Shown: piece by piece, positions 1 through 64,000 of the stretch
Position numbering within the stretch: the first letter of the stretch is position 1
Layout: every line of letters starts with the position of its first letter
Assembly (NCBI GenBank): GCA_964428355.1
Contig: CAYRYU010000009.1
Span: 13,043-77,042 of the forward strand
Reading direction: 5' to 3'
Length of the DNA stretch: 64,000 bases
Origin: an uncultured bacterium
Lineage (GTDB): Bacteria > Muiribacteriota > Ozemobacteria > Ozemobacterales > Ozemobacteraceae
Program-made: the position numbers and the translations under genes
Notes under the pieces: model-generated
The model's database searches: none
The model's input: the letters and a program-made list of their open reading frames with translations, nothing else
What the model was told of the DNA's origin: nothing

Positions 1-60
1 GACCCGCCCGCCATGGCAATCCCTACTGCTGCTATAGGGATTCGAACCGGGGGCTTCCCG

Positions 61-105
61 AACCTGAGGTTTTTCAAACCTGAGGTTTTTCAAACCTGAG
101 GTTTT
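61..105. repeat. Three tandem copies of a ~16-bp unit, AACCTGAGGTTTTT(C)A, immediately upstream of a sigma-70 promoter
   Basis: Direct reading: aacctgaggtttttca repeated at 61–76, 77–92 and 93–105 (last copy truncated). Confidence 0.8.
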
Positions 106-154
106 CCGCCCCGGATGGCCGCAAAGCAATTGTCCCGTACCTTGCACAAAAAAA

Positions 155-183
155 TTGACAAGGTCCGACCGGTCGAGTAGACT
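155..183 (+). promoter_or_regulatory. Sigma-70-type promoter (TTGACA-17-TAGACT)
   Basis: -35 TTGACA at 155–160, 17-nt spacer, -10 TAGACT at 178–183. The ORF track's TTG start at 155 coincides with the -35 box, so the true start is taken to be downstream. Confidence 0.6.
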
Positions 184-241
184 AGCTCACATTCGTTCGT
201 TTATTCGTGCATCAAAAATTCTCATGGACAAGAGGTATGTC

Positions 242-808
242 ATGGGCCGCAAGAGAACCTGCGAACTTCCCTTCTGCAAAGGCTTGGTCGAGGGCACCCG
301 GAACAAGCGCCGGTGCGATAACGATCGCAACATCCACCTTCACCAGGTGATCTCGAAGAACGTAAAAAAGATCATGCGGTACATCGAAACCCGGGAAGAC
401 CTCACTGCGAACGACGTCAACCGGGATCTTTTCAAGAACCGTTTGGACAAGAACGAGAAAGGGTCGATGTACAGGCTTTTCCAGGCAATGGTTCGGGAAG
501 GCTATCTTGGCGAGAAGGGAAAACGCGAAGGCCTCAAGGTCTACACCTTCAACGGGACACCGGACCAGAAGGACTTCGAGATCATCTCCGAGACTTCCGC
601 TCACGTCGAACCCCCGCCCCCCCTCGCGCCCCGTGAGATCCTCCGCGGAAAACTCAGAGAGTTCGTCCACCTGAAAAACGGCTCCTGGAACCATGACGAT
701 TGGCTCTGGCTCGTCAACCGCCCCGATATCCGGGAGTTCAACCTTTCCGATCCTGAAATCGGAGCCCTCCTCGAGGAGGAGAAGAGCCGTTTCTGGTCCA
801 ACCGTTAG
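242..808 (+). CDS. Hypothetical small protein with an N-terminal Cys-rich (C-x4-C…C…H-x-H) putative zinc-binding motif
   Basis: Same frame as track ORF 155..808, with the start reassigned to ATG 242, which has an AGAGG Shine-Dalgarno 6 nt upstream. No recognisable family. A promoter lies upstream and a terminator downstream. Confidence 0.5.
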   Translation: MGRKRTCELPFCKGLVEGTRNKRRCDNDRNIHLHQVISKNVKKIMRYIETREDLTANDVNRDLFKNRLDKNEKGSMYRLFQAMVREGYLGEKGKREGLKVYTFNGTPDQKDFEIISETSAHVEPPPPLAPREILRGKLREFVHLKNGSWNHDDWLWLVNRPDIREFNLSDPEIGALLEEEKSRFWSNR

Positions 809-854
809 CGGAAGGTTTTTCCCCGCTCCGGTCAATTTGACTTTCGGAACCGAA

Positions 855-890
855 CCCCAGGGAGATCCCCTGGGGTTCGTTCTTTTCGCC
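855..890 (+). terminator. Rho-independent terminator (8-bp GC stem ccccaggg/ccctgggg followed by a T-rich tract)
   Basis: Hairpin at 855–875 followed by ttcgttcttttcgcc, about 50 nt after the stop at 808. Confidence 0.6.
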
Positions 891-987
891 CTTCGGGATC
901 AATGCTCCGGAATTCCTTTTTGACGGCCAAAAGGGAATGGGCTTTGCGATTGAAGCCGGGGCTGAGGTTGCGGCAATGGCAACCGAG

Positions 988-1031
988 CAGAAAACGGAAA
1001 AAAGAGAGAAGCCGGGGAACCCCGGCTTCTC
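988..1031 (-). terminator. Rho-independent terminator for the minus-strand acidic-protein gene (12-bp perfect stem gagaagccgggg/ccccggcttctc)
   Basis: Perfect palindrome at 1006–1031. On the minus strand it is followed by a T-run (plus-strand 990–1005 reads cagaaaacggaaaaaaga). Confidence 0.6.
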
Positions 1032-1073
1032 TTGATATCAAATCAAAGGTTTGACCAACACTGCGAAAGAAAA

Positions 1074-1544
1074 CTATTCGTCCTCTTCCTCGTCTTCCTC
1101 TTCATCGTCGTCGTCGAGGTCATCATCGTCATCCTCGGCTTCGTCTTCCTCGTCCTCGAAGTCGTCGTCAAACTCTTCATCGTCGTCGTCGAAGTCGTCT
1201 TCGTCTTCGTCCTCGTCGTCGTCGTCGTATTCCTCGTCGTCGAAATCCTCGTCGAGATCGTCGTCATCGTCGTCCTCGTCGAGGTCGTCGTCATCCTCCT
1301 CTTCGGGGAGGTCTTCGGGTTCGTCTTCCCCCTCTTCCTCCTCGTCGTCTACTTCGTCTTCCGCCTCCTCATCCTCATCTTCAACATCTTCTTCCTTATC
1401 GACCTCCTCCCATTTCTTCTTGGGAGAAAAAAGTTGAGCTTCGTCGGCTTCCCAATAATGTTTCAGCATGAGGGAACTCCTTTCGGAAAGTTTGGACTTT
1501 TTCAATGGTGGGATATTGTCATAATTCATGCCCCATGTCAACAA
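1074..1544 (-). CDS. Highly acidic protein: a ~45-aa unique N-terminus followed by a ~110-aa poly-Asp/Glu low-complexity tail
   Basis: Track ORF 1074..1544(-), protein MLTWGMNYDNIPPLKK…EDEDEE…. It lies on a GAA/GAC trinucleotide-rich tract and has a strong terminator just downstream on the same strand. The plus-strand overlap would encode poly-Ser/poly-Val low complexity. Confidence 0.45.
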   Translation of the reverse strand: MLTWGMNYDNIPPLKKSKLSERSSLMLKHYWEADEAQLFSPKKKWEEVDKEEDVEDEDEEAEDEVDDEEEEGEDEPEDLPEEEDDDDLDEDDDDDDLDEDFDDEEYDDDDEDEDEDDFDDDDEEFDDDFEDEEDEAEDDDDDLDDDDEEEDEEEDE

Positions 1545-1619
1545 AAAAAAGATCCGTGGAAGGGTACCCTTGAAAACTCGATTGGGGCTTGGCAGGATTG
1601 GCTCGGGTACCCAAATTCC

Positions 1620-1648
1620 TTGACTTGATGCTGTGGTTGAAGTATACT
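1620..1648 (+). promoter_or_regulatory. Sigma-70 promoter (TTGACT-17-TATACT) upstream of ffh
   Basis: -35 at 1620–1625, 17-nt spacer, -10 at 1643–1648. GGGGGA Shine-Dalgarno at 1668–1673 and TTG start at 1680. Confidence 0.65.
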
Positions 1649-1679
1649 TGGAGTCTGATTTTCTACCTGGGGGAATATT

Positions 1680-3026
1680 TTGTTCCAGAATCTATCGGAA
1701 AAGTTCTTCTCGATCTTCGACCGGCTGCGAAAATCCGGGAAACTCTCGGAAAAAGAGATCGATGCGGCAATGTCCGAGGTCAAGATCGCCCTCCTGGAGG
1801 CTGACGTCAACTTCAAGGTGGTCAAGCAGTTTACGAACCGTGTCAAGGCGAAAGCGATCGGCGCGGATGTCCTCAAGAGTCTGACTCCGGCCCAACAGGT
1901 CGTCAAGATCGTTCTGGACGAGCTTACCGGGCTCCTTGGCGGAAAACAGGAAAAACTCACCTACTCCTCCAAAAAGCCGACCGTTATCCTCATGGCGGGC
2001 CTCCAGGGCTCAGGAAAGACCACCACCTGCGCCAAGCTGGGCCTCCATCTTCGGAAAGGGGAAGGCAAGTCTCTTCTTCTCGTGGCTTGCGACGTTTACC
2101 GTCCCGCCGCGGTAAAGCAGCTCGAGATTCTCGGGAACCAGCTTGGAATCCCCGTTTTCTCCAAACCCCCCGGCACCCGTCCGGCCGACATCGCAAGGGC
2201 CGCGATCGACCACGCGAAGGAAAACGACGTGGACGTGGTCATCATAGACACCGCCGGCCGCCTCCAGATCGACGAGGAGATGATGGCGGAAGTCAGGGAG
2301 ATCAAGGAGGTCACTTCACCCCACGAGATCCTCCTGGTCGTCGATTCCATGACGGGCCAGGGCGCGGTCAACATCGCCAAGGGGTTCAACGAGATCCTGG
2401 AGCTTTCCGGAATCGTTCTTTCCAAGCTCGACGGCGATGCCAGGGGCGGCGCGGCTCTTTCCATACGCGAGGTGACGGGGAAGCCGATCAAGTTCGTTGG
2501 AATCGGGGAAAAGGCATCGGCCCTCGAACCCTTCTTCCCCGAACGCATGGCGCAGCGGATCCTCGGAATGGGTGACGTGGTCTCCCTCATCGAAAAGGCC
2601 CAGGCCAACATGGATGAGGAGAAGATGCGGGAACTCGAAAACCGCATGAGGGAAGCCGAGTTCAACTTCAACGATTTCCTCGACCAGCTCAACCAGATCA
2701 AGAAAATGGGGCCTCTCGACCAGCTTCTGTCGATGATTCCAGGGTTCTCCTCGATGCCGAAGCTTTCGGAGATGTCCTACGACGACAAGAACTTCAAGCG
2801 ATTCGAGGCCATCATCCTGTCGATGACCCCGGCGGAACGCGCCAATCCCGATCTCATCGACGGAAGCCGCCGGAAGCGGATCGCGGCCGGGAGCGCAAAC
2901 TCCATCCAGAATGTCAACCTTCTTCTCAAGCAGTTCAGCCAGATGCGCCAGATGATGAAACAGCTGGGCAGCATGGCCAAGAGGTCCAAGCTTTCCAAAC
3001 TGTCCAAGTTCCTACCCAAATTTTGA
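1680..3026 (+). CDS. ffh: Signal recognition particle protein Ffh
   Basis: 448 aa with GTPase motifs (GLQGSGKTTT, DTAGR) and an M-domain. TTG start. Leads the classic ffh-rpsP-rimM-trmD-rplS neighbourhood. Confidence 0.95.
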   Translation: MFQNLSEKFFSIFDRLRKSGKLSEKEIDAAMSEVKIALLEADVNFKVVKQFTNRVKAKAIGADVLKSLTPAQQVVKIVLDELTGLLGGKQEKLTYSSKKPTVILMAGLQGSGKTTTCAKLGLHLRKGEGKSLLLVACDVYRPAAVKQLEILGNQLGIPVFSKPPGTRPADIARAAIDHAKENDVDVVIIDTAGRLQIDEEMMAEVREIKEVTSPHEILLVVDSMTGQGAVNIAKGFNEILELSGIVLSKLDGDARGGAALSIREVTGKPIKFVGIGEKASALEPFFPERMAQRILGMGDVVSLIEKAQANMDEEKMRELENRMREAEFNFNDFLDQLNQIKKMGPLDQLLSMIPGFSSMPKLSEMSYDDKNFKRFEAIILSMTPAERANPDLIDGSRRKRIAAGSANSIQNVNLLLKQFSQMRQMMKQLGSMAKRSKLSKLSKFLPKF

Positions 3027-3076
3027 ACGCCTCCGGTTCTTCCGGTGGAATACCCATCAGTTACGAAGGAGTGTTT

Positions 3077-3373
3077 ATGTCAGTATCCATCAGACTCAAG
3101 ATGCTGGGCACGAAAAACCGCCCTTGTTTCCGGTTCGTGGCCATGGACCATCGCAAGACCCGTGACGGAAAGAGCCTGGCCAATCTCGGGTTGTACAACC
3201 CCCTGGCCAACCCCGCCCAGATCGTCCTCGACGAGGAACGGACCCTTCAGTTTCTGAAGACCGGCGCCCAGCCCACCGAAACCGTCCGAAGCCTCCTCAA
3301 GCAGAAAGGCATCGTCGAGGTAACCGTTTCCCATGAGGGAAAGGTCACCACTTCCTGGCAGAAGAAGGGTTGA
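3077..3373 (+). CDS. rpsP: 30S ribosomal protein S16
   Basis: MSVSIRLKMLGTKNRPCFRFVAMDHRKTRDGK… matches S16. AAGGAG Shine-Dalgarno at 3066–3071. Start moved from the track's 3023 to ATG 3077. Confidence 0.9.
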   Translation: MSVSIRLKMLGTKNRPCFRFVAMDHRKTRDGKSLANLGLYNPLANPAQIVLDEERTLQFLKTGAQPTETVRSLLKQKGIVEVTVSHEGKVTTSWQKKG

Positions 3374-3404
3374 TCGGCCTTTTCGGCCGACAAGGAGCTG
3401 ACCG

Positions 3405-3650
3405 GTGTTGAGCAGCGAAGAAGTCAAGAACATGGTCACCAGCCTGGTGAAGGCCCTGGTAGAGCACCCCGACGAGGTTGTCGTGAAACCCATCGAGGGA
3501 GACTCCACCCTGGTTTTCGAGGTCCAGGTCAACCCCGAGGACACGGGAAAGGTCATCGGAAAGAAGGGGCGCACGATCAACGCCCTCCGGACGATCGTCC
3601 GTTCTTCCGCCCTCCCGGGCGACAAGAAGATCATGATGGAGCTCGTCTGA
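3405..3650 (+). CDS. KH-domain RNA-binding protein (YlqC/UPF0109 family)
   Basis: 81 aa with a GKVIGKKGRTINALR KH motif. Its position between rpsP and rimM is conserved. GTG start with an AAGGAG Shine-Dalgarno. Confidence 0.85.
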   Translation: MLSSEEVKNMVTSLVKALVEHPDEVVVKPIEGDSTLVFEVQVNPEDTGKVIGKKGRTINALRTIVRSSALPGDKKIMMELV

Positions 3651-3652
3651 CG

Positions 3653-4258
3653 ATGGCCCGGCTTCCCCCCACCCCGGCGGTAACTCCCGCTCCGGCAGTG
3701 ATGCCGGGGGAAACGGGCATTTCCTCCGAAGGGGAAAGCTGGATCACGGTCGGAAAAGTCCTGAAAACCATCGGATTGAAAGGTTGGGTCAAGATCCAGA
3801 GCAACTCCGACTACCCGGATCGTTTCCGGAAGGATGCCGCCCTCTATCTGGAAGCCCAGCCCGGCGATTTCCAGGAAATCCGGGTTCTGGCATCCCGATC
3901 CAGGGGCTCTTCCGAGTTCCTCGATCTGCTCCTGGAAGGTTCGACAGATCCCGAATCGGCCAGGCGGTTCGTCGGGAAGACGCTGTCCATTCCTCTCTCG
4001 CAGCGTTCCGACCCACCAGGGGGTTCCTTCTACCCCGATGAACTCGAGGGGATGGCCGTTCTGTCTCCCGCCGGACAGCAAGTGGGGCGGGTGGAACTCC
4101 TCGAGGCCGAGGTTCCCTGCCCTTTTCTCGTCATCCGGAGCGAAACTCTCGGCGAAGTCATGGTACCGTTCCGGAAAGTCTTCATCGCTTCGGTCGACCG
4201 GTCCCGACGGATCGTCCAGCTCGTGGTCCCGATCGAAGAACATATCCCCGTCGAGTGA
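3653..4258 (+). CDS. rimM: 16S rRNA processing protein RimM
   Basis: 201 aa with the RimM N-terminal and PRC-barrel regions. Conserved position. Confidence 0.85.
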   Translation: MARLPPTPAVTPAPAVMPGETGISSEGESWITVGKVLKTIGLKGWVKIQSNSDYPDRFRKDAALYLEAQPGDFQEIRVLASRSRGSSEFLDLLLEGSTDPESARRFVGKTLSIPLSQRSDPPGGSFYPDELEGMAVLSPAGQQVGRVELLEAEVPCPFLVIRSETLGEVMVPFRKVFIASVDRSRRIVQLVVPIEEHIPVE

Positions 4259-4266
4259 CTTGAACC

Positions 4267-5010
4267 ATGCAGATCGATGTCGTTACACTCCTCCCGGGAA
4301 TTTTCGACCGGGTCTTCGATGAGAGCGTTCTCGGGGCAGCCCGGAAGAACGGTTTGATCGACATCCGGATCCACAATTTCCGCGACCACGGCGAAGGACG
4401 CCATCGGACCGTCGATGATACGCCATTCGGGGGGGGGCCGGGAATGGTCATGAAGCCGGGGCCTCTGGTTTCCTGCCTGCAAGAGCTGCGCCGACAGCCC
4501 CCCGCCGGAACGGTCATCGGCCTTTCACCCGCGGGAATCCCCCTCACCCAGCCTCTGGTGAAGAAACTCGCATGTCTGCGGAGGGTGATCCTGGTCTGCG
4601 GCCGGTATGAAGGGTTCGACGACCGCATCCTCCCCGAGTTCGACCTCCAGATTTCCCTGGGGGACTACGTGCTCACGGGCGGGGAGTTCGCGGCAATGAC
4701 CGTTGTCGACGCGATCTCCCGGATGATCCCCGGCACCGTGGGCCGGAAGGAATCCGTGGAACAGGATTCCTTCTTTTCCGGGGCGCTCGACCATCCCCAG
4801 TTCACACGGCCCGCCGAATGGCGGAACCGGCCGGTCCCCCCCGTTCTCCTCGAAGGGAACCATGCCCATATCGAGCGGTGGCGTCGGGGAAAGGCCCTTC
4901 GGACCACGGCCATGGAACGGCCGGACGTCTTTGCTTCGATCCCCCTCACAGCCGGGGATCGGGAAGCATTCCAGGCCTCCCTGGAAGGGGAGCCCGCCAC
5001 TTTCAAATGA
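4267..5010 (+). CDS. trmD: tRNA (guanine37-N1)-methyltransferase TrmD
   Basis: 247 aa. MQIDVVTLLPGIF…TPFGGGPGMVMK… is a typical TrmD/SPOUT sequence. Confidence 0.95.
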   Translation: MQIDVVTLLPGIFDRVFDESVLGAARKNGLIDIRIHNFRDHGEGRHRTVDDTPFGGGPGMVMKPGPLVSCLQELRRQPPAGTVIGLSPAGIPLTQPLVKKLACLRRVILVCGRYEGFDDRILPEFDLQISLGDYVLTGGEFAAMTVVDAISRMIPGTVGRKESVEQDSFFSGALDHPQFTRPAEWRNRPVPPVLLEGNHAHIERWRRGKALRTTAMERPDVFASIPLTAGDREAFQASLEGEPATFK

Positions 5011-5036
5011 AACCAATCCTCGGAAGGAGATAGGAT

Positions 5037-5402
5037 ATGAATCCCACCATCGAAAGCGTCGAACGCGCATACCAGAAGGACAAGAAGGCAATCCCGCAGT
5101 TCAGCTCGGGTGACACCCTTCGGGTCAACATCAAGGTCAAGGAAGGCGAGAAGGAACGCCTCCAGGCCTTCGAGGGAGTCGTCATCGCAAAGCGCTACAC
5201 CGGGCTCCGCGAGAACTTCACCATCCGGAAGATCTCCTACGGCGTAGGCGTGGAGCGGACTTTCATGCTCCATTCCCCCAACCTGGCGGAGATCAAACTC
5301 GTCCGCCGCGGCAAGGTCGCGAGAGCAAAGCTTTACTACCTCCGCGGCCGCGTCGGAAAGAAGACCCGGGTAAAGGACAAGATCCTGGCCAAGGAAGACT
5401 GA
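5037..5402 (+). CDS. rplS: 50S ribosomal protein L19
   Basis: 121 aa. GGAAGGAGA Shine-Dalgarno. Sequence resembles L19 (…FEGVVIAKR…[13 protein letters not shown]…). Confidence 0.95.
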
Positions 5403-5406
5403 GCCG

Positions 5407-6510
5407 TTGGTTGAAGAAACACCGGCCCCCGGAACTTCCCAATCCGATTCCCCTGAGGGGGCCCCTTCTCCGGCCGGGACAGGGACCGGAATCCACATCC
5501 GCGACCTTTTTCTGAGGGTCGGGAAGGCTCTTGCGGTTCCGATCGACCAGATCGAAGCGGACGAGGTCCTCGCAGACCCGTCCGTTTCGATCGGTGGGAC
5601 TGTTGGCGGCCGTTTTCCCGAGGGAGGGGTCCGGGCGGAACTCCTTCATTCCCCGCGGGGAAACGCGCCCACGCGGATCTCCGTCCCTTTCCAGGAAAGG
5701 AACCGGTTCTCGGCGGGAGTTTTCCTCCGCAACGGGATGAACTACTTCAATATCAGGATCCTCAAAAAAGAGGGAGAAGCCGTTCTTGAGGAGAAGTCGT
5801 TCCAGCTATACTATAAATCCCCGTTCAGAGAGTGGAACGAGACGATTTTCATCGCATTTTTCCTCGCGCTGATGATCCGGAGCCTTGTCGTCCAGGCATT
5901 CTGGATTCCGACGGGGAGCATGGAGAACACCCTTCTTGGAGAAAAGCGCGATATCAACAATGTCCTGACCCGGTCCGGCGACCGGATCCTGGTCAACCGG
6001 TTCGCCTATGTCATCGACCTCTCGCTCGACGGCAAATTCCCCTTCCTGCCGAGGTTCTGGCTCAATCTCCCGCAGCGGGGAGACATAGTCGTTTTCAAAT
6101 ACCCGAGCAAGGACCCCAAAGAGCCCCCGCGGGATTTCATCAAGCGCGTGATCGGGCTCCCGGGCGATTCGATCAAGGTATCCGACGGAACCGTTCACGT
6201 GAACGGGACCCCGCTCGTCGAAGACTATATCAAGGAGCGCCCCTTCCAGGATTACGAGACGGTCGTCCCCAACGATTCCCTTTTCGTCATGGGCGACAAC
6301 CGGAACAACAGCTCTGACAGCAGATATTGGGGCCCCATGCCGTTGAAGAACCTCAAGGGTCAGGCGGTTTTCCTGTACTGGCCGTTCGGCCGGATCCAAT
6401 CGATCCGCAGCCATCCTCATCAGAACGTGAACTCCGCGGTCGGAATCCCCGATACGGGGGCAAGATTCCCTGAGGAGCCTTCGACTCCCGAAGCTCCCGG
6501 GACGCCCTGA
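5407..6510 (+). CDS. lepB: Signal peptidase I (LepB) with an unusual ~140-aa Pro/Gly-rich N-terminal extension
   Basis: S26 motifs present: SMENTL (Ser box), GDIVVFKYP, KRVIGLPGD, VMGDNRNNSSDSRYWG. The only transmembrane segment is at aa ~140, so an internal start near 5737 is possible. Confidence 0.8.
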   Translation: MVEETPAPGTSQSDSPEGAPSPAGTGTGIHIRDLFLRVGKALAVPIDQIEADEVLADPSVSIGGTVGGRFPEGGVRAELLHSPRGNAPTRISVPFQERNRFSAGVFLRNGMNYFNIRILKKEGEAVLEEKSFQLYYKSPFREWNETIFIAFFLALMIRSLVVQAFWIPTGSMENTLLGEKRDINNVLTRSGDRILVNRFAYVIDLSLDGKFPFLPRFWLNLPQRGDIVVFKYPSKDPKEPPRDFIKRVIGLPGDSIKVSDGTVHVNGTPLVEDYIKERPFQDYETVVPNDSLFVMGDNRNNSSDSRYWGPMPLKNLKGQAVFLYWPFGRIQSIRSHPHQNVNSAVGIPDTGARFPEEPSTPEAPGTP

Positions 6511-6541
6511 GCGCAGGCCGGCAGGGCACCCGAGGAAGAGA

Positions 6542-7429
6542 GTGACGGCGATATCCACCAATTCCGGCATGCACCGGGAACTCCCGGGCCATATCCGGAA
6601 GGCCTTTCGTTCCATCGAACGTTTCCTTCCGGTGGTCGATCTGCTGATCGAGCTGGCAGATGCCCGGATGCCCGGCTCCTCGAGAATCTCGGGTTTCGTT
6701 ACCGGGTTGGGAAAGCCTTCCCTCCTCGTTCTCGGGAAAGCCGATCTCGCTGATCCGGAGCTCACTTCCGAGTGGGTATCCCGGTTCGAGGAAGAGGGGA
6801 CAGCCTGCGTCGCCCTGGACGCAAAAGCTCCCGCCTCGGTGAAGGGCCTCCTCGAGAGGCTTCAGCGGCTGCTCTCCGGCCTCCCCTCATCATCCGGAAC
6901 CCCGGGTCCCGGCCGGCCAAGACGTCTGATGGTGATCGGGATTCCCAACGTGGGAAAATCGACATTGATCAACTCTCTCGCGGGGCGAAGAGCCGCGAGA
7001 GTGGCGAATCTCCCCGGAGTCACCCGGGACATCCAGTGGATCAAGCTCGCGGGACGTCTCGAACTGCTCGATCTTCCGGGAGTCCTGGATTTCAACCTCC
7101 TCAAGCGCGGAACCGACCTGCGACTGATCAACACGGTCCCGGGACCGGAGGACGACCCATTCGAAAGGGCGAGACGCCTTTGCACCCTGGTCTCGGAACG
7201 CGGAGGCCACCCGGATTTCCCAGCCGCCCCGGGAGCCGTTTTTTCGGAGTTCCTCGATGGTTACGCGCGGGGAAGGCATTTTCTCCTGAAGGGCGGAGAT
7301 CCCGACCACACTAGGGCCGCCATCGACCTCGTCCATCGGTTCCAGCAGGGAAAATTGGGCCGGATCAGCCTGGAGGCCCCTTCCGATCCCGCTCCAGCCT
7401 CATTCGACGGCCGGGAGGAGGCTGAATGA
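6542..7429 (+). CDS. rbgA: Ribosome biogenesis GTPase A (RbgA/YlqF), circularly permuted GTPase
   Basis: Permuted order G4 (LGKAD) … G1 (GIPNVGKST) … G3 (DLPG). Follows lepB as in Firmicutes-type neighbourhoods. Confidence 0.8.
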   Translation: MTAISTNSGMHRELPGHIRKAFRSIERFLPVVDLLIELADARMPGSSRISGFVTGLGKPSLLVLGKADLADPELTSEWVSRFEEEGTACVALDAKAPASVKGLLERLQRLLSGLPSSSGTPGPGRPRRLMVIGIPNVGKSTLINSLAGRRAARVANLPGVTRDIQWIKLAGRLELLDLPGVLDFNLLKRGTDLRLINTVPGPEDDPFERARRLCTLVSERGGHPDFPAAPGAVFSEFLDGYARGRHFLLKGGDPDHTRAAIDLVHRFQQGKLGRISLEAPSDPAPASFDGREEAE

Positions 7430-8424
7430 CCCGGAACGAGGAAATGTTCGAACTGAACGAGGATCTCTCCCGCCATCTGCTTACGGCCGGAGGGTCCAAC
7501 GGCCTCGACCTGATCCGGGAACTTCCTTCGGTAACGGTCAGGGCACGGGGAAACCAGCTGTTTCTCGGAGGCGACCCCGTGAAGGTGAAGCTGGTCAAGC
7601 GCTTCCTGAACATCCTTGCCCAGAGGCTGAACGGGAACGGGATGATGGATGTTTCTGAAATGAAGCACCTCTTCCGGGAACTCACATCCGACAACCCGGT
7701 TTCCCCCTCCTCCGCCCCCGGAGCAGGAGAGGAGCCCTTCGACGAGATCCTGGTCTCGCATTCGGGCAGATCGATCAGGCCGAAGACCGCGAACCAGCGG
7801 GCGTACATCGAGGCGATGAGGACACACGAGATCACGGTCTCGATCGGTCCCGCGGGTACGGGCAAGACTTATCTTGCGATCGCGATGGCGGTCCGGGCAT
7901 TGAAGGAGAAGCAGGTTTCCCGGCTGATCCTCTCCCGACCGACCATCGAGGCAGGCGAGAAACTCGGCTACCTCCCCGGGGACATCCTCGAAAAAGTCGA
8001 CCCGCACTTCCGGCCGCTCTACGACGCGATCCAGGAGTTTCTGGGTGTTTCCAGGTTCCAGCAACTCCTCCGGCAGGGTATAATCGAGATCACTCCCCTC
8101 GGTTTCATGCGAGGCAGGACTTTCAACGAGGCCTTCATCGTTCTGGATGAAGCCCAGAACACGACACTGAAACAGATGCGAATGTTCCTCACCCGCATGG
8201 GTTACGGCTCCAGGGTGGTAGTGACCGGAGATCGGACGCAGATAGACCTTCCCTCCCCGCGCGATTCCGCTCTCTCTACGCTCCAGGCCGTTCTCGGCAG
8301 ACTTTCACGCGTCGCGTTCCTCGAACTGGGCGATCGGGACGTGATAAGGCACGAGCTTGTCCGCGAGATAATCCAGGCCTATGAAGCCTTCTTCCGGGAA
8401 GAATCGGAGGATGGTAAAAGATGA
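7426..8424 (+). CDS. phoH: PhoH-like ATPase (PhoH/YbeZ)
   Basis: GPAGTGKTYLA Walker A and VVTGDRTQIDLP motifs. 4-nt overlap with rbgA. Confidence 0.9.
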   Translation: MTRNEEMFELNEDLSRHLLTAGGSNGLDLIRELPSVTVRARGNQLFLGGDPVKVKLVKRFLNILAQRLNGNGMMDVSEMKHLFRELTSDNPVSPSSAPGAGEEPFDEILVSHSGRSIRPKTANQRAYIEAMRTHEITVSIGPAGTGKTYLAIAMAVRALKEKQVSRLILSRPTIEAGEKLGYLPGDILEKVDPHFRPLYDAIQEFLGVSRFQQLLRQGIIEITPLGFMRGRTFNEAFIVLDEAQNTTLKQMRMFLTRMGYGSRVVVTGDRTQIDLPSPRDSALSTLQAVLGRLSRVAFLELGDRDVIRHELVREIIQAYEAFFREESEDGKR

Positions 8425-10619
8425 CCGAGAAGAACGGCAACTCGCCCGCTCGCTTCCTGGCCTGGCTGGATATTCCCCCCAAGCGGTCGCGCCAGTTCCT
8501 GACGCACCTGATGGCCTTTTTCGCCCTCGTCGTGATCATCCTATTCATCGACCCGGCGGGTTTCAGCCCCGACGTCGGTGAGGGCCAGCCCTGCCCGAAG
8601 AACATTCTCAGCCCGAAGGCCATCAGCTTCGTCGACGAAAGGAAGACGAACGAACTGAGGCGGATAGAGGAGGACAAGGTCGAGCCCGTTTTGAACCATC
8701 TCGAGAACGCCGAAGGGATCATGATGGGCAAGTTCGACCGGTTCATGGAGGACGCCAGCACCTTCTTCCAGGCATGGAAGGACAAGGACACGGCCGCGCT
8801 CCCCGAAACCGATATCCCGGGCTTCTTCAAAGGGGAAAAGCTCCTCGAGCAGGACCAGTTTCGGGAAATGCTTTCCCTGCCGCGGCCCGAGTTCGAGCGG
8901 TTCAAGAACAACTCCCGCCAGCTTCTCGTGAACTTCATCCAAAGCGTGATAACCGACCAGAACCTCGAGATCGTGAAGAACGAGGTGAAGAAGCGGGCCT
9001 TCACTCTCCCCGGGGGAGGCGTTTTCAAGCAGCTGGTAGCCGACGTCGTCAAGAATTCGCTGACGGTAAACGCGATCGTGGATGAGAAGCAGACCAAGGT
9101 TAAGCGCGAGGCCGCCTCGAAATCGGTGACGCCGGTCAAGAAGTCCTTCCAGAAAGGCCAGAAGATCATCGACGAGGGGGTCATCGTTACCGCCGACGAT
9201 ATCTACGTTCTGAAGCTGATCGAAAAGCAGATCCACAAGAACCGGGTTCTCTCCCTGCTTGGGAACATCCTTTTCGCGGGTTTTTTCATCCTCGCCTCCG
9301 TCCTGCACCTGAAGCTCACGAGGCATCAGATCCTCAAGGATCCCGAGCATTACAAGCTTCTTGCGGGGTTCTGGATCGCGGCACTTCTTCTGGGGAAGAT
9401 AGCCTACACCGTTGGAAACGCCTACGACCAGCCCGGGATGTCGATCCTGTTCTCCCCGCTCCCGACCGTGGGAATCCTCATGGCCATCCTCCTCGACTGC
9501 AACCTCGCCCTGTTCAGTTCGACCCTGCTCGGAATACTGCTTTTCATCGTCGGGGAAGCGAACGCGAAGTTCGCCCTCGTGGGGCTCCTGGGAAGCATCG
9601 TCGGAATCCTTTCCTGGGGAACCTCCCTCCGCGAAGGCAACCTCCGCCGCTCAATCGGAGGTTCAGGACTGAAGGTCGGCTTCGCGAACTCCGTGATCCT
9701 GCTCGCACTCCTCCTTCTGGACGCGGAGAATTTCTCGCTCATGAACCTCAGGACCGTCGCGGAGTATGTCGGATGCGGCTTCGCGAACGGAGTCCTGACA
9801 GGAATACTCTCCAACGGAGTCCTTCCCTATATCGAGAATGTATTCTCCCTGGCTACCGGTTCCCGCCTCCTGGAACTTGCCGACCTGTCTCAGCCTCTCC
9901 TCAAGCGGCTCGCAGAGGAAGCACCCGGAACCTATCAGCACAGCATCGTGGTGGGGAACCTCGCCGAGGCCGCAGCCAACGAGATCAACGCCGATGCGCT
10001 TCTCGCAAAAATCGGAGCCTTCTTCCACGACATCGGAAAGCTCAAGAGGCCAAACTACTTCGCGGAAAACCAGAAGGACAAGAACCAGCATGACCAGCTG
10101 ACGCCCTACATGTCCAGCCTTATCCTGGTCGGACATATTCGCGACGGCATGGACCTTGGGCGCGAGAATGGCCTTCCCGAAAGAGTCCTTTCGCTGATGT
10201 CGCAGCACCACGGGACCACCCTCATCAGCTATTTCTACGAGCAGGCGAAAACCGACACTGAAGGCCAGCAGGTTAACGAGGAACGATTCCGCTACCCCGG
10301 CCCGAAGCCCCAGACGAAGGAAGCCGCAATCATCATGCTTGCCGACTCCGTGGAGGCCGCCGCACGGACCCTTCCCCAGCACACCCACCCCCGTATCGAG
10401 GGGCTGGTCAAGAAGATCATCGAGAACAAGCTGAACGACGAGAACCAGCTCGATGAAAGCGACCTGACCCTCAAGGATATCGAGCAGATTGAAAAGACCT
10501 TTGTCAAGGTTCTCAGTTCCATGTATCATGGAAGGGTGGATTACCCGGGGAAATTGTCCAATCAACCCAAGGGGAGCCCAGATGGAAGTCCTAATCAACA
10601 ACCGGCAAAAGAAAATTAG
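8421..10619 (+). CDS. pgpH: 7TM receptor with intracellular HD-hydrolase domain (PgpH/YqfF family, c-di-AMP phosphodiesterase-like)
   Basis: 732 aa with an N-terminal extracellular region, multiple transmembrane helices and an HD domain (HSIVVGNLAEAAA…FFHDIGK…). The phoH-pgpH-ybeY order is conserved. Confidence 0.85.
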   Translation: MTEKNGNSPARFLAWLDIPPKRSRQFLTHLMAFFALVVIILFIDPAGFSPDVGEGQPCPKNILSPKAISFVDERKTNELRRIEEDKVEPVLNHLENAEGIMMGKFDRFMEDASTFFQAWKDKDTAALPETDIPGFFKGEKLLEQDQFREMLSLPRPEFERFKNNSRQLLVNFIQSVITDQNLEIVKNEVKKRAFTLPGGGVFKQLVADVVKNSLTVNAIVDEKQTKVKREAASKSVTPVKKSFQKGQKIIDEGVIVTADDIYVLKLIEKQIHKNRVLSLLGNILFAGFFILASVLHLKLTRHQILKDPEHYKLLAGFWIAALLLGKIAYTVGNAYDQPGMSILFSPLPTVGILMAILLDCNLALFSSTLLGILLFIVGEANAKFALVGLLGSIVGILSWGTSLREGNLRRSIGGSGLKVGFANSVILLALLLLDAENFSLMNLRTVAEYVGCGFANGVLTGILSNGVLPYIENVFSLATGSRLLELADLSQPLLKRLAEEAPGTYQHSIVVGNLAEAAANEINADALLAKIGAFFHDIGKLKRPNYFAENQKDKNQHDQLTPYMSSLILVGHIRDGMDLGRENGLPERVLSLMSQHHGTTLISYFYEQAKTDTEGQQVNEERFRYPGPKPQTKEAAIIMLADSVEAAARTLPQHTHPRIEGLVKKIIENKLNDENQLDESDLTLKDIEQIEKTFVKVLSSMYHGRVDYPGKLSNQPKGSPDGSPNQQPAKEN

Positions 10620-11118
10620 GTTCGATCTCCGCACGCTCCGGAAGATCGCCCTCGAAATGATGAAGTTCGAGGGTGCCCCGGAAAATTCGGAGCTTTCCCT
10701 CGTACTCTGCGATGACGATTTCATCCAGAAGCTCAACCACGACCACCTCGGTGTCAACCGACCCACCGACGTGCTTTCCTTTCCTCTCGACGCCGATGAA
10801 CACGAGACCGAAATCCGCCTCCTGGGGGATATCGTCATCAGCGTGGAGACAGCCGTCCGGCAGGCCGCGAAGCTGAAGCATTCCGTCGAGTTCGAAGTGA
10901 CCTTTCTTCTGGTGCACGGGCTACTCCATCTCATGGGGTACGATCACAAAACCGGCCCCGGCCTGAAAAGAATGAAAGTCCGGGAGGAGACCCTCTGCAA
11001 CCACCTTTTCGAAAAACGAATCCTCCAATGCTCCGGTCCGATAGGGCAATCGACCCTGATCAGGCGAAGCGTCGAACCCCCACCGGGGAAGCCGCCGAAG
11101 CGCCGTATCGATGCCTGA
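10582..11118 (+). CDS. ybeY: rRNA maturation endoribonuclease YbeY (with a ~50-aa C-terminal extension)
   Basis: H-x3-H-x5-H motif (VHGLLHLMGYDH). Start taken at ATG 10582 (AAGGGGA Shine-Dalgarno), overlapping the pgpH 3' end by 38 nt. The track's 10489 start is further upstream in the same frame. Confidence 0.85.
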   Translation: MEVLINNRQKKIRFDLRTLRKIALEMMKFEGAPENSELSLVLCDDDFIQKLNHDHLGVNRPTDVLSFPLDADEHETEIRLLGDIVISVETAVRQAAKLKHSVEFEVTFLLVHGLLHLMGYDHKTGPGLKRMKVREETLCNHLFEKRILQCSGPIGQSTLIRRSVEPPPGKPPKRRIDA

Positions 11119-11184
11119 CGACTACCAAGAACGGCCTCCGGTCGACTTTCCCGGCCGGATGTCTCTCTCCTGCAGAATTCCATT

Positions 11185-12516
11185 ATGATTGATCCCGTTT
11201 TCGGTCTGATCTTCATCTGCCTCCTTTGCCTTTCCGCCTTTTTCTCGGCATCGGAAACCGCTTTCTTTTCGCTGTCGCCGCTCAGGTTGAGAAAAATGGA
11301 GGGGGAAGGGGATGCGGTTGCCTCGGAGATTCTCAGGGTCCTTGCGGACAAGCAGAAGATGCTCATCTCCCTTCTTCTTGGAAACACCTTCGTCAATGTC
11401 GCCGCCACCGCAATGGCGACGAAGTTCCTGCTCGATGTGGTTCCCACCCTGGAGTTCCTTTCCGGATCCACCCTGGGAGCCTCCCCCCACCTCATCGTGG
11501 CCTTGTCCTCGTTTGTGATGACCGTCATCCTTCTCGTTTTCGGGGAAATCACTCCAAAAACCGTCGCAATCTTCAACGCCCAATCTTTCGCAAGATACGC
11601 GGTGAAACCCCTACGTCTCCTGATGTTCCTTCTTACTCCGGTTTCCTTACTGGTTATCAGGGGATTGCAGGCGTTCATCCCGTCCTACGCGGATTGGAAC
11701 CGCAAGCTGGGCTCGTCCACATCAATGGAGGAGATCGATTCGTATTTCACCCTCGGCGAAGAAGTCGGGATCATCGAACGCGATGAAAAGGAGATGATCA
11801 GCTCCGTTTTCGAGTTCGGGGACACTCTCGTCCGCGAAGTCATGGTTCCCCGGCCCGATATCATCGCCGTCCCCCTCGGAATCGGGCTCGACCCGCTGAT
11901 GAAGCTGGTTCGGGACGACGGCCATTCCAGGTTCCCGGTTTTCGACGGCACCCTCGACAAGATCCAGGGCATACTCTACGTCAAGGACATCCTTATCCGT
12001 TTCGACGAGTTGAAGGAGTCCTTCGACCTTCCCAAGCTGCTTCGGCCTGCTTATTTCGTCCCCGAAACGAAGAAGCTCGACGACCTGCTCCGCGAGTTCC
12101 AGAAGCGGAAGCTACACATGGCCATCGTGGTGGACGAATTCGGCGGGATTTCGGGTCTCGTGACCATCGAAGACCTTCTCGAAGAGATCGTCGGGGAGAT
12201 CGTCGACGAGTATGACCAGGACGAACAGGCACCATTCACCACTCTCGATGCCGATACCTTCAGCGTCGATGCCAGGTTCAGCATCCGGGACCTCGAGAAC
12301 GAGATCGGTCTGAAACTCGATTACGAAGACTCCGAAACCGTCGGAGGATACGTGATGGAGCGCCTTGGACGGATCCCAAAGCGTGACGAAAAAGTTGAAG
12401 ACCAGAAGGCCGCCTTCCAGGTGACCGAGGTCAAGGGAAACCGGATCCTCCGAGTGAAAGTAAAAAGGAAAGCACCCGCGCCGCCCCTTCCCGAATCTTC
12501 ACCGGAGGGAACCTGA
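11185..12516 (+). CDS. CorC/HlyC-family transporter-associated protein (DUF21 transmembrane domain, CBS pair, CorC_HlyC domain)
   Basis: 443 aa with an N-terminal 4-TM DUF21, tandem CBS domains and a C-terminal transporter-associated domain. Confidence 0.85.
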
Positions 12517-12581
12517 TGCCCCGCCACCGATGGGGCGCCCAGGCCCCGCAATGGCCGGCGGAATACGGGCAGCGGTAGAAC

Positions 12582-13820
12582 GTGGCAACCTTCGTCTACA
12601 TCCTGCTTGGGACCCTTTTCCTGTTCCTGATCGCGGTTTTCGCAGGAACTGAAACGGGGTTCGTCTGCCTCGACGTCCAACTCCTCAGGACCCGGGCACA
12701 GCTTCCCGCCAACACGCGGGAAAGGGCTCTTCTTCGCATCGTCCAGCAACCGGAGAAGTTCCTGGCTCTGACCCTCCTGGGCATAAATATGAGCCTCGTC
12801 ATAGCCACCAGCATTTTCACCAATGTGTTCCAGAATCTTGGCCCGGGTTGGGTCACCATCGGAACCACCGCCGACTCACTTTTCATCTTCCTTTTCTGCG
12901 AACTTCTCCCGAAGATCGCCTTCAATGCACGCCCCATGGACCTCTCCCTCCGCTTCCTCCCCCTCATCGGCCTCTTCGACCGGCTGATGTACTTTCCGGT
13001 CCTGATGATCACAGGGACAACCCGTTTCCTCATGGGCCGGTTCGGTCTTCGGAACGAGAGGGCGGGGAAAAAGATTTCCCGGGGGGAGCTCCTGATCCTC
13101 CTCCACCTGGGAGCTTCGTCCGGTGCCATCCGGGAAAAGCCCCACAAGATGGCCCGTGGCATCATCGGCCTCAAAGACCGGAACGTCGCCGAAGTGATGA
13201 TCCCAAGGGTGCGAATCTCCGCGCTCGACGTCTCCATGCCTCTCGAAAAGGCGCGGAAAAGCGCCCTGGAGTGCGGCTACTCCCGGATACCGGTATTCGA
13301 GGGCACCATCGACCAGATCATCGGAGTGGTCTATTTCAAGGACCTGTTCCTGAAATCCGGGCCGATTTCCTCCCTTAGGGACGTAATGATCCCGCCCCTT
13401 TTCGTACCCGAAATGAAGAACGCCCATCAACTTCTCCAGGAGATGCGGAAGCGGAAGTTCCATCTGGCGGTCGTTCTGGATGAGTACGGCTCCCCAAGCG
13501 GAATCGTCACCCTCGAGGATCTGATCGAGGAGTTCGTCGGAGAGATCCATGATGAACTCGACGAGCCCATGATCGGGGTAAAGCTCAACCCCGACGGCAC
13601 CATGACCATCAGAGGCGACCTAAGCCTGGTCAATCTCCAGACCGACACCGGAATCACCTTTTCCCTCACCCAGGTTGGGATAACCACCCTCAACGGCATC
13701 ATCGTCAGCCAGGTCGGCCGGATCCCCCAAGCGGGAGAATGCATCCTCATCGAAGGCTACAAGTTCGAGGTCCTCTCCGCAGACGCGCGCCGCGTCCTCT
13801 CCGTACGCTTCTTCCCCTGA
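12582..13820 (+). CDS. Second CorC/HlyC-family DUF21-CBS protein (tandem paralogue)
   Basis: 412 aa with the same architecture. GTG start. Confidence 0.8.
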   Translation: MATFVYILLGTLFLFLIAVFAGTETGFVCLDVQLLRTRAQLPANTRERALLRIVQQPEKFLALTLLGINMSLVIATSIFTNVFQNLGPGWVTIGTTADSLFIFLFCELLPKIAFNARPMDLSLRFLPLIGLFDRLMYFPVLMITGTTRFLMGRFGLRNERAGKKISRGELLILLHLGASSGAIREKPHKMARGIIGLKDRNVAEVMIPRVRISALDVSMPLEKARKSALECGYSRIPVFEGTIDQIIGVVYFKDLFLKSGPISSLRDVMIPPLFVPEMKNAHQLLQEMRKRKFHLAVVLDEYGSPSGIVTLEDLIEEFVGEIHDELDEPMIGVKLNPDGTMTIRGDLSLVNLQTDTGITFSLTQVGITTLNGIIVSQVGRIPQAGECILIEGYKFEVLSADARRVLSVRFFP

Positions 13821-13888
13821 GTAGTCGCTTTCCCCTTGTAGGAAATGGACCTGTTCTTCTTTGCGGAAGTTCCCGGGGTCTTGGATTG

Positions 13889-13897
13889 TGATATAAT
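13889..13897 (+). promoter_or_regulatory. Extended -10 promoter element (TGaTATAAT) upstream of the ankyrin genes
   Basis: tgtgatataat at 13887–13897. GGAGGGCAGGAG Shine-Dalgarno and TTG start at 13925. Confidence 0.45.
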
Positions 13898-13924
13898 TCG
13901 TCGGGGGAGGAGGGCAGGAGAATC

Positions 13925-14719
13925 TTGAAACGACGGGTCTTCTCGCTGATGATGTCGGTCGTCGTTTTGGCCGCCTCCGCCGTCTTGGGAGGACCATACG
14001 GGTCTGAACGACAATCCCCCTCCCTTGAGACGCTTCATCTCAACGACGCCATCCGGGCAGGAAAGACCGGCGAGGTCCGGGCTCTCCTCGACCAGGGAGC
14101 CGATGTCAACGCCCTCTTCGACATCGACGGCCCCCCCCTCCACGTCGCGGTCCGGGCGAGAGAGAGCCAGGGAGAAACGATCGCTTCGACCGCGGCCAAG
14201 CGCGCACACATCGAGGTCGTCCTTCATTACCTCGACGAAAAGATTTTCCGGCCCGATGATTCGGACGGTCGGGGGGTTCCCATAATCCATCACGCGGTCA
14301 TTTCCAATTCCCCCGCCCTGCTGAAAGCGCTAGCTTCCGCGGGGGCCGATCTGAACCGCAGGGAAAAGTGGCAAGGCTACACGCCCCTCCTGCGGGGTAT
14401 CGCGGCCGGAATGAAAGACGCAACATACTGCCTCATCGACCTCGGAGCCGATCTGAACGCCTCCGCCAGGGGAGGGGCAGTTTCCCCCCCGGAGGAGGAA
14501 GGACGCACCCCCCTTCACCTTGCCGCGCTCATCCACGACGTGCAACTGGTGCAACGCCTGCTTGACCGCGGGGCAGACCCCAACGTCCGGAACGGGGCGG
14601 GGAAAACCCCTCTGGGGGTAGCGAAGGAGTTCCGGAAGAGGAGGACCTCGTTCTTCCGCTGGAAATCGGAGTATGACGGAGTGATATCGCTCCTGAAGAA
14701 CCGGGGCGGAGTTGAATGA
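13925..14719 (+). CDS. Exported ankyrin-repeat protein (signal peptide plus ~6 ANK repeats)
   Basis: N-terminal hydrophobic signal (MKRRVFSLMMSVVVLAASAVLG) followed by ANK motifs (…TPLHLAA…G…LL..GAD.N…). Confidence 0.8.
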   Translation: MKRRVFSLMMSVVVLAASAVLGGPYGSERQSPSLETLHLNDAIRAGKTGEVRALLDQGADVNALFDIDGPPLHVAVRARESQGETIASTAAKRAHIEVVLHYLDEKIFRPDDSDGRGVPIIHHAVISNSPALLKALASAGADLNRREKWQGYTPLLRGIAAGMKDATYCLIDLGADLNASARGGAVSPPEEEGRTPLHLAALIHDVQLVQRLLDRGADPNVRNGAGKTPLGVAKEFRKRRTSFFRWKSEYDGVISLLKNRGGVE

Positions 14720-17385
14720 CCCCTCCTCGAGCCTTTTTGGTTCCTCTCATGATCCTGAATCTCTTGTCGGGCGACCTCCAAAGCGTTCGCGGGGAGGACG
14801 GGGAAGGGGTGAAGACGACGGTGACCCCAATCGGCGACGGAGTTTTCATGACGACGATAGAATTCAAACCCGGCAGGAAAAGACCCGATCCGAGCACTCT
14901 CTTTCCGCTTCACAATGCCGCCAGGGATGGAAACCTCGAGCGCTTGGTCGGTCTGGCGACCGGCGGGTGCAACCTCCGGAGGAACGATTTCGAGAACCGG
15001 ACTCCCCTTCACCATGCGGCCATGCACGGCAAAACCGAAATCGCCCGGCTCCTTCTGGATAAAGGCGGAATGAGCGACCAGGCCGATCTGGTGGGAAACA
15101 CCCCCCTTCACTACGCCCTCGCCACCGGTGCGGCCGATCTCGTCCGGATCCTCCTCGATGCTGGAGCCGATCCGAAAAAGGTCGGATCCGATGGCAACAC
15201 CTGTCTGCATCTCGCTGCCAGGTCGGGAATGGCGGATTTGGTCGGCCTATTGCTCTCGCAAGGTGCCGATCCGCGGCGGCTCAACGCGAAGCAGGAGTCT
15301 CCCCTGCTCTCGGCTGTCCGAAGCGGGAATCTGCAAGCCGTCCGCCTGCTCCTCGACGCGGGTGGCGATCCCGAAGTCCCCGACCGGAGCGGGACAACCC
15401 CACTGTCCGCCACCGCGGAAAAGGATCTTCCCGAGATCGCCCAAGAGCTCCTTTCCCGCGGAGCATCCGCGAGTTCGCGACTTCCGGGCCGCCGGAATCC
15501 CTTCGATATGGCCCTGGAAAGCGGCTCCATCCGGATGGTCCGCCTCATTGCGGCGCGGGACGGCCGGCTTCTTTCGGACTCCTACGAGGGCGAAACCTCC
15601 CCCCTTCATCGGGCCTGTCGAAAAGGGAACCTGGAATTGGCCCGGTATCTTCTCGAGCAGGGTGCCTCGATCAACGGAAGGGACCATTCAGGCAACACCC
15701 CACTTCATGAAGCCGCCGCGTGCCGGGATGCGGCCCTCGCCGAGTTCCTGATCGACCGGGGCGCGGACATCGAAGCTCACGGCGGAGAAGACGCCACGCC
15801 CATCCACGAGGCCGCCCGGCAGGACTTTCCCGCCATGATCCGATTGCTCATTTCCAAGGGGGCGAGCCCCCGGGGCACGATGACCTACGGGCAGACCGCC
15901 CTCCACGTTGCCGCAGAGGCCAGGGCCGCATCGGCGACGGAAGCCCTGCTCGAGCTGGGCTTCGATCCCACCACTCCCGACAGCAAGGGAAACACCCCGC
16001 TCCATCTTGCCGCCAGATACGGCACGAAGCCGATCTGCGAGAGTCTGCTCGCAGCCGGAGGCCGGACCGACCTGAAGAACGCCGAAGGGTTCGACGTGTT
16101 CATGATGGCGGCGCAGAATTCCGACAAGACTCTGGGAGATGCGCTTCGCGCCCACCCCGTCTCACCCACGCCTTCGCCGGTTCCCGCTTCTCCTGCCGGC
16201 GGTTCTGCCGGGTACCCACTTCACTCGGCGGTCGAAAACGGGAATCCCGATCTCATCGAGTATTTGTTGAAACATGGCACGCCGGTTAACGCGAAAGATG
16301 CGCAGGGAATGACGGCGCTCAACAGGGCGATGGATTTCTGCCGACCGGAGATCGTCCGGTTGCTGCTCGATCACGGAGCCGACCCGAACGCCCCCGGCCG
16401 CGCGGGCCGGCCGCCTCTTCACAACGCCGCCATGGACGGTTACGTCGAGGTCGCCCGGCTCCTCCTCGATCACGGCGCGGACATCGACCGCCCCGGCCTG
16501 CGGGGAGTGAGGGCGGTTCACGAGGCGATCTTCTGCAACCGTCCCGAGATGCTCGAGTTCCTCATCGAACGGGGAGCCGACATCCGGAAAGCCGCCCCGG
16601 GCGGCCTGACTCCCATGATGGCGGCGGCTTCGGTCGGAGCCCGCGACCTCATCCGGATACTGGTCAAGCATGGGGTCGAACCCCTGGCGGCGGGTGAAGG
16701 CGCGGAAACTCCGCTCTACACAGCAGCCGCAAATGGAAAGACGGAGGCGGCGAAGTCGCTGATCGAGCTGGGGGCGGACCCGAACCTCCCCGGGCCCGGT
16801 GGAAGGACCCCCCTTCACCTAGCCGCCCTCCTCGGAAACACGCAACTCATCGACCTTCTGTTCGAGAAGAAGGTCAGGGTCGACCCGGTGGATTCCCGGG
16901 GTCGCATCCCCCTCCACGAGGCCGCTGGGTGTTTCCGCCACCTCGTGACCGAATTCTTCCAGAGCGACCCCGATCACTGGGAGAATCGCGCGCGGGAAGC
17001 CTACTTCGAGTTCCAGCTCATGCTCATCACCAGACCTCATCCGGGAATGCTGGAATCCATCGACCGGCTGCTGAAAGCGGGTTCCCCTCTCGACGCAGCG
17101 GATGCCTCGGGGGCAACCCCCCTCCACTTCGCCGTCCTCGGCGGAGAACCGGAAGCGGTCGAGCGGTTGGTGGCAAGCGGGGCGAATCTCCTGACGAAGG
17201 ACAAGGCCGGCCGGACTCCCCGGGAATTGGCCCGCCACCTTCTCGCGAATCTGTCGAACAACCGGAAGACCGCGGGACCCCGCCTGAACGGGCCTGAAAA
17301 CCAGATTCTCGCCGTCCTGGAAGATCGGATGAAGCAGATCGTGGAAAAACTGGGGGTCTTGGAGAAGGCCCCGCAACGCCGATGA
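14716..17385 (+). CDS. Large ankyrin-repeat protein (889 aa, more than 20 ANK repeats, N-terminal signal-like segment)
   Basis: Repeated TPLH.AA…G….LL..GAD motifs throughout. 4-nt overlap with the upstream ankyrin gene. Confidence 0.85.
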   Translation: MTPPRAFLVPLMILNLLSGDLQSVRGEDGEGVKTTVTPIGDGVFMTTIEFKPGRKRPDPSTLFPLHNAARDGNLERLVGLATGGCNLRRNDFENRTPLHHAAMHGKTEIARLLLDKGGMSDQADLVGNTPLHYALATGAADLVRILLDAGADPKKVGSDGNTCLHLAARSGMADLVGLLLSQGADPRRLNAKQESPLLSAVRSGNLQAVRLLLDAGGDPEVPDRSGTTPLSATAEKDLPEIAQELLSRGASASSRLPGRRNPFDMALESGSIRMVRLIAARDGRLLSDSYEGETSPLHRACRKGNLELARYLLEQGASINGRDHSGNTPLHEAAACRDAALAEFLIDRGADIEAHGGEDATPIHEAARQDFPAMIRLLISKGASPRGTMTYGQTALHVAAEARAASATEALLELGFDPTTPDSKGNTPLHLAARYGTKPICESLLAAGGRTDLKNAEGFDVFMMAAQNSDKTLGDALRAHPVSPTPSPVPASPAGGSAGYPLHSAVENGNPDLIEYLLKHGTPVNAKDAQGMTALNRAMDFCRPEIVRLLLDHGADPNAPGRAGRPPLHNAAMDGYVEVARLLLDHGADIDRPGLRGVRAVHEAIFCNRPEMLEFLIERGADIRKAAPGGLTPMMAAASVGARDLIRILVKHGVEPLAAGEGAETPLYTAAANGKTEAAKSLIELGADPNLPGPGGRTPLHLAALLGNTQLIDLLFEKKVRVDPVDSRGRIPLHEAAGCFRHLVTEFFQSDPDHWENRAREAYFEFQLMLITRPHPGMLESIDRLLKAGSPLDAADASGATPLHFAVLGGEPEAVERLVASGANLLTKDKAGRTPRELARHLLANLSNNRKTAGPRLNGPENQILAVLEDRMKQIVEKLGVLEKAPQRR

Positions 17386-17506
17386 CCTTTCCCGACTCCA
17401 ACCGGACTTTTCCCGAAAGGCTGGAATGCTGTCCCCCATGGTTCACGAAGTTGCGAAATCTGCCGAGAGTTGCAAACGGCGGGTGAAACGGGTAGGTTAG
17501 CTGATT

Positions 17507-18241
17507 ATGAGCGAAGAAGAGATGAAGGAATCTCACGACCAGAGATTGAAGAAGATTCTCCGCACGCTGGCCGAATCCCTCAACGGCTTGTATGGCATCC
17601 TCCGGAACTACTTTCTGACCGGAATGCTGATCCTTATCCCTCTCGCAGTGACGGTGTTCATTTTCGTCCAACTTTTCCTGTTCGCCGACAGCATCCTGGG
17701 AGATGCGCTTTCAAGGGCTCTCGGCTACCAGATTCCAGGAGCAGGTCTGTTCGTGACCCTCCTCATTTTCATCATGGCAGGGGCCATCGCCCAGAACGTT
17801 CTCGGCCGCCGGCTTCTGAAATGGATCGAGTTTTCTCTCGAGAGCGTTCCGATCGTGAGGTCGGTATACCTCGGGGCAAAAGAGGTTTCCGGGGTGTTCT
17901 TCCAGAACAAGAAGGGTGAATTCAAGCGCGTGGTTCTGGTCGAATATCCCAAAGAGGACAGTTGGGTCGTGGCTTTCGTGACGGGCGATTTTCCGACCGA
18001 AACCTACACCCCGGCCTTCAAGGGGAACGACATGATCTGCGTATTCGTCCCCACCACCCCCAACCCCACCTCGGGATTCCTCCTCATCCTCGAAAAGGCG
18101 AAAGTCCGTGACACGCTTCTCGGGGTCGAGGAAGCGATGAAGTTGATCATCTCCGGAGGATTGGTCCGACCGGGCCTCCCGGCCCAGTTGGCCCCGGGAG
18201 CAACGATCCCACCACAGGAGGATTTCACGATCCCTCATTGA
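17507..18241 (+). CDS. DUF502-family membrane protein
   Basis: 244 aa. LRNYFLTGMLILIPLAVTVFIF… matches the DUF502 N-terminal motif. Confidence 0.7.
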   Translation: MSEEEMKESHDQRLKKILRTLAESLNGLYGILRNYFLTGMLILIPLAVTVFIFVQLFLFADSILGDALSRALGYQIPGAGLFVTLLIFIMAGAIAQNVLGRRLLKWIEFSLESVPIVRSVYLGAKEVSGVFFQNKKGEFKRVVLVEYPKEDSWVVAFVTGDFPTETYTPAFKGNDMICVFVPTTPNPTSGFLLILEKAKVRDTLLGVEEAMKLIISGGLVRPGLPAQLAPGATIPPQEDFTIPH

Positions 18242-18259
18242 GGGAGGGATTTTCACACC

Positions 18260-20302
18260 ATGCAACCAGACATCGCAGTTGGAAGAATGCTTTTGTTCGT
18301 CCTCGCGGCGTCCGCGCTCGTTTTTCCGATCCAAACGGCGTGGGGCCAGGGTTTTGACGAAGTGAAGGAGTATATCGACCTCCGGGACGAACTTTCGGCG
18401 GTCAAGGATGCGCTCCAGAAGGGTCTCACAGAGGAACCAGGTTCAACACTTCTCAAGAATCCCGATATCGAAAGCGCCCTTGCAGGAAAGCTTGTTTCCG
18501 TGGAAAACCGGATCAGGAGCCTCAGCCTGGGCAGGAGTCCCCTTTCAACCTACTATCAGGAAAAGTTGCGGAGCCAGCTGAATGATTGCCGGGTTCTTTT
18601 CCCGCATTTCGTAAGAAGGATGGCCCTGGGGTTGCGTCAGGCAGTCGCATCTGCTCCAAATTCCCTGGGAATGCCGGTTCCCCGCGCAATTCCCCAACCA
18701 CCCGTCACTTTCGTCATCCCCAAAGGCCCGGCCATCCCAACGGTTTTCGCCACCCTGGCCAGCACCCCCGCCGCTTCACCGGCCGCTCCGTTGGTCGAAA
18801 CGTCCGTTCCGGTCCAGGCACTTCCACCCGGGGTCCGGCCCCCCGAAAACCCTTACAGGCAGCTTTCCCCGCAGCGGAAAAGGGAGTATTTCCGCCAGCG
18901 GAAGGCTTACTTCCAGCCCATAGGAGGGCGGATTTCCCCTCACACCCGGATCATCCCGATCCCAAAGCCTCCCCTTGTCGTCGCCTCCAACACCCCTCCG
19001 AAACCCGCGACACCTCCGGGGGCGCACATCCCCCTTTCCGCCGGGCTTGGTGTTCCAAGAACTCCGAAGGCCGTTCCTCCGGTTCAGGTGGCTTCGGCCC
19101 CGCTAAGGGCAGTCGGCCCAATCCCCCCCCGTCCGCCCGCTCCGGGAACCGCAGGCCTGTCCGGCCCGGGAACGCCCCCGGCGATCGTCCCCGTCACTGC
19201 TGCGTCGATGACAACCACCGCTGTGAAACCGCCCCCAAAAGCCTCGTTTTCCTTCCCAACCCTCCCTCCGCCTCTCGAAAGGGCAGCGGCCACCATCACT
19301 CCACTTCAACCGTGGAACGGCAAGGATCCCCAGATCAGAGAGACCCCGGGGATGCGCCCCCTTGCCATCATGATCGAGAACCACAACCAAGCCCGCCCGC
19401 AGACAGGCCTGGAGGAAGCCGAGGCCGTTTTCGAAATCCCCGTTGAGGGTGGAATAACGAGGTTCATGGCCCTTTTCTACCATGTTCTCGACAAGGTCGG
19501 CCCCGTCCGAAGCTGCCGGGAATACTTCGTCGACCGCGCGCTGGAGGTAAACCCCCTTTATGTCCATTGCGGAGGAAGCCCCAGCGGATACAAATATCTT
19601 GGCGAATCGAAGGTTTTCGCCATCGACGAGATCAGCAACGGGAAGCCCTTCTTTCGGGACATGACCAGGAAAGCCCCACACAACCTCTATACCCGTGCCC
19701 AATCGTTGATCGATGTAATGAATCTGAAGTTTCCGATGCAGCTCCCTTATCAGAAGCTTCCCGTCCTCTATGGGGAAAGCCCCACGGTCTCACAGACCCC
19801 ATGCAATGGGGTCGCGATCAGGTATCATGGCAACTACACGACAGCCTATGTCTTCAACCCGCGACGGAACCAGTACGATCGATACATGAACGGACAACAC
19901 CATATCGACCGCGTAACATCACGTCCCGTTTCGGTTGGAACCGTCGTCGTCCAGGAAGCCCTGATGAAAGTCGTCGATGACAAGGGCCGCCAGGACATCG
20001 ATTTCATCGGAAACGGCCGGGCATGGATTCTCGCCCGCGGAACCGTTTTCCCCTGCACCTGGCGAAAGACCGCGCCCCGCGAGTTCACGCGGTTCTTCGA
20101 TCTGCAGGGCCGCCAGGTCGTCTTCTCGAACAAAGGATCGGTTTGGTTCCAGGTGGTTTCCCCCCAGGAACCGGTCGTCTTTTCCCCCCCCCTTCCCGTC
20201 CTACCGACAGCAATAGCGGTTTCTGCGCCCCAACCCGACAGACCCGCCTTGCAGGCCCAAACCCAGCCGACGGCAGCCTCCCAGCCTTCGGCAATACGCT
20301 AG
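18260..20302 (+). CDS. Secreted DUF3048 (YerB-like) protein with a long proline-rich linker
   Basis: Signal peptide, a ~250-aa Pro-rich low-complexity region, and a C-terminal DUF3048-like region (…PLAIMIENHNQARPQTGLEEAEAVFEIPVEGGITRFMALF…). Confidence 0.6.
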   Translation: MQPDIAVGRMLLFVLAASALVFPIQTAWGQGFDEVKEYIDLRDELSAVKDALQKGLTEEPGSTLLKNPDIESALAGKLVSVENRIRSLSLGRSPLSTYYQEKLRSQLNDCRVLFPHFVRRMALGLRQAVASAPNSLGMPVPRAIPQPPVTFVIPKGPAIPTVFATLASTPAASPAAPLVETSVPVQALPPGVRPPENPYRQLSPQRKREYFRQRKAYFQPIGGRISPHTRIIPIPKPPLVVASNTPPKPATPPGAHIPLSAGLGVPRTPKAVPPVQVASAPLRAVGPIPPRPPAPGTAGLSGPGTPPAIVPVTAASMTTTAVKPPPKASFSFPTLPPPLERAAATITPLQPWNGKDPQIRETPGMRPLAIMIENHNQARPQTGLEEAEAVFEIPVEGGITRFMALFYHVLDKVGPVRSCREYFVDRALEVNPLYVHCGGSPSGYKYLGESKVFAIDEISNGKPFFRDMTRKAPHNLYTRAQSLIDVMNLKFPMQLPYQKLPVLYGESPTVSQTPCNGVAIRYHGNYTTAYVFNPRRNQYDRYMNGQHHIDRVTSRPVSVGTVVVQEALMKVVDDKGRQDIDFIGNGRAWILARGTVFPCTWRKTAPREFTRFFDLQGRQVVFSNKGSVWFQVVSPQEPVVFSPPLPVLPTAIAVSAPQPDRPALQAQTQPTAASQPSAIR

Positions 20303-20316
20303 AAGGGAGTTTGGCG

Positions 20317-21267
20317 ATGTCGGTTTCCGACCAGAAACGTGGACCCCGGGAAAAAGGGAGTTCCAAAACATCCTCAGAACCCAGGTTTGGCGCGATCGGC
20401 GTCTTCGGCCTGCCGAACTGCGGAAAGAGTTCGCTGGTCAACGCCCTGGTCGGGGAGGCAGTTTCGATCGTTTCCCCGCGACCCCAGACCACCCGCCGGA
20501 GGGTCATGGGAATTCTGACCGTCGGAACCGACCAGATGGCCTTTTGCGACACCCCCGGGCTCCACCGCCCACGCAACAAGCTGGACGAGTTCATGGCCGC
20601 CGAGGTGGACTCAACGCTGGAAGGCCTTCACGCCGGCCTCTACCTCGTCGACCTGGGTTCCCCGCGCCCCGACGAGGACTCCTCTTTCCTGAAGGCAATC
20701 TCGGGGCGGTTGGACGGACCCCTTTTCCTTGTCTTCAACAAGCGCGACCTGGTCAAGGACGCCCAGCTCGGCCAGATTGCACAAAGCTACGAGGGTTTGG
20801 CTTCGTTCGCGGGGGAGTTCCAGGTCTCCGCACTGAAAGGAACGGGGCTGAAGGAACTCCTTCGCCGGCTCCGGGAGGTGATCCCCCCCGGGCCCCACGG
20901 CTTCTCCGAAGACGATTACACTTCCCTGACCGAGCGAGAGATCGCCGAAGAGGTCATCCGGGAGGAGATGCTCAAGCTCTACAGGCATGAAATCCCCCAT
21001 TCGACGGCTGTCGTGATCGAGGAGTTCAAGGAACGGGAAAACGGGAAGACCTACATCGAAGCGAATCTTTTCCTCGAAAAGGAAAGCCAGAAGAGGATCG
21101 TCATCGGACGTGACGGAACCGCTCTCAAGACCATCGGCACCAATGCACGGGAAAGGTTGAATCACATTCTCGGACGGGATATCTTCCTCCAACTCTGGGT
21201 AAAGGTCCGTGCCGGATGGCGGAAAAGCGCGGAGTGGGTCAGGAGGCTGGGATACAAGCCGACGTGA
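20317..21267 (+). CDS. era: GTPase Era
   Basis: G1 GLPNCGKSSL, G3 DTPG, NKRD and a C-terminal KH domain. Start reassigned to ATG 20317 (GAAGGGA Shine-Dalgarno) from the track's 20023. Confidence 0.9.
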   Translation: MSVSDQKRGPREKGSSKTSSEPRFGAIGVFGLPNCGKSSLVNALVGEAVSIVSPRPQTTRRRVMGILTVGTDQMAFCDTPGLHRPRNKLDEFMAAEVDSTLEGLHAGLYLVDLGSPRPDEDSSFLKAISGRLDGPLFLVFNKRDLVKDAQLGQIAQSYEGLASFAGEFQVSALKGTGLKELLRRLREVIPPGPHGFSEDDYTSLTEREIAEEVIREEMLKLYRHEIPHSTAVVIEEFKERENGKTYIEANLFLEKESQKRIVIGRDGTALKTIGTNARERLNHILGRDIFLQLWVKVRAGWRKSAEWVRRLGYKPT

Positions 21268-21462
21268 TTACCGAACCCGCCACGCCACATGGAGGGAAGA
21301 ATCTGATTGGGGGTCATCATCGCCCAGGAAATCACTCCCATGTTCTTCTCCGATAAGAAGATTTTGTGTGGTCAGGTTGGGATAAAAATGGTATTTTCAC
21401 GATTTGAGGAAAAAACAGGGAGAGATCGAAGGCTTCTCCCGAAGACAGGATAGAAGGGGAAA

Positions 21463-23085
21463 ATGAACTCCATTCTGATGATCATCGTCGCAGTCATAGT
21501 CATTCTTCTGGTATTCATCATGTTCTCCCTGGACGACCAGGAAGAGGTCCCCGCGGAAGACCCCTCCTCCCCCGAACCCGCCGGGGAATCATCGGAACTC
21601 CATTCCCAGGCCCCTTCGAGCGGGGACGGCCCTCCGCCGCCCGCCACCGCCCCTCCTACGCCGGCCGCCATCACCCGGACCCCACCCCCCGTGGCCCTTG
21701 ACACACCTTTGACCACGGAAACCGGCTCGAAAAAGGATCTGAAGTTCCGGACCCTGATCAATGACCAGCTCCCCGCTCCAACCGCCTGCTCCAGAAGAAA
21801 TTCGGTGGTGGTGGTTCCCCAGATCCGTTATCCCGAGGAACTACATTCCGACGGGGCGCTTCTGGTAAAGGTCCTCGCGGAGGCGGAACAGATACTCTCT
21901 CCCGAGAAGGCGGCATTTCCGTTCAGCTCCTTCGCCTCCAACCAGGGAGACCGGTTGTGGCTCTTCGGATTCGACGAGGACCGCGATGATGCGGTTTTCG
22001 AGGCTATCGTGACCGCGGTGGACGCTGTAAAGCGTTTCAAGAAGGCCTTGGAAGGGAATCAGACTCTCCTGGGCGCAAAAGTCCGCCTCTCCATAGGTAT
22101 CTCGACCGGAGAGATTAACCGGATCAGCCGTGGGCCTCTCGGGCCGGTTTCCCATTCCGGGAAAGCCATTTATCTTGCAGAAACCCTTGCCGAAGCCTCG
22201 GGGGATTTCAAGATCTACGTCGACCAGGAGATCCATCGGCAGAGTCTTCCTCTCTTCGATTTTCGCGAGTGGAAACCCACGAAGCTGCGGGAGCCCCTTC
22301 CCCCGGTCCCGATCTACGAACTGGTCGGGTGGAACAAGAAAGAGGAGATCTTCGCTTTCACCAGCCATCAGGAGGTTTACGCACGACGGGCGGTGGCCGT
22401 GGCCTTCCGGTACCTTGACTTCGACGATATCTCCCCACTTCTGAACCTTCTCGCCGACCCGGATGAAAGAGTAACTCTCGAGACGCTAGACACGATAGCC
22501 GAGATCGGCGACGACCGGGTCCTCGGGATTCTCAAGAAAATCCTTCCCGAAGCCAAGAACTCCCATATCCGCAGCGTCATCATTCACGCACTGGGAAGCA
22601 TCGGCCGTGAGGAGATCCTTCCCGTGCTTCTCGCTTCCACGAAGGATGTAAACTGGCAGGTACGTTTCCAGGCTGTCCAGGCTCTGTTCTCGGTGTGCAA
22701 AAAGGACGCTGACAAACACCTCCAGGACCTGGTGCGAGACGAGGACGGAGCGGTTCGGGCCGTGGTCCACAAGATCCTCTATCTCAATCACCCCGACCCG
22801 GAGCATCTGCAGATCCTGGGGGAACTGATGTTCGACCTTTCCCTGCGGGCCAGGAAAGCCGCGATCGAAGCCCTGATCGAAATCGGGGAGGAGCCGGCCC
22901 TTCTCGCCGTCGTAAACGCCTTCCCGGAGCAGGAAAACGACCTGAAACGGCTCATTCTCAGATTGCTGATGAATTCGAGATCCAAGAACCTCTACCGGAT
23001 CTTCCTTGACCTGTTTGAAAAATCCGATGAGCGTTCCAGAGGAGATATCGTGGCCGCGGTAAGACGGGCCAACTTGATGGGGTGA
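21463..23085 (+). CDS. Membrane-anchored protein with a Pro-rich linker, a degenerate class-III nucleotidyl-cyclase-like segment and C-terminal HEAT/PBS-lyase-type repeats
   Basis: N-terminal transmembrane helix. The central segment …AKVRLSIGISTGEINRISRGPLG… resembles the cyclase homology domain. The C-terminus has repeated …HALGSIGREEILPVL… HEAT-like units. Confidence 0.55.
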   Translation: MNSILMIIVAVIVILLVFIMFSLDDQEEVPAEDPSSPEPAGESSELHSQAPSSGDGPPPPATAPPTPAAITRTPPPVALDTPLTTETGSKKDLKFRTLINDQLPAPTACSRRNSVVVVPQIRYPEELHSDGALLVKVLAEAEQILSPEKAAFPFSSFASNQGDRLWLFGFDEDRDDAVFEAIVTAVDAVKRFKKALEGNQTLLGAKVRLSIGISTGEINRISRGPLGPVSHSGKAIYLAETLAEASGDFKIYVDQEIHRQSLPLFDFREWKPTKLREPLPPVPIYELVGWNKKEEIFAFTSHQEVYARRAVAVAFRYLDFDDISPLLNLLADPDERVTLETLDTIAEIGDDRVLGILKKILPEAKNSHIRSVIIHALGSIGREEILPVLLASTKDVNWQVRFQAVQALFSVCKKDADKHLQDLVRDEDGAVRAVVHKILYLNHPDPEHLQILGELMFDLSLRARKAAIEALIEIGEEPALLAVVNAFPEQENDLKRLILRLLMNSRSKNLYRIFLDLFEKSDERSRGDIVAAVRRANLMG

Positions 23086-23089
23086 GAAG

Positions 23090-24475
23090 ATGACGATCGA
23101 TATTCTTGTCGTCGATGATGAGGACATGATCCGGTGGACTCTCAAGGAATCTCTCGAGAGCGAGGGGTACCGCGTCTTCGATTTTCCGAGGGGTCAGGCA
23201 TTCCAGAAGTTTTTTGCCGAAAAGGGCGGAGACATAGTGCTTCTGGATGTTCGACTCCCCGATATCAACGGGCTTGATCTCCTTCTGGAGATTCATCGCA
23301 TCGATCCGAACATACCCGTTGTCGTGATGACCGCCTTCGGCGACGTTGAAACGGCGGTCACGGCGATGAAACGGGGAGCATACGATTACCTCCCGAAGCC
23401 TTACAATCTGGCCGAGGTCAACCTGTTGATCAGGAAAATCGTTGAGAATTCGCTTCTCAAGAGCCAGTTGAGCCGATACGTCGAACGGGAGGAGAGCATT
23501 TTCTCCCAGATTTTGGGCGAAAACGTCAAGATGAAGGTGATCAGGGAACATATCGCCATGGCCGCACAGAGCGACCGGACAACGGTCCTCATCCGGGGCG
23601 AGTCGGGAACCGGGAAGGAACTGGTCGCCCGCCAGATCCACCTTCAGAGTTCCCGGGCGGCAATGCCCTTCATCGACGTGAACGCGGCGGCCGTGACCGG
23701 GACGCTTCTCGAATCAGAGCTGTTCGGCCACGAAAAGGGGGCCTTCACAGACGCCCAAAGGCAAAAGAAGGGAGTCTTCGAGCTTGCCGACCGGGGTACT
23801 CTTTTCCTTGATGAAATCGGCGACCTGGATCCCAACCTCCAGGCAAAGCTTCTCCGGGTTCTTCAGGAACGACGCTTCCGGCGGGTCGGAGGGTCGGTCG
23901 ATATCAACGTCGACGTCCGGATCATCGCCGCTACCAATGCAAACCTGGAAAAAGCCCTCGAGGCCGGTTCCCTCCGGCGAGATCTTTTCTACCGCCTGAA
24001 CGTGTTCACCATTTTCCTCCCCCCGCTCCTGGAACGGAAAGATGACATCATGCTCCTGGCAAAATACTTCCTGGACCAGTTCCGAAAGGAGTTTTCCAAG
24101 AACATCGGGGGTTTCGCCCCCGAAACCGTGGAGATCCTCAGCAATTATTCCTTCCCCGGCAATGTACGGGAATTGAAGAACCTCATCGAACGCGCCACGC
24201 TCCTCGAAACTACGCCCAAAATCCGCCCTTCAAGCCTTCCTGAAGAAATGCGCACCCAGAAGACCATGCAGATCACTTCCGGCGAACTCACGGAGCGACC
24301 CTGGGAGATCCCCGGTTTCAACCTGAAGAATTACATAGATGGCATGGAAAAACGCGTCGTGACAGAGGTTCTTTCTCGATCCGGAGGGAAGAAGAGCAAA
24401 GCGGCAAAAACCCTCGGCCTCACACGTTTTGCCCTCCGCCACCAATTGAAGAAGCATGGTATAGAGGACACTTGA
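23090..24475 (+). CDS. Sigma-54-dependent response regulator (NtrC family: REC, AAA+ sigma-54 activator and Fis-type HTH domains)
   Basis: REC domain (DDEDMIR…D…VRLPDINGL…K), ESGTGKE Walker A, GAFTGA-like GAFTDA motif, and a C-terminal HTH. No adjacent histidine kinase. Confidence 0.9.
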   Translation: MTIDILVVDDEDMIRWTLKESLESEGYRVFDFPRGQAFQKFFAEKGGDIVLLDVRLPDINGLDLLLEIHRIDPNIPVVVMTAFGDVETAVTAMKRGAYDYLPKPYNLAEVNLLIRKIVENSLLKSQLSRYVEREESIFSQILGENVKMKVIREHIAMAAQSDRTTVLIRGESGTGKELVARQIHLQSSRAAMPFIDVNAAAVTGTLLESELFGHEKGAFTDAQRQKKGVFELADRGTLFLDEIGDLDPNLQAKLLRVLQERRFRRVGGSVDINVDVRIIAATNANLEKALEAGSLRRDLFYRLNVFTIFLPPLLERKDDIMLLAKYFLDQFRKEFSKNIGGFAPETVEILSNYSFPGNVRELKNLIERATLLETTPKIRPSSLPEEMRTQKTMQITSGELTERPWEIPGFNLKNYIDGMEKRVVTEVLSRSGGKKSKAAKTLGLTRFALRHQLKKHGIEDT

Positions 24476-24631
24476 TGTGTAGACACCCGCATCGTTCCTG
24501 TTTTCACGAAGGTGGTTTTTTTTCACGCATTTTTCCCCTGTTTTTGTGTTTTTTTGGCACTTTTTCGGCTCGTGTGTGAATTTTCAGCACGCTTTTACCA
24601 GAACAGTCGTGTGTACAGGCCGATTTCGTAT

Positions 24632-24647
24632 TGGCACGCAAAATGCA
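24632..24647 (+). promoter_or_regulatory. Sigma-54 (RpoN) promoter: TGGCACG-N4-aTGCA
   Basis: tggcacgcaaaatgca: GG at 24633–34 and GC at 24645–46 with the canonical spacing. Lies 48 nt upstream of the ptsN ATG, which has an AGGAGAAGG Shine-Dalgarno. A weaker TGGCAC…GGC sits at 24556–24571. Confidence 0.7.
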
Positions 24648-24694
24648 TAATCTTCAGGGAACACTGAATTAGAAGCGCGGCAGGAGAAGGACAT

Positions 24695-25144
24695 ATGATT
24701 TCGGAGCTGCTCCAGGAAAACTTCATCGAACTGAATTTGTCTGCCACCAACAAGAGTGAGGCGATCGATCACCTTTCCGATATGCTCTCCACCTCCGGAA
24801 AGGTCAACGACAGGGGCCACTTCGTAAAAGCGGTCCTCGAGCGCGAAAAGCTCGGAAGTACGGCCATTGGGGCAGGCATCGCAATTCCCCATGCGCGCGC
24901 CAATACGGTGAACGAGGTTTCCATCGCCTTTGCCCGCTCCGGATCGGGGATCGATTTCAACTCGGTGGACGGAGATCCCGTTCATCTCATCTTCCTGCTG
25001 GCGGCCCCCATCGAGTCCGGGAGTCTTTATCTGAAGCTCCTCGCCCGGATCTCGAGACTCCTCCGCTACCAGGATCTCATTGACGACCTCAAGAAAGCGA
25101 CGAGCAAGGAAGAGGTTATCCGAATCATCGCCTCCAAGGAATGA
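24695..25144 (+). CDS. ptsN: PTS EIIA-Ntr (nitrogen-regulatory IIA, PtsN-like)
   Basis: 149 aa PTS_EIIA_2 fold with the active-site His region (GIAIPHAR). Confidence 0.85.
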   Translation: MISELLQENFIELNLSATNKSEAIDHLSDMLSTSGKVNDRGHFVKAVLEREKLGSTAIGAGIAIPHARANTVNEVSIAFARSGSGIDFNSVDGDPVHLIFLLAAPIESGSLYLKLLARISRLLRYQDLIDDLKKATSKEEVIRIIASKE

Positions 25145-25166
25145 CCTCCTCCTCCCGGTGGTCAGC

Positions 25167-25643
25167 ATGACGACGATGCCAGTTGAGAAATCCGAGCAAT
25201 CCTCCGTCCATTTCTCCTCCGAGGGGTTGACGGTCCACATGCGGATCCCCTCCGATTGGGTCTACCTGAACAACGCCATCCTGACCCTTCGCGAAATCTG
25301 CGACCATCTTGATCTTCCCTCCCGCCAATCCAACCGGATCGTCCTCGTCCTCGAGGAGGTCGTCATGAACGCCATGGAGCATGCCTATTCCGGCAGCTCC
25401 GGGCTGATCGACCTCCAATTCTCCGTTTCCGGAAACGAATTCATCCTGGTCGTGGAAGACTTCGGCCAGGGCATCCCCGATGGCCTCCCCATCGATCTCC
25501 TTAACGAAGAGGAAATCCTCTGTGATCGAGGTCGGGGCCTGATGATCGCCAAGGGAATCGCCGACCGGGCGCTGGTCCAGAAAACCTCCGGGGGTGGCAC
25601 CCGCGCGACGCTTCTGTTCCAACTCAACGTCCTGGAGACATGA
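25167..25643 (+). CDS. Anti-sigma regulatory factor-type Ser/Thr kinase (HATPase_c; RsbW/SpoIIAB-like)
   Basis: N-box EEVVMNAMEHA and G-box VEDFGQGIP…DRGRGL. Start taken at ATG 25167. The track ORF starts at 25080 and overlaps ptsN. Confidence 0.7.
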   Translation: MTTMPVEKSEQSSVHFSSEGLTVHMRIPSDWVYLNNAILTLREICDHLDLPSRQSNRIVLVLEEVVMNAMEHAYSGSSGLIDLQFSVSGNEFILVVEDFGQGIPDGLPIDLLNEEEILCDRGRGLMIAKGIADRALVQKTSGGGTRATLLFQLNVLET

Positions 25644-26113
25644 TGCCGAACGAGGAACTCAGAGAGAGAACCCTGCTTATCATCAAACCCGATGGGGTCC
25701 AGAGAGGGGCAATCGGAAAGATCGTTTCCCGGTTCGAGGAAAAGGGTTTCAAGATCGTGGGGCTGAAAATGCTTCGCATCTCCAACGCCCAGGCCGAGAA
25801 GCAATATGCCTGTCACAAGGGAAAAGTCTTCTACGATTCCCTTGTCAAGTTCATGACGAGCGGTCCGTGTGTGGCCATGGTCCTCGAAGGCCGGCATTCC
25901 ATCCAAATCTGCCGGAAGATGATGGGGGCGACCGACCCCGACAAATCCGAGCCCGGTACCATCCGGGGGGACATGGCTCTCGACATCAAATACAACATGG
26001 TCCACGGCTCCGACTCCGAGGAAAGTTTCAAGCACGAGATGCCCATCTACTTCCGCCCCGAAGAGCTGATGGAATACGAGTTTTCCAACAAGGAATGGCT
26101 TTACTTTTTCTGA
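25640..26113 (+). CDS. ndk: Nucleoside diphosphate kinase
   Basis: 157 aa. …ERTLLIIKPDGVQRGAIGKIVSRFE…NMVHGSDS… with the active-site His. Confidence 0.95.
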   Translation: MMPNEELRERTLLIIKPDGVQRGAIGKIVSRFEEKGFKIVGLKMLRISNAQAEKQYACHKGKVFYDSLVKFMTSGPCVAMVLEGRHSIQICRKMMGATDPDKSEPGTIRGDMALDIKYNMVHGSDSEESFKHEMPIYFRPEELMEYEFSNKEWLYFF

Positions 26114-26226
26114 CCCCCCGGATTAGACTACTCTCCGACGACCGACGGGCTTCCCGTTGCAAACCAGATCAGCCACAGGAATTTCCACCCTATTGATCCG
26201 CGCCCGGCGGGTTCGGTCCACCGGAG

Positions 26227-27864
26227 ATGAAAATAAAGAAAGCGTTCCTGATTCTCCTTGCAGTGGGAACCCTTGTTGTTGGTGTATTGGCGGGCTTCCT
26301 ATTGGGAACCACCTCCGGTCTGACCACGATCATCTCCTTCACCGACGGTTTTCTCGGTAATCCCCCCGGGTTCAACCTTTCCCTGGGCGAGTTCTCAGGC
26401 TCGGTCTGGAATGGAATCAGGATCGCGACCCTCTCTGGGACGCTCCCCGGAGAAAGGCTCCAGTTCGCTGCGGAGGGCTTGGAGGTTTCCCCCGGCCTGA
26501 CATCGATCTTTGGGGGAAGGTTGCGTATCGTAAGCCTCTCGTGCAAATCGTTCATGATCGAGGGCGTTCCGCGCCCGGGTTGGTTGGAGGGAATCCCGGA
26601 TATTCCCCCATATGGGTGTTTTGTCGGGGCACCCCCAGTGGTGGAACTGGGCGAAGCCCATCTGGATGTTTTCCGCTGGTTTCCTGCGGCTTCCGGCCCC
26701 ATCGAACTGCAACTCACCGGACTGGAAATTGGAAATCCCCCTTCGGGTCGGGCTCCACACCCCCTCAGATTTTCCTGCGCGGCCCTTTTCCGGAATCGCC
26801 CCCTTTTCACCGCATCCTTCACGGGGAGGCTTGGAATCCAGAAAGCCGAGGCGGGAGGAAGTTTCACCGCCAGACTTCTCGATCAACCAGTCACCGGGGA
26901 GATCAACGTCGGGCGCAAGAAGTCGGGGTTCTCTGCCAGCGGGGTCACCAACCCTGCCTCTTTCGACCTGACATCGATCTTCCGGTGGCTTTCCCCGCTA
27001 TGGATCAAGGAGTTTCCCTTCGGATTCGACGGGTTCCTCGATTTCGGCGGTTCCTGGGTCTTCGATTCGGACCTTGGCTTCAGCGGGAACCTCGGCGGGG
27101 AGATCCGGAAGACCCGTCTGGTCGCTCAAGGACTTTTCCTGACGATTTTCGAACTCAACTCGAAATGGAAGCTTTTCAACGGAAAGCTCGACTTCGAAGA
27201 TTCGGGAAGCACTTTTGCCGGGTTTCCTGCCAAGCTTGCCGGGTCACTTCGGCTCCAGGATTCCGCCCCCCCCACAGATCTGGTCTTCGAGGTCGCCAGT
27301 CTTCCGATGCGGGAATTCATCCAGAATCTTCCATGGCTCCTCACCAGGAATCTCCAGCTGGCTGCGATTTCCGGAACCGGAAGCCTTTCCGTCCACCTCT
27401 CGGGAACCCCACCGGATCTTCTGGCAACCGTTCGCCTTCCGGAAATCGACATTGTCAATCTGGGAACACCAGCAAAACTGGACGGGACACTGACGTGGCG
27501 GTGGAGCTTCCCCCAGCCGCCCTCGTGCCATGTTTCCTGCTCCTGGGTTGCGACCGCGGCAGTTCCCCTTGTTTATTCCGCAGTCCAGGACGGTCGAAGC
27601 CCGTTGATTACCACCCTTCTCCCTCCAGTGAGGTTCCAGGGCGTGTTCACCGGGCCGTCGCTGATGGAGGGGGCATTCCAGGGAAGCATCGTTTCCGCCG
27701 GGGCCAACTACTCGTTTTCCAGCCCCATGTTCAACGGAAAATGGACCGGATTCGAAGTGACTCAGGCTGACGGGGAAGGCCGGCCGATCCCGCAGGGGAC
27801 CCGCTTTCAGGCAGGATCGGATGCCCCCCCGCTCGGGTTCCTGCTTCTCCTCCTGGGCAAGTAG
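26227..27864 (+). CDS. Membrane-anchored hypothetical protein (AsmA-like/DUF748-like) with a hydrophobic C-terminal tail
   Basis: 545 aa with an N-terminal transmembrane anchor, a Gly/Ser/Phe-rich body and a …PPLGFLLLLLGK C-terminus. Family assignment is tentative. Confidence 0.5.
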   Translation: MKIKKAFLILLAVGTLVVGVLAGFLLGTTSGLTTIISFTDGFLGNPPGFNLSLGEFSGSVWNGIRIATLSGTLPGERLQFAAEGLEVSPGLTSIFGGRLRIVSLSCKSFMIEGVPRPGWLEGIPDIPPYGCFVGAPPVVELGEAHLDVFRWFPAASGPIELQLTGLEIGNPPSGRAPHPLRFSCAALFRNRPLFTASFTGRLGIQKAEAGGSFTARLLDQPVTGEINVGRKKSGFSASGVTNPASFDLTSIFRWLSPLWIKEFPFGFDGFLDFGGSWVFDSDLGFSGNLGGEIRKTRLVAQGLFLTIFELNSKWKLFNGKLDFEDSGSTFAGFPAKLAGSLRLQDSAPPTDLVFEVASLPMREFIQNLPWLLTRNLQLAAISGTGSLSVHLSGTPPDLLATVRLPEIDIVNLGTPAKLDGTLTWRWSFPQPPSCHVSCSWVATAAVPLVYSAVQDGRSPLITTLLPPVRFQGVFTGPSLMEGAFQGSIVSAGANYSFSSPMFNGKWTGFEVTQADGEGRPIPQGTRFQAGSDAPPLGFLLLLLGK

Positions 27865-37420: not shown

Positions 37421-38539
37421 ATGAAGACGCGACGCGTTTTCCTGCTCCTGTTTGTTCTTTTGGGAACAGCCTGGGCGAATGACTTCGAATCATGGTTAGA
37501 AAAGGCGCAAGAGGGGGATGATTGGGCGCAATACCAGGTTGGGTGTTTCTATCTGGGCTGGCGTGGTATCCCAAAAGACGAAAGGAAGGCCGCATTCTGG
37601 CTGGAAAAATCCGCCGCCCAGGGAAATGCCTATGGAATCGAAGCCCTCGCGGATCTCTATCTCGAAGGAGGAAAAAACCTTCCGAAAAACCCCGCGAAAG
37701 CGATGGAGCTTTTCGAAAGCATCCTGAACCTGAGTCCGGAAGATCTTCAAGCACATCCGGACTACGGTCAGCTGATCATTCCGGTCTTGTTCCGGACGGC
37801 AATGGTCTATGCATCGGGGGAGGGAGGAGTTCCGACAAACCCCGGGGAAGCGATCTCACGTCTCAAGAAGGGGGCGTCGCAGGGGGACGCGAGTTCGGCC
37901 TTCTTCCTGGGATTGGCATATCTGAATGGTTTTGGGGGCTGTCGGAGCGACCTGGCTGCGCTATTCGCCTTCCAGGACGCCCAAAAGGGCCGAAGCCTGA
38001 TCAAAACGGGGAGAGACTTCATTCCCCTTTACCTGGGAACGATGTATGCCGAGGGTCGGGGCACCCAGAAAGATGAGCAGAAAGCTCTTGACCTTTGGAT
38101 GAAATCTGCGAAAGAGGGTTTTGTGCCCGCAATGCGTCTCCTGGCGAAAACCTTTCGCGAAGGAAAGCTGACCCAAAAAGACGGTCAGGAGGCGGTCAAA
38201 TACTACACAATGGGAGCGGTCCGGCGGGATCTCGAATCGATGTATTGCCTCGGAGAAATGTACTTTTCCGGGACGGAAATCCACCAGGATTTCGAAGAGG
38301 CAGGTTTCTGGTGGTACAATGGTTTCTTCCTCGAAGACCCGAAATGCACCGCGGCATTCGAGAGTTTGTCGGGTACCCTTGATGAATCAAGCCGGCGAGG
38401 GATAATGACCAGATCCGATAACTGGCGAGCCAAGTGCGAAAAGGAGAAGAGACCCTGGTGGGTCCCAATTCCGGCTCTCGTGCAGGAGGAAGAAAGAGAA
38501 TCCAACCTGGTCCGGATCTTCGGAGGGAAGATCTACTGA
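37421..38539 (+). CDS. Secreted Sel1-like (TPR-family) repeat protein
   Basis: Signal peptide MKTRRVFLLLFVLLGTAWA, GGAGG Shine-Dalgarno. At least five Sel1-type repeats (…A.YYLG.MY..G.GV..D..KA..W..KAA.QG…). Confidence 0.8.
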   Translation: MKTRRVFLLLFVLLGTAWANDFESWLEKAQEGDDWAQYQVGCFYLGWRGIPKDERKAAFWLEKSAAQGNAYGIEALADLYLEGGKNLPKNPAKAMELFESILNLSPEDLQAHPDYGQLIIPVLFRTAMVYASGEGGVPTNPGEAISRLKKGASQGDASSAFFLGLAYLNGFGGCRSDLAALFAFQDAQKGRSLIKTGRDFIPLYLGTMYAEGRGTQKDEQKALDLWMKSAKEGFVPAMRLLAKTFREGKLTQKDGQEAVKYYTMGAVRRDLESMYCLGEMYFSGTEIHQDFEEAGFWWYNGFFLEDPKCTAAFESLSGTLDESSRRGIMTRSDNWRAKCEKEKRPWWVPIPALVQEEERESNLVRIFGGKIY

Positions 38540-39088
38540 AAATCCCGGTCTCGGGGAGGCCACACTCTCCATTCGGATGTTGGCCGCCATCCCGCGGCCG
38601 GTAGGTTCTTTTCAGTTGCCCTTGTTTTCGAGACAATCGGGAGCATGCTCCCCAAACGAAGCGCCCCAAGTCCCATCCAGACCGGACAAGAGGGCTCTTT
38701 CCCCCCCTCCCTTGGCAAACGATGAGGGAAGAGCCCCGGGAAGCTTGATTCCTCGCAGTCCAAAAGGCTTCTTCTTCCGGAAGGCGGCGGAATTCTGGAG
38801 AGCAGGATGCAAAGCGGGGACGCATTCGGATTCAGAAGGTTCGCGCACCTGTGCCGTTCGTTGAAGGACCTTCCGACTGCAACATGTCTCCCTTCATCTC
38901 GTCAGATTCGGAACGAAACCTTGAAACCGCCGTTTCCGCAATTCCCGAATCGAACCCGGTCTGGGGGAACCATCCTCCCGTTCCCCTGTAAGGACGAACG
39001 ATTATGGTATCATTCCTGAAGATGGAAGGTACCCCTTCGAGAGGGTGAGACCCCGGGGATGCTAATCATCCCAAGCTGAGGAGGAACC

Positions 39089-42000
39089 ATGCGCAAGAGC
39101 CTTTTCGTCCTGATCTTCATCATTTCCGCCACCCTTCTTTTCCTCCAGGTGGGATGCAGGTTTTTCGGCCTTGGAACGGTCGACCAGGAGATTGCCCTTT
39201 CCCCCGAAAGCCTTGCCCGTGAGGACGGACACGCGCGGGTTTCATTCAAGATCGTCCTGCCTGGGGCTCCGAAGAATTCCCCCAGCCCCGCGGTCCGCGC
39301 TTCGGCCGGAACGGCCTCGATCACCTTCCGACTGACCCTTCTCGACGCAGGAAATCCTCTCGCTTCCCCAACCACCCTTGTAAAGTGGGCGCTGGTAGAC
39401 TCTTCGGGAACCGCCAGCATCGTTTTTTCCGATCTGCCTATCCGAACAGTGGTCGGGGAAATGATCGTGTTCGGAGGTTCGATCGGAGGCCGAACGAACT
39501 TCCACGGAGGCGCGGACCTCATCGACGGAGACAACGAAATCGAACTGAGTCCCCAGGGTTCCGGCCATCGTTCGGACGTCCTGGCCCAGGTCATCCTCCA
39601 GATCGCGGCGATTCCGGAGATGCTGATCCGGCTTCCACACAACCTGGCTGCCTCAGTCATGAATGCCGGCGCAGGTTATCTTGACCCTGGAACGAACATG
39701 CTGACAGCTTCTCCGACCGCGGGCCTCTTTACCGAGATCGTCGACCGCGTACTCACGGCGGGGGTTTCAGCACCCACCTACACCCGGATCGCCATGTCCG
39801 ACGGTGGAATGTCCATCCAGGGCAGCGGACCGGCAACCTGGACCAGGGCGACCTCCCAGATCTGGGGGGGAACGCCGCACGCAGTCGAGTTCTTCCGCGC
39901 CACCCGGATCCTTCGCCACGGTTTCGGGGGATTCGGGTACGTTCTTTGGGAAAGCGGCGCGGGTAACCGGTTCGGCCTCACGCGGATCGACTCCTCGACC
40001 GGGGACCTCCTCAACTACCTTGTCCTGGATGGCTCTCCCGGCCCCTGCGCCCCGATGCCCGATGACGGGCTACTGATCGGGGGGAGCATGGACTCCCTCC
40101 CGCTTCTGGTCCGCTGGACCGGACGTGAAAACGCATTTCTGACTCCCTCCTCTCTTTCTTCATTCTCAAAAGCATGGGCCCATTCGTTTTCGGAAGTGAA
40201 ACCGGACGTGAAGATCCCCGAGCCGGGGGTGGATTTCCTGCTTTTCCAGCCCGGGTCCGAACGAATCTACTGCGGGGTCTGTGATCCCAGGACTGGTCAG
40301 ACCAGGCATTTTGCGGTCGACCCCTCGAACGGGAAACCGGATCCCGAGGAAAGTCATGGAATCCCCATCTGGGCGACCCCCTCGGACCGTGAAGTAATCG
40401 TCTTCTGGGAAACGGGGGCCGGGGTCGTTTCCAGCAACCTCTACTGGGCAACCCAACCATTCGACCTTCCTTCCCCACTGGCGACAAAGGTCGATGGAGC
40501 CGTTTCCCCCTTCCATCACCAGGGACTCGACAACGGAAGGGCATACTACTACCGTGTCACCACGATCGATGGAGGGGGTCTCGAGTCAGCTCCCTCGTCA
40601 ACAGTAACATCGGTCCCCGGGGACAACACGCCCCCCATCGTCACAGAAGTATTCCCGGCCGAGAACGCCTTGGAAGTCCCTGTGGAAACCACCATCGGGG
40701 TCATTTTCAGCGAATCCATGGACGGGGCGACCCTTGTCCCGGGAAGCATAACCCTTTGCAGCGGAACCGCATGCATCCCTGGCAATGTGACATTCGGGCC
40801 GGGAGCCACCAACGCCACCTTCACTCCCGACGCGGCACTGGCCTACAACACCACCTATACCGCCACCATCGGCCTTGGAGTCAAGGATCTCGCGGGGAAT
40901 CCCCCTGCTGCCGAAAAGTCCTGGAGCTTCACGACCCGCAACGTTCCCGATACAACACCCCCGATCGTGGTTTCCATGACTCCCGCTTCGGGGGCGGGAG
41001 GAATATCGACCGGGACATCGGTTACCATGGGTTTCAGCGAGCCGATGGACCCCTCTTCACTTTCCACCTCGACGATTTTCCTGGCAAGCGGGACAAAGGT
41101 CTTTCAGGGCCTCATAACCGTCAGCCCCGACCTAACGGTCGCGACCCTCACCCTGGAGTTTCCCCTCGCATATTCCGCACAATACAGGATGACGGTAAAG
41201 GGAACGGTCGCGGACATTGCTGGGAACCAGATGGGATCAGACCATTCCTGGATTTTCTCCACCGTCCCAGCCCCCGACACCGTTCCACCAGTGATCACGA
41301 CGATCGATCCGCCCGAAAACGCGATCGAAGTCGGAATCGGAAAGGTGATCACGGTCGGTTTCAGCGAGCCGATGGATGCCTCGACCCTGGTACCCGGCAA
41401 CCTCTCCCTTGCAAGCGGGTCCACCGAACTCGATGGGACCGTGAGCGTAAGCCCGGACCTTTCCACAGCCACTTTCACCCCAGCGGCACCCCTCGAAACC
41501 GGAACAACCTACACCTTTACCGTCGGAAGTTCCGCCAGGGATCTCGCCGGCAACGGGCTTTCACAACCCCGGAAATGGAACTTCACGACATCGGCCGATC
41601 CCGATACCACACCCCCCACTATCGTTTCAGTTTTCCCTGAAGAGAACTCGATCGATTTTCCGGCAACAGGGGTGATCGCTGTCCGCTTCAACGAACCTAT
41701 CGAGGCCCCTTCGCTTTCCTCCGGAACCTTCATCGTCTCCGATGGAGCGAGCCCTGTCCCGGGCGCAATCCTTCTCGGTCCCGACCGGACGATGGCTACC
41801 TTCACACCCACAAGCCCCCTTCCATCGGGAAGACAACTTTCGGTCACAGTCACGACGGGTGTTAAGGACTCTTCCGGAAATGCGCTTTCAAAGGAGAAAA
41901 CCTGGACATTCACGACGATCCATGCCTCGGATACCACCCCCCCGACGGTCGTTTCCGTCTCTCCCCTCGAGAACTCGACAGGAATCGGCACCCAGAGTCT

Positions 42001-45000
42001 GCTCATCATCTCTTTTAGCGAGGCTCTGGAACCTTCCTCGGTATCCACGATTTCGGTGATTCTCTCCAGCGGCGCAACCGGAATCGACGGGGCGGTAACC
42101 CTGGCCTCCGGCGGAACCCTCGTGACCTTCGTTCCTGCCGCCCCCCTCGCATATTCGGTTCAGTATTCCGCGAGAGTGAAGTCCGGGATCCGGGATCTGG
42201 CAGGGAACCATCTGGAGGCTGAAAAAACCTGGGACTTTACGACCATCGCAGTTTCCGACACGACCCCGCCCACGGTGGTGGAGGTCTTCCCCTCCGAGAA
42301 CGCGGTCCTCGTTTCGACGGGAACGGTTGTTTCCGTAACGTTCAACGAACCGATGGACCTTTCCACCCTCTCGACGGAGACCGTGACCCTTTCCAGCGGT
42401 TCCATCCCGGTCGCGGGAACGTTGTCCTTCAGCGGGGACAGGATGACGGCAACCTTCACCCCGTCCGCTTCGCTCGCAGCTGAAACCAACTTTACCGCTA
42501 CCGTGAAAACCGGCGTCAAGGACGAAGCGGGAAATTCCATCCAAGCGGTGAAATCCTGGACTTTCACCACCGCTCCGGTTCCCGACACAACTGCCCCGAC
42601 GGTTCTTTCGGTCGATCCCGCGGAGAATTCCACCGATCAGGGAATCGGCCGGGTGATCACTGTTTGCTTTTCGGAGCCCATGGACCAGACGACGATATCC
42701 ACATCGACTTTCAGCCTGGCGAGCGGTTCGGTCCCGGTTGCCGGAACGATCACGATCGGCACCGACGGAGCCTGCGCCACGTTCACCCCAGACCTGCCTT
42801 TGGAATACGGCTCGGCCTATACGGCATCGGTCACGACTGGAGTCCGTGACCTCGCAGGGAACCCACTCCAGGCATCCAAGGTGTGGTCCTTCACGACCTC
42901 GACCGTGACGGACACCACCCCGCCCGTGGTTGTTTCGGTTCTTCCGTCGGAATCCGCCGAAGGATGCGAGATCGGAACGAAGCTGACGATCACGTTCAGC
43001 GAAGGAATGGATCCCACGTCGATCTCATCCGCCAGCATCACCCTTGCGAGCGGAACCACCGATATCCCGGGAACGCTTTCCATCAGCCCGGACCGGACGA
43101 TCGCCACCTTCAGCCCGGATTCCCCGCTGGATTACGTCACAACCTACACTGCCACCGTGAAAACTACCGCCCGTGATGTGGCGGGAAACCCGCTGGCCGC
43201 AGAAAAAGCATGGAACTTCACCACCAGGACCCCGGATCTGGCACCCCCCACGGTGGTCTGGGTCCTTCCAGCGGAAAATGCGGTCGGAGTGGCCACCCAG
43301 ACCGCGCTGTGCATCAGCTTCAGTGAAGCGATGGACCCCACCTCGCTTTCAACGGCAACCATCAGCCTTTCCAGCGGGGTTCAGGGAATCGAAGGCTCGG
43401 TAACCGTTTCGCCGGATGGGACCATGGCCACCTTTACCCTGCTCGCCGCGCTCGATTACTCGTCGACCCTTTCTGCCGCAATCGGGACGGGAGCCAGGGA
43501 TCTTGCAGGGAACCCCCTCTCCGCCCCGAAAGCATGGGTTTTCAGCACGATGCCCGCCCCCGACACGATTCCGCCCTCGGTCACCTCGGTGGCTCCGGCA
43601 AGCGGCGCGATGGATGTCCCCCTTTCATCCGCCCTCTTCATGGAATTCAGCGAACCCATCGCGTCCTCTTCCCTCGCCTCGGCGGTTTCACTCGTAAGGG
43701 TTTCCGACGGTATGCCGGTGCCGCTCGATCAGCCGACATTCGGTTCAGGATATCTCCTTGCGACGATCACAATTGGAGAAGAGCTCATCCGTTCGAAGGA
43801 ATACGAGATAAGGGTTTCGGGCCTCCGCGACCTCGCGGGAAATTCCCAGACCCTGGATTTCGTCAGTCGTTTCGATACCGTCAACGACCGGTTCGAGGAC
43901 AACGGGACGGCTTCCACCGCAGCAACGCTCGTGGGAACGCTGGGAGATCTTTCTATCAAGCCCGCTGGGGAATTCGACTGGTTCAGGCTCACTCTGGCAA
44001 CGCATTCGGGCCTCGTCATCGAAACCGACGGCGAGGGTGGAGGGGATTCCTTGCTGGCCCTCTATTCGGATCCTTACTCATCCCCGGTCGCTTACGATGA
44101 CGACGGGGGACCGGGCAACTACTCCCGGATCAGCCTTTCCTACCTGGCGAAGGGAACCTACTTCGTTAAGGTCTGGTGCTATTCTTCCTCGGCCGAAATC
44201 GCGAGCTACCAGGTCTCCCTGACGACTTCGGTCCATCTCCCGACCGTGGATTCGACCGTCCCCGCTAGCGGGGCAACCGGTTTCCCGGCCACCTCGCCGG
44301 TTACGATAACCTTCGTCGAGCCGATGGATCCTTCTTCAATCATCCCTGCGAACATCACCCTCTCTTCGGGAACCGCAGACCTGCCGGGAACGATTACGTT
44401 GGCCCCCGACAATCGAACCGCCACCTTCACCCCGACTTCTATGCTTCCGAGTCTTTCGCTGATCACGCTGAAAATCGGAACCGGGGTCAAGGACGAGGAA
44501 GGGAACGCCCTCGCTTCAGACGACATCCGAACCTTCACCACCGCCGCACCGGATTCCACGGGCCCCGCTGTCGTGGAAACAACTCCTGGAAGCGGCTCGA
44601 CCGGAATATTCCTCGATTCATCGCTCACGATTGGGTTCAGCGAATCCATGGATGCGTCGACCATTGCACCAGGGGTGACACTTGTCCGGGTTTCCGACAG
44701 CAGCCCGGTCCTCCTTTCGGATCCGGTTTTCAACGGATCGAAAACCGTCGCCACCTTGACTCCGGCCACCGCCCTCGCCGGGTCGACCGAATACGAGGCG
44801 CGGATTTCCGGATGCAAGGACCAATCAGGTCTTTCCCTGGCTTCCGATTCGGTCTGGCGTTTCACGACCATGCCGCAATACGATCCCCTCGAACCGAACG
44901 ATACCTGGTCCAGAAGCGCATCCATCACGGGGACGATCGGAAGTCTTTCCATGCAACCCGCGGGGGATTATGACTGGTTCAGGTTTGACGTGGACTCGAT

Positions 45001-47194
45001 ATCCCACGTGGTGCTCGAGACTGCGGGAACACCCGGTGGGGACACCGTCCTGACTCTCTTCTCGGATCCGCTCGGAACTTCCATCTTCGAAAACGACGAT
45101 AACGGAGCCAACGCGTATTCCAGGATCGATCTGGCGGAACTCGAGGCCGGGACTTTCTATGCGAGGGTGCGATGCTTCAGTTCCTCCGCCCAGATCTCAA
45201 GCTACCAGCTCGCGCTGTCCGTGGCCTCCAATCCGCCCCGCATCGTCACGGCAATCCCGGCGAGCGGGTCGACCGACGTCGCGGCGACTTCGGCGGTAAC
45301 AATCACTTTCAGCGAACCGATGAATCCCCTGACGTTGACCACCACGAACATCGTCCTGAAACAAGGCGGAACGGACATTCCGGGCGCAATCAGCGTCGGG
45401 AACGGAAACCGGACAGCCACTTTCACCCCGGATTCCCCTCTTCCCCACACCGCGACATTCACGGTCACCGTCAAGACCGGAGTCGAGGATGCGGAAGGGA
45501 CGGCGATGGCTTCGGAAACGACATGGGACTTCTCGACCCCGGATCAGACTCCTCCATCAATCGTGTCAGTTTCACCAGCCGAGAACGCTTCCGGAATCCT
45601 CGCGAAGACCTCCGTCGGAGTCGTCTTCAGCGAACCGATGGACGCGAGCACCCTGAGCACTTCGAATTTCGCACTCGCAAGCGGAACGACCGGCATCAGC
45701 GGGACCATTGCATTCGGAGTCGATCGAACGACAGCGACATTCACCCCGGCTTCACCCCTTCCCTACCAGGCAATAATTACTGCCACGGTGAAAACCGGTG
45801 TGAAGGATAATTCAGGAAACCATCTCCAGGCGGAAAAAACCTGGGACTTCTCTACGGCTTCCGCCGACAACGAACCGCCGCTTCTGCTTTTCCTGAACCC
45901 TGCTTCAGGGTCCATGAATATCGCTTCGAATGTCGTCATCGGAATCGTCTTCGACGAACCGGTTGCGACATCGACGTTGAACGGAACGAACATCATCGTA
46001 TCGAGCGGAGGAACGAACATTCCCGGGACAATAACCTTCACGGGGAACGGTATGAACGCTACGTTCACGCCCGCCGGCCCCCTGCCATACGCCACCATTT
46101 CGGTAACCATAGGTACCGGGGTGACGGACCTGAACGGAAACCCCATGGCGGAGCAACAGAGCTGTGGATTGATGGTCATACCCAGGTTCGTCGCCGTGGA
46201 TGGAGGGCTCAACCATGCAATATTCCTGATGGAAGACGGCACCGTCTGGACCGTCGGAGACAACAACTGTGGACAACTCGGAATGAGCGGCCTGACGATC
46301 ACGCGGACCCAGCTGGTGAAAGCATACATCGACGATGCGATTGCCGTATCCGCCGGGGAATACGCTTCTTACGCCATCAAATCGGACGGAACCCTATGGG
46401 CCTGGGGAGACAATCAGTCCGGCTGCATAGGAACCAGCCCCTATGAATTCGTTCCAACACCCCTGCAAGTGGGCTTGTCAAACGTCAGGCAGGTTTATTC
46501 CGGAGGTGGGAAGCACGTGTTGGCCGTTCTTCAGGATGGAACCGTCTGGTCCTGGGGAGAGAACTCCTATGGACAACTTGGCGATGGAACGCTACTTCCA
46601 CACGGCACCCCGGAACAGGTGATCAACCTAACCGATGTGGTCGCTGTTTCCGCGGCAGGCGATTTGTTTTCGGCGGTGTCGTTCGCATTGAAAAGTGACG
46701 GAACGGTCTGGTCCTGGGGCCTGGGGGTCGCCACTCCCACCCAGAACGCAAGCCTCTCGGGAATCGTTTCCATAGTCGCTTCTTATAAAGCCTCGGGCGG
46801 GGTATATGCCCTGAAAAGTGACGGGACAGTCCTGGATGGCTCGGGAGCTTCCCTGGGAATTTCCCCGATAAGATCGATTTCCAGTGACCGCACATCGTTC
46901 GGAGATCACGTCATCGCCCTCAAGCCCGATGGGACCCTTATGGGAATGGGGAGCAACTCATGGGGGCAGTTGGCCGATAATCCCGGAGCAAGTTCGTTCT
47001 TCCCCATCAATTCGATTTCCGATATCGGGATAATCGGGTGTGGTGATTCCCGAAGTTACTGCATCGACAAGAATGGACTTGGATGGGGGTTTGGCGAAAA
47101 CGGGTATGGTGAACTGGGCATCGGAAACAAGGTCGATACTGGGACCCCAACCATGATCGTCTGGCCGTCATATTTTTACATCCACGGGAATTAG
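39089..47194 (+). CDS. Giant (2701-aa) secreted adhesin-like protein: signal peptide, N-terminal region with an FN3-like module, ~15 tandem Big_5/SbsA Ig-like repeats, two PPC (pre-peptidase C-terminal) domains and a C-terminal RCC1-type beta-propeller
   Basis: GAGGAGG Shine-Dalgarno plus ATG 39089. Repeats of DTTPPTVVSV.P.EN……I.FSEPMD.S.LS……L.SG….PGT….D..TATFTP…L….YTATVK.GVKD.AGN.L…K.W.FTT. PPC motifs (EPNDT…G.I….GDYDWFRF…LyD……DD.G……AGTYYv.V). RCC1 repeats (…DGTVWSWG.N.YGQLG.G…) at aa ~2385–2701. Confidence 0.85.
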   Translation: MRKSLFVLIFIISATLLFLQVGCRFFGLGTVDQEIALSPESLAREDGHARVSFKIVLPGAPKNSPSPAVRASAGTASITFRLTLLDAGNPLASPTTLVKWALVDSSGTASIVFSDLPIRTVVGEMIVFGGSIGGRTNFHGGADLIDGDNEIELSPQGSGHRSDVLAQVILQIAAIPEMLIRLPHNLAASVMNAGAGYLDPGTNMLTASPTAGLFTEIVDRVLTAGVSAPTYTRIAMSDGGMSIQGSGPATWTRATSQIWGGTPHAVEFFRATRILRHGFGGFGYVLWESGAGNRFGLTRIDSSTGDLLNYLVLDGSPGPCAPMPDDGLLIGGSMDSLPLLVRWTGRENAFLTPSSLSSFSKAWAHSFSEVKPDVKIPEPGVDFLLFQPGSERIYCGVCDPRTGQTRHFAVDPSNGKPDPEESHGIPIWATPSDREVIVFWETGAGVVSSNLYWATQPFDLPSPLATKVDGAVSPFHHQGLDNGRAYYYRVTTIDGGGLESAPSSTVTSVPGDNTPPIVTEVFPAENALEVPVETTIGVIFSESMDGATLVPGSITLCSGTACIPGNVTFGPGATNATFTPDAALAYNTTYTATIGLGVKDLAGNPPAAEKSWSFTTRNVPDTTPPIVVSMTPASGAGGISTGTSVTMGFSEPMDPSSLSTSTIFLASGTKVFQGLITVSPDLTVATLTLEFPLAYSAQYRMTVKGTVADIAGNQMGSDHSWIFSTVPAPDTVPPVITTIDPPENAIEVGIGKVITVGFSEPMDASTLVPGNLSLASGSTELDGTVSVSPDLSTATFTPAAPLETGTTYTFTVGSSARDLAGNGLSQPRKWNFTTSADPDTTPPTIVSVFPEENSIDFPATGVIAVRFNEPIEAPSLSSGTFIVSDGASPVPGAILLGPDRTMATFTPTSPLPSGRQLSVTVTTGVKDSSGNALSKEKTWTFTTIHASDTTPPTVVSVSPLENSTGIGTQSLLIISFSEALEPSSVSTISVILSSGATGIDGAVTLASGGTLVTFVPAAPLAYSVQYSARVKSGIRDLAGNHLEAEKTWDFTTIAVSDTTPPTVVEVFPSENAVLVSTGTVVSVTFNEPMDLSTLSTETVTLSSGSIPVAGTLSFSGDRMTATFTPSASLAAETNFTATVKTGVKDEAGNSIQAVKSWTFTTAPVPDTTAPTVLSVDPAENSTDQGIGRVITVCFSEPMDQTTISTSTFSLASGSVPVAGTITIGTDGACATFTPDLPLEYGSAYTASVTTGVRDLAGNPLQASKVWSFTTSTVTDTTPPVVVSVLPSESAEGCEIGTKLTITFSEGMDPTSISSASITLASGTTDIPGTLSISPDRTIATFSPDSPLDYVTTYTATVKTTARDVAGNPLAAEKAWNFTTRTPDLAPPTVVWVLPAENAVGVATQTALCISFSEAMDPTSLSTATISLSSGVQGIEGSVTVSPDGTMATFTLLAALDYSSTLSAAIGTGARDLAGNPLSAPKAWVFSTMPAPDTIPPSVTSVAPASGAMDVPLSSALFMEFSEPIASSSLASAVSLVRVSDGMPVPLDQPTFGSGYLLATITIGEELIRSKEYEIRVSGLRDLAGNSQTLDFVSRFDTVNDRFEDNGTASTAATLVGTLGDLSIKPAGEFDWFRLTLATHSGLVIETDGEGGGDSLLALYSDPYSSPVAYDDDGGPGNYSRISLSYLAKGTYFVKVWCYSSSAEIASYQVSLTTSVHLPTVDSTVPASGATGFPATSPVTITFVEPMDPSSIIPANITLSSGTADLPGTITLAPDNRTATFTPTSMLPSLSLITLKIGTGVKDEEGNALASDDIRTFTTAAPDSTGPAVVETTPGSGSTGIFLDSSLTIGFSESMDASTIAPGVTLVRVSDSSPVLLSDPVFNGSKTVATLTPATALAGSTEYEARISGCKDQSGLSLASDSVWRFTTMPQYDPLEPNDTWSRSASITGTIGSLSMQPAGDYDWFRFDVDSISHVVLETAGTPGGDTVLTLFSDPLGTSIFENDDNGANAYSRIDLAELEAGTFYARVRCFSSSAQISSYQLALSVASNPPRIVTAIPASGSTDVAATSAVTITFSEPMNPLTLTTTNIVLKQGGTDIPGAISVGNGNRTATFTPDSPLPHTATFTVTVKTGVEDAEGTAMASETTWDFSTPDQTPPSIVSVSPAENASGILAKTSVGVVFSEPMDASTLSTSNFALASGTTGISGTIAFGVDRTTATFTPASPLPYQAIITATVKTGVKDNSGNHLQAEKTWDFSTASADNEPPLLLFLNPASGSMNIASNVVIGIVFDEPVATSTLNGTNIIVSSGGTNIPGTITFTGNGMNATFTPAGPLPYATISVTIGTGVTDLNGNPMAEQQSCGLMVIPRFVAVDGGLNHAIFLMEDGTVWTVGDNNCGQLGMSGLTITRTQLVKAYIDDAIAVSAGEYASYAIKSDGTLWAWGDNQSGCIGTSPYEFVPTPLQVGLSNVRQVYSGGGKHVLAVLQDGTVWSWGENSYGQLGDGTLLPHGTPEQVINLTDVVAVSAAGDLFSAVSFALKSDGTVWSWGLGVATPTQNASLSGIVSIVASYKASGGVYALKSDGTVLDGSGASLGISPIRSISSDRTSFGDHVIALKPDGTLMGMGSNSWGQLADNPGASSFFPINSISDIGIIGCGDSRSYCIDKNGLGWGFGENGYGELGIGNKVDTGTPTMIVWPSYFYIHGN
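40650..46200 (+). repeat. Intragenic tandem array of ~300-bp units encoding Ig-like (Big_5) domains, interrupted by two PPC-domain inserts
   Basis: About 15 protein-level repeats are visible. The DNA units are diverged but recognisable (…gataccaccccccc…gtttc…ttcagcgagccgatgga…). Boundaries are approximate. Confidence 0.7.
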
Positions 47195-47327
47195 GCGGAA
47201 GCCCTCAAAGGAAGGCGGACTCACGGGAGTTCCCAAAAACGGTTGCATATCCCGGGGGTTTGGGAGACAATTTGACCCTCAATACGGGTCGGGGATTCAC
47301 CCTCTCCCGAAAAATCAGGAGATATTC

Positions 47328-48140
47328 ATGAAACCTTCGGTTGTACTGTCGCTGCTTTTCGTCCTGACAATCGGGCTTATGCCGGTTCTCGCGGACGGGG
47401 GAATGGAAAGACCCCTGACGGAACAGGAAAAGACCTTCTTCCAGTCGGCCTACCAGGCCGGGGTCGGTTTCTTGCCCCCAGCCCCCGCCGGTTGGAACAA
47501 GGATGTCGAGGAGATCTCCATCCCCTCGCGGTTGAGCCAGGGTGTGGAGCCACCTCCCTTGCCCATGACCATCCGGTGCGAATATGCAAAGCCCATGGAT
47601 CAATCGAAAGCCTTCGATATGGCCAACAACGCAGGTTCCATGGAAGCGCTTGGCGAAACCGTCAACAAGCTGAGCGAGCAGCTGCAAGCCGCCGCGGCCA
47701 AAGGCGACCAGAAGGAAATGGCCCGGCTCCAGGAAGAGATGCAAAAGGCGGTAACCGGAAACGCGGGAGTCCAGAAAGCCCAGGCAATTGCCAAGGAAAA
47801 CGAGCTGAACAACGCCCATATCTCCATCGATTTCAACGCGAACGGGGTGGATTATTCCCAGGTCAAAGAGATACCCGCTCCCGCACCCGCCTTCGGGGCA
47901 ATCCGGATGGACCAATCCACCAACCCACAATTGTCGGGGAATGGAACCACATGGGTTTTCCTGGGACCGTTTTCCAAGAAGGGCTCGGGAGACTCTTTCC
48001 AGATCTACACCACCAGTAAGTCCGGCAAGGGAACCGACATAACCCGGATCATCATCCAGATAAGGGCCGACGGCAAGGTCGCGGATGACCTCCTGGCAAA
48101 AATGGACCTGAAGGGTCTTGCTGGGCTGATAAAGCAATGA
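47328..48140 (+). CDS. Hypothetical secreted protein (signal peptide, Ala/Gln-rich coiled-coil-like middle region)
   Basis: 270 aa. AGGAG Shine-Dalgarno, MKPSVVLSLLFVLTIGLMPVLA signal. No recognised family. Confidence 0.6.
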   Translation: MKPSVVLSLLFVLTIGLMPVLADGGMERPLTEQEKTFFQSAYQAGVGFLPPAPAGWNKDVEEISIPSRLSQGVEPPPLPMTIRCEYAKPMDQSKAFDMANNAGSMEALGETVNKLSEQLQAAAAKGDQKEMARLQEEMQKAVTGNAGVQKAQAIAKENELNNAHISIDFNANGVDYSQVKEIPAPAPAFGAIRMDQSTNPQLSGNGTTWVFLGPFSKKGSGDSFQIYTTSKSGKGTDITRIIIQIRADGKVADDLLAKMDLKGLAGLIKQ

Positions 48141-48150
48141 TGCCGAGGAA

Positions 48151-49542
48151 GTGAACTCCGTGGAAATGCGGCCTTCATTCCTCGATTCATCAAGCCTCTC
48201 GCTCCTGGTGTCCGCCCTCGAAAGGCTCGGGGATGGATTCGCCCGCCTTCCGGACGCCGGAAAACCTCTCCCGGAAATGGAAAAGGCGGGGCCAATACTT
48301 TTGGAAGTCGCCGAGCGGTTGAAGGACAACTTTCCCTACTTCCATCCCCTCTACGCGGGTCAGATGCTCAAACCCCCGCACCCGATCGCGCGGCTCGCCT
48401 ACTTCCTTGCAATGTGGATAAACCCCAACAACCATGCACTGGACGGAGGCCGAGCCAGCTCGGCGATGGAAAAGGAAGCGGTGGCGCAGCTGGCCGGTAT
48501 GTTCGGGTGGGACGAGCATTTGGGACACCTTTGCGGCGGTGGGACCATGGCGAACCTCGAAGCGCTTTGGATCTCGGGCCAGATCAATCCCGGACGCAAG
48601 GTGGTGGCGTCATCCCAGGCACATTACACCCATTCCCGGATAAGCGGAGTCCTCAAGCTGGATTTCGAAACCCTCCCTTGTGACGGGAAGGGGCGAATGG
48701 ATGTTTCAGCACTGAAAGAACGCCTTCGAAAGGGCGGAGTCGGCACCGTTGTCGCGACGATCGGAACCACCGCAACCGGCTCCGTGGATCCGCTCCCCGA
48801 GATATTGGATCTGAAAAAGGAGTTCGGATTCAGGCTTCACGCGGATGCAGCTTACGGAGGCTATTTCCGACTGGTCGGAAACCTCGGGGAAGCGACGAAA
48901 GCCTCGTTTCGAATGCTCTCCGAAGTCGACTCGCTCGTGATCGACCCTCACAAGCACGGCATGCAACCCTACGGATGCGGGTGCGTCCTGTTCCGGGATC
49001 CGAGCGTCGGCCGTTTCTACAAGCATGATTCCCCCTATACCTATTTCAGCTCCAGGGATCTCCACCTGGGCGAGATCAGCCTCGAATGCTCCCGACCCGG
49101 GGCCGCCGCGGTCGCCCTGTGGGCCACGCAGAAACTCCTTCCACTCGTGCCCGAAGGGGATTTCGCCCGAATGCTGTCGGCATCGAGGGCCGCTGCTGTC
49201 GAATTCCACCATCTCCTGGCGGAGGACCCCCTCTTCCTCCCGGCGTTTCCCCCCGAACTCGATATCGTCACCTGGATTCCGCGGGCAACAACCGTGCGTG
49301 AGGCATCGGAGAAGTCCCAACGGATCTTCATCGAAGCCGGGAAACGGGATCTCCACCTTGCGCTCGCCACCCTCCCGACATGCTTTTTCGACCTGCAAAA
49401 AGCCGGCATCGAGTCGGACCGGGACACGGTAACCTGCTTCCGCTCAGCATTGATGAAACCCGAACACAAGGAATGGCTCCCCCGAATCCTCGCCCTTCTG
49501 CGTGAAAGCTCCGTCCCCAAAACAGGAGCATCCCCAAAATAG
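48151..49542 (+). CDS. PLP-dependent group II amino-acid decarboxylase (MfnA/tyrosine-aspartate decarboxylase-like)
   Basis: …HLCGGGTMANLEALWI…, …FRLHADAAYGGY…, and the PLP-lysine motif DPHKHGMQPYGCGCVLFRD. The start could be GTG 48160 rather than 48151. Confidence 0.75.
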   Translation: MNSVEMRPSFLDSSSLSLLVSALERLGDGFARLPDAGKPLPEMEKAGPILLEVAERLKDNFPYFHPLYAGQMLKPPHPIARLAYFLAMWINPNNHALDGGRASSAMEKEAVAQLAGMFGWDEHLGHLCGGGTMANLEALWISGQINPGRKVVASSQAHYTHSRISGVLKLDFETLPCDGKGRMDVSALKERLRKGGVGTVVATIGTTATGSVDPLPEILDLKKEFGFRLHADAAYGGYFRLVGNLGEATKASFRMLSEVDSLVIDPHKHGMQPYGCGCVLFRDPSVGRFYKHDSPYTYFSSRDLHLGEISLECSRPGAAAVALWATQKLLPLVPEGDFARMLSASRAAAVEFHHLLAEDPLFLPAFPPELDIVTWIPRATTVREASEKSQRIFIEAGKRDLHLALATLPTCFFDLQKAGIESDRDTVTCFRSALMKPEHKEWLPRILALLRESSVPKTGASPK

Positions 49543-49586
49543 GGACATGAGAAACAATTCGTAATTCGGGGACATGAGAAACAATT
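49542..49586. repeat. Two direct copies (25-bp period) of GGGACATGAGAAACAATT immediately after the decarboxylase stop
   Basis: Copies at 49542–49559 and 49567–49586. The same GGGGACATGAGAA core recurs as an inverted pair at 50196–50237. Confidence 0.8.
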
Positions 49587-49666
49587 GAGGCCGGGACCTC
49601 GCGGGGCAGCTTGTCTGTTTCCTTGCCCCGAATGGCTTGCATGAGGCTCTCTCTCGGTTTCCGGGT

Positions 49667-49695
49667 TTGACAGAGAGACTTTCGAGGTCTAATCT
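49667..49695 (+). promoter_or_regulatory. Sigma-70 promoter (TTGACA-17-TAATCT) placing the transcription start at or within 1–3 nt of the ATG at 49702, i.e. a leaderless mRNA
   Basis: -35 at 49667–49672, 17-nt spacer, -10 at 49690–49695. There is no Shine-Dalgarno before ATG 49702. Confidence 0.55.
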
Positions 49696-49701
49696 GGCAA
49701 C

Positions 49702-50112
49702 ATGAAAAGGGATTTTTTTGCGGGCCTTTTGGTTTTGATTTTGGTTTTGTCACTTCCGGCCGCCTGTTGGGCACAGAGCTCTCCTGATTTGTCTGAAGAG
49801 GAGAGGGCCAAACTTGGACTTCCATCCGCTCAAGCGGGTGACATCTCCAAGGTACCCCAACCATCGGAGCAGGATGAAGAGTTCGTCGCTTCATTGACTC
49901 CGGAAGTCTATGATGCCGTGGACGAATACGTAAAAACCGCTCGCAACCTGGATTTCAAGTCGAAGGGAAAGATCCACGCCGCCAAGATGATCGGCAACTT
50001 CTACCTCCTCTGGATTTCCCAGCCTGACGTTTTCGATGGAGGTTTCGAGCTGATCTATTCCGTCGAGAAAAAGAGGATAGTAGGTTCATTCTTCGCGGGA
50101 TACAAGGGCTGA
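49702..50112 (+). CDS. Small secreted hypothetical protein (136 aa, signal peptide)
   Basis: MKRDFFAGLLVLILVLSLPAACWA signal. Flanked by promoter and palindrome or terminator elements. Confidence 0.55.
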   Translation: MKRDFFAGLLVLILVLSLPAACWAQSSPDLSEEERAKLGLPSAQAGDISKVPQPSEQDEEFVASLTPEVYDAVDEYVKTARNLDFKSKGKIHAAKMIGNFYLLWISQPDVFDGGFELIYSVEKKRIVGSFFAGYKG

Positions 50113-50188
50113 GCTCTGGGAATTGGTCCTTCCGGAGCCCGTTCGAACCCCCCGGACCATTGAATCGAAGAAGGCAGAATCCGGGAAT

Positions 50189-50245
50189 CAGAAAATCGGG
50201 GACATGAGAATTTTTTGAAAAGATTCTCATGTCCCCGATTTTCTG
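50189..50245. terminator. Long perfect inverted repeat (23-bp arms cagaaaatcggggacatgagaat / attctcatgtccccgattttctg, 11-nt loop) followed by a T-rich tract; a bidirectional terminator or protein-binding palindrome
   Basis: Arms at 50189–50211 and 50223–50245, followed by ttttctgattttctcgg. Confidence 0.6.
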
Positions 50246-50305
50246 ATTTTCTCGGAATTTCGCTGGATCTTTTCAACTAGCTTGTGAATCTCCGAACAAA
50301 CGGGG

Positions 50306-50334
50306 TTGAAAAAAGGGTACCTTCATGATATAAA
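50306..50334 (+). promoter_or_regulatory. Sigma-70 promoter (TTGAAA-17-TATAAA) for the V-ATPase operon
   Basis: -35 at 50306–50311, 17-nt spacer, -10 at 50329–50334. AAGGAGAAAAG Shine-Dalgarno and ATG 50386. Confidence 0.5.
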
Positions 50335-50385
50335 TCCATTTCCGGTTTTTGGGTCAACGATTGAAGTCCACCAAGGAGAAAAGTC

Positions 50386-50997
50386 ATGGGTACTGACGTT
50401 GCATCTTTTGCCCGCCAGCTCAAGGAAGACGGAATCGAAGCCGCCAAAAAGGAAGCTGACAAGCTGATTGAAGCGGCCCGTGCAAAGGCGAAGGAGATCC
50501 AGGACGAGGCGAAAGCCTCCATCTCCAGGATGGAAAAGGAAGCCCAGGAACAGATCGACCGGGACCGGAAGAAAGCCGAGGCAGATCTGAAGCTGGTGGG
50601 CCGCGATCTCGTATTGGGAGTCCGGAAGACCATTGAGGAGACCGCGGCAGCGTTGCTCAAGCAGTCGGTTTCCAAAGCACTTTCGACTGAAGACACCGTC
50701 AAGACAGGTCTCCTCGAGCTCCTGAAAACCCAGAAAACTGGCCGGGAGTGGGAATTGGCGCTTGGTCCCACGGTCGGAAAGAAGCTTGCCACGACGGTTG
50801 TGGAAGACCTTTTCAAACAGGCCGGAGCTTTGGCAAAGCTGAAATCCGCCCTGGAAAAAGAAGGTTTTCAGCTGACATCGAAGGGCGGAACCGAGGTTAT
50901 CGAGGTCACCGAAGATTCGGTGGTGGAGGCATTCCGAAGACTCCTTTCCCCCGAACTTGCCATTATCCTGGGCCAGAAAACCCCTGCCGCCAGGTGA
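50386..50997 (+). CDS. atpE: V/A-type ATPase subunit E
   Basis: 203 aa with an N-terminal coiled coil rich in A/K/E (…AKKEADKLIEAARAKAKEIQDEAK…) and a globular C-terminus. First gene of the operon. Confidence 0.75.
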   Translation: MGTDVASFARQLKEDGIEAAKKEADKLIEAARAKAKEIQDEAKASISRMEKEAQEQIDRDRKKAEADLKLVGRDLVLGVRKTIEETAAALLKQSVSKALSTEDTVKTGLLELLKTQKTGREWELALGPTVGKKLATTVVEDLFKQAGALAKLKSALEKEGFQLTSKGGTEVIEVTEDSVVEAFRRLLSPELAIILGQKTPAAR

Positions 50998-51005
50998 GCT
51001 GACCC

Positions 51006-51755
51006 GTGTCGAATCCCCTCTATTTCATTCTTTCGACCCTTCCTTCCCTTCCCCAGATCGGGGAATCGCCTCCGATATCCGTCGAGGAAGGGCTTCGACA
51101 CCTTCGGGATGAAAAGAACCCTGCATTGGACATCTTTGCCGGGGCAATCGCCCTTGAAGAACAGCTTATGGGATTCATCAAGTCCCGCCTCGGAAAACCC
51201 GACCCACAAAATGTCGCATCCATCCCACCCCAGGATTTCCCCGCCGGGGTCCGTGAAAAATGTGAAGCGGACCCGGTGGAAACGGGCGAGGTTGCATGGA
51301 TTGAAACGATATGGAATTCATACCTGGTCTTCCTTTCAGAGGCTGGAAAACGGATGGGTTCACCGCTTCTTTCCTCCTGGGCACGTTTTGAGCATGACCT
51401 CCGAGAAAAGCTCGCGGAAACCCGCATCAAGGAATCCAGGGCCCCCTCCGAAGGCGATGGGATAGGGGGTTCTTCGGCTCCCAAAGAGGGTTTTCTGCTG
51501 CGCCCAAGCGCCAGGGAATCCGATTCCGATCTTGAAAAGGTTGTCCTGGAGTGGTCTTCCGCCCGTGATCCGATGGCGGCAGAACAACTCCTTGACCAGG
51601 CCAGATCACATTTCATCAACAGGCTAACCACACGGTACTCGTTTTCCCTCGACGAGATCGTCGCATATTTTCTCAATCTTCGCCTGCTTCACCGGTATTC
51701 CTCCCTCGACCGTGAGTCGGGCTTGAAAATCCTTCAGGAGGTCACGGCGCTGTGA
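51006..51755 (+). CDS. DUF2764-family protein (V-ATPase subunit C/d stand-in typical of Bacteroidetes/Chlamydiae/Spirochaete-type operons)
   Basis: N-terminal LYFILSTLPSLP resembles the DUF2764 start YYYLVASLPEL. Its position between E and A is conserved. Confidence 0.6.
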   Translation: MSNPLYFILSTLPSLPQIGESPPISVEEGLRHLRDEKNPALDIFAGAIALEEQLMGFIKSRLGKPDPQNVASIPPQDFPAGVREKCEADPVETGEVAWIETIWNSYLVFLSEAGKRMGSPLLSSWARFEHDLREKLAETRIKESRAPSEGDGIGGSSAPKEGFLLRPSARESDSDLEKVVLEWSSARDPMAAEQLLDQARSHFINRLTTRYSFSLDEIVAYFLNLRLLHRYSSLDRESGLKILQEVTAL

Positions 51756-53473
51756 GCTTGAGCGGACAAATCGTCACCGTTTACGGAAACATGGTGACTG
51801 CCGAATTCGACGGGAACATCAGGCAGAATGCGGTCGCCTATTGTCATCGTTCCGACGGGGTGAAACTGATGGCCGAGATCATCCGGGTCCGCGGAAACCG
51901 CGCCGACATGCAGGTTTACGAGCTGACCAGGGGACTCCGGGTGGGCGACAAGGTGGAAGTCACCGATTCCCTGCTCTCCCTCGAACTCGGGCCAGGTCTC
52001 CTCGGAAAGATATACGACGGCCTCCAGAACCCCCTCCCGCTCCTTGCCGAGAAGGTAGGGAAGTTCCTCACTCCAGGACACTATTTTCCCGCTCTCGATC
52101 GTTCGGTCGACTGGAAGTTCACCCCCATTGCAAAAGCGGGTGATACCGTTCGCGCCGCAGACAACCTGGGAAAGGTCCCCGAGGGTATCTTCGACCACTT
52201 CCTGATGGTTCCTTTCCAGCTGCAAGGGGAATGGAAGGTCAAGAGCATCGCGGGGCCGGGCACATACAAGGTCGATAGCGAAATCGCCGTCCTCGAAAGA
52301 GACGGGGAAACGCACCGGGTCACGATGATAAACCACTGGCCCGTCCGTCTTCCCCTTGGAATCTATTCGGAAAGATTGCTGCCCGTGCAGCCCCTGATCA
52401 CGAAACAACGGATCATCGACACCTTTTTCCCGATAATGCTGGGTGGAAGTTACTGTATCCCCGGCCCCTTCGGCGCGGGAAAGACGGTTCTCCAGCAGAT
52501 CACCAGCCGTCACGCGGAGATCGACATCGTCATCGTAGCCGCATGCGGCGAGCGGGCGGGCGAGGTCGTCGAAACCCTCCGGGAGTTTCCGCACCTCACC
52601 GACCCCCGCACCGGCAAAGCACTCATGGAGCGGACGATCATCATCTGCAACACTTCCAGCATGCCCGTTGCGGCGCGCGAATCGTCCGTGTATACCGCGG
52701 TGACACTCGGGGAATACTACCGCCAGAACGGTCTGAACGTCCTTCTCCTGGCCGATTCGACGTCCCGCTGGGCCCAGGCCCTTCGCGAGATGAGCGGGCG
52801 CCTCGAGGAGATCCCGGGGGAAGAGGCCTTCCCGGCATATCTGGAAAGCTCGATCGCCCGCTTCTACGAGCGCGGCGGGATCGTCCGCCTCCGGGACGGA
52901 CGTGTTGCCTCTCTCACAATCGGTGGAACGGTAAGCCCCGCCGGAGGGAACTTCGAGGAACCGGTTACCCAGGGCACCCTCAAGGTCGTCGGAGCATTCC
53001 TTGGACTTTCCTACGCCCGTTCCTATGCCCGCCGATTTCCCGCAATCGATCCCCTGGAATCATGGTCGAAGTACCGTGGGATCATAGATGCCCAGAAGGT
53101 CAGCTGGGCACATTCGTTCCTGAAACGTGGGAAGGGCGTCTTCGAAATGATGCAGGTCGTCGGCGAGGAGGGCACTTCTATGGAGGACTTCCTCGTCTAT
53201 CTGAAATCGGAGTTCCTCGACGCGGTTTACCTGCAGCAGAACTCCTTCGATGAGGTTGATGCGGCCTGCCCCATCGAGCGCCAGAAGAACCTCTTCGATA
53301 AGGTCTGCCAGGTCCTCGACCACGCCTTCAGCGTTACCGAAAAGGAACAGGCGCGGGACATCTTCTTCACCCTGACCGACCAGTTCAGGAACTGGAACTT
53401 CGCAAAACCAGGCAGCCCCGAAATGAAGAACGCCGAGGAAAAAATCGCCCAATGCCTGGGCAAGGGGAACTGA
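51752..53473 (+). CDS. atpA: V/A-type ATPase catalytic subunit A
   Basis: 573 aa with a GPFGAGKTV P-loop. GTG start overlapping the upstream stop. Confidence 0.95.
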   Translation: MSLSGQIVTVYGNMVTAEFDGNIRQNAVAYCHRSDGVKLMAEIIRVRGNRADMQVYELTRGLRVGDKVEVTDSLLSLELGPGLLGKIYDGLQNPLPLLAEKVGKFLTPGHYFPALDRSVDWKFTPIAKAGDTVRAADNLGKVPEGIFDHFLMVPFQLQGEWKVKSIAGPGTYKVDSEIAVLERDGETHRVTMINHWPVRLPLGIYSERLLPVQPLITKQRIIDTFFPIMLGGSYCIPGPFGAGKTVLQQITSRHAEIDIVIVAACGERAGEVVETLREFPHLTDPRTGKALMERTIIICNTSSMPVAARESSVYTAVTLGEYYRQNGLNVLLLADSTSRWAQALREMSGRLEEIPGEEAFPAYLESSIARFYERGGIVRLRDGRVASLTIGGTVSPAGGNFEEPVTQGTLKVVGAFLGLSYARSYARRFPAIDPLESWSKYRGIIDAQKVSWAHSFLKRGKGVFEMMQVVGEEGTSMEDFLVYLKSEFLDAVYLQQNSFDEVDAACPIERQKNLFDKVCQVLDHAFSVTEKEQARDIFFTLTDQFRNWNFAKPGSPEMKNAEEKIAQCLGKGN

Positions 53474-53476
53474 ACC

Positions 53477-54778
53477 ATGCGGAAATATTACACCAAGATC
53501 GATCGCATCGCCGGGAACGTCGCCACCCTGCAAGCTTCCGGAGTCGGCTACGAGGAGTTGGCCGTCGTCGAGGGGAAGTGGGGTTCCTCCCTCGGACAGG
53601 TAATCCGGGTTTCGGGGAGCGAGGCTTCCCTCCAGGTTTTCGCAGGGACGCGGGGCATCTCGACGGGCGACAAGGTAAGCTTCCTGGGCTCATCGATGCG
53701 GTTCAGCTTTTCGGAGAATCTGTTCGGCCGAATATTCACCGGTGGCGGTGAACCACGCGACGGTCGAAGCCCCCTCACCGGAAATCTCGTCGAGGTTGGA
53801 GGCCCGTCGGTCAACCCTGCGGTCAGGATCATGCCCCACCGTATGATCCCGACCAACATTCCGATGATCGATGTATTCAACACCCTGGTCGAAGGACAGA
53901 AACTTCCGATATTCTCGATCCCGGGCGAACCATACAACGAGGTCCTGGCCCGAATCGCGCTCCAGGCAGAGGCCGACGTGATTATTCTGGGTGGGATGGG
54001 CCTGAAATACGACGAATACCTGTATTTCAAAAACACCCTTGAGGCAGGCGGAGCTATGTCCCGCTCGATTCTTTTCATCCATACCGCCTCCGATCCCGTT
54101 GTCGAATGTCTTCTCACCCCCGACATCGCCCTCACCGTTGCCCAGGAATTTGCGGTGCAGGGAAAACGTGTGCTGGTACTCCTTACCGACGTCACGAACT
54201 TCGCCAATGCGCTCAAGGAGATCGCGATCACGATGGAGCAGATCCCCAGCAACCGCGGATATCCCGGGGATCTCTATTCCCAGCTCGCCGCAAGGTACGA
54301 GAAAGCGGTCGTTTTCGAGGAGGGTGGATCAATCACCATCATGGCGGTGACCACCATGCCCGGAGACGACGTCACACACCCCGTCCCCGACAACACCGGT
54401 TACATCACCGAAGGCCAGTTCTACCTCAAAGGCGGATGGATCGAGCCTTTCGGATCCCTTTCACGGTTGAAGCAGCTGGTGAACGGAAAGACACGGGATG
54501 ACCACCGGGCGATCATGGACGGTTGCCTCCAGCTCTACGCGAAGTGCCGCGAAGCGCGGGAGAAGCGTGCAATGGGTTTCGAGATGTCCCCCTGGGACCT
54601 GAAACTCCTGAACTACGGCGGCGAGTTCGAGAAGAAGATCATGGACCTGTCGGTCAACATCCCGCTCTCCGGAGCCCTCGATCTCTGCTGGAGGATCCTG
54701 GCGACCTTCTTCGAACCTCGGGAAACCGGAATCCGCTCCAACCTCTCGGAGAAATTCTGGCCAAAGAGGGTGGATTGA
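53477..54778 (+). CDS. atpB: V/A-type ATPase subunit B
   Basis: 433 aa. Typical B-subunit sequence with a degenerate P-loop region. Confidence 0.95.
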
Positions 54779-54784
54779 CCCGAA

Positions 54785-55411
54785 ATGTCATCCAAGCTCA
54801 AGAAAACGCGGCCCGAACTGCTCAAACAGCGAAGGGCGCTCACCCTCTTCAAGAGGTATCTTCCGACCCTGGTTCTGAAGAAACAGCAGATCCAGATGGA
54901 GATCCTGAAAGTCAGGACCGAGCGCGGCCGCCTTCTCGAGGAGATGAAGAAGCGCATTTCCAAGGTGGAGCGATGGGTTCCCCTGTTCAGCGAAATGATT
55001 CCCGGCCCGGTGACCGAGCTGGTGCGTGTGCGGTCGATACAACGGGGAGAGAAGAACGTCGCCGGGATCGTCCTGCCGACGGTCAAGGACGTTTCCTACG
55101 AAGTGAAGCCGTACAGCCGGTATTTCACGCCCCCATGGACCGACCTCGCCGTCGATTTCGTCAAGGCCCTCCTGGAACTTCGTGAACGCACGCGCATTCT
55201 GACCGAGCAAGAGCGCCTGCTCCAGGCGGAACTCCGGAAAGTTACACAGCGGGTGAACCTTTTCGAGAAGGTGATGATTCCGCGAACGGTCGAGAACACA
55301 CGCCTCATCCGGATCCATCTGGGTGAAGAACAGGTGGCCGGTGTCGGGCGCGCCAAGATTGCCAAATCCAAGACGGTCGAATCCCCCGCGGGGATGGAGG
55401 TCCAGTCGTGA
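54785..55411 (+). CDS. atpD: V/A-type ATPase subunit D
   Basis: 208 aa. …LLKQRRALTLFKRYLPTLVLKKQQIQMEI… coiled-coil rotor subunit. Confidence 0.9.
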   Translation: MSSKLKKTRPELLKQRRALTLFKRYLPTLVLKKQQIQMEILKVRTERGRLLEEMKKRISKVERWVPLFSEMIPGPVTELVRVRSIQRGEKNVAGIVLPTVKDVSYEVKPYSRYFTPPWTDLAVDFVKALLELRERTRILTEQERLLQAELRKVTQRVNLFEKVMIPRTVENTRLIRIHLGEEQVAGVGRAKIAKSKTVESPAGMEVQS

Positions 55412-57159
55412 TCAACCCGATGAAAAGGCTCCTTCTGGCAGGCCGGGAATTCGAGCGCGAAAAGATTCTGTCCATCCTCCAGGAAGTCGGAGTGATCCAT
55501 GTCGAACCGATCGATCCCGCCGGGATTCGCGTTCCCCCTGACCTGATCGAGGAAATCTCCCAAGCCACGAAAGCCCTGGAAATCCTCGCCGGATTCGTTC
55601 CCGCTGAAGGGACCATCGATCCTCCGGGAACACCGTCCCGCCTGGTCGATGAAGTCTGCGTGAAGAGCCAGCTCCTCGCCAAGCTCCAAACCGACCGATC
55701 GGAACTCGAGAGACAGAGGACGGGAGCTGCCCCCTGGGGGCGGATCGACGCCAAGGACCTCGATGAACTGCGGAAGAACGGGCTTTTCGTTGAGTTCCTA
55801 CTGGCCCCCAGAGGCTTCGAGGACAAGGTGACCGCGGATTTGGCCGAACCCATCGCAGAGATCGACGGAGTTTTCCATATCCTGGCGGTTTCCCGTGCTC
55901 CGATAGCGTCAGATCCAGTGATCACGAGGTTTCCCCAACCTCCTCACGATGTTTTCCAGATCGATTCAGCTCTTTCCGATCTGACCAAAGAGGAAAAAGA
56001 GCTGCGAGAAACCCTTTCCGCACTTTCCCGGCGATCGGATTCTATCCGGTCCCATCTTTCAGAATTGCTTGAAAGGAAGCGTTGGAGCGAGGTCGAGACC
56101 AGCCTGGGAGCTGAGGGGCCTGCCTTCCTGATGCGGGGGTGGATTCCCTCCCAATCAGTCCACGCGCTCGAGAATGGGCTTTCCACCTCCGGAGTCGTGA
56201 TCGGCATGGACCTCGCGGACCCTGATGAGGGGGAGGCCCCCCCCACCCTTTTCGATAACCCGGTGTGGTGCAAGCCGATCGAACCCCTGTTCACGTTTCT
56301 CGGAATCATCCCCGGTTACCGTGAAGCGGATATCAGCATCTTCTTCCTTCCTTTTCTGACCCTGTTTTCCGCCATGCTCATCGGAGACGGTGGGTACGGG
56401 ATCGTGGGCCTCGTCGGGCTTGCACTCGCCTACAAACCGCTCGTCTCGCGTGGAGCGCCCGGGGGCCTTCTTCAGCTTTTCATGATCATTTTCGGAGCTT
56501 CGATCTTCTACGGGCTGTTGACCAACAGCTGGTTCGGGGCACCGCTCATCCCCCTCCTGTCTTTCGACGCGGGAAGTCCCGCAGGAATGGAGTTCCTCAA
56601 GAAGCTGTGTTTCTTCATCGGTGCCATCCACCTCTCGATCGCCCACGCATGGAAGATCCGGCGGAATCCGATCACTCTCGCCACAGCAGGCGAAGCGGGT
56701 TGGTTGATGTTCATCTGGGCGATGTTCGGGCTTCTCCAGGTTCTCGTTCTCGGGGCACCCACCCCGGGCTGGATGATCCCGCTTTTCGTTGTTTCGTTGT
56801 TCCTGGTCCTGTTCTTCACCGCCCCATCCACTAATATCTTGTCCATGGTCGGCCAGGGGCTGGGGGCAATCGCCCTCAACGCGGCGGGTTTCCTCTCCGA
56901 CATCATCAGCTACATCCGTCTTTGGGCGGTTGGAATGGCCGGAGGAATACTTGCGGCCAGTTTCAATTCACTTGCAAAGCCTCTTCCTTTTGTAGCGATG
57001 CTGGTGGTGCTCGTCCTCGCTCACCTCATGAACCTTGCCCTGTGCGTGGTCGCGATCTTCGCGCATGGAGTAAGGTTGAACCTGCTCGAGTTCTCCAACC
57101 ATCTAGGCATGGAGTGGTCAGGCAAAGAGTACAAGCCGTTCAGGAAGGAGCGGCAATGA
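55408..57159 (+). CDS. atpI: V/A-type ATPase subunit I (a-subunit)
   Basis: 583 aa with an N-terminal cytoplasmic domain and a C-terminal multi-TM domain containing the conserved Arg region (…YIRLWAVGMAG…). Confidence 0.9.
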   Translation: MINPMKRLLLAGREFEREKILSILQEVGVIHVEPIDPAGIRVPPDLIEEISQATKALEILAGFVPAEGTIDPPGTPSRLVDEVCVKSQLLAKLQTDRSELERQRTGAAPWGRIDAKDLDELRKNGLFVEFLLAPRGFEDKVTADLAEPIAEIDGVFHILAVSRAPIASDPVITRFPQPPHDVFQIDSALSDLTKEEKELRETLSALSRRSDSIRSHLSELLERKRWSEVETSLGAEGPAFLMRGWIPSQSVHALENGLSTSGVVIGMDLADPDEGEAPPTLFDNPVWCKPIEPLFTFLGIIPGYREADISIFFLPFLTLFSAMLIGDGGYGIVGLVGLALAYKPLVSRGAPGGLLQLFMIIFGASIFYGLLTNSWFGAPLIPLLSFDAGSPAGMEFLKKLCFFIGAIHLSIAHAWKIRRNPITLATAGEAGWLMFIWAMFGLLQVLVLGAPTPGWMIPLFVVSLFLVLFFTAPSTNILSMVGQGLGAIALNAAGFLSDIISYIRLWAVGMAGGILAASFNSLAKPLPFVAMLVVLVLAHLMNLALCVVAIFAHGVRLNLLEFSNHLGMEWSGKEYKPFRKERQ

Positions 57160-57216
57160 AAATGTTCCAATCTGTCACATCGTATTTCCAATTTCCCATC
57201 AGAAGGAGTTGAACTC

Positions 57217-57702
57217 ATGTTGGAAGTCATCGGAAAGCTTTCCTCGGGTCTTGTTCTGGGTATGGGGGCGCTCGGAAGCGCTCTCGGAATCGTCGCAGCC
57301 GGGACAGCTGCGGCGGGGGCTTGGGCGAATGAAGGGAAAGCGGGGAAGAACCTTTCCTTCACCTACGTTCTTTGTATCGCAGCCCCCATCAGCCAAACCC
57401 TTTATGCAATGATCCTCATGAACTCGATGCTGGGAAAAGCGCCGACGCCGGCCAACACCTTCCTGCTTCTCGGGGTGGCAATCGGATGCGGGATGGCGGA
57501 GCTTTTCTCCGCGTGGTATCAGGGAGTCATCGGAGCAGCGGGAGTCCGTTGTCTCAACGAGAACGGCGGAAAGGGCTTCGGGATGATCCTCATCGCCCTG
57601 GGAATCATCGAAACCGTCGGGATCTTCGGAATGGTTTTCGGCCTCCAGGCTCTCGGAAGCGCGGAAGTCCTTCAGGCTGTCGCCACCGGCGCCGGGAGCT
57701 GA
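57217..57702 (+). CDS. atpK: V/A-type ATPase proteolipid subunit K (c-subunit, 4-TM duplicated form)
   Basis: 161 aa with Gly/Ala-rich transmembrane helices and a conserved carboxylate in TM4 (GIIETVGIFG). Confidence 0.9.
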   Translation: MLEVIGKLSSGLVLGMGALGSALGIVAAGTAAAGAWANEGKAGKNLSFTYVLCIAAPISQTLYAMILMNSMLGKAPTPANTFLLLGVAIGCGMAELFSAWYQGVIGAAGVRCLNENGGKGFGMILIALGIIETVGIFGMVFGLQALGSAEVLQAVATGAGS

Positions 57703-57841
57703 CGTTTCCCGTCTCCCTCGAACAGGTCCATCACCGTGGGAAGCCATCGGTTTCCCGCGGTTTTCTTTTTCCAGCCTGAAGGGACCGGGTGTGATATACT
57801 TGAGCCGGATCCAGTTACCCGTTTCGTATGGAGGATGAAGG

Positions 57842-59191
57842 ATGGCTCGATTTTTCGGAACCGACGGCATCAGGGGCGTCGCAAACGCTTATCCGCTCAC
57901 GGGGGAGATGGCGTTCAAGATTGCCCAGGTCGCAACCAAGCACCTGTTGTTGAACCACAAAAAAAACAACCGACCCGTTTTTATCGGGAAGGATACGCGA
58001 CGATCGGGGGATTTCCTCGAACATGCCGTGGCCGCCGGAGTTGCATCGATGGGAGCTCACGCCAAACTCCTTGGGGTGGTCCCGACGCCGGCAGTGGCGT
58101 TCATAACCAAGGAACTCCAGGGCATGGGAGGGATCATGATCAGCGCCTCCCATAACCCTTTTCAGGACAACGGGATCAAGATCTTCGGAGCGGACGGTTT
58201 CAAGGTCCTCGATTCAATCGAGGACGCCATCGAAAACGACCTTGTGAACACGGGCACCCAGAAACTCCCCGGGGGGGCTGAAATCGGCACCATTTCTTCC
58301 GAGTCAACTGCGATCACCTTCTGGTTCAGCCATCTGGCGAAACTTCTGGGGGACAACCCATCCCCGAGGCGATTGAAGATCGCCCTCGACTGCGCCAACG
58401 GGGCTCTCGCTCCGTGGGCCCCCAAATTCTTCTCGGATCTCGGGTTCAGTGTCGATGCCATCGGGATCAACCCTACGGGGGTGAACATCAATGAAAAATG
58501 CGGTTCGACAAACCTTTCCGAGATAATCAAGGTGATCTCGCGAGAGCATTTCGACATGGGATTTGCCTTCGACGGGGACGCGGACCGGGTTATTGCCCTG
58601 ACCTCGCAGGGTGACATCGTCGACGGGGATTTCATCCTCGCCATTGCCGCAAAATACCTCAAACAGCAGGAGCGGTTGGCCGGGAATTCGATGGTTACCA
58701 CGGTCATGAGCAACCTCGGGCTCGACATTGCCATGAAAAGCCTCGATATCAAGGTTCTCAAGACCCGGGTGGGAGACAAATTCGTCCTCGAGGAGATGAA
58801 GAAGACCAACACCGTGATCGGTGGGGAACAATCCGGCCACATCATCTTCTCCGACTATGCCACCACCGGTGACGGGCTCCTCACGGCATGTTTCCTGTTG
58901 AAGATCATGCGTGACAGCGGAACAAGCCTCAAGGAACTCGCGGAAGTCATGAACAAGCTCCCACAGATTCTGGTCAACATCAGGGTGAAGAACAAGAATT
59001 TCGAGGGGGTCCCCCAGATCCAGGATGAAATCCGCCATTCCGAGAAGAAGCTCTCAGGGCGGGGAAGAATCCTCGTCCGTCCCTCGGGAACGGAAAACCT
59101 CGTACGGGTCATGGCCGAAGGACCCGACGAGAGGGAAATCAAGAACCTCGTGGACGGTATCGCGAAGATCATCTCATCCTACCTTTGCTGA
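57842..59191 (+). CDS. glmM: Phosphoglucosamine mutase
   Basis: MARFFGTDGIRGVAN…, active-site SASHNP, GGEQSGH. Confidence 0.95.
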   Translation: MARFFGTDGIRGVANAYPLTGEMAFKIAQVATKHLLLNHKKNNRPVFIGKDTRRSGDFLEHAVAAGVASMGAHAKLLGVVPTPAVAFITKELQGMGGIMISASHNPFQDNGIKIFGADGFKVLDSIEDAIENDLVNTGTQKLPGGAEIGTISSESTAITFWFSHLAKLLGDNPSPRRLKIALDCANGALAPWAPKFFSDLGFSVDAIGINPTGVNINEKCGSTNLSEIIKVISREHFDMGFAFDGDADRVIALTSQGDIVDGDFILAIAAKYLKQQERLAGNSMVTTVMSNLGLDIAMKSLDIKVLKTRVGDKFVLEEMKKTNTVIGGEQSGHIIFSDYATTGDGLLTACFLLKIMRDSGTSLKELAEVMNKLPQILVNIRVKNKNFEGVPQIQDEIRHSEKKLSGRGRILVRPSGTENLVRVMAEGPDEREIKNLVDGIAKIISSYLC

Positions 59192-59207
59192 TCCCGGGAG
59201 GAAGGTT

Positions 59208-59813
59208 ATGCGTCCTCTGACCTTCACGGTTCTTCTCCTGGGGTTCGTTTCTTTGCTGATCGGGGGCTGCAACTGTAAGCTTAGTTCTCCCCCCGGCTCG
59301 GACGAATCTTCCCTTCCTTCAAAAGTGGGAGTTCCGGCAAACGGCAACGGCTCGGCCAACGGCGGCAAAGCTTCGGGAACCTTCTCGTTCCAACCAGTTC
59401 CCCCGGACCAATCGGCCAGCGAAGCCGCGATAGCCGCCCGGGCTGCGATTTCGAACCTTTCCCGCCTTTCAAATGCCCAGAAGAGCGATTATGAAAGAAG
59501 ACTCAACCAGGGTGTTTCCCTTCTCCAAAGCCAGGATTACGGAAAGGCGATCCTTCTTTTCACTGAAATCCTCAAGGACTATCCCGGCACGGAGGAAGCA
59601 AGCGTCGCCGAGTTCTGCATCGCCCAGATACATTTCCGAAACAAGAACAACAACATGGCCCTGGAGACCTTCAAGAAGATTCTCGAGGCCTATCCCAACA
59701 CCCCGGCGGCGGAGCGGGCACAGGAAGGGATCGATTACCTTACCAACTTCGAAAAGTATGAGAAGGAGTATGTCTCCCCCGAAGTCGACGATCGGAAGCG
59801 GCGGGGGCGGTGA
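59208..59813 (+). CDS. TPR-repeat lipoprotein (lipobox LIGGC)
   Basis: ATG 59208 (GGGAGGAAGG Shine-Dalgarno). Signal with lipobox MRPLTFTVLLLGFVSLLIGGC. C-terminal TPR-like repeats (YbgF-like). Confidence 0.7.
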   Translation: MRPLTFTVLLLGFVSLLIGGCNCKLSSPPGSDESSLPSKVGVPANGNGSANGGKASGTFSFQPVPPDQSASEAAIAARAAISNLSRLSNAQKSDYERRLNQGVSLLQSQDYGKAILLFTEILKDYPGTEEASVAEFCIAQIHFRNKNNNMALETFKKILEAYPNTPAAERAQEGIDYLTNFEKYEKEYVSPEVDDRKRRGR

Positions 59814-59850
59814 AGAGCCCATTCCAGCGTCCTTTTGCGAGGAAAGAGAA

Positions 59851-60324
59851 ATGAGAGTGTTCGGAAAACGTGGATTCACGCTCGTCGAGGTCATGATTGC
59901 GGTCCTGATCATTTCGGCCGGAGTGATTCCCGTGGTCGCACTTTTCCTTTCCGGAACCCGTACCGTCGAGAAAGGGGGTCTGGTCCTCCAGGCCACGATC
60001 ACGGCCCAGAACATCCTCGACCGGGCAAAGAGCGACTCCTTCCTCTGGGACCACATTCCAGGAACCTTCGATTTTCCAAACAAGGATCTTCCCGATTTCA
60101 GGATTCCAGACTTTTTCGCCGAGAAGTACAAGGCGTCGGGAACGCTCCTGATCGAGTTTGCTCCCGAGCATACGGTTCTCGGCTCGGGTGAACCCGAGAC
60201 GAACCTGATCCAGCTCTCCGTCCTGATCAACTGGATCGAGAACAAGAGGCCCCGCCAGCTGAGGCTGATCACCTATCGCGGAAACACGAACAGTTTCAAC
60301 ATCAAGACCTCGACCCGCTTTTGA
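59851..60324 (+). CDS. Type IV pilin/pseudopilin-like protein (prepilin-type N-terminal cleavage/methylation domain)
   Basis: MRVFGKRG|FTLVEVMIAVLII: Gly at -1, Phe at +1, Glu at +5. Start at ATG 59851; the track's 59473 start is upstream in the same frame. Confidence 0.8.
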   Translation: MRVFGKRGFTLVEVMIAVLIISAGVIPVVALFLSGTRTVEKGGLVLQATITAQNILDRAKSDSFLWDHIPGTFDFPNKDLPDFRIPDFFAEKYKASGTLLIEFAPEHTVLGSGEPETNLIQLSVLINWIENKRPRQLRLITYRGNTNSFNIKTSTRF

Positions 60325-60335
60325 GGTGGAATGAG

Positions 60336-60956
60336 ATGACCATCGGACGAAAAGGATTCACCCTGATCGAACTTTCGATTTCCGCCATCATCGTTGCCTT
60401 GATGGCGTTCGTCATCATCTTCGTCTACCGGAGCAACCTCATCTCCTGGAAATGGGGGACGAAGCACATCGATTTCAACCAGAAGATCCAGCTGACCTCG
60501 AAGCAGATCTTCTCCGACATAAAAAAGATCAATCCCATCGTCTTCAAGGATTCCGCCGACAATTTCTGGTTCCAGGGAGAAAGGATCGGAGACCTCTTCC
60601 CCAACCTGGTCCAGATAATCGACCGTGACAAAAACCCCGACAACGGAGGCGAGGAGCTGGTTTTCTACCATACCTCCTTCCTCGGCCTTGAGGAGGAGAA
60701 CTTCATCCGCATCTTCCTCGAGAAGGATGAGCTCGTTCGTGAGAGTACCGATCGCAACGGGGTCAAGAAACGGAAGGTCGTTGCGGAGAAGATCAGCAAT
60801 CTGCATTTCCTGGCCAATCCGAGGGACATCTTCGAAGTCGTGACGAAGATGACGATCGAGGATGACCAGACCTCGGGGCTGAAGGAGGAACTGAACTTCG
60901 CCGTTCACCTGGATACCGACCTCGTCTGCGTGAAATTCATCCGGCCCGAGAGTTGA
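60336..60956 (+). CDS. Second pseudopilin/minor pilin (prepilin-type N-terminus)
   Basis: MTIGRKG|FTLIELSISAIIVAL. GAGGTGG Shine-Dalgarno 6 nt upstream. Confidence 0.8.
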   Translation: MTIGRKGFTLIELSISAIIVALMAFVIIFVYRSNLISWKWGTKHIDFNQKIQLTSKQIFSDIKKINPIVFKDSADNFWFQGERIGDLFPNLVQIIDRDKNPDNGGEELVFYHTSFLGLEEENFIRIFLEKDELVRESTDRNGVKKRKVVAEKISNLHFLANPRDIFEVVTKMTIEDDQTSGLKEELNFAVHLDTDLVCVKFIRPES

Positions 60957-60960
60957 ACAT

Positions 60961-61473
60961 ATGGCAAACCTCCTGCATACCGACCGAAAGGGATTCATCG
61001 CCTTCTACTCTTTCATCCTCCTGTTGATCCTCGGAATCTTCGGAATCGCCTATTGGTGGACATCCCGGCTAACCACGGACATGATCGTCAAGGAATCCCA
61101 CCGGATCATCGCGCGGAATTTGGCCCAGGCGGGGGTGGAGAAGGCACTGGTCCATATCATGAACCAGTACCGGCTTGGAAATCCGAGCTTCGAATACCCG
61201 ACCGGGGGAAATCTCGGCTTCAGCCGGGACAAGGCAGACAAGGAGTTCAACGTCTCGTTCGCCGATGGCTCCTACCTCGTCGAGCACATCAAGCCGTATG
61301 TCGTTCCAGGTTCCGACAGGAAGATGTCGGGAATTCCTTATTTCAAGAACCGCGTCCATGTAGGTTTCTACGACGTCTGGGATATTTCCGTCATCGGGAA
61401 GGTCGACTCGACCGGTATCAAGGTCAAGGTCCAGACACTGGCCAAGGTCATCCGTAATTTTGTACAATATTGA
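60961..61473 (+). CDS. PilX/GspK-like minor pilin-associated membrane protein (degenerate prepilin motif KG|F without Glu at +5)
   Basis: MANLLHTDRKGFIAFYSFILLLILGIF…. Confidence 0.55.
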   Translation: MANLLHTDRKGFIAFYSFILLLILGIFGIAYWWTSRLTTDMIVKESHRIIARNLAQAGVEKALVHIMNQYRLGNPSFEYPTGGNLGFSRDKADKEFNVSFADGSYLVEHIKPYVVPGSDRKMSGIPYFKNRVHVGFYDVWDISVIGKVDSTGIKVKVQTLAKVIRNFVQY

Positions 61474-61533
61474 CAGGGGAGCCTGCTTTCCCGCACTTCG
61501 GGAAGAGACCCCCAACGCGAAGGAGGAACGGAA

Positions 61534-62844
61534 ATGAAACGGGGAATGGTATATTCGTGGAGTTTTTCCCTGGCTTTCCTTCTCTTCCTGGCCTCGATGG
61601 CACAGGCCGCCTCACCGGGCGAAAAAGGGCCCGAGTTCAAGGGTTGGAAGGCCAAGGTTTCGGGGGACATCTATACCCAGGTCAAGGTGATCGAGGATAT
61701 GGACGGAGACGGCACCCGGGATCTCATCTTCGGAGCGGTCGACGGTGATATCCATGTCTTCTCGTCGAAGGGGGTCGAATATTTCCGCCCTCCCATGATT
61801 CCCATCAAGACCGGTGCCCCGATCCTCAATGAGATCTCCCTCGTCGATCTCGACAAGGACAATGTTCCCGAGATCGTCACCACCTCGATGAACGGAAAGG
61901 TATCCTGTTTCGGACGCGACGGCAGGAAACAATGGGAGTATGACACGAAGCGTGAAATCCGGATGACCTCTCCGGAGGTCGTCGACATCGACGGAACGGG
62001 CCGTATCAACATTTTCTGCGGTTCAAAAGCTGGGAGGATCATCTGCCTCGACAAGTCAGGAAGATTGACCTGGGAGCAATCCACATCCACATCGGTTTCC
62101 GGGAAACTCTCTTCTTCCGATCTCACGGGTGACGGCATCCGGGAGATACTCCTCAAGGACGACAACGGCAAGGTGATGGTGGTGAGTCCCGAAACGGGAC
62201 TTCCCACCCAGGGCTGGCCTCAATCGACGGTCCCCAACCTGACTTATCCGTTCGAGGTCGGGGCCACGGACGTAAATGGGGACGGCCTTCGCGAAGTGTA
62301 CACGACCACCCCCGAAAAGAAATTCATCCTCTGGAGACACACGGGGGAAAAAAGGAACGAGTTCAAGCTGACCGATGCGGCCCATACTGCTCCGAAGGTC
62401 GCCGACCTGAACGGGGACGGCCGCGATGAATTCATCATCGGGCAAGCAGACGGAACCATCGCCGTGTGCGACGAGAACGGGAAATCCCTTCCCGGGTTCC
62501 CATTCGAGACGAAACATTCGATCTACCACTCCCCGTCGGTGATCGATGTCAACGGAGACGGAAAGCTTGAGCTGGTTTTCACCGCCTGGAACCCCGAAGG
62601 GATAGGTGAGAAGGCCGGGTATATCATGGCCCTGAACAGGGACGGAACTCCCCTGAAGGAATACCCGAAGTACATAGGCAAGACTCTCGCCCCCCTCACC
62701 TTTGCCGATCTCGATGGGGATGGGTTCCTCGAGATGATCGCGGCGGGCGGAATCAGCTACACATGTGAACAACTCCACGTTTTCCCGACCTTTGCCCGGG
62801 TCCAGATCAAGATGGCGGTGCTCGGAGCGGAGGTTAAGTTTTGA
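61534..62844 (+). CDS. Secreted FG-GAP/VCBS-repeat beta-propeller protein (PilY1-like candidate pilus tip adhesin)
   Basis: Signal peptide. Repeated calcium-binding-like DxDGDG/DVNGDG/DLNGDG motifs every ~60 aa. Confidence 0.65.
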   Translation: MKRGMVYSWSFSLAFLLFLASMAQAASPGEKGPEFKGWKAKVSGDIYTQVKVIEDMDGDGTRDLIFGAVDGDIHVFSSKGVEYFRPPMIPIKTGAPILNEISLVDLDKDNVPEIVTTSMNGKVSCFGRDGRKQWEYDTKREIRMTSPEVVDIDGTGRINIFCGSKAGRIICLDKSGRLTWEQSTSTSVSGKLSSSDLTGDGIREILLKDDNGKVMVVSPETGLPTQGWPQSTVPNLTYPFEVGATDVNGDGLREVYTTTPEKKFILWRHTGEKRNEFKLTDAAHTAPKVADLNGDGRDEFIIGQADGTIAVCDENGKSLPGFPFETKHSIYHSPSVIDVNGDGKLELVFTAWNPEGIGEKAGYIMALNRDGTPLKEYPKYIGKTLAPLTFADLDGDGFLEMIAAGGISYTCEQLHVFPTFARVQIKMAVLGAEVKF

Positions 62845-64000
62845 CCGCTTCCAGGAAAACCAGCTGGATTTCAATATCCCTTCTTCTTGGAAACATATTC
62901 TGCATGGTGGCGGTTTTTCCTGCATTGTGTCAGGAAGCCGAGGACATCGCCGAGTTCCTGAACAAGGGGCAGGAATGCTATAACAAGCACGATCTCCAGG
63001 GTGCTGCCATCGAGTTCGAGAATGTACTGATGCTCGACTCACGGAACTTCGAAGCGAAGGTTTGGTTGGCCCAGATCTACACGGATATGAAGCTGCTCCA
63101 CAAAGCCCGCAACCTCCTGGAACAAATCCGCAAGGTTGCCCCTGAACATGCACGGGTAAAGGCCCTTTCGAAACTCATCGGAGATGAACCCGCCAAGATC
63201 ACGAAAAGGGAACCCGATCTGGTCGTCCACGAGGCACTCACCATCCTAGGCTCGGGAACCCGTCTCCGCCCCTTCGGTTTGGTCATTCCCGAAGGCAAGG
63301 TCAAGGATCCCGAGGAAGCCGCCCCCATCCAACTGGAGGAGAAAGTGGAAACGGGGGAACCCGCCCCCGAACTGGCTGGCTTCAACAAGCAGGAAGGCCC
63401 CCTGGGCGCTGTTTTCGAGGCATGGACCAGCGAGGGCTTGAACGCCGGTCTGGATGCCTATTTTCGGGCGGTCATCGACGATGTATCCCTTGCCGAAGCT
63501 GATGACCACGGGCTTTTGAAAGAAGGCCTGAAATTCTTCGAACCGAGGCTCAGAGCGAACGCCTCGGATCCGGAAACCCTCTATTATCTGGGCATGATCG
63601 CCTATTTCAACGGAGTCCTCGATCGATCCGCGAAGTTCCTCGACCCACTCAGGGGAAGTGACGGTCCCCGTCAGGAAATGCTCTCAAAGGTTCTCGCCGA
63701 TCTCGACAAGCGAAAGGCACAGGAAGAGGCACGGCTTGCCGCCATCAGAAAGGAAGAGGAGGCACGCGAAGCCGCCAAGAAAGCCGAAGCGGAGCGGCAG
63801 GCGGCGGCACAGGCAGCGGCAGCCCAGGCGTCCGCGAACACCGCCAGTCCGGGCGCCCCACTCACAGGGACCGACGCCATGCATGCCGAAGGGTACGAGT
63901 TGTATAAGAAGGGCCAGCTCGATGCCGCCATAGAAAAGTTCCAGTCCGCGATCAAGGAAAAGGCCACCGAGCCCAAGTTTTTCTACCACCTTGGCCTTGC
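62841..64000 (+). CDS. TPR-repeat protein with signal or lipoprotein-like N-terminus; truncated at its 3' end by the window edge
   Basis: Open frame from TTG 62841 (alternative ATG ~62903) running off the end and therefore absent from the ORF track. TPR-like …GQLDAAIEKFQSAIKEKATEPKFFYHLGL… and an Ala/Glu-rich coiled coil. Confidence 0.6.
   Translation, partial: MTASRKTSWISISLLLGNIFCMVAVFPALCQEAEDIAEFLNKGQECYNKHDLQGAAIEFENVLMLDSRNFEAKVWLAQIYTDMKLLHKARNLLEQIRKVAPEHARVKALSKLIGDEPAKITKREPDLVVHEALTILGSGTRLRPFGLVIPEGKVKDPEEAAPIQLEEKVETGEPAPELAGFNKQEGPLGAVFEAWTSEGLNAGLDAYFRAVIDDVSLAEADDHGLLKEGLKFFEPRLRANASDPETLYYLGMIAYFNGVLDRSAKFLDPLRGSDGPRQEMLSKVLADLDKRKAQEEARLAAIRKEEEAREAAKKAEAERQAAAQAAAAQASANTASPGAPLTGTDAMHAEGYELYKKGQLDAAIEKFQSAIKEKATEPKFFYHLGL

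Follow-up and report, generated by a model that had tools for sequence, protein, structure and literature searches.

A predicted sigma-54 operon of Riflebacteria that pairs a PtsN-like EIIA with an RsbW-like GHKL protein

The window analysed here is a stretch of 64,000 nucleotides from an uncultured bacterium. On its forward strand, a gene for a HEAT-repeat protein and one for a sigma-54 activator of the NtrC family (EBP) are followed by a 219-nt spacer, and then by three closely packed genes that encode a stand-alone EIIA protein, an RsbW/SpoIIAB-like GHKL protein and a nucleoside diphosphate kinase. EIIA and RsbW-like genes are 22 nt apart, and the RsbW-like gene overlaps ndk by 4 nt. The spacer contains a candidate sigma-54 promoter and a set of short palindromes (Table 1).

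Table 1. Genes and sequence elements of the locus, with positions in the window
Feature	Position	Strand	Basis
Membrane-anchored HEAT-repeat protein	21463-23085	+	Pfam HEAT_2, 5e-32
NtrC-family response-regulator EBP: receiver, AAA+ sigma-54 interaction domain, Fis-type HTH	23090-24475	+	Pfam
Third, distal GTG-N9-CAC palindrome GTGGTTTTTTTTCAC	24512-24526	none	Motif
Candidate distal UAS palindrome GTGTTTTTTTGGCAC	24546-24560	none	Motif; centre at -79 from the T of TGGCA
Candidate proximal UAS palindrome GTGAATTTTCAGCAC	24576-24590	none	Motif; centre at -49 from the T of TGGCA
TGTACA box	24612-24617	none	Conserved motif
Predicted sigma-54 (-24/-12) promoter TGGCACGcaaaaTGCA	24632-24647	+	Motif match and conservation in orthologous loci
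RBS GGAGAAGG for the EIIA gene	24683-24690	+	GGAG, at the equivalent place in orthologous loci
Stand-alone EIIA, PTS_EIIA_2 fold, 149 aa, His66 in GIAIPHAR	24695-25144	+	Pfam, 1.7e-41, 142 bits
RsbW/SpoIIAB-like GHKL protein, HATPase_c_2, 158 aa	25167-25643	+	Pfam, 1e-17, 64.8 bits
ndk, nucleoside diphosphate kinase	25640-26113	+	Pfam NDK, 1.7e-55
545-aa protein, N-terminal membrane helix and long all-beta body	26227-27864	+	Predicted

The order EBP-EIIA-HATPase-ndk is found in 16 distinct loci, including 11 species representatives of the genome collection, and also in five distinct complete clusters of a sister clade. The EIIA gene lies directly 5′ of every full or degenerate RsbW-like member recovered with enough flank, and this adjacency survives in loci that lack an adjacent EBP or ndk. 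All loci of the main clade have ndk at this place; L051, L052 and L035 lack it. Locus L037 has the EIIA gene with neither a HATPase homolog nor the promoter motif. EIIA and the RsbW-like protein thus form a genuine and conserved pair, and an unusual one. The first-pass annotation, made from the window alone, had already called the RsbW-like protein an odd partner for EIIA, and a literature search found no paper pairing EIIA-Ntr/PtsN with RsbW or anti-sigma HATPase proteins.

The gene that adjoins the spacer on its upstream side had been described as an NtrC-type activator, and Pfam agrees. Response_reg (2.9e-27, 95.5 bits), Sigma54_activat (1.3e-67, 227.2 bits) and HTH_8 (6e-8, 32.7 bits) all score above their cut-offs. 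The best NCBIfam equivalogs are AtoC (469.9 bits, cut-off 714) and NtrC (426.7 bits, cut-off 558.6); since the protein falls below every NCBIfam equivalog cut-off, it is not the ortholog of a named EBP. Across 16 orthologs there is little or no variation in the Walker A motif GESGTGK and the receiver Asp residues, and the recognition helix, LGL(T/S)RFALRHQ, is almost invariant. The sigma-54 contact loop reads GAFTDA in place of GAFTGA, with Thr at position 4, in all 16. GAFTDA is among the variants that would maintain activation in the EBPs of D. vulgaris (PMC4641369). Judged from these alignments, the EBP is under strong purifying selection. Its gene is immediately 5′ of the EIIA gene in the 16 loci of the main clade and, in the sister clade, in the six loci that have sufficient flank. 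No histidine kinase for it was found in any locus examined.

The stop codon of the HEAT-repeat gene is 4 nt before the EBP start, and the two genes are probably co-transcribed for this reason. The HEAT-repeat gene precedes the EBP in every locus with enough flank, and its product could be an input to, or a partner of, the EBP. The N-terminal domain of this protein (216 aa) has no Pfam match; a degenerate cyclase was considered and dropped, as nothing appears in Pfam even at E=10.

At 24632-24647 the first-pass annotation had placed a near-consensus sigma-54 promoter with one mismatch, and both sequence and coordinates are in essence as it gave them. The letters are TGGCACGCAAAATGCA (the same site as TGGCACGcaaaaTGCA of Table 1), with GG at 24633-34 and GC at 24645-46, i.e. 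the correct GG-N10-GC spacing and 12-nt register. The mismatch to TGGCACG-N4-TTGCW is in the -12 region, which is aTGCA rather than TTGCA. The distance to the EIIA start codon (ATG at 24695) is 47 nt, not 48 nt as first reported. A scan of the 64-kb window for other sites of the TGGCACG-N4-TTGCA type, allowing at most one mismatch, returned this site only. The match alone is not significant, since 28 of 100 shuffles contain one in 64 kb, but it gains significance from its position and its conservation. TGGCAY-N6-TGC is present 33-62 nt 5′ of the orthologous EIIA start in all 27 Riflebacteria-type loci with readable upstream DNA: 16/16 of the main clade, 10/10 of the sister-clade loci with upstream DNA, and L035. 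The strict form TGGCAY-N6-TGCW is found at the equivalent position of each orthologous locus; elsewhere in about 330 kb of Riflebacteria-type sequence it has a single copy, inside a gene in L007. By the -12 convention, the transcript would start near 24658.

It might be argued that TGGCAC-N6-TGCA is not a sigma-54 promoter at all but a chance occurrence or the site of another protein, and that the operon is served by a sigma-70 promoter or by transcripts that read through from the EBP gene. The shuffles leave room for chance, and no strong terminator follows the EBP gene. In addition, the rpoN scan that the first-pass annotation had proposed came back empty: Pfam annotation of about 40 window ORFs gave no rpoN, a regex for the RpoN box had no match in six-frame translations of about 450 kb of related sequence, and rpoN is not upstream of hpf in L033 or L034. 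Against this stand the invariant bases, which are exactly GG, GC and their neighbours, kept at the exact 12-nt register in 27/27 loci while the surroundings drift; in the main clade the TGGCA and TGC columns are 16/16, compared with 30-60% conservation for the columns around them. A search for sigma-70-like promoters from 21200 to 28000 came back negative, and the gene next door encodes a sigma-54-specific activator kept by selection. This alternative is extremely unlikely, and the genome presumably encodes rpoN. The spacer and UTR gave no Rfam match up to E=1 and no RNA fold standing out from shuffles, and a literature search for Riflebacteria or Ozemobacter with sigma-54 yielded nothing usable.

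The first-pass annotation also suggested that the T-rich region upstream of the promoter might hold UAS sites. This is where GTG-N9-CAC palindromes are found, two as a rule and three in the window, with the consensus tGTGnAAAAAnnnCACa and A/T-rich (A-tract) centres. Relative to the T of TGGCA, one palindrome is centred at -49 to -57 and another at -78 to -85, each in 15/16 main-clade loci. The corresponding sister-clade centres are at -61 and -89, approximately one helical turn away from those of the main clade (about -50 and -79). A third copy is present in the sister clade too, at a similar distance (-121/-122). Exact GTG-N9-CAC sites number 33 in the 16 main-clade upstream regions, against 0.63 expected and a maximum of five in 1000 shuffles. 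The whole 64-kb window has four such sites with an A/T centre, and three of these are in the EBP-EIIA intergenic region. A TGTAC sequence is found 17-22 nt upstream of TGGCA in 15/16 main-clade loci; in the sister clade the TGTACA box sits between the palindromes instead.

A second, weaker TGGCAC element had been reported within the T-rich stretch. It is there, at 24555-24560, although 77 nt rather than 76 nt upstream, and its reading as a promoter-type element fails. The -12 region would be cgGCt, and at the homologous position other loci have a GTG-N9-CAC palindrome, mostly without TGGCAC. The element is instead the right half-site of the distal palindrome.

The palindromes are, on sequence grounds, likely EBP sites, and the adjacent EBP would be the protein that binds them. 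The near-invariant recognition helix matches an invariant palindrome, and this is taken as support for the pairing. Could the promoter be served by a different EBP, the adjacent one being incidental? Loci L035 and L053 speak for this, as both have the promoter and the palindromes with no EBP gene beside them. However, the EBP gene is directly upstream in the 16 main-clade and six sister-clade loci already mentioned, the palindromes start no further than about 40 to 350 nt from its stop codon, and helix and site are both invariant. Service by another EBP is quite improbable. The proposal of the first-pass annotation that a sigma-54 promoter under the adjacent NtrC-type activator drives the EIIA and RsbW-like genes agrees with the conservation of promoter, gene order and candidate UAS across the 27 loci, and sigma-54/EBP control of the operon is well supported by these comparisons.

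The closest solved structures to the EIIA protein are PtsN of Neisseria, Burkholderia and E. coli. His66 aligns with the active-site His of their G(V/I)AIPH motif and is invariant in EIIA orthologs of both clades; by analogy with PtsN, it would be the phosphorylated residue. Tyr112 takes the position of the second active-site His of these structures. Source annotations label the protein 'PTS sugar transporter subunit IIA'. The name ptsN (EIIA-Ntr), given in the first-pass annotation, is not upheld. The protein has 90.7 bits against the PtsN equivalog TIGR01419 (cut-off 138.7) and 70.9 bits against NF008145 (cut-off 221), and it is a second EIIA, a 151-aa paralog, that follows hpf in L033 and L034, which is the canonical ptsN context. 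The hpf-linked paralog scores about the same against the PtsN equivalog models. HprK is encoded in L034, and L034 and L017, which has the operon, come from the same MAG (GCA_012517355.1). Other Riflebacteria MAGs with the operon include GCA_003327425.1 (Ca. Ozemobacter sibiricus) and GCA_015233155.1.

EIIA orthologs are 82-89% identical in loci whose HATPase is 50-60% identical, and also in the sister-clade cluster loci; the outlying L035 and L053 have 72% identity. Residue S110 sets this EIIA apart from the hpf-linked paralog. A Ser/Thr phosphoacceptor on EIIA was looked for and rejected: S110 is invariant in the clade with the dead kinase too, and no Ser/Thr relaxes there.

One could also regard the EIIA as a working fructose-type IIA component of a sugar PTS, and the operon as an accessory of sugar uptake. 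This would fit the name in the source annotations and the fact that the protein passes the NCBIfam cut-off for the fruA IIA domain (122.3 > 103.5). It does not fit the lack of a IIB or IIC gene in any of the loci, the exclusively PtsN identity of the closest structures, or the Tyr at position 112, which is kept in both paralog groups. A role in sugar transport is very improbable.

The first-pass annotation had a HATPase_c gene of the anti-sigma-factor type 22 nt after the EIIA gene; it is HATPase_c_2 by Pfam, and the interval holds (stop 25144, ATG 25167). PDB profile searches gave RsbW (6m36, 3.7e-16) and SpoIIAB (3e-11), with weak matches to LOV-HK and PhyK, and the protein is closer to RsbW/SpoIIAB than to histidine-kinase catalytic domains. 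It is far from the NCBIfam equivalog cut-offs for SpoIIAB (34.1 bits, cut-off 135) and RsbW (32.8 bits, cut-off 145). At E <= 1e-30 the family comprises five clusters among 1.84 billion representatives, and by this measure it is sharply delimited.

The protein from the window has intact N, G1 and G2 boxes, and E64/N68, D98-x-G-x-G and G122-R-G are invariant in the family alignment. The sister clade, however, keeps the operon while its HATPase homolog is devoid of N, G1 and G2 boxes; L039 encodes such a pseudo-HATPase. Kinase chemistry is not the conserved function, because the sister-clade HATPase lost all ATP-binding motifs; the earlier designation as a Ser kinase does not describe what the two clades share. 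Conservation peaks at helix alpha-1, residues 28-47, in active and degenerate forms alike. Within this helix, the column that aligns with the Arg of RsbW/SpoIIAB has I/V/T/M/L in the whole RsbW-like family. In SpoIIAB this Arg is R20, through which the protein contacts the STAS antagonist as well as the sigma factor. The suggestion to look for a STAS or anti-anti-sigma partner was followed up, and neither the scanned ORFs of the window nor any of the loci contain a STAS or sigma gene.

Another possibility is a phospho-relay or split kinase, in which the HATPase phosphorylates EIIA (at His66 or a Ser) or the EBP receiver, with Ndk completing a positive-feedback chain. All three operon products handle phosphoryl groups, the EBP receiver is intact in loci that have no histidine kinase, and HATPase_c_2 is the catalytic domain of some histidine kinases, to which the LOV-HK and PhyK matches and the intact boxes of the window's protein can be added. 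Such a relay is difficult to reconcile with the sister clade, where operon, promoter and a conserved EIIA are kept with a HATPase unable to bind ATP. Moreover, three loci do without ndk, and the affinity to RsbW/SpoIIAB is the nearer one. The relay is improbable.

The ndk product meets its NCBIfam equivalog cut-off (198.5 > 155), and the gene is predicted to belong to the transcription unit. No convincing terminator was detected after the EBP gene, between the operon genes or after ndk. The 545-aa gene follows the module in nearly all loci, is directly after EIIA in L037, and is probably, or more cautiously may be, in the same transcription unit. Its product has no Pfam or NCBIfam match, and the AF2 model has a mean pLDDT of 68.7. 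The best Foldseek PDB matches of this model are LPD-3 (9cap_A, prob 0.94) and TamB (9xdd_B, prob 0.84), with low TM-scores of about 0.2; the protein is possibly AsmA/TamB-like.

It is rather likely that the 219-nt spacer is the complete sigma-54 control region of the operon. In a second, more tentative layer of control, EIIA and the RsbW-like protein would bind each other as a pair. What is read directly from the loci are the motifs and their positions, conservation and phasing, the domain make-up and the gene order. The two (here three) palindromes would be bound by the EBP encoded just upstream; once phosphorylated, the EBP would spend ATP to open sigma-54 holoenzyme on TGGCACG-N4-aTGCA. Transcription is expected to run from the predicted start across the EIIA, RsbW-like and ndk genes, and may extend into the 545-aa gene. 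For the second layer, we infer a partner switch in which EIIA would take the place that the STAS antagonist has in rsbV-rsbW. Phosphorylation of EIIA His66 through the PTS (HPr/NPr), rather than the kinase, most likely would set the switch. This is based on the sister clade, which lost the ATP motifs but retains the region of the N-terminal helix, and whose EIIA is just as conserved.

It should be pointed out that the two proteins may be co-transcribed with no contact between them, the EIIA acting in the manner of PtsN on unlinked targets and the RsbW-like protein working with an unlinked STAS protein and sigma factor. This is a real possibility, if not the favoured one. A search for literature precedent for EIIA-Ntr binding a HATPase domain found none. 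In the published cases considered, the part of KdpD that PtsN touches is HisKA or GAF, not a HATPase domain (PMC9239096). Locus L037 keeps EIIA with no HATPase homolog, and EIIA is equally conserved in the kinase-active and kinase-dead clades. These points are offset by the strict adjacency to EIIA wherever the HATPase member is found, even with no EBP or ndk beside it; by the absence of STAS and sigma genes from all loci; and by the hydrophobic residue that replaces the RsbW/SpoIIAB helix-1 Arg across the family.

The binding pair can be taken one step further. Perhaps a partner switch of a new type evolved here, in which a PtsN-like EIIA replaces the STAS antagonist and is controlled by PTS His phosphorylation, the RsbW-like protein restrains sigma-54 or its own EBP, and the module may be coupled to envelope lipid transport of the AsmA/TamB kind. 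The kinase would then have decayed in the sister clade because it was dispensable under a PTS-thrown switch. In this extended form the proposal is doubtful, but if true, it would describe a feedback loop on sigma-54 transcription gated by carbon/nitrogen status.

For decades, the known link between sigma-54 and PTS-Ntr has been one of gene neighbourhood alone (rpoN-hpf-ptsN). The molecular outputs of EIIA-Ntr are still poorly defined. The link is reversed here, in that an EIIA-Ntr-like paralog is itself a predicted target of sigma-54 and an EBP. The pairing of EIIA with the RsbW-like protein, which could be a new kind of regulatory switch, is locked across the phylum-level lineage Riflebacteria in loci with enough flank. 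If EIIA does antagonize a GHKL anti-factor, PTS phosphorylation would be a new input, and EIIA a new fold, in partner switching; this would also explain how the kinase could turn into a pseudokinase while the module persisted. If it does not, there is still a well-defined regulon, from an uncultured phylum often encountered in anaerobic digesters. The promoter, two phased palindromes and near-invariant recognition helix make a system clean enough for work in a heterologous host.

The control region resembles promoters of the NtrC/AtoC/ZraR type, e.g. glnAp2. Shared are the GG-N10-GC promoter, an activator with receiver, AAA+ and Fis-type HTH domains, and at least two dyad sites in helical phase, roughly 75-110 bp upstream of the predicted start. 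It differs in the GTG-N9-CAC sequence with its A-tract centre, in GAFTDA, in an EBP that has no named ortholog, and in its new target genes.

The EIIA has in common with proteobacterial PtsN (rpoN-hpf-ptsN) the stand-alone EIIA_2 fold, the GIAIPH motif and the lack of a permease partner. Rhizobia have multiple PtsN paralogs per genome (PMC3665714, PMC9239096). In contrast to PtsN, the protein described here is below the equivalog cut-off and has Tyr as second active-site residue; its gene is driven by a predicted sigma-54 promoter rather than located beside rpoN, and the hpf-linked position is held by the other paralog. Control of PTS EIIA genes by sigma-54 and an EBP is found in the LevR-type systems of Firmicutes (Francke et al. 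2011, PMC3162934). In those systems the EIIA is of the mannose family and part of a full permease operon, and the EBPs have PRD/EIIA regulatory domains, whereas here the EIIA is of the Fru/Mtl/Ntr family, there is no permease, and the EBP is a response regulator.

A further parallel is with RsbV-RsbW-SigB and SpoIIAA-SpoIIAB-SigF. Common to all are a small GHKL protein that is RsbW-like in size and sequence type, the position of its gene right after that of a small phosphorylatable regulator, and control of the operon by an alternative sigma factor, which is predicted here. The Riflebacteria module differs from them in that the upstream gene encodes EIIA and not a STAS protein, there is no sigma gene, the helix-1 Arg is absent, the ATP motifs are lost in the sister clade, and scores are far below the equivalog cut-offs.

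NifL-NifA provides the case of a GHKL-domain protein that is the anti-activator of a sigma-54 EBP. The RsbW-like protein has no PAS or H domain and no sequence relation to NifL beyond the GHKL fold. By analogy only, a GHKL protein could here restrain the EBP that drives its own synthesis, with a small signal protein modulating the restraint.

EIIA, an RsbW-like gene, ndk and perhaps the gene of a 545-aa membrane protein are very probably transcribed from a sigma-54 promoter whose activator, the response-regulator EBP (NtrC-family enhancer-binding protein) encoded next to it, would bind phased GTG-N9-CAC sites. The names of homologs put the organism in Candidatus Riflebacteria / Ozemobacteraceae. 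ORF listing and sequence reading agree with the gene arrangement described in the first-pass annotation, including the 22-nt EIIA-HATPase gap. The motif position also holds, but the EIIA ATG lies 47 nt, not 48 nt, downstream of TGGCACGCAAAATGCA (sequence reading, 24300-25800).

Features of the window and of related loci (window coordinates unless a locus is named)
Feature	Position	Strand	Remarks
DUF3048 gene	18260-20302		end overlapped by Era ORF
Era GTPase, longest ORF	20023-21267	+	414 aa
Membrane-anchored HEAT-repeat protein	21463-23085	+	upstream of EBP
EBP ORF	23090-24475		Pfam Response_reg, Sigma54_activat, AAA_lid_14, HTH_8
Third palindrome	24512-24526		candidate UAS (upstream activator site)
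Distal palindrome GTGTTTTTTTGGCAC	24546-24560		candidate UAS
Second TGGCAC	24555-24560		right half of distal palindrome
Proximal palindrome	24576-24590		candidate UAS
TGTAC(A) box	24612-24617		conserved
Predicted sigma-54 promoter TGGCACGCAAAATGCA	24632-24647		GG and GC in canonical 12-nt register
EIIA	24695-25144		149-aa PTS_EIIA_2 protein; 219-nt spacer from EBP
RsbW-like protein	25167-25643		158-aa HATPase_c_2 protein; 22 nt after EIIA
ndk	25640-26113		4-nt overlap with HATPase stop
545-aa protein	26227-27864	+	N-terminal membrane helix, all-beta body
FapA gene	27807-29324	-	convergent; overlapped by end of 545-aa gene (58 nt)
Unusual large genes	13925-17385, 31578-36557, 39089-47194		include 1659-aa protein matching Vps62 and DUF7910, and 2701-aa ORF
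V/A-type ATPase operon	about 51006-57159
Divergent AsmA-like gene	L035:1190-5683		1497 aa; upstream of EIIA-pseudoHATPase pair
Degenerate HATPase homolog	L035:6502-6921		counterpart of window 25167-25643
Ser/Thr protein kinase	L035:7155-11582		1475 aa, beta-helix repeats; downstream of pair
hpf-linked EIIA paralog	L033:4264-5337, L034:7355-8456		151 aa; directly after hpf

Era orthologs are called at 298-311 aa, and the true Era start is therefore probably internal to the longest ORF. The unusual large genes of the table further include those of a 264-aa and an 889-aa ankyrin-repeat protein.

One rival reading, an unlikely one, takes the promoter motif for a chance match. Sites with at most one mismatch to TGGCACG-N4-TTGCW in 64 kb were seen in 28 of 100 shuffles, and with two mismatches allowed the window has 7 sites against 5.7 expected. 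The single match alone is no more than chance, and the case therefore depends on related loci, which were gathered by contig look-ups for HATPase homologs and by scans of species-representative genomes and of metagenomes. The order EBP-EIIA-HATPase-ndk is retained in 16 distinct loci of the main clade, and all 16 have TGGCAY-N6-TGC 33-62 nt upstream of the EIIA start; in an alignment registered at the motif, TGGCA and TGC do not vary at all, and adjacent columns are 30-60% conserved. The motif is also present in 10 loci of a sister clade and in the low-GC outlier L035. Elsewhere in the Riflebacteria-type DNA scanned, the strict motif has one copy only, within a gene of locus L007. This conservation supports the promoter proposed upstream of EIIA.

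UAS sites had been suspected further upstream, and candidates are present. The main-clade alignment has palindromes of the form GTG-N9-CAC with A/T-rich centres (consensus tGTGnAAAAAnnnCACa), whose midpoints lie some 79 and 50 nt 5' of the T in TGGCA; the 16 upstream regions hold 33 exact sites against 0.63 expected (maximum 5 in 1000 shuffles). The second TGGCAC, initially taken for a weaker promoter-like element, is rejected as a second -24 element and is read as a UAS half-site, because TGGCAC is missing from that place in most of the orthologous sites. In the sister clade two palindromes, at -61 and -89, are displaced by about one helical turn, and -122 has another; those of L035 are nearer each other and more distant from the promoter. 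The apparent helical phasing is compatible with a looping activator. The TGTACA box is 17-22 nt upstream of TGGCA in 15 of the 16 main-clade loci and lies between the two proximal palindromes in the sister clade, and thus moves with the UAS, not the promoter. The cis-region joins the NtrC-type sigma-54 promoter class as a member not described before.

The EBP reaches no NCBIfam equivalog cut-off (AtoC: score 470, cut-off 714; NtrC: 427, cut-off 559); on these scores it belongs to the NtrC family without being one of its named members. Comparison of 16 orthologs shows little or no variation in the receiver Asp residues, Walker A, the GAFTDA contact loop and the recognition helix LGL(T/S)RFALRHQ; a list of natural variants expected to keep activation working includes GAFTDA (PMC4641369). 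An unlikely rival explanation is that a different EBP activates the promoter; the retained gene order speaks against it, and in its favour is L035, whose EIIA-pseudoHATPase pair keeps the sigma-54 promoter and palindromes with neither EBP nor ndk adjacent. The HEAT-repeat gene stops 4 nt upstream of the EBP start, an arrangement found in every locus with enough flanking sequence; the N-terminal 216-aa domain of the HEAT protein has no Pfam match even at E=10. Since no histidine kinase occurs near the EBP in the loci examined, the HEAT-repeat protein may be its input. No rpoN was found in the window or in the collected related-locus sequence; we infer that the genome has one.

The RsbW-like family profile best matches RsbW (6m36, 3.7e-16) and SpoIIAB, and the family alignment preserves the N, G1 and G2 boxes. 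The protein is far under the NCBIfam equivalog cut-offs for both, and a hydrophobic residue replaces the helix-1 Arg of RsbW/SpoIIAB, which in SpoIIAB touches both antagonist and sigma factor. No related locus has a STAS or sigma gene. A search of 1.84 billion cluster representatives gave no more than 5 clusters at E <= 1e-30, after which the score falls from 159 to 90 bits. Several of the next matches are proteins of about 140 aa, aligned mostly over the N-terminal half, where hMRIPA..YL.NALLTL.GIC.HF is retained; the N-box Asn and His, G1 GxG and G2 DRGRGL are all gone. With these ATP-binding boxes lost, the homolog, found at L039-L053 and in L035, is by its sequence a pseudokinase form. The metagenome scan places it in the identical slot (HEAT-EBP-EIIA-pseudoHATPase-ndk-545aa) in sister-clade loci whose EBP is about 71% and EIIA 82-86% identical to those of the window, with the same promoter and palindromes. 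Because degenerate homologs fill this slot, kinase chemistry, as judged from these alignments, cannot be the conserved function; binding through the N-terminal helix region would be the parsimonious role. The proposed anti-sigma-type Ser kinase is thus upheld as to best match and intact boxes in the window, but not as to a conserved kinase function. The rival reading of an ATP-driven phospho-relay or split kinase serving the kinase-less EBP is weakened likewise, as the pseudokinase clade speaks against it.

Among solved structures, EIIA is closest to the PtsN proteins of Neisseria, Burkholderia and E. coli, with whose active-site His motif His66 in GIAIPHAR aligns. Its score of 90.7 falls short of the NCBIfam PtsN equivalog cut-off of 138.7, and the one model it satisfies is the generic one for fructose-type IIA domains; a sugar-PTS role is an unlikely rival reading. 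Homologs are discontinuous: orthologs are 72-100% identical, followed at about 55% by a second group, stand-alone 151-aa Riflebacteria proteins encoded in the classical ptsN position. Where the HATPase is down to 50-60% identity, this EIIA still has 82-89%. One MAG, GCA_012517355.1, has both genes, in L017 (sigma-54 operon) and L034 (hpf-linked). HprK is 7 kb from the paralog in L034, and no rpoN lies upstream of the paralog in L033 or L034. The original name ptsN therefore stands for fold and His motif only: by these comparisons EIIA is best called PtsN-like.

As to operon extent, every main-clade locus has ndk; L051, L052 and L035 lack it. No terminator is evident after ndk, and read-through into the 545-aa gene is therefore possible. 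That gene is downstream in nearly all loci, a fast-evolving but constant neighbour of the EIIA module; it comes straight after the pseudo-HATPase gene in L051 and in L052, and straight after EIIA in L037, which has neither HATPase homolog nor promoter motif. The protein has no Pfam or NCBIfam match. Its AF2 model (pLDDT 68.7) begins with a membrane helix and continues into about 30 beta-strands. The best Foldseek matches, both of low TM-score, are LPD-3 (prob 0.94), which is a bridge-like lipid-transfer protein, and TamB (prob 0.84); the 545-aa protein is plausibly AsmA/TamB-like.

The best-fitting idea for the module, put forward tentatively, has EIIA binding the RsbW-like protein as its partner, in a layout that resembles rsbV-rsbW; phosphorylation of His66 through the PTS, and not the kinase, would set the state of the pair. 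Such a switch would account for the decay of ATP binding in the sister clade, where EIIA is no less conserved. A rival is co-transcription alone, each protein having unlinked partners.

There is precedent for PTS genes under sigma-54, in mannose-family operons with LevR-type EBPs (PMC3162934), and PtsN paralogs and PtsN-kinase contacts are documented (PMC3665714, PMC9239096). Those contacts, however, are through HisKA or GAF domains. The literature search found no pairing of EIIA-Ntr/PtsN with RsbW-type proteins, in keeping with the initial view of an unusual partner. Novelty would therefore lie in the combination: EIIA paired with an RsbW-like protein, predicted sigma-54 control of both, and a sister form that is a pseudokinase.

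Follow-up and report, generated by a model that had tools for sequence, protein, structure and literature searches.

A predicted giant lipoprotein of an uncultured bacterium with a conserved N-terminal module, a Big_5 stalk and a C-terminal RCC1-like propeller

Reading frame and domain order

Large Ig-repeat surface proteins decide the attachment of uncultured bacteria to particles, partners or prey. Within the window, i.e., the whole 64,000-nt stretch of DNA that was analyzed, the gene described here is one uninterrupted reading frame with a strong ribosome-binding site and an in-frame GC3 of 0.69, whose product of 2701 amino acids has a mass of ~290 kDa (Table 1). No sigma-70-like site was found between positions 38400 and 48400, sigma-54-like sites did not occur above chance and were absent from the 549-nt spacer upstream of the gene, and the window yielded no Rfam match. 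An exact look-up of the full protein retrieved no identical called gene.

Domain borders were set by a phmmer self-parse of the protein, independently of the Pfam stretches. This parse yielded ten, two and three Big_5 units, with a PPC domain in each of the two gaps and the RCC1 region behind the last unit. The resulting profile-based order matches nearly exactly the one given in a preliminary description made from the sequence alone (FN3-like unit, ten Big_5 repeats, PPC, two repeats, PPC, three repeats, RCC1). The PPC and RCC1 assignments, which that description had itself named as points on which it could be refuted, both score above the Pfam curated cut-offs, and the lack of a peptidase was borne out as well, as no peptidase family occurs among the Pfam matches. 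Pfam and NCBIfam models detected no enzymatic domain in the whole protein.

The protein is a predicted bacterial lipoprotein with an N-terminal base, a long Ig-like stalk and an RCC1 propeller at the far end; its domain parse and order, the invariant lipobox cysteine, the N-terminal family module and the divergence of the repeats are established by this analysis. As a giant Ig-repeat protein it belongs to an ordinary type of surface protein and offers little that is new in principle. We infer its surface exposure, its binding function and its ligand, and consider it rather probable that the gene product is a fibril fixed to the membrane by a lipid at its N-terminus, with a binding head at the distal end.

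Table 1. Features of the gene and its product; positions are those of the window.
Feature	Residues	Positions	Strand	Basis
Shine-Dalgarno-like AGGAGG		39079..39084	+	Sequence reading; 4 nt 5' of the ATG at 39089
Lipoprotein-type signal peptide (MRKSLFVLIFIISATLLFLQVG-C23)	1-23	39089..39157	+	Cys23 as predicted lipidation site
Flexible tether, opening with conserved RFFGLG	24-44	39158..39220	+	Low pLDDT
Conserved N-terminal module	45-425	39221..40363	+	HMMER family, AF2 model; no Pfam, NCBIfam or PDB-sequence match
FN3-like domain	427-510	40367..40618	+	Profile vs PDB; AF2
Ten tandem Big_5 Ig-like domains, R1-R10	512-1597	40622..43879	+	Pfam, phmmer parse
PPC domain 1 (Pfam core 1629-1695)	1598-1713	43880..44227	+	PF04151
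Big_5 R11-R12	1714-1927	44228..44869	+	phmmer parse
PPC domain 2	1928-2045	44870..45223	+	Pfam and parse
Big_5 R13-R15	2046-2362	45224..46174	+	phmmer parse
RCC1-like beta-propeller, seven blades	2363-2701	46175..47191	+	Pfam, PDB relatives, blade motifs
Stop codon		47192..47194	+	ORF call

The lipobox-like signal and the N-terminal module

The protein starts with MRK, followed by a hydrophobic core and the lipobox-like LQVG-C23, and the AF2 model places a helix at aa 2-25. Cys23 is invariant in two alignments of homologues (24/24 and 36/36), in which Gly22 at position -1 is conserved to at least 90%. The Gln at lipobox position -3 is atypical and presumably falls outside the strict PROSITE PS51257 pattern. 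All elements of such a signal can be recognized in the sequence (n-region, h-region, lipobox and, at position +1, the invariant Cys), which marks the product as a predicted lipoprotein. Residues 24-43 have pLDDT values below 50 in the AF2 model, which fits a tether, and a C-x-[FL]-[FLW]-G motif is repeatedly present in the homologues. The preliminary description had recognized the signal peptide and the FN3-like unit, but had missed the lipoprotein type of the former and had skipped the ~400 residues that follow it.

These residues belong to a protein family. An exhaustive HMMER search with the N-terminal region gave 117 matches at E<=1e-30, and in about 55 of the best 150 representative proteins the module lies at aa ~25-425, directly after the lipobox. 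Compared with 23 members, the window protein shows 25-36% identity across the whole module and has all of the family motifs (DFHGAxDL, SPKGSG, ILRQGxG, GGTLxGxPxLFRW, and VRDP). We define this unnamed family here as a module of ~380 aa that stands straight after the lipobox and is followed by FN3. No Pfam or NCBIfam model covers aa 45-425, the N-terminal region has no PDB sequence match outside the FN3 part, and a Foldseek search of PDB with the module model returned only low TM-scores of 0.13-0.21 and no convincing structural relative. The module is a candidate new domain family. The AF2 model of the N-terminal region, computed from 24 sequences, reached a pLDDT of 84.8 and a pTM of 0.80; single-sequence AF2 gave a pLDDT of 33, and only the alignment-based model was used. 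It divides the module into a beta-sandwich (aa 49-155), a helical part (aa 161-225) and a beta-rich part (aa 233-419), the last of which may be a small propeller. For the FN3-like region behind it, the model shows a beta-sandwich, and a profile search retrieved solved FN3 domains for positions 400-503, at E-values between 7.7e-9 and 1e-5.

Among the species-representative genomes only one, a Candidatus Riflebacteria MAG, contains a relative, which is partial and 33% identical, and a scan of metagenome contigs gave one locus. A word-index search with the 24-sequence N-terminal profile returned three FN3 proteins only, and one with the single N-terminal sequence missed even the protein itself; the index was swamped, which makes these searches uninformative on absence. 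The two genomic contexts examined (P0123 and P0125) have no neighbor gene in common with the window, and no conserved neighboring exporter gene was found in either of them.

The payloads behind the module vary. In 36 proteins with the module we counted RCC1, Glug, and Big_7 (four each), Kelch and Big_2 (three each), Big_5, PEBP, and PKD (two each), as well as NHL, SGL, and SBBP (one each), and the Listeria-Bacteroides repeat is also found among the family payloads. Within the set from the HMMER search, Big_5 occurs in few proteins with the module, with at most three domains each, and 15 repeats occur in none. Variable payloads on a shared module are the pattern to be expected if binding heads are exchanged on an anchor that stays constant, whereby the role of the module as a base is our conjecture.

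It might be that the protein is instead a periplasmic scaffold, attached to the inner membrane or, by the inner leaflet, to the outer membrane, and either bent back on itself or running along the wall. Most lipoproteins of model diderms face the periplasm, neither a surface-export signal nor a partner was found in the contexts examined, and the conserved hydrophobic RFFGLG after the cysteine is not known to match any surface-export motif. However, 15 Ig-like and six other domains would, when extended, be far wider than the periplasm, and the family payloads Kelch, RCC1, NHL, PKD, Glug and Listeria-Bacteroides repeat typify extracellular binding proteins, so that we consider a periplasmic location unlikely.

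Diverged Big_5 repeats and internal PPC domains

For the lipid-anchored fibril, the Big_5 domains would form the stalk. The Big_5 model (PF13205) scores 986.8 bits (cut-off 23.6) over 15 stretches, in agreement with the 15 units of the self-parse, and weaker matches to Big_12, CopC, and bMG1 overlap these domains in Pfam. Most units of R1-R10 have a period of 109 aa, and each begins with D-T-T-P-P. The units had been described as near-identical and ~300 bp long, and hence as prone to recombinational length variation. In fact their period is 327 bp, pairs of units are 39-61% identical at the DNA level (mean 50%) and 26-54% identical at the protein level (mean 40%), and the longest exact word common to two units comprises 20 nt. 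Tandem Repeats Finder reported no array in the gene, and direct-repeat families with 60-83% identity extend over 23-87 nt only. Since the units are this diverged and share such short exact words, the gene is unlikely to vary in length by recombination or to be the product of an assembly collapse. The idea of the gene as a hotspot of repeat-number variation is thereby corrected: the repeats are old, and their divergence fits a stable multi-Ig stalk and not a phase-variable one.

The same data bear on whether the reading frame itself could be an assembly artefact, in which shorter paralogous genes were collapsed or joined via the repeats. The contig is metagenome-assembled and the protein forms a singleton cluster at 90% identity, which would be in line with such an artefact, but with at most 20 identical bases between units and a mean DNA identity of 50% there is nothing to collapse or to mis-join, and neither the frame nor GC3 nor the domain phase shows a break, every unit having a unique sequence. 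An artefact is therefore hardly credible. Collapse in particular, which the preliminary description had named as the outcome that would overturn it, is implausible, as no pair of units has more than 20 identical bases in common.

A larger unit of duplication is apparent around the PPC domains. R10-PPC1-R11 (aa 1492-1821) and R12-PPC2-R13 (aa 1822-2151) are two blocks with 45% identity, which points to an ancient duplication of ~330 aa; the PPC copies themselves are 46% identical. PPC (PF04151) was detected with 47.4 bits (cut-off 25.9) in two stretches, both copies have the typical D-x-D-W-F and D-D-x-G motifs, and the PPC regions gave no sequence match to solved structures. In many peptidases PPC is removed after secretion, as stated in the PF04151 description. 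Here, both copies are internal and not C-terminal and no peptidase family was matched, which does not agree with a peptidase precursor. PPC without a peptidase had been put forward as unusual. This was overstated, as such proteins are not known to be rare among Pfam architectures, yet PPC is absent from all 273 relatives that were fetched.

The PPC domains could also be cleavage points at which C-terminal fragments with Big_5 and RCC1 are released into the medium. The loss of PPC after secretion in many peptidases would be in accordance with this, as would the position of both copies at the borders of the duplicated ~330-aa block. On the other hand, a peptidase domain is missing, intact Ig-like domains stand on either side of each internal PPC, and domains of the PPC fold can also bind, as do the collagen-binding domains of clostridial collagenases. 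Processing and shedding of this kind therefore seem very unlikely to us. For the anchored, intact fibril, the PPC domains would most likely be accessory binding or spacer modules, probably Ca2+-stabilized, and not peptidase prodomains.

With regard to the neighborhood, an upstream SLH protein had been claimed. However, Pfam scans of the protein itself and of 40 ORFs of the window detected no SLH domain, and a rough regular expression was also negative; the argument for a specialized envelope, which had relied on this neighbor, thereby loses its support. A second secreted protein, with four Big_5 domains, is encoded 7 kb upstream (29327-31705, minus strand). A lattice or sheath in which the Big_5 array forms an S-layer-like envelope coat, and not a ligand-seeking fibril, would be compatible with this second Big_5 protein and with the fact that the Big_5 Ig-like type was first noted in the S-layer protein SbsA (InterPro). 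Nevertheless, no SLH or other wall-anchoring domain is present in the protein and none was found nearby, a lipid anchor combined with a terminal propeller is a better match for a tethered fibril, and the free swapping of heads within the family would be unexpected for lattice subunits. We thus regard a coat as quite improbable.

The propeller, possible display and comparison with known systems

The C-terminal region matches WD40_RLD (PF25390; 180.2 bits, cut-off 150), RCC1_2 (PF13540; 102.5 bits, cut-off 22), and RCC1 (PF00415; 73.6 bits, cut-off 21.7), and has HERC2 RLD, UVR8, and RCC1 as PDB relatives with E-values of 5e-31 to 5e-26. Seven DG-x-[VL] blade motifs lie at aa 2383, 2433, 2483, 2537, 2583, 2614, and 2662, whereby blades 4-6 are shortened or degenerate. 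As the invariant lipobox cysteine would provide an N-terminal anchor, the propeller would come to lie at the far end of the protein, which strengthens the earlier idea of a distal head. An RCC1 propeller at the C-terminus, preceded by FN3 or Ig-like repeats, is also found in relatives (P0199, P0201, P0249, P0152, and P0070), so that the modular order, correctly given in the preliminary description, is less unusual than was stated there.

For the lipid-anchored fibril with a distal head, we envisage that the protein is exported by Sec and lipidated at Cys23, which would fix it in the membrane. A flexible tether of ~20 residues would lead to the conserved base module of ~380 aa and FN3, a base common to the lipoprotein family, and from there to a rigid stalk of 15 diverged Big_5 domains with short proline-rich linkers and two PPC interruptions. 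Fully extended, and calculated with typical Ig-domain lengths, this stalk would hold the seven-bladed propeller roughly 80 nm out. The propeller is most likely the ligand-binding head, and its partner might be a protein or a glycan borne by another cell or by a substrate; solved RCC1-like relatives are protein-interaction platforms. The host is probably a relative of Candidatus Riflebacteria and hence diderm, a relationship based on the one partial relative with 33% identity. For that phylum, a diderm envelope with OmpM tethering has been described (bioRxiv 10.1101/2021.05.31.446380). In a diderm host, the length of the protein would speak for its display at the cell's outer surface.

A useful by-product of this analysis is a conserved lipoprotein base of ~380 aa that lies outside Pfam, NCBIfam, and solved structures and is combined with a wide range of binding heads. 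Should it prove to be exposed at the surface, this base would provide an entry point to lipoprotein display in diderm Terrabacteria. As a tentative and rather doubtful extension, the module might belong to a lineage-specific lipoprotein display system of Riflebacteria-like diderm Terrabacteria, in which a constant lipidated base, made up of the beta-sandwich, the helical part, the small propeller-like domain and FN3, is recognized by surface-export or docking machinery and bears interchangeable heads (RCC1, Kelch, NHL, PEBP, PKD, and Glug) on stalks of widely differing length. Such a system would constitute a polymorphic repertoire for the recognition of partners, prey, and substrates, and the window protein would be its longest-stalk member so far.

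The individual modules are known from other settings. Secreted peptidases with PPC or the collagen-binding fold (PF04151) differ from the window protein, whose copies are internal, duplicated and without a peptidase. With the RCC1-like propellers (RCC1, HERC2 RLD, UVR8, and BLIP-II, a secreted bacterial example) it shares the seven blades and the RCC1 blade signature, but its propeller would be extracytoplasmic and is fused to a stalk, and GEF activity is not expected. Environmental Big_5 (PF13205) proteins, which often end in Ice_binding (PF11999) or fn3, have the same stalk domain with 27-40% identity and the same layout of a stalk and a terminal module, which in P0070 consists of Big_5 and RCC1; PPC, in contrast, is found in none of the best 120 relatives.

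Among complete systems, the giant RTX/T1SS adhesins SiiE, LapA, and MpIBP likewise combine a cell-proximal anchor with a very long Ig stalk and distal binding modules. They are, however, secreted C-terminus first by type I secretion, contain RTX repeats and are held by an N-terminal plug and not by a lipid, whereas the Pfam matches of the window protein include no RTX or HemolysinCabind and its C-terminus is an RCC1 blade. The Leptospira proteins LigA and LigB, which are surface adhesins, resemble it in their N-terminal lipobox and in 12-13 or more tandem Ig-like domains, and LigB also has a non-repeat C-terminal domain. Their Ig-like domains are of the Big_2 type (PF02368), which is absent among the Pfam matches of the window protein with its Big_5 domains, and the latter, from another lineage, adds the ~380-aa base, two PPC domains and the RCC1 propeller. 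RCC1-repeat lipoproteins have also been annotated in Leptospira (PMC2387172). The resemblance of the window protein to the Lig family would be a functional one only.

Gene integrity, domain order and repeat divergence

The large gene encodes a protein of 2701 aa without interruption (hereafter the window protein), is preceded by an AGGAGG motif 4 bases 5' of its ATG, and has an in-frame GC3 of 0.69, which resembles that of the adjoining genes. By the curated Pfam cut-offs, given second in each bracket, the predicted protein belongs to the Big_5 (986.8 bits, 23.6; 15 stretches), PPC (47.4, 25.9; two stretches) and RCC1-like domain families, the latter matched by WD40_RLD (180.2, 150; two stretches), RCC1_2 (102.5, 22; three stretches) and RCC1 (73.6, 21.7; two stretches). 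Weaker matches to Big_12, CopC and bMG1 have their best stretches within Big_5 units and are thus not taken to represent an extra domain. A search of the window protein against itself with one repeat as seed yielded 15 Big_5 units in three blocks, and the two gaps between them correspond to the PPC domains. The RCC1-like domain matches the structures of the HERC2 RLD, UVR8 and RCC1 (E = 5e-31 to 5e-26) and carries seven blade motifs, with blades 4-6 being degenerate or shortened. Solved FN3 domains were matched at positions 400-503 of a profile built on the N-terminal region (E = 7.7e-9 to 1e-5). The domain succession of the preliminary description, including its FN3-like unit, is thus confirmed.

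The same description had called the repeat DNA near-identical and therefore prone to recombination, which does not hold. With a period of 327 bp, the codon-aligned units share 39-61% DNA identity (mean 50%) and 26-54% protein identity (mean 40%). The longest stretch of DNA that any two units have in common without a mismatch is 20 nt. Tandem Repeats Finder reported no array, and the families of direct repeats consist of short matches between motifs, at 60-83% identity. Since the units are this diverged and share only short words, homologous recombination between them is unlikely, and so is a collapse or mis-joining of units by the assembler. That the large gene is an assembly artefact is therefore not favoured. 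Its sole higher-order repeat feature is an old duplication, in which R10-PPC1-R11 and R12-PPC2-R13 (numbered Big_5 units and PPC domains) are 45% identical. The flanking units pair best with each other (R10-R12 42%, R11-R13 46%, each above their resemblance to other units), so that the PPC domains were duplicated together with their neighbours as a single block of ~330 aa.

Genes of the window

Features of the window (nt) and of the window protein (aa)
Feature	Position	Strand	Remark
Two ankyrin-repeat proteins, one HEAT-repeat protein	13925-14719, 14716-17385, 21463-23085 nt
Secreted Big_5 protein	29327-31705 nt	-	792 aa, four Big_5 domains (Pfam)
Vps62/DUF7910 ORF	31578-36557 nt	+	1659 aa (Pfam)
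ORF	36746-37402 nt	+	218 aa, no Pfam match
Sel1-repeat protein	37403-38539 nt	+	Pfam
Non-coding spacer	38540-39088 nt		549 nt, 5' of large gene
Terminator-like hairpin	38578-38603 nt		3' of Sel1 gene
AGGAGG motif	39079-39084 nt
Large gene	39089-47194 nt	+	window protein
ORF	47328-48140 nt	+	270 aa, signal peptide, GC3 0.72, no Pfam match
V/A-type ATPase operon	50386-57159 nt	+	G/B-like stalk subunit, DUF2764, subunits A, B, D, I-like subunit
FG-GAP/VCBS-like beta-propeller protein	61534-62844 nt	+	436 aa
Signal helix	2-25 aa		AF2 model
Disordered tether	24-43 aa		AF2 model
Beta-sandwich	49-155 aa		AF2 model
Helical segment	161-225 aa		AF2 model
~16-strand region, possibly small propeller	233-419 aa		AF2 model
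FN3	427-510 aa		AF2 model
Big_5 block 1	512-1597 aa		ten units
Big_5 block 2	1714-1927 aa		two units
Big_5 block 3	2046-2362 aa		three units
RCC1-like domain	2363-2701 aa

An upstream SLH protein, on which part of the earlier argument rested, was not recovered, as none of 40 ORFs scanned with Pfam across the window matched an SLH domain. The secreted Big_5 protein has an ordinary Sec-type signal peptide (MNRRFRMALFLAFLLAVTGFSPVSA) with no lipobox. The spacer 5' of the large gene yielded neither a promoter match of sigma-70-like or sigma-54-like type nor an Rfam family. The 270-aa ORF, which is codirectional with the large gene and starts 134 nt 3' of it, may be co-transcribed with it; the minus-strand ORF that overlaps the 270-aa ORF (47205-48329) seems spurious. 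The window has an unusual density of eukaryote-like repeat or domain proteins (two ankyrin-repeat proteins, one of them with 889 aa and ~11 Ank_2 stretches, as well as the HEAT-repeat, Vps62/DUF7910 and Sel1-repeat ORFs); taken with the RCC1 head, they hint at a lifestyle rich in interactions. The V/A-type ATPase operon and a further beta-propeller protein follow downstream.

A lipobox-linked base module and its family

The signal peptide of the window protein ends in LQVG-C23 and is followed by ~400 residues before the FN3 unit, which the preliminary description had passed over. When 1.84 billion representative proteins were searched exhaustively by HMMER with aa 26-511, 1693 matches resulted, 117 of them at E<=1e-30. 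About 55 of the 150 best matches cover aa ~26-425 (the N-module) in full length, and in these a signal peptide at the N-terminus always immediately precedes the module. The cysteine is invariant in two alignments of N-module proteins (24 and 36 sequences), the glycine before it is conserved to at least 90%, and thus these proteins read as lipoproteins from their sequences. Further conserved motifs are DFHGAxDL, SPKGSG, ILRQGxG, GGTLxGxPxLFRW and VRDP. No Pfam or NCBIfam model covers the module, and no sequence match was found among solved structures. An AF2 model based on the 24-sequence alignment was confident (pLDDT 84.8, pTM 0.80). Foldseek against the PDB returned only matches of low TM (0.13-0.21), namely to propeller+FN3 ectodomains such as Sevenless and ROS1 and to Bacteroides sensor propellers.

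Pfam analysis of 36 family members revealed that the C-terminal parts vary widely: RCC1, Glug and Big_7 occur in four members each, Kelch, Big_2 and CarboxypepD_reg in three each, Big_5, PEBP and PKD in two each, and NHL, SGL, SBBP, Cthe_2159, Flg_new and FGE-sulfatase in one each. Beta-propellers of five kinds are present in 10 of the 36. The norm in this family is a constant base, predicted to be lipidated, that bears a stalk and a head which vary between members. The relatives P0199, P0201, P0249, P0152 and P0070 also end in an RCC1 head on an FN3/Ig stalk. Since none of the 273 fetched relatives has a PPC domain and any of them has at most a few Big_5 units, the domain combination of the window protein appears unique within this sample. 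No neighbour genes are shared between the window and the loci of two N-module members. One RCC1-bearing member, P0125 (2291 aa; Logan SRR12133403 contig, 5395-12270), has several RCC1 propellers behind its N-module. Its sequencing samples (SRR12133403 and SRR12133404) are those of the window genome, its contig has a similar GC content (0.59), and two T2SSE-type ATPase genes adjoin it; P0125 and the window protein may be paralogues within one organism. The source genome is absent from the species-representative genomes searched, among which a shortened protein in a Candidatus Riflebacteria MAG is the sole relative. For this phylum a diderm envelope with OmpM-type tethering of the outer membrane has been reported (bioRxiv 10.1101/2021.05.31.446380). 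The relative is a single, weak link through which the window may tentatively be assigned to this group.

Proposed architecture and known systems

Starting from the observed anchor cysteine, domain order and diverged repeats, we suggest that Cys23 is lipidated and would place the base module close to the membrane. The 15 Ig-like domains with their D-T-T-P-P linkers may form a stiff stalk, which with the other domains could span ~80 nm, as estimated from typical domain sizes. This length argues for surface exposure, and a periplasmic scaffold is not favoured. The distal RCC1-like propeller would be a putative ligand binder and the PPC domains accessory binding or spacer modules; shedding of the protein at the PPC domains, as well as an S-layer-like coat, are likewise not the favoured readings.

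The nearest known logic to that of the proposed surface-exposed lipoprotein is found in the Leptospira Lig lipoproteins and in the giant repeat adhesins. The window protein belongs to neither group, since its Ig domains are of the Big_5 type, whereas those of Lig are Big_2, and since Pfam detects no RTX repeats in it, in contrast to the giant repeat adhesins. In sum, the window protein is real and intact, and represents a familiar kind of surface-type lipoprotein at unusual length. What is modestly new is the base module, previously undescribed, with the family that shares it.
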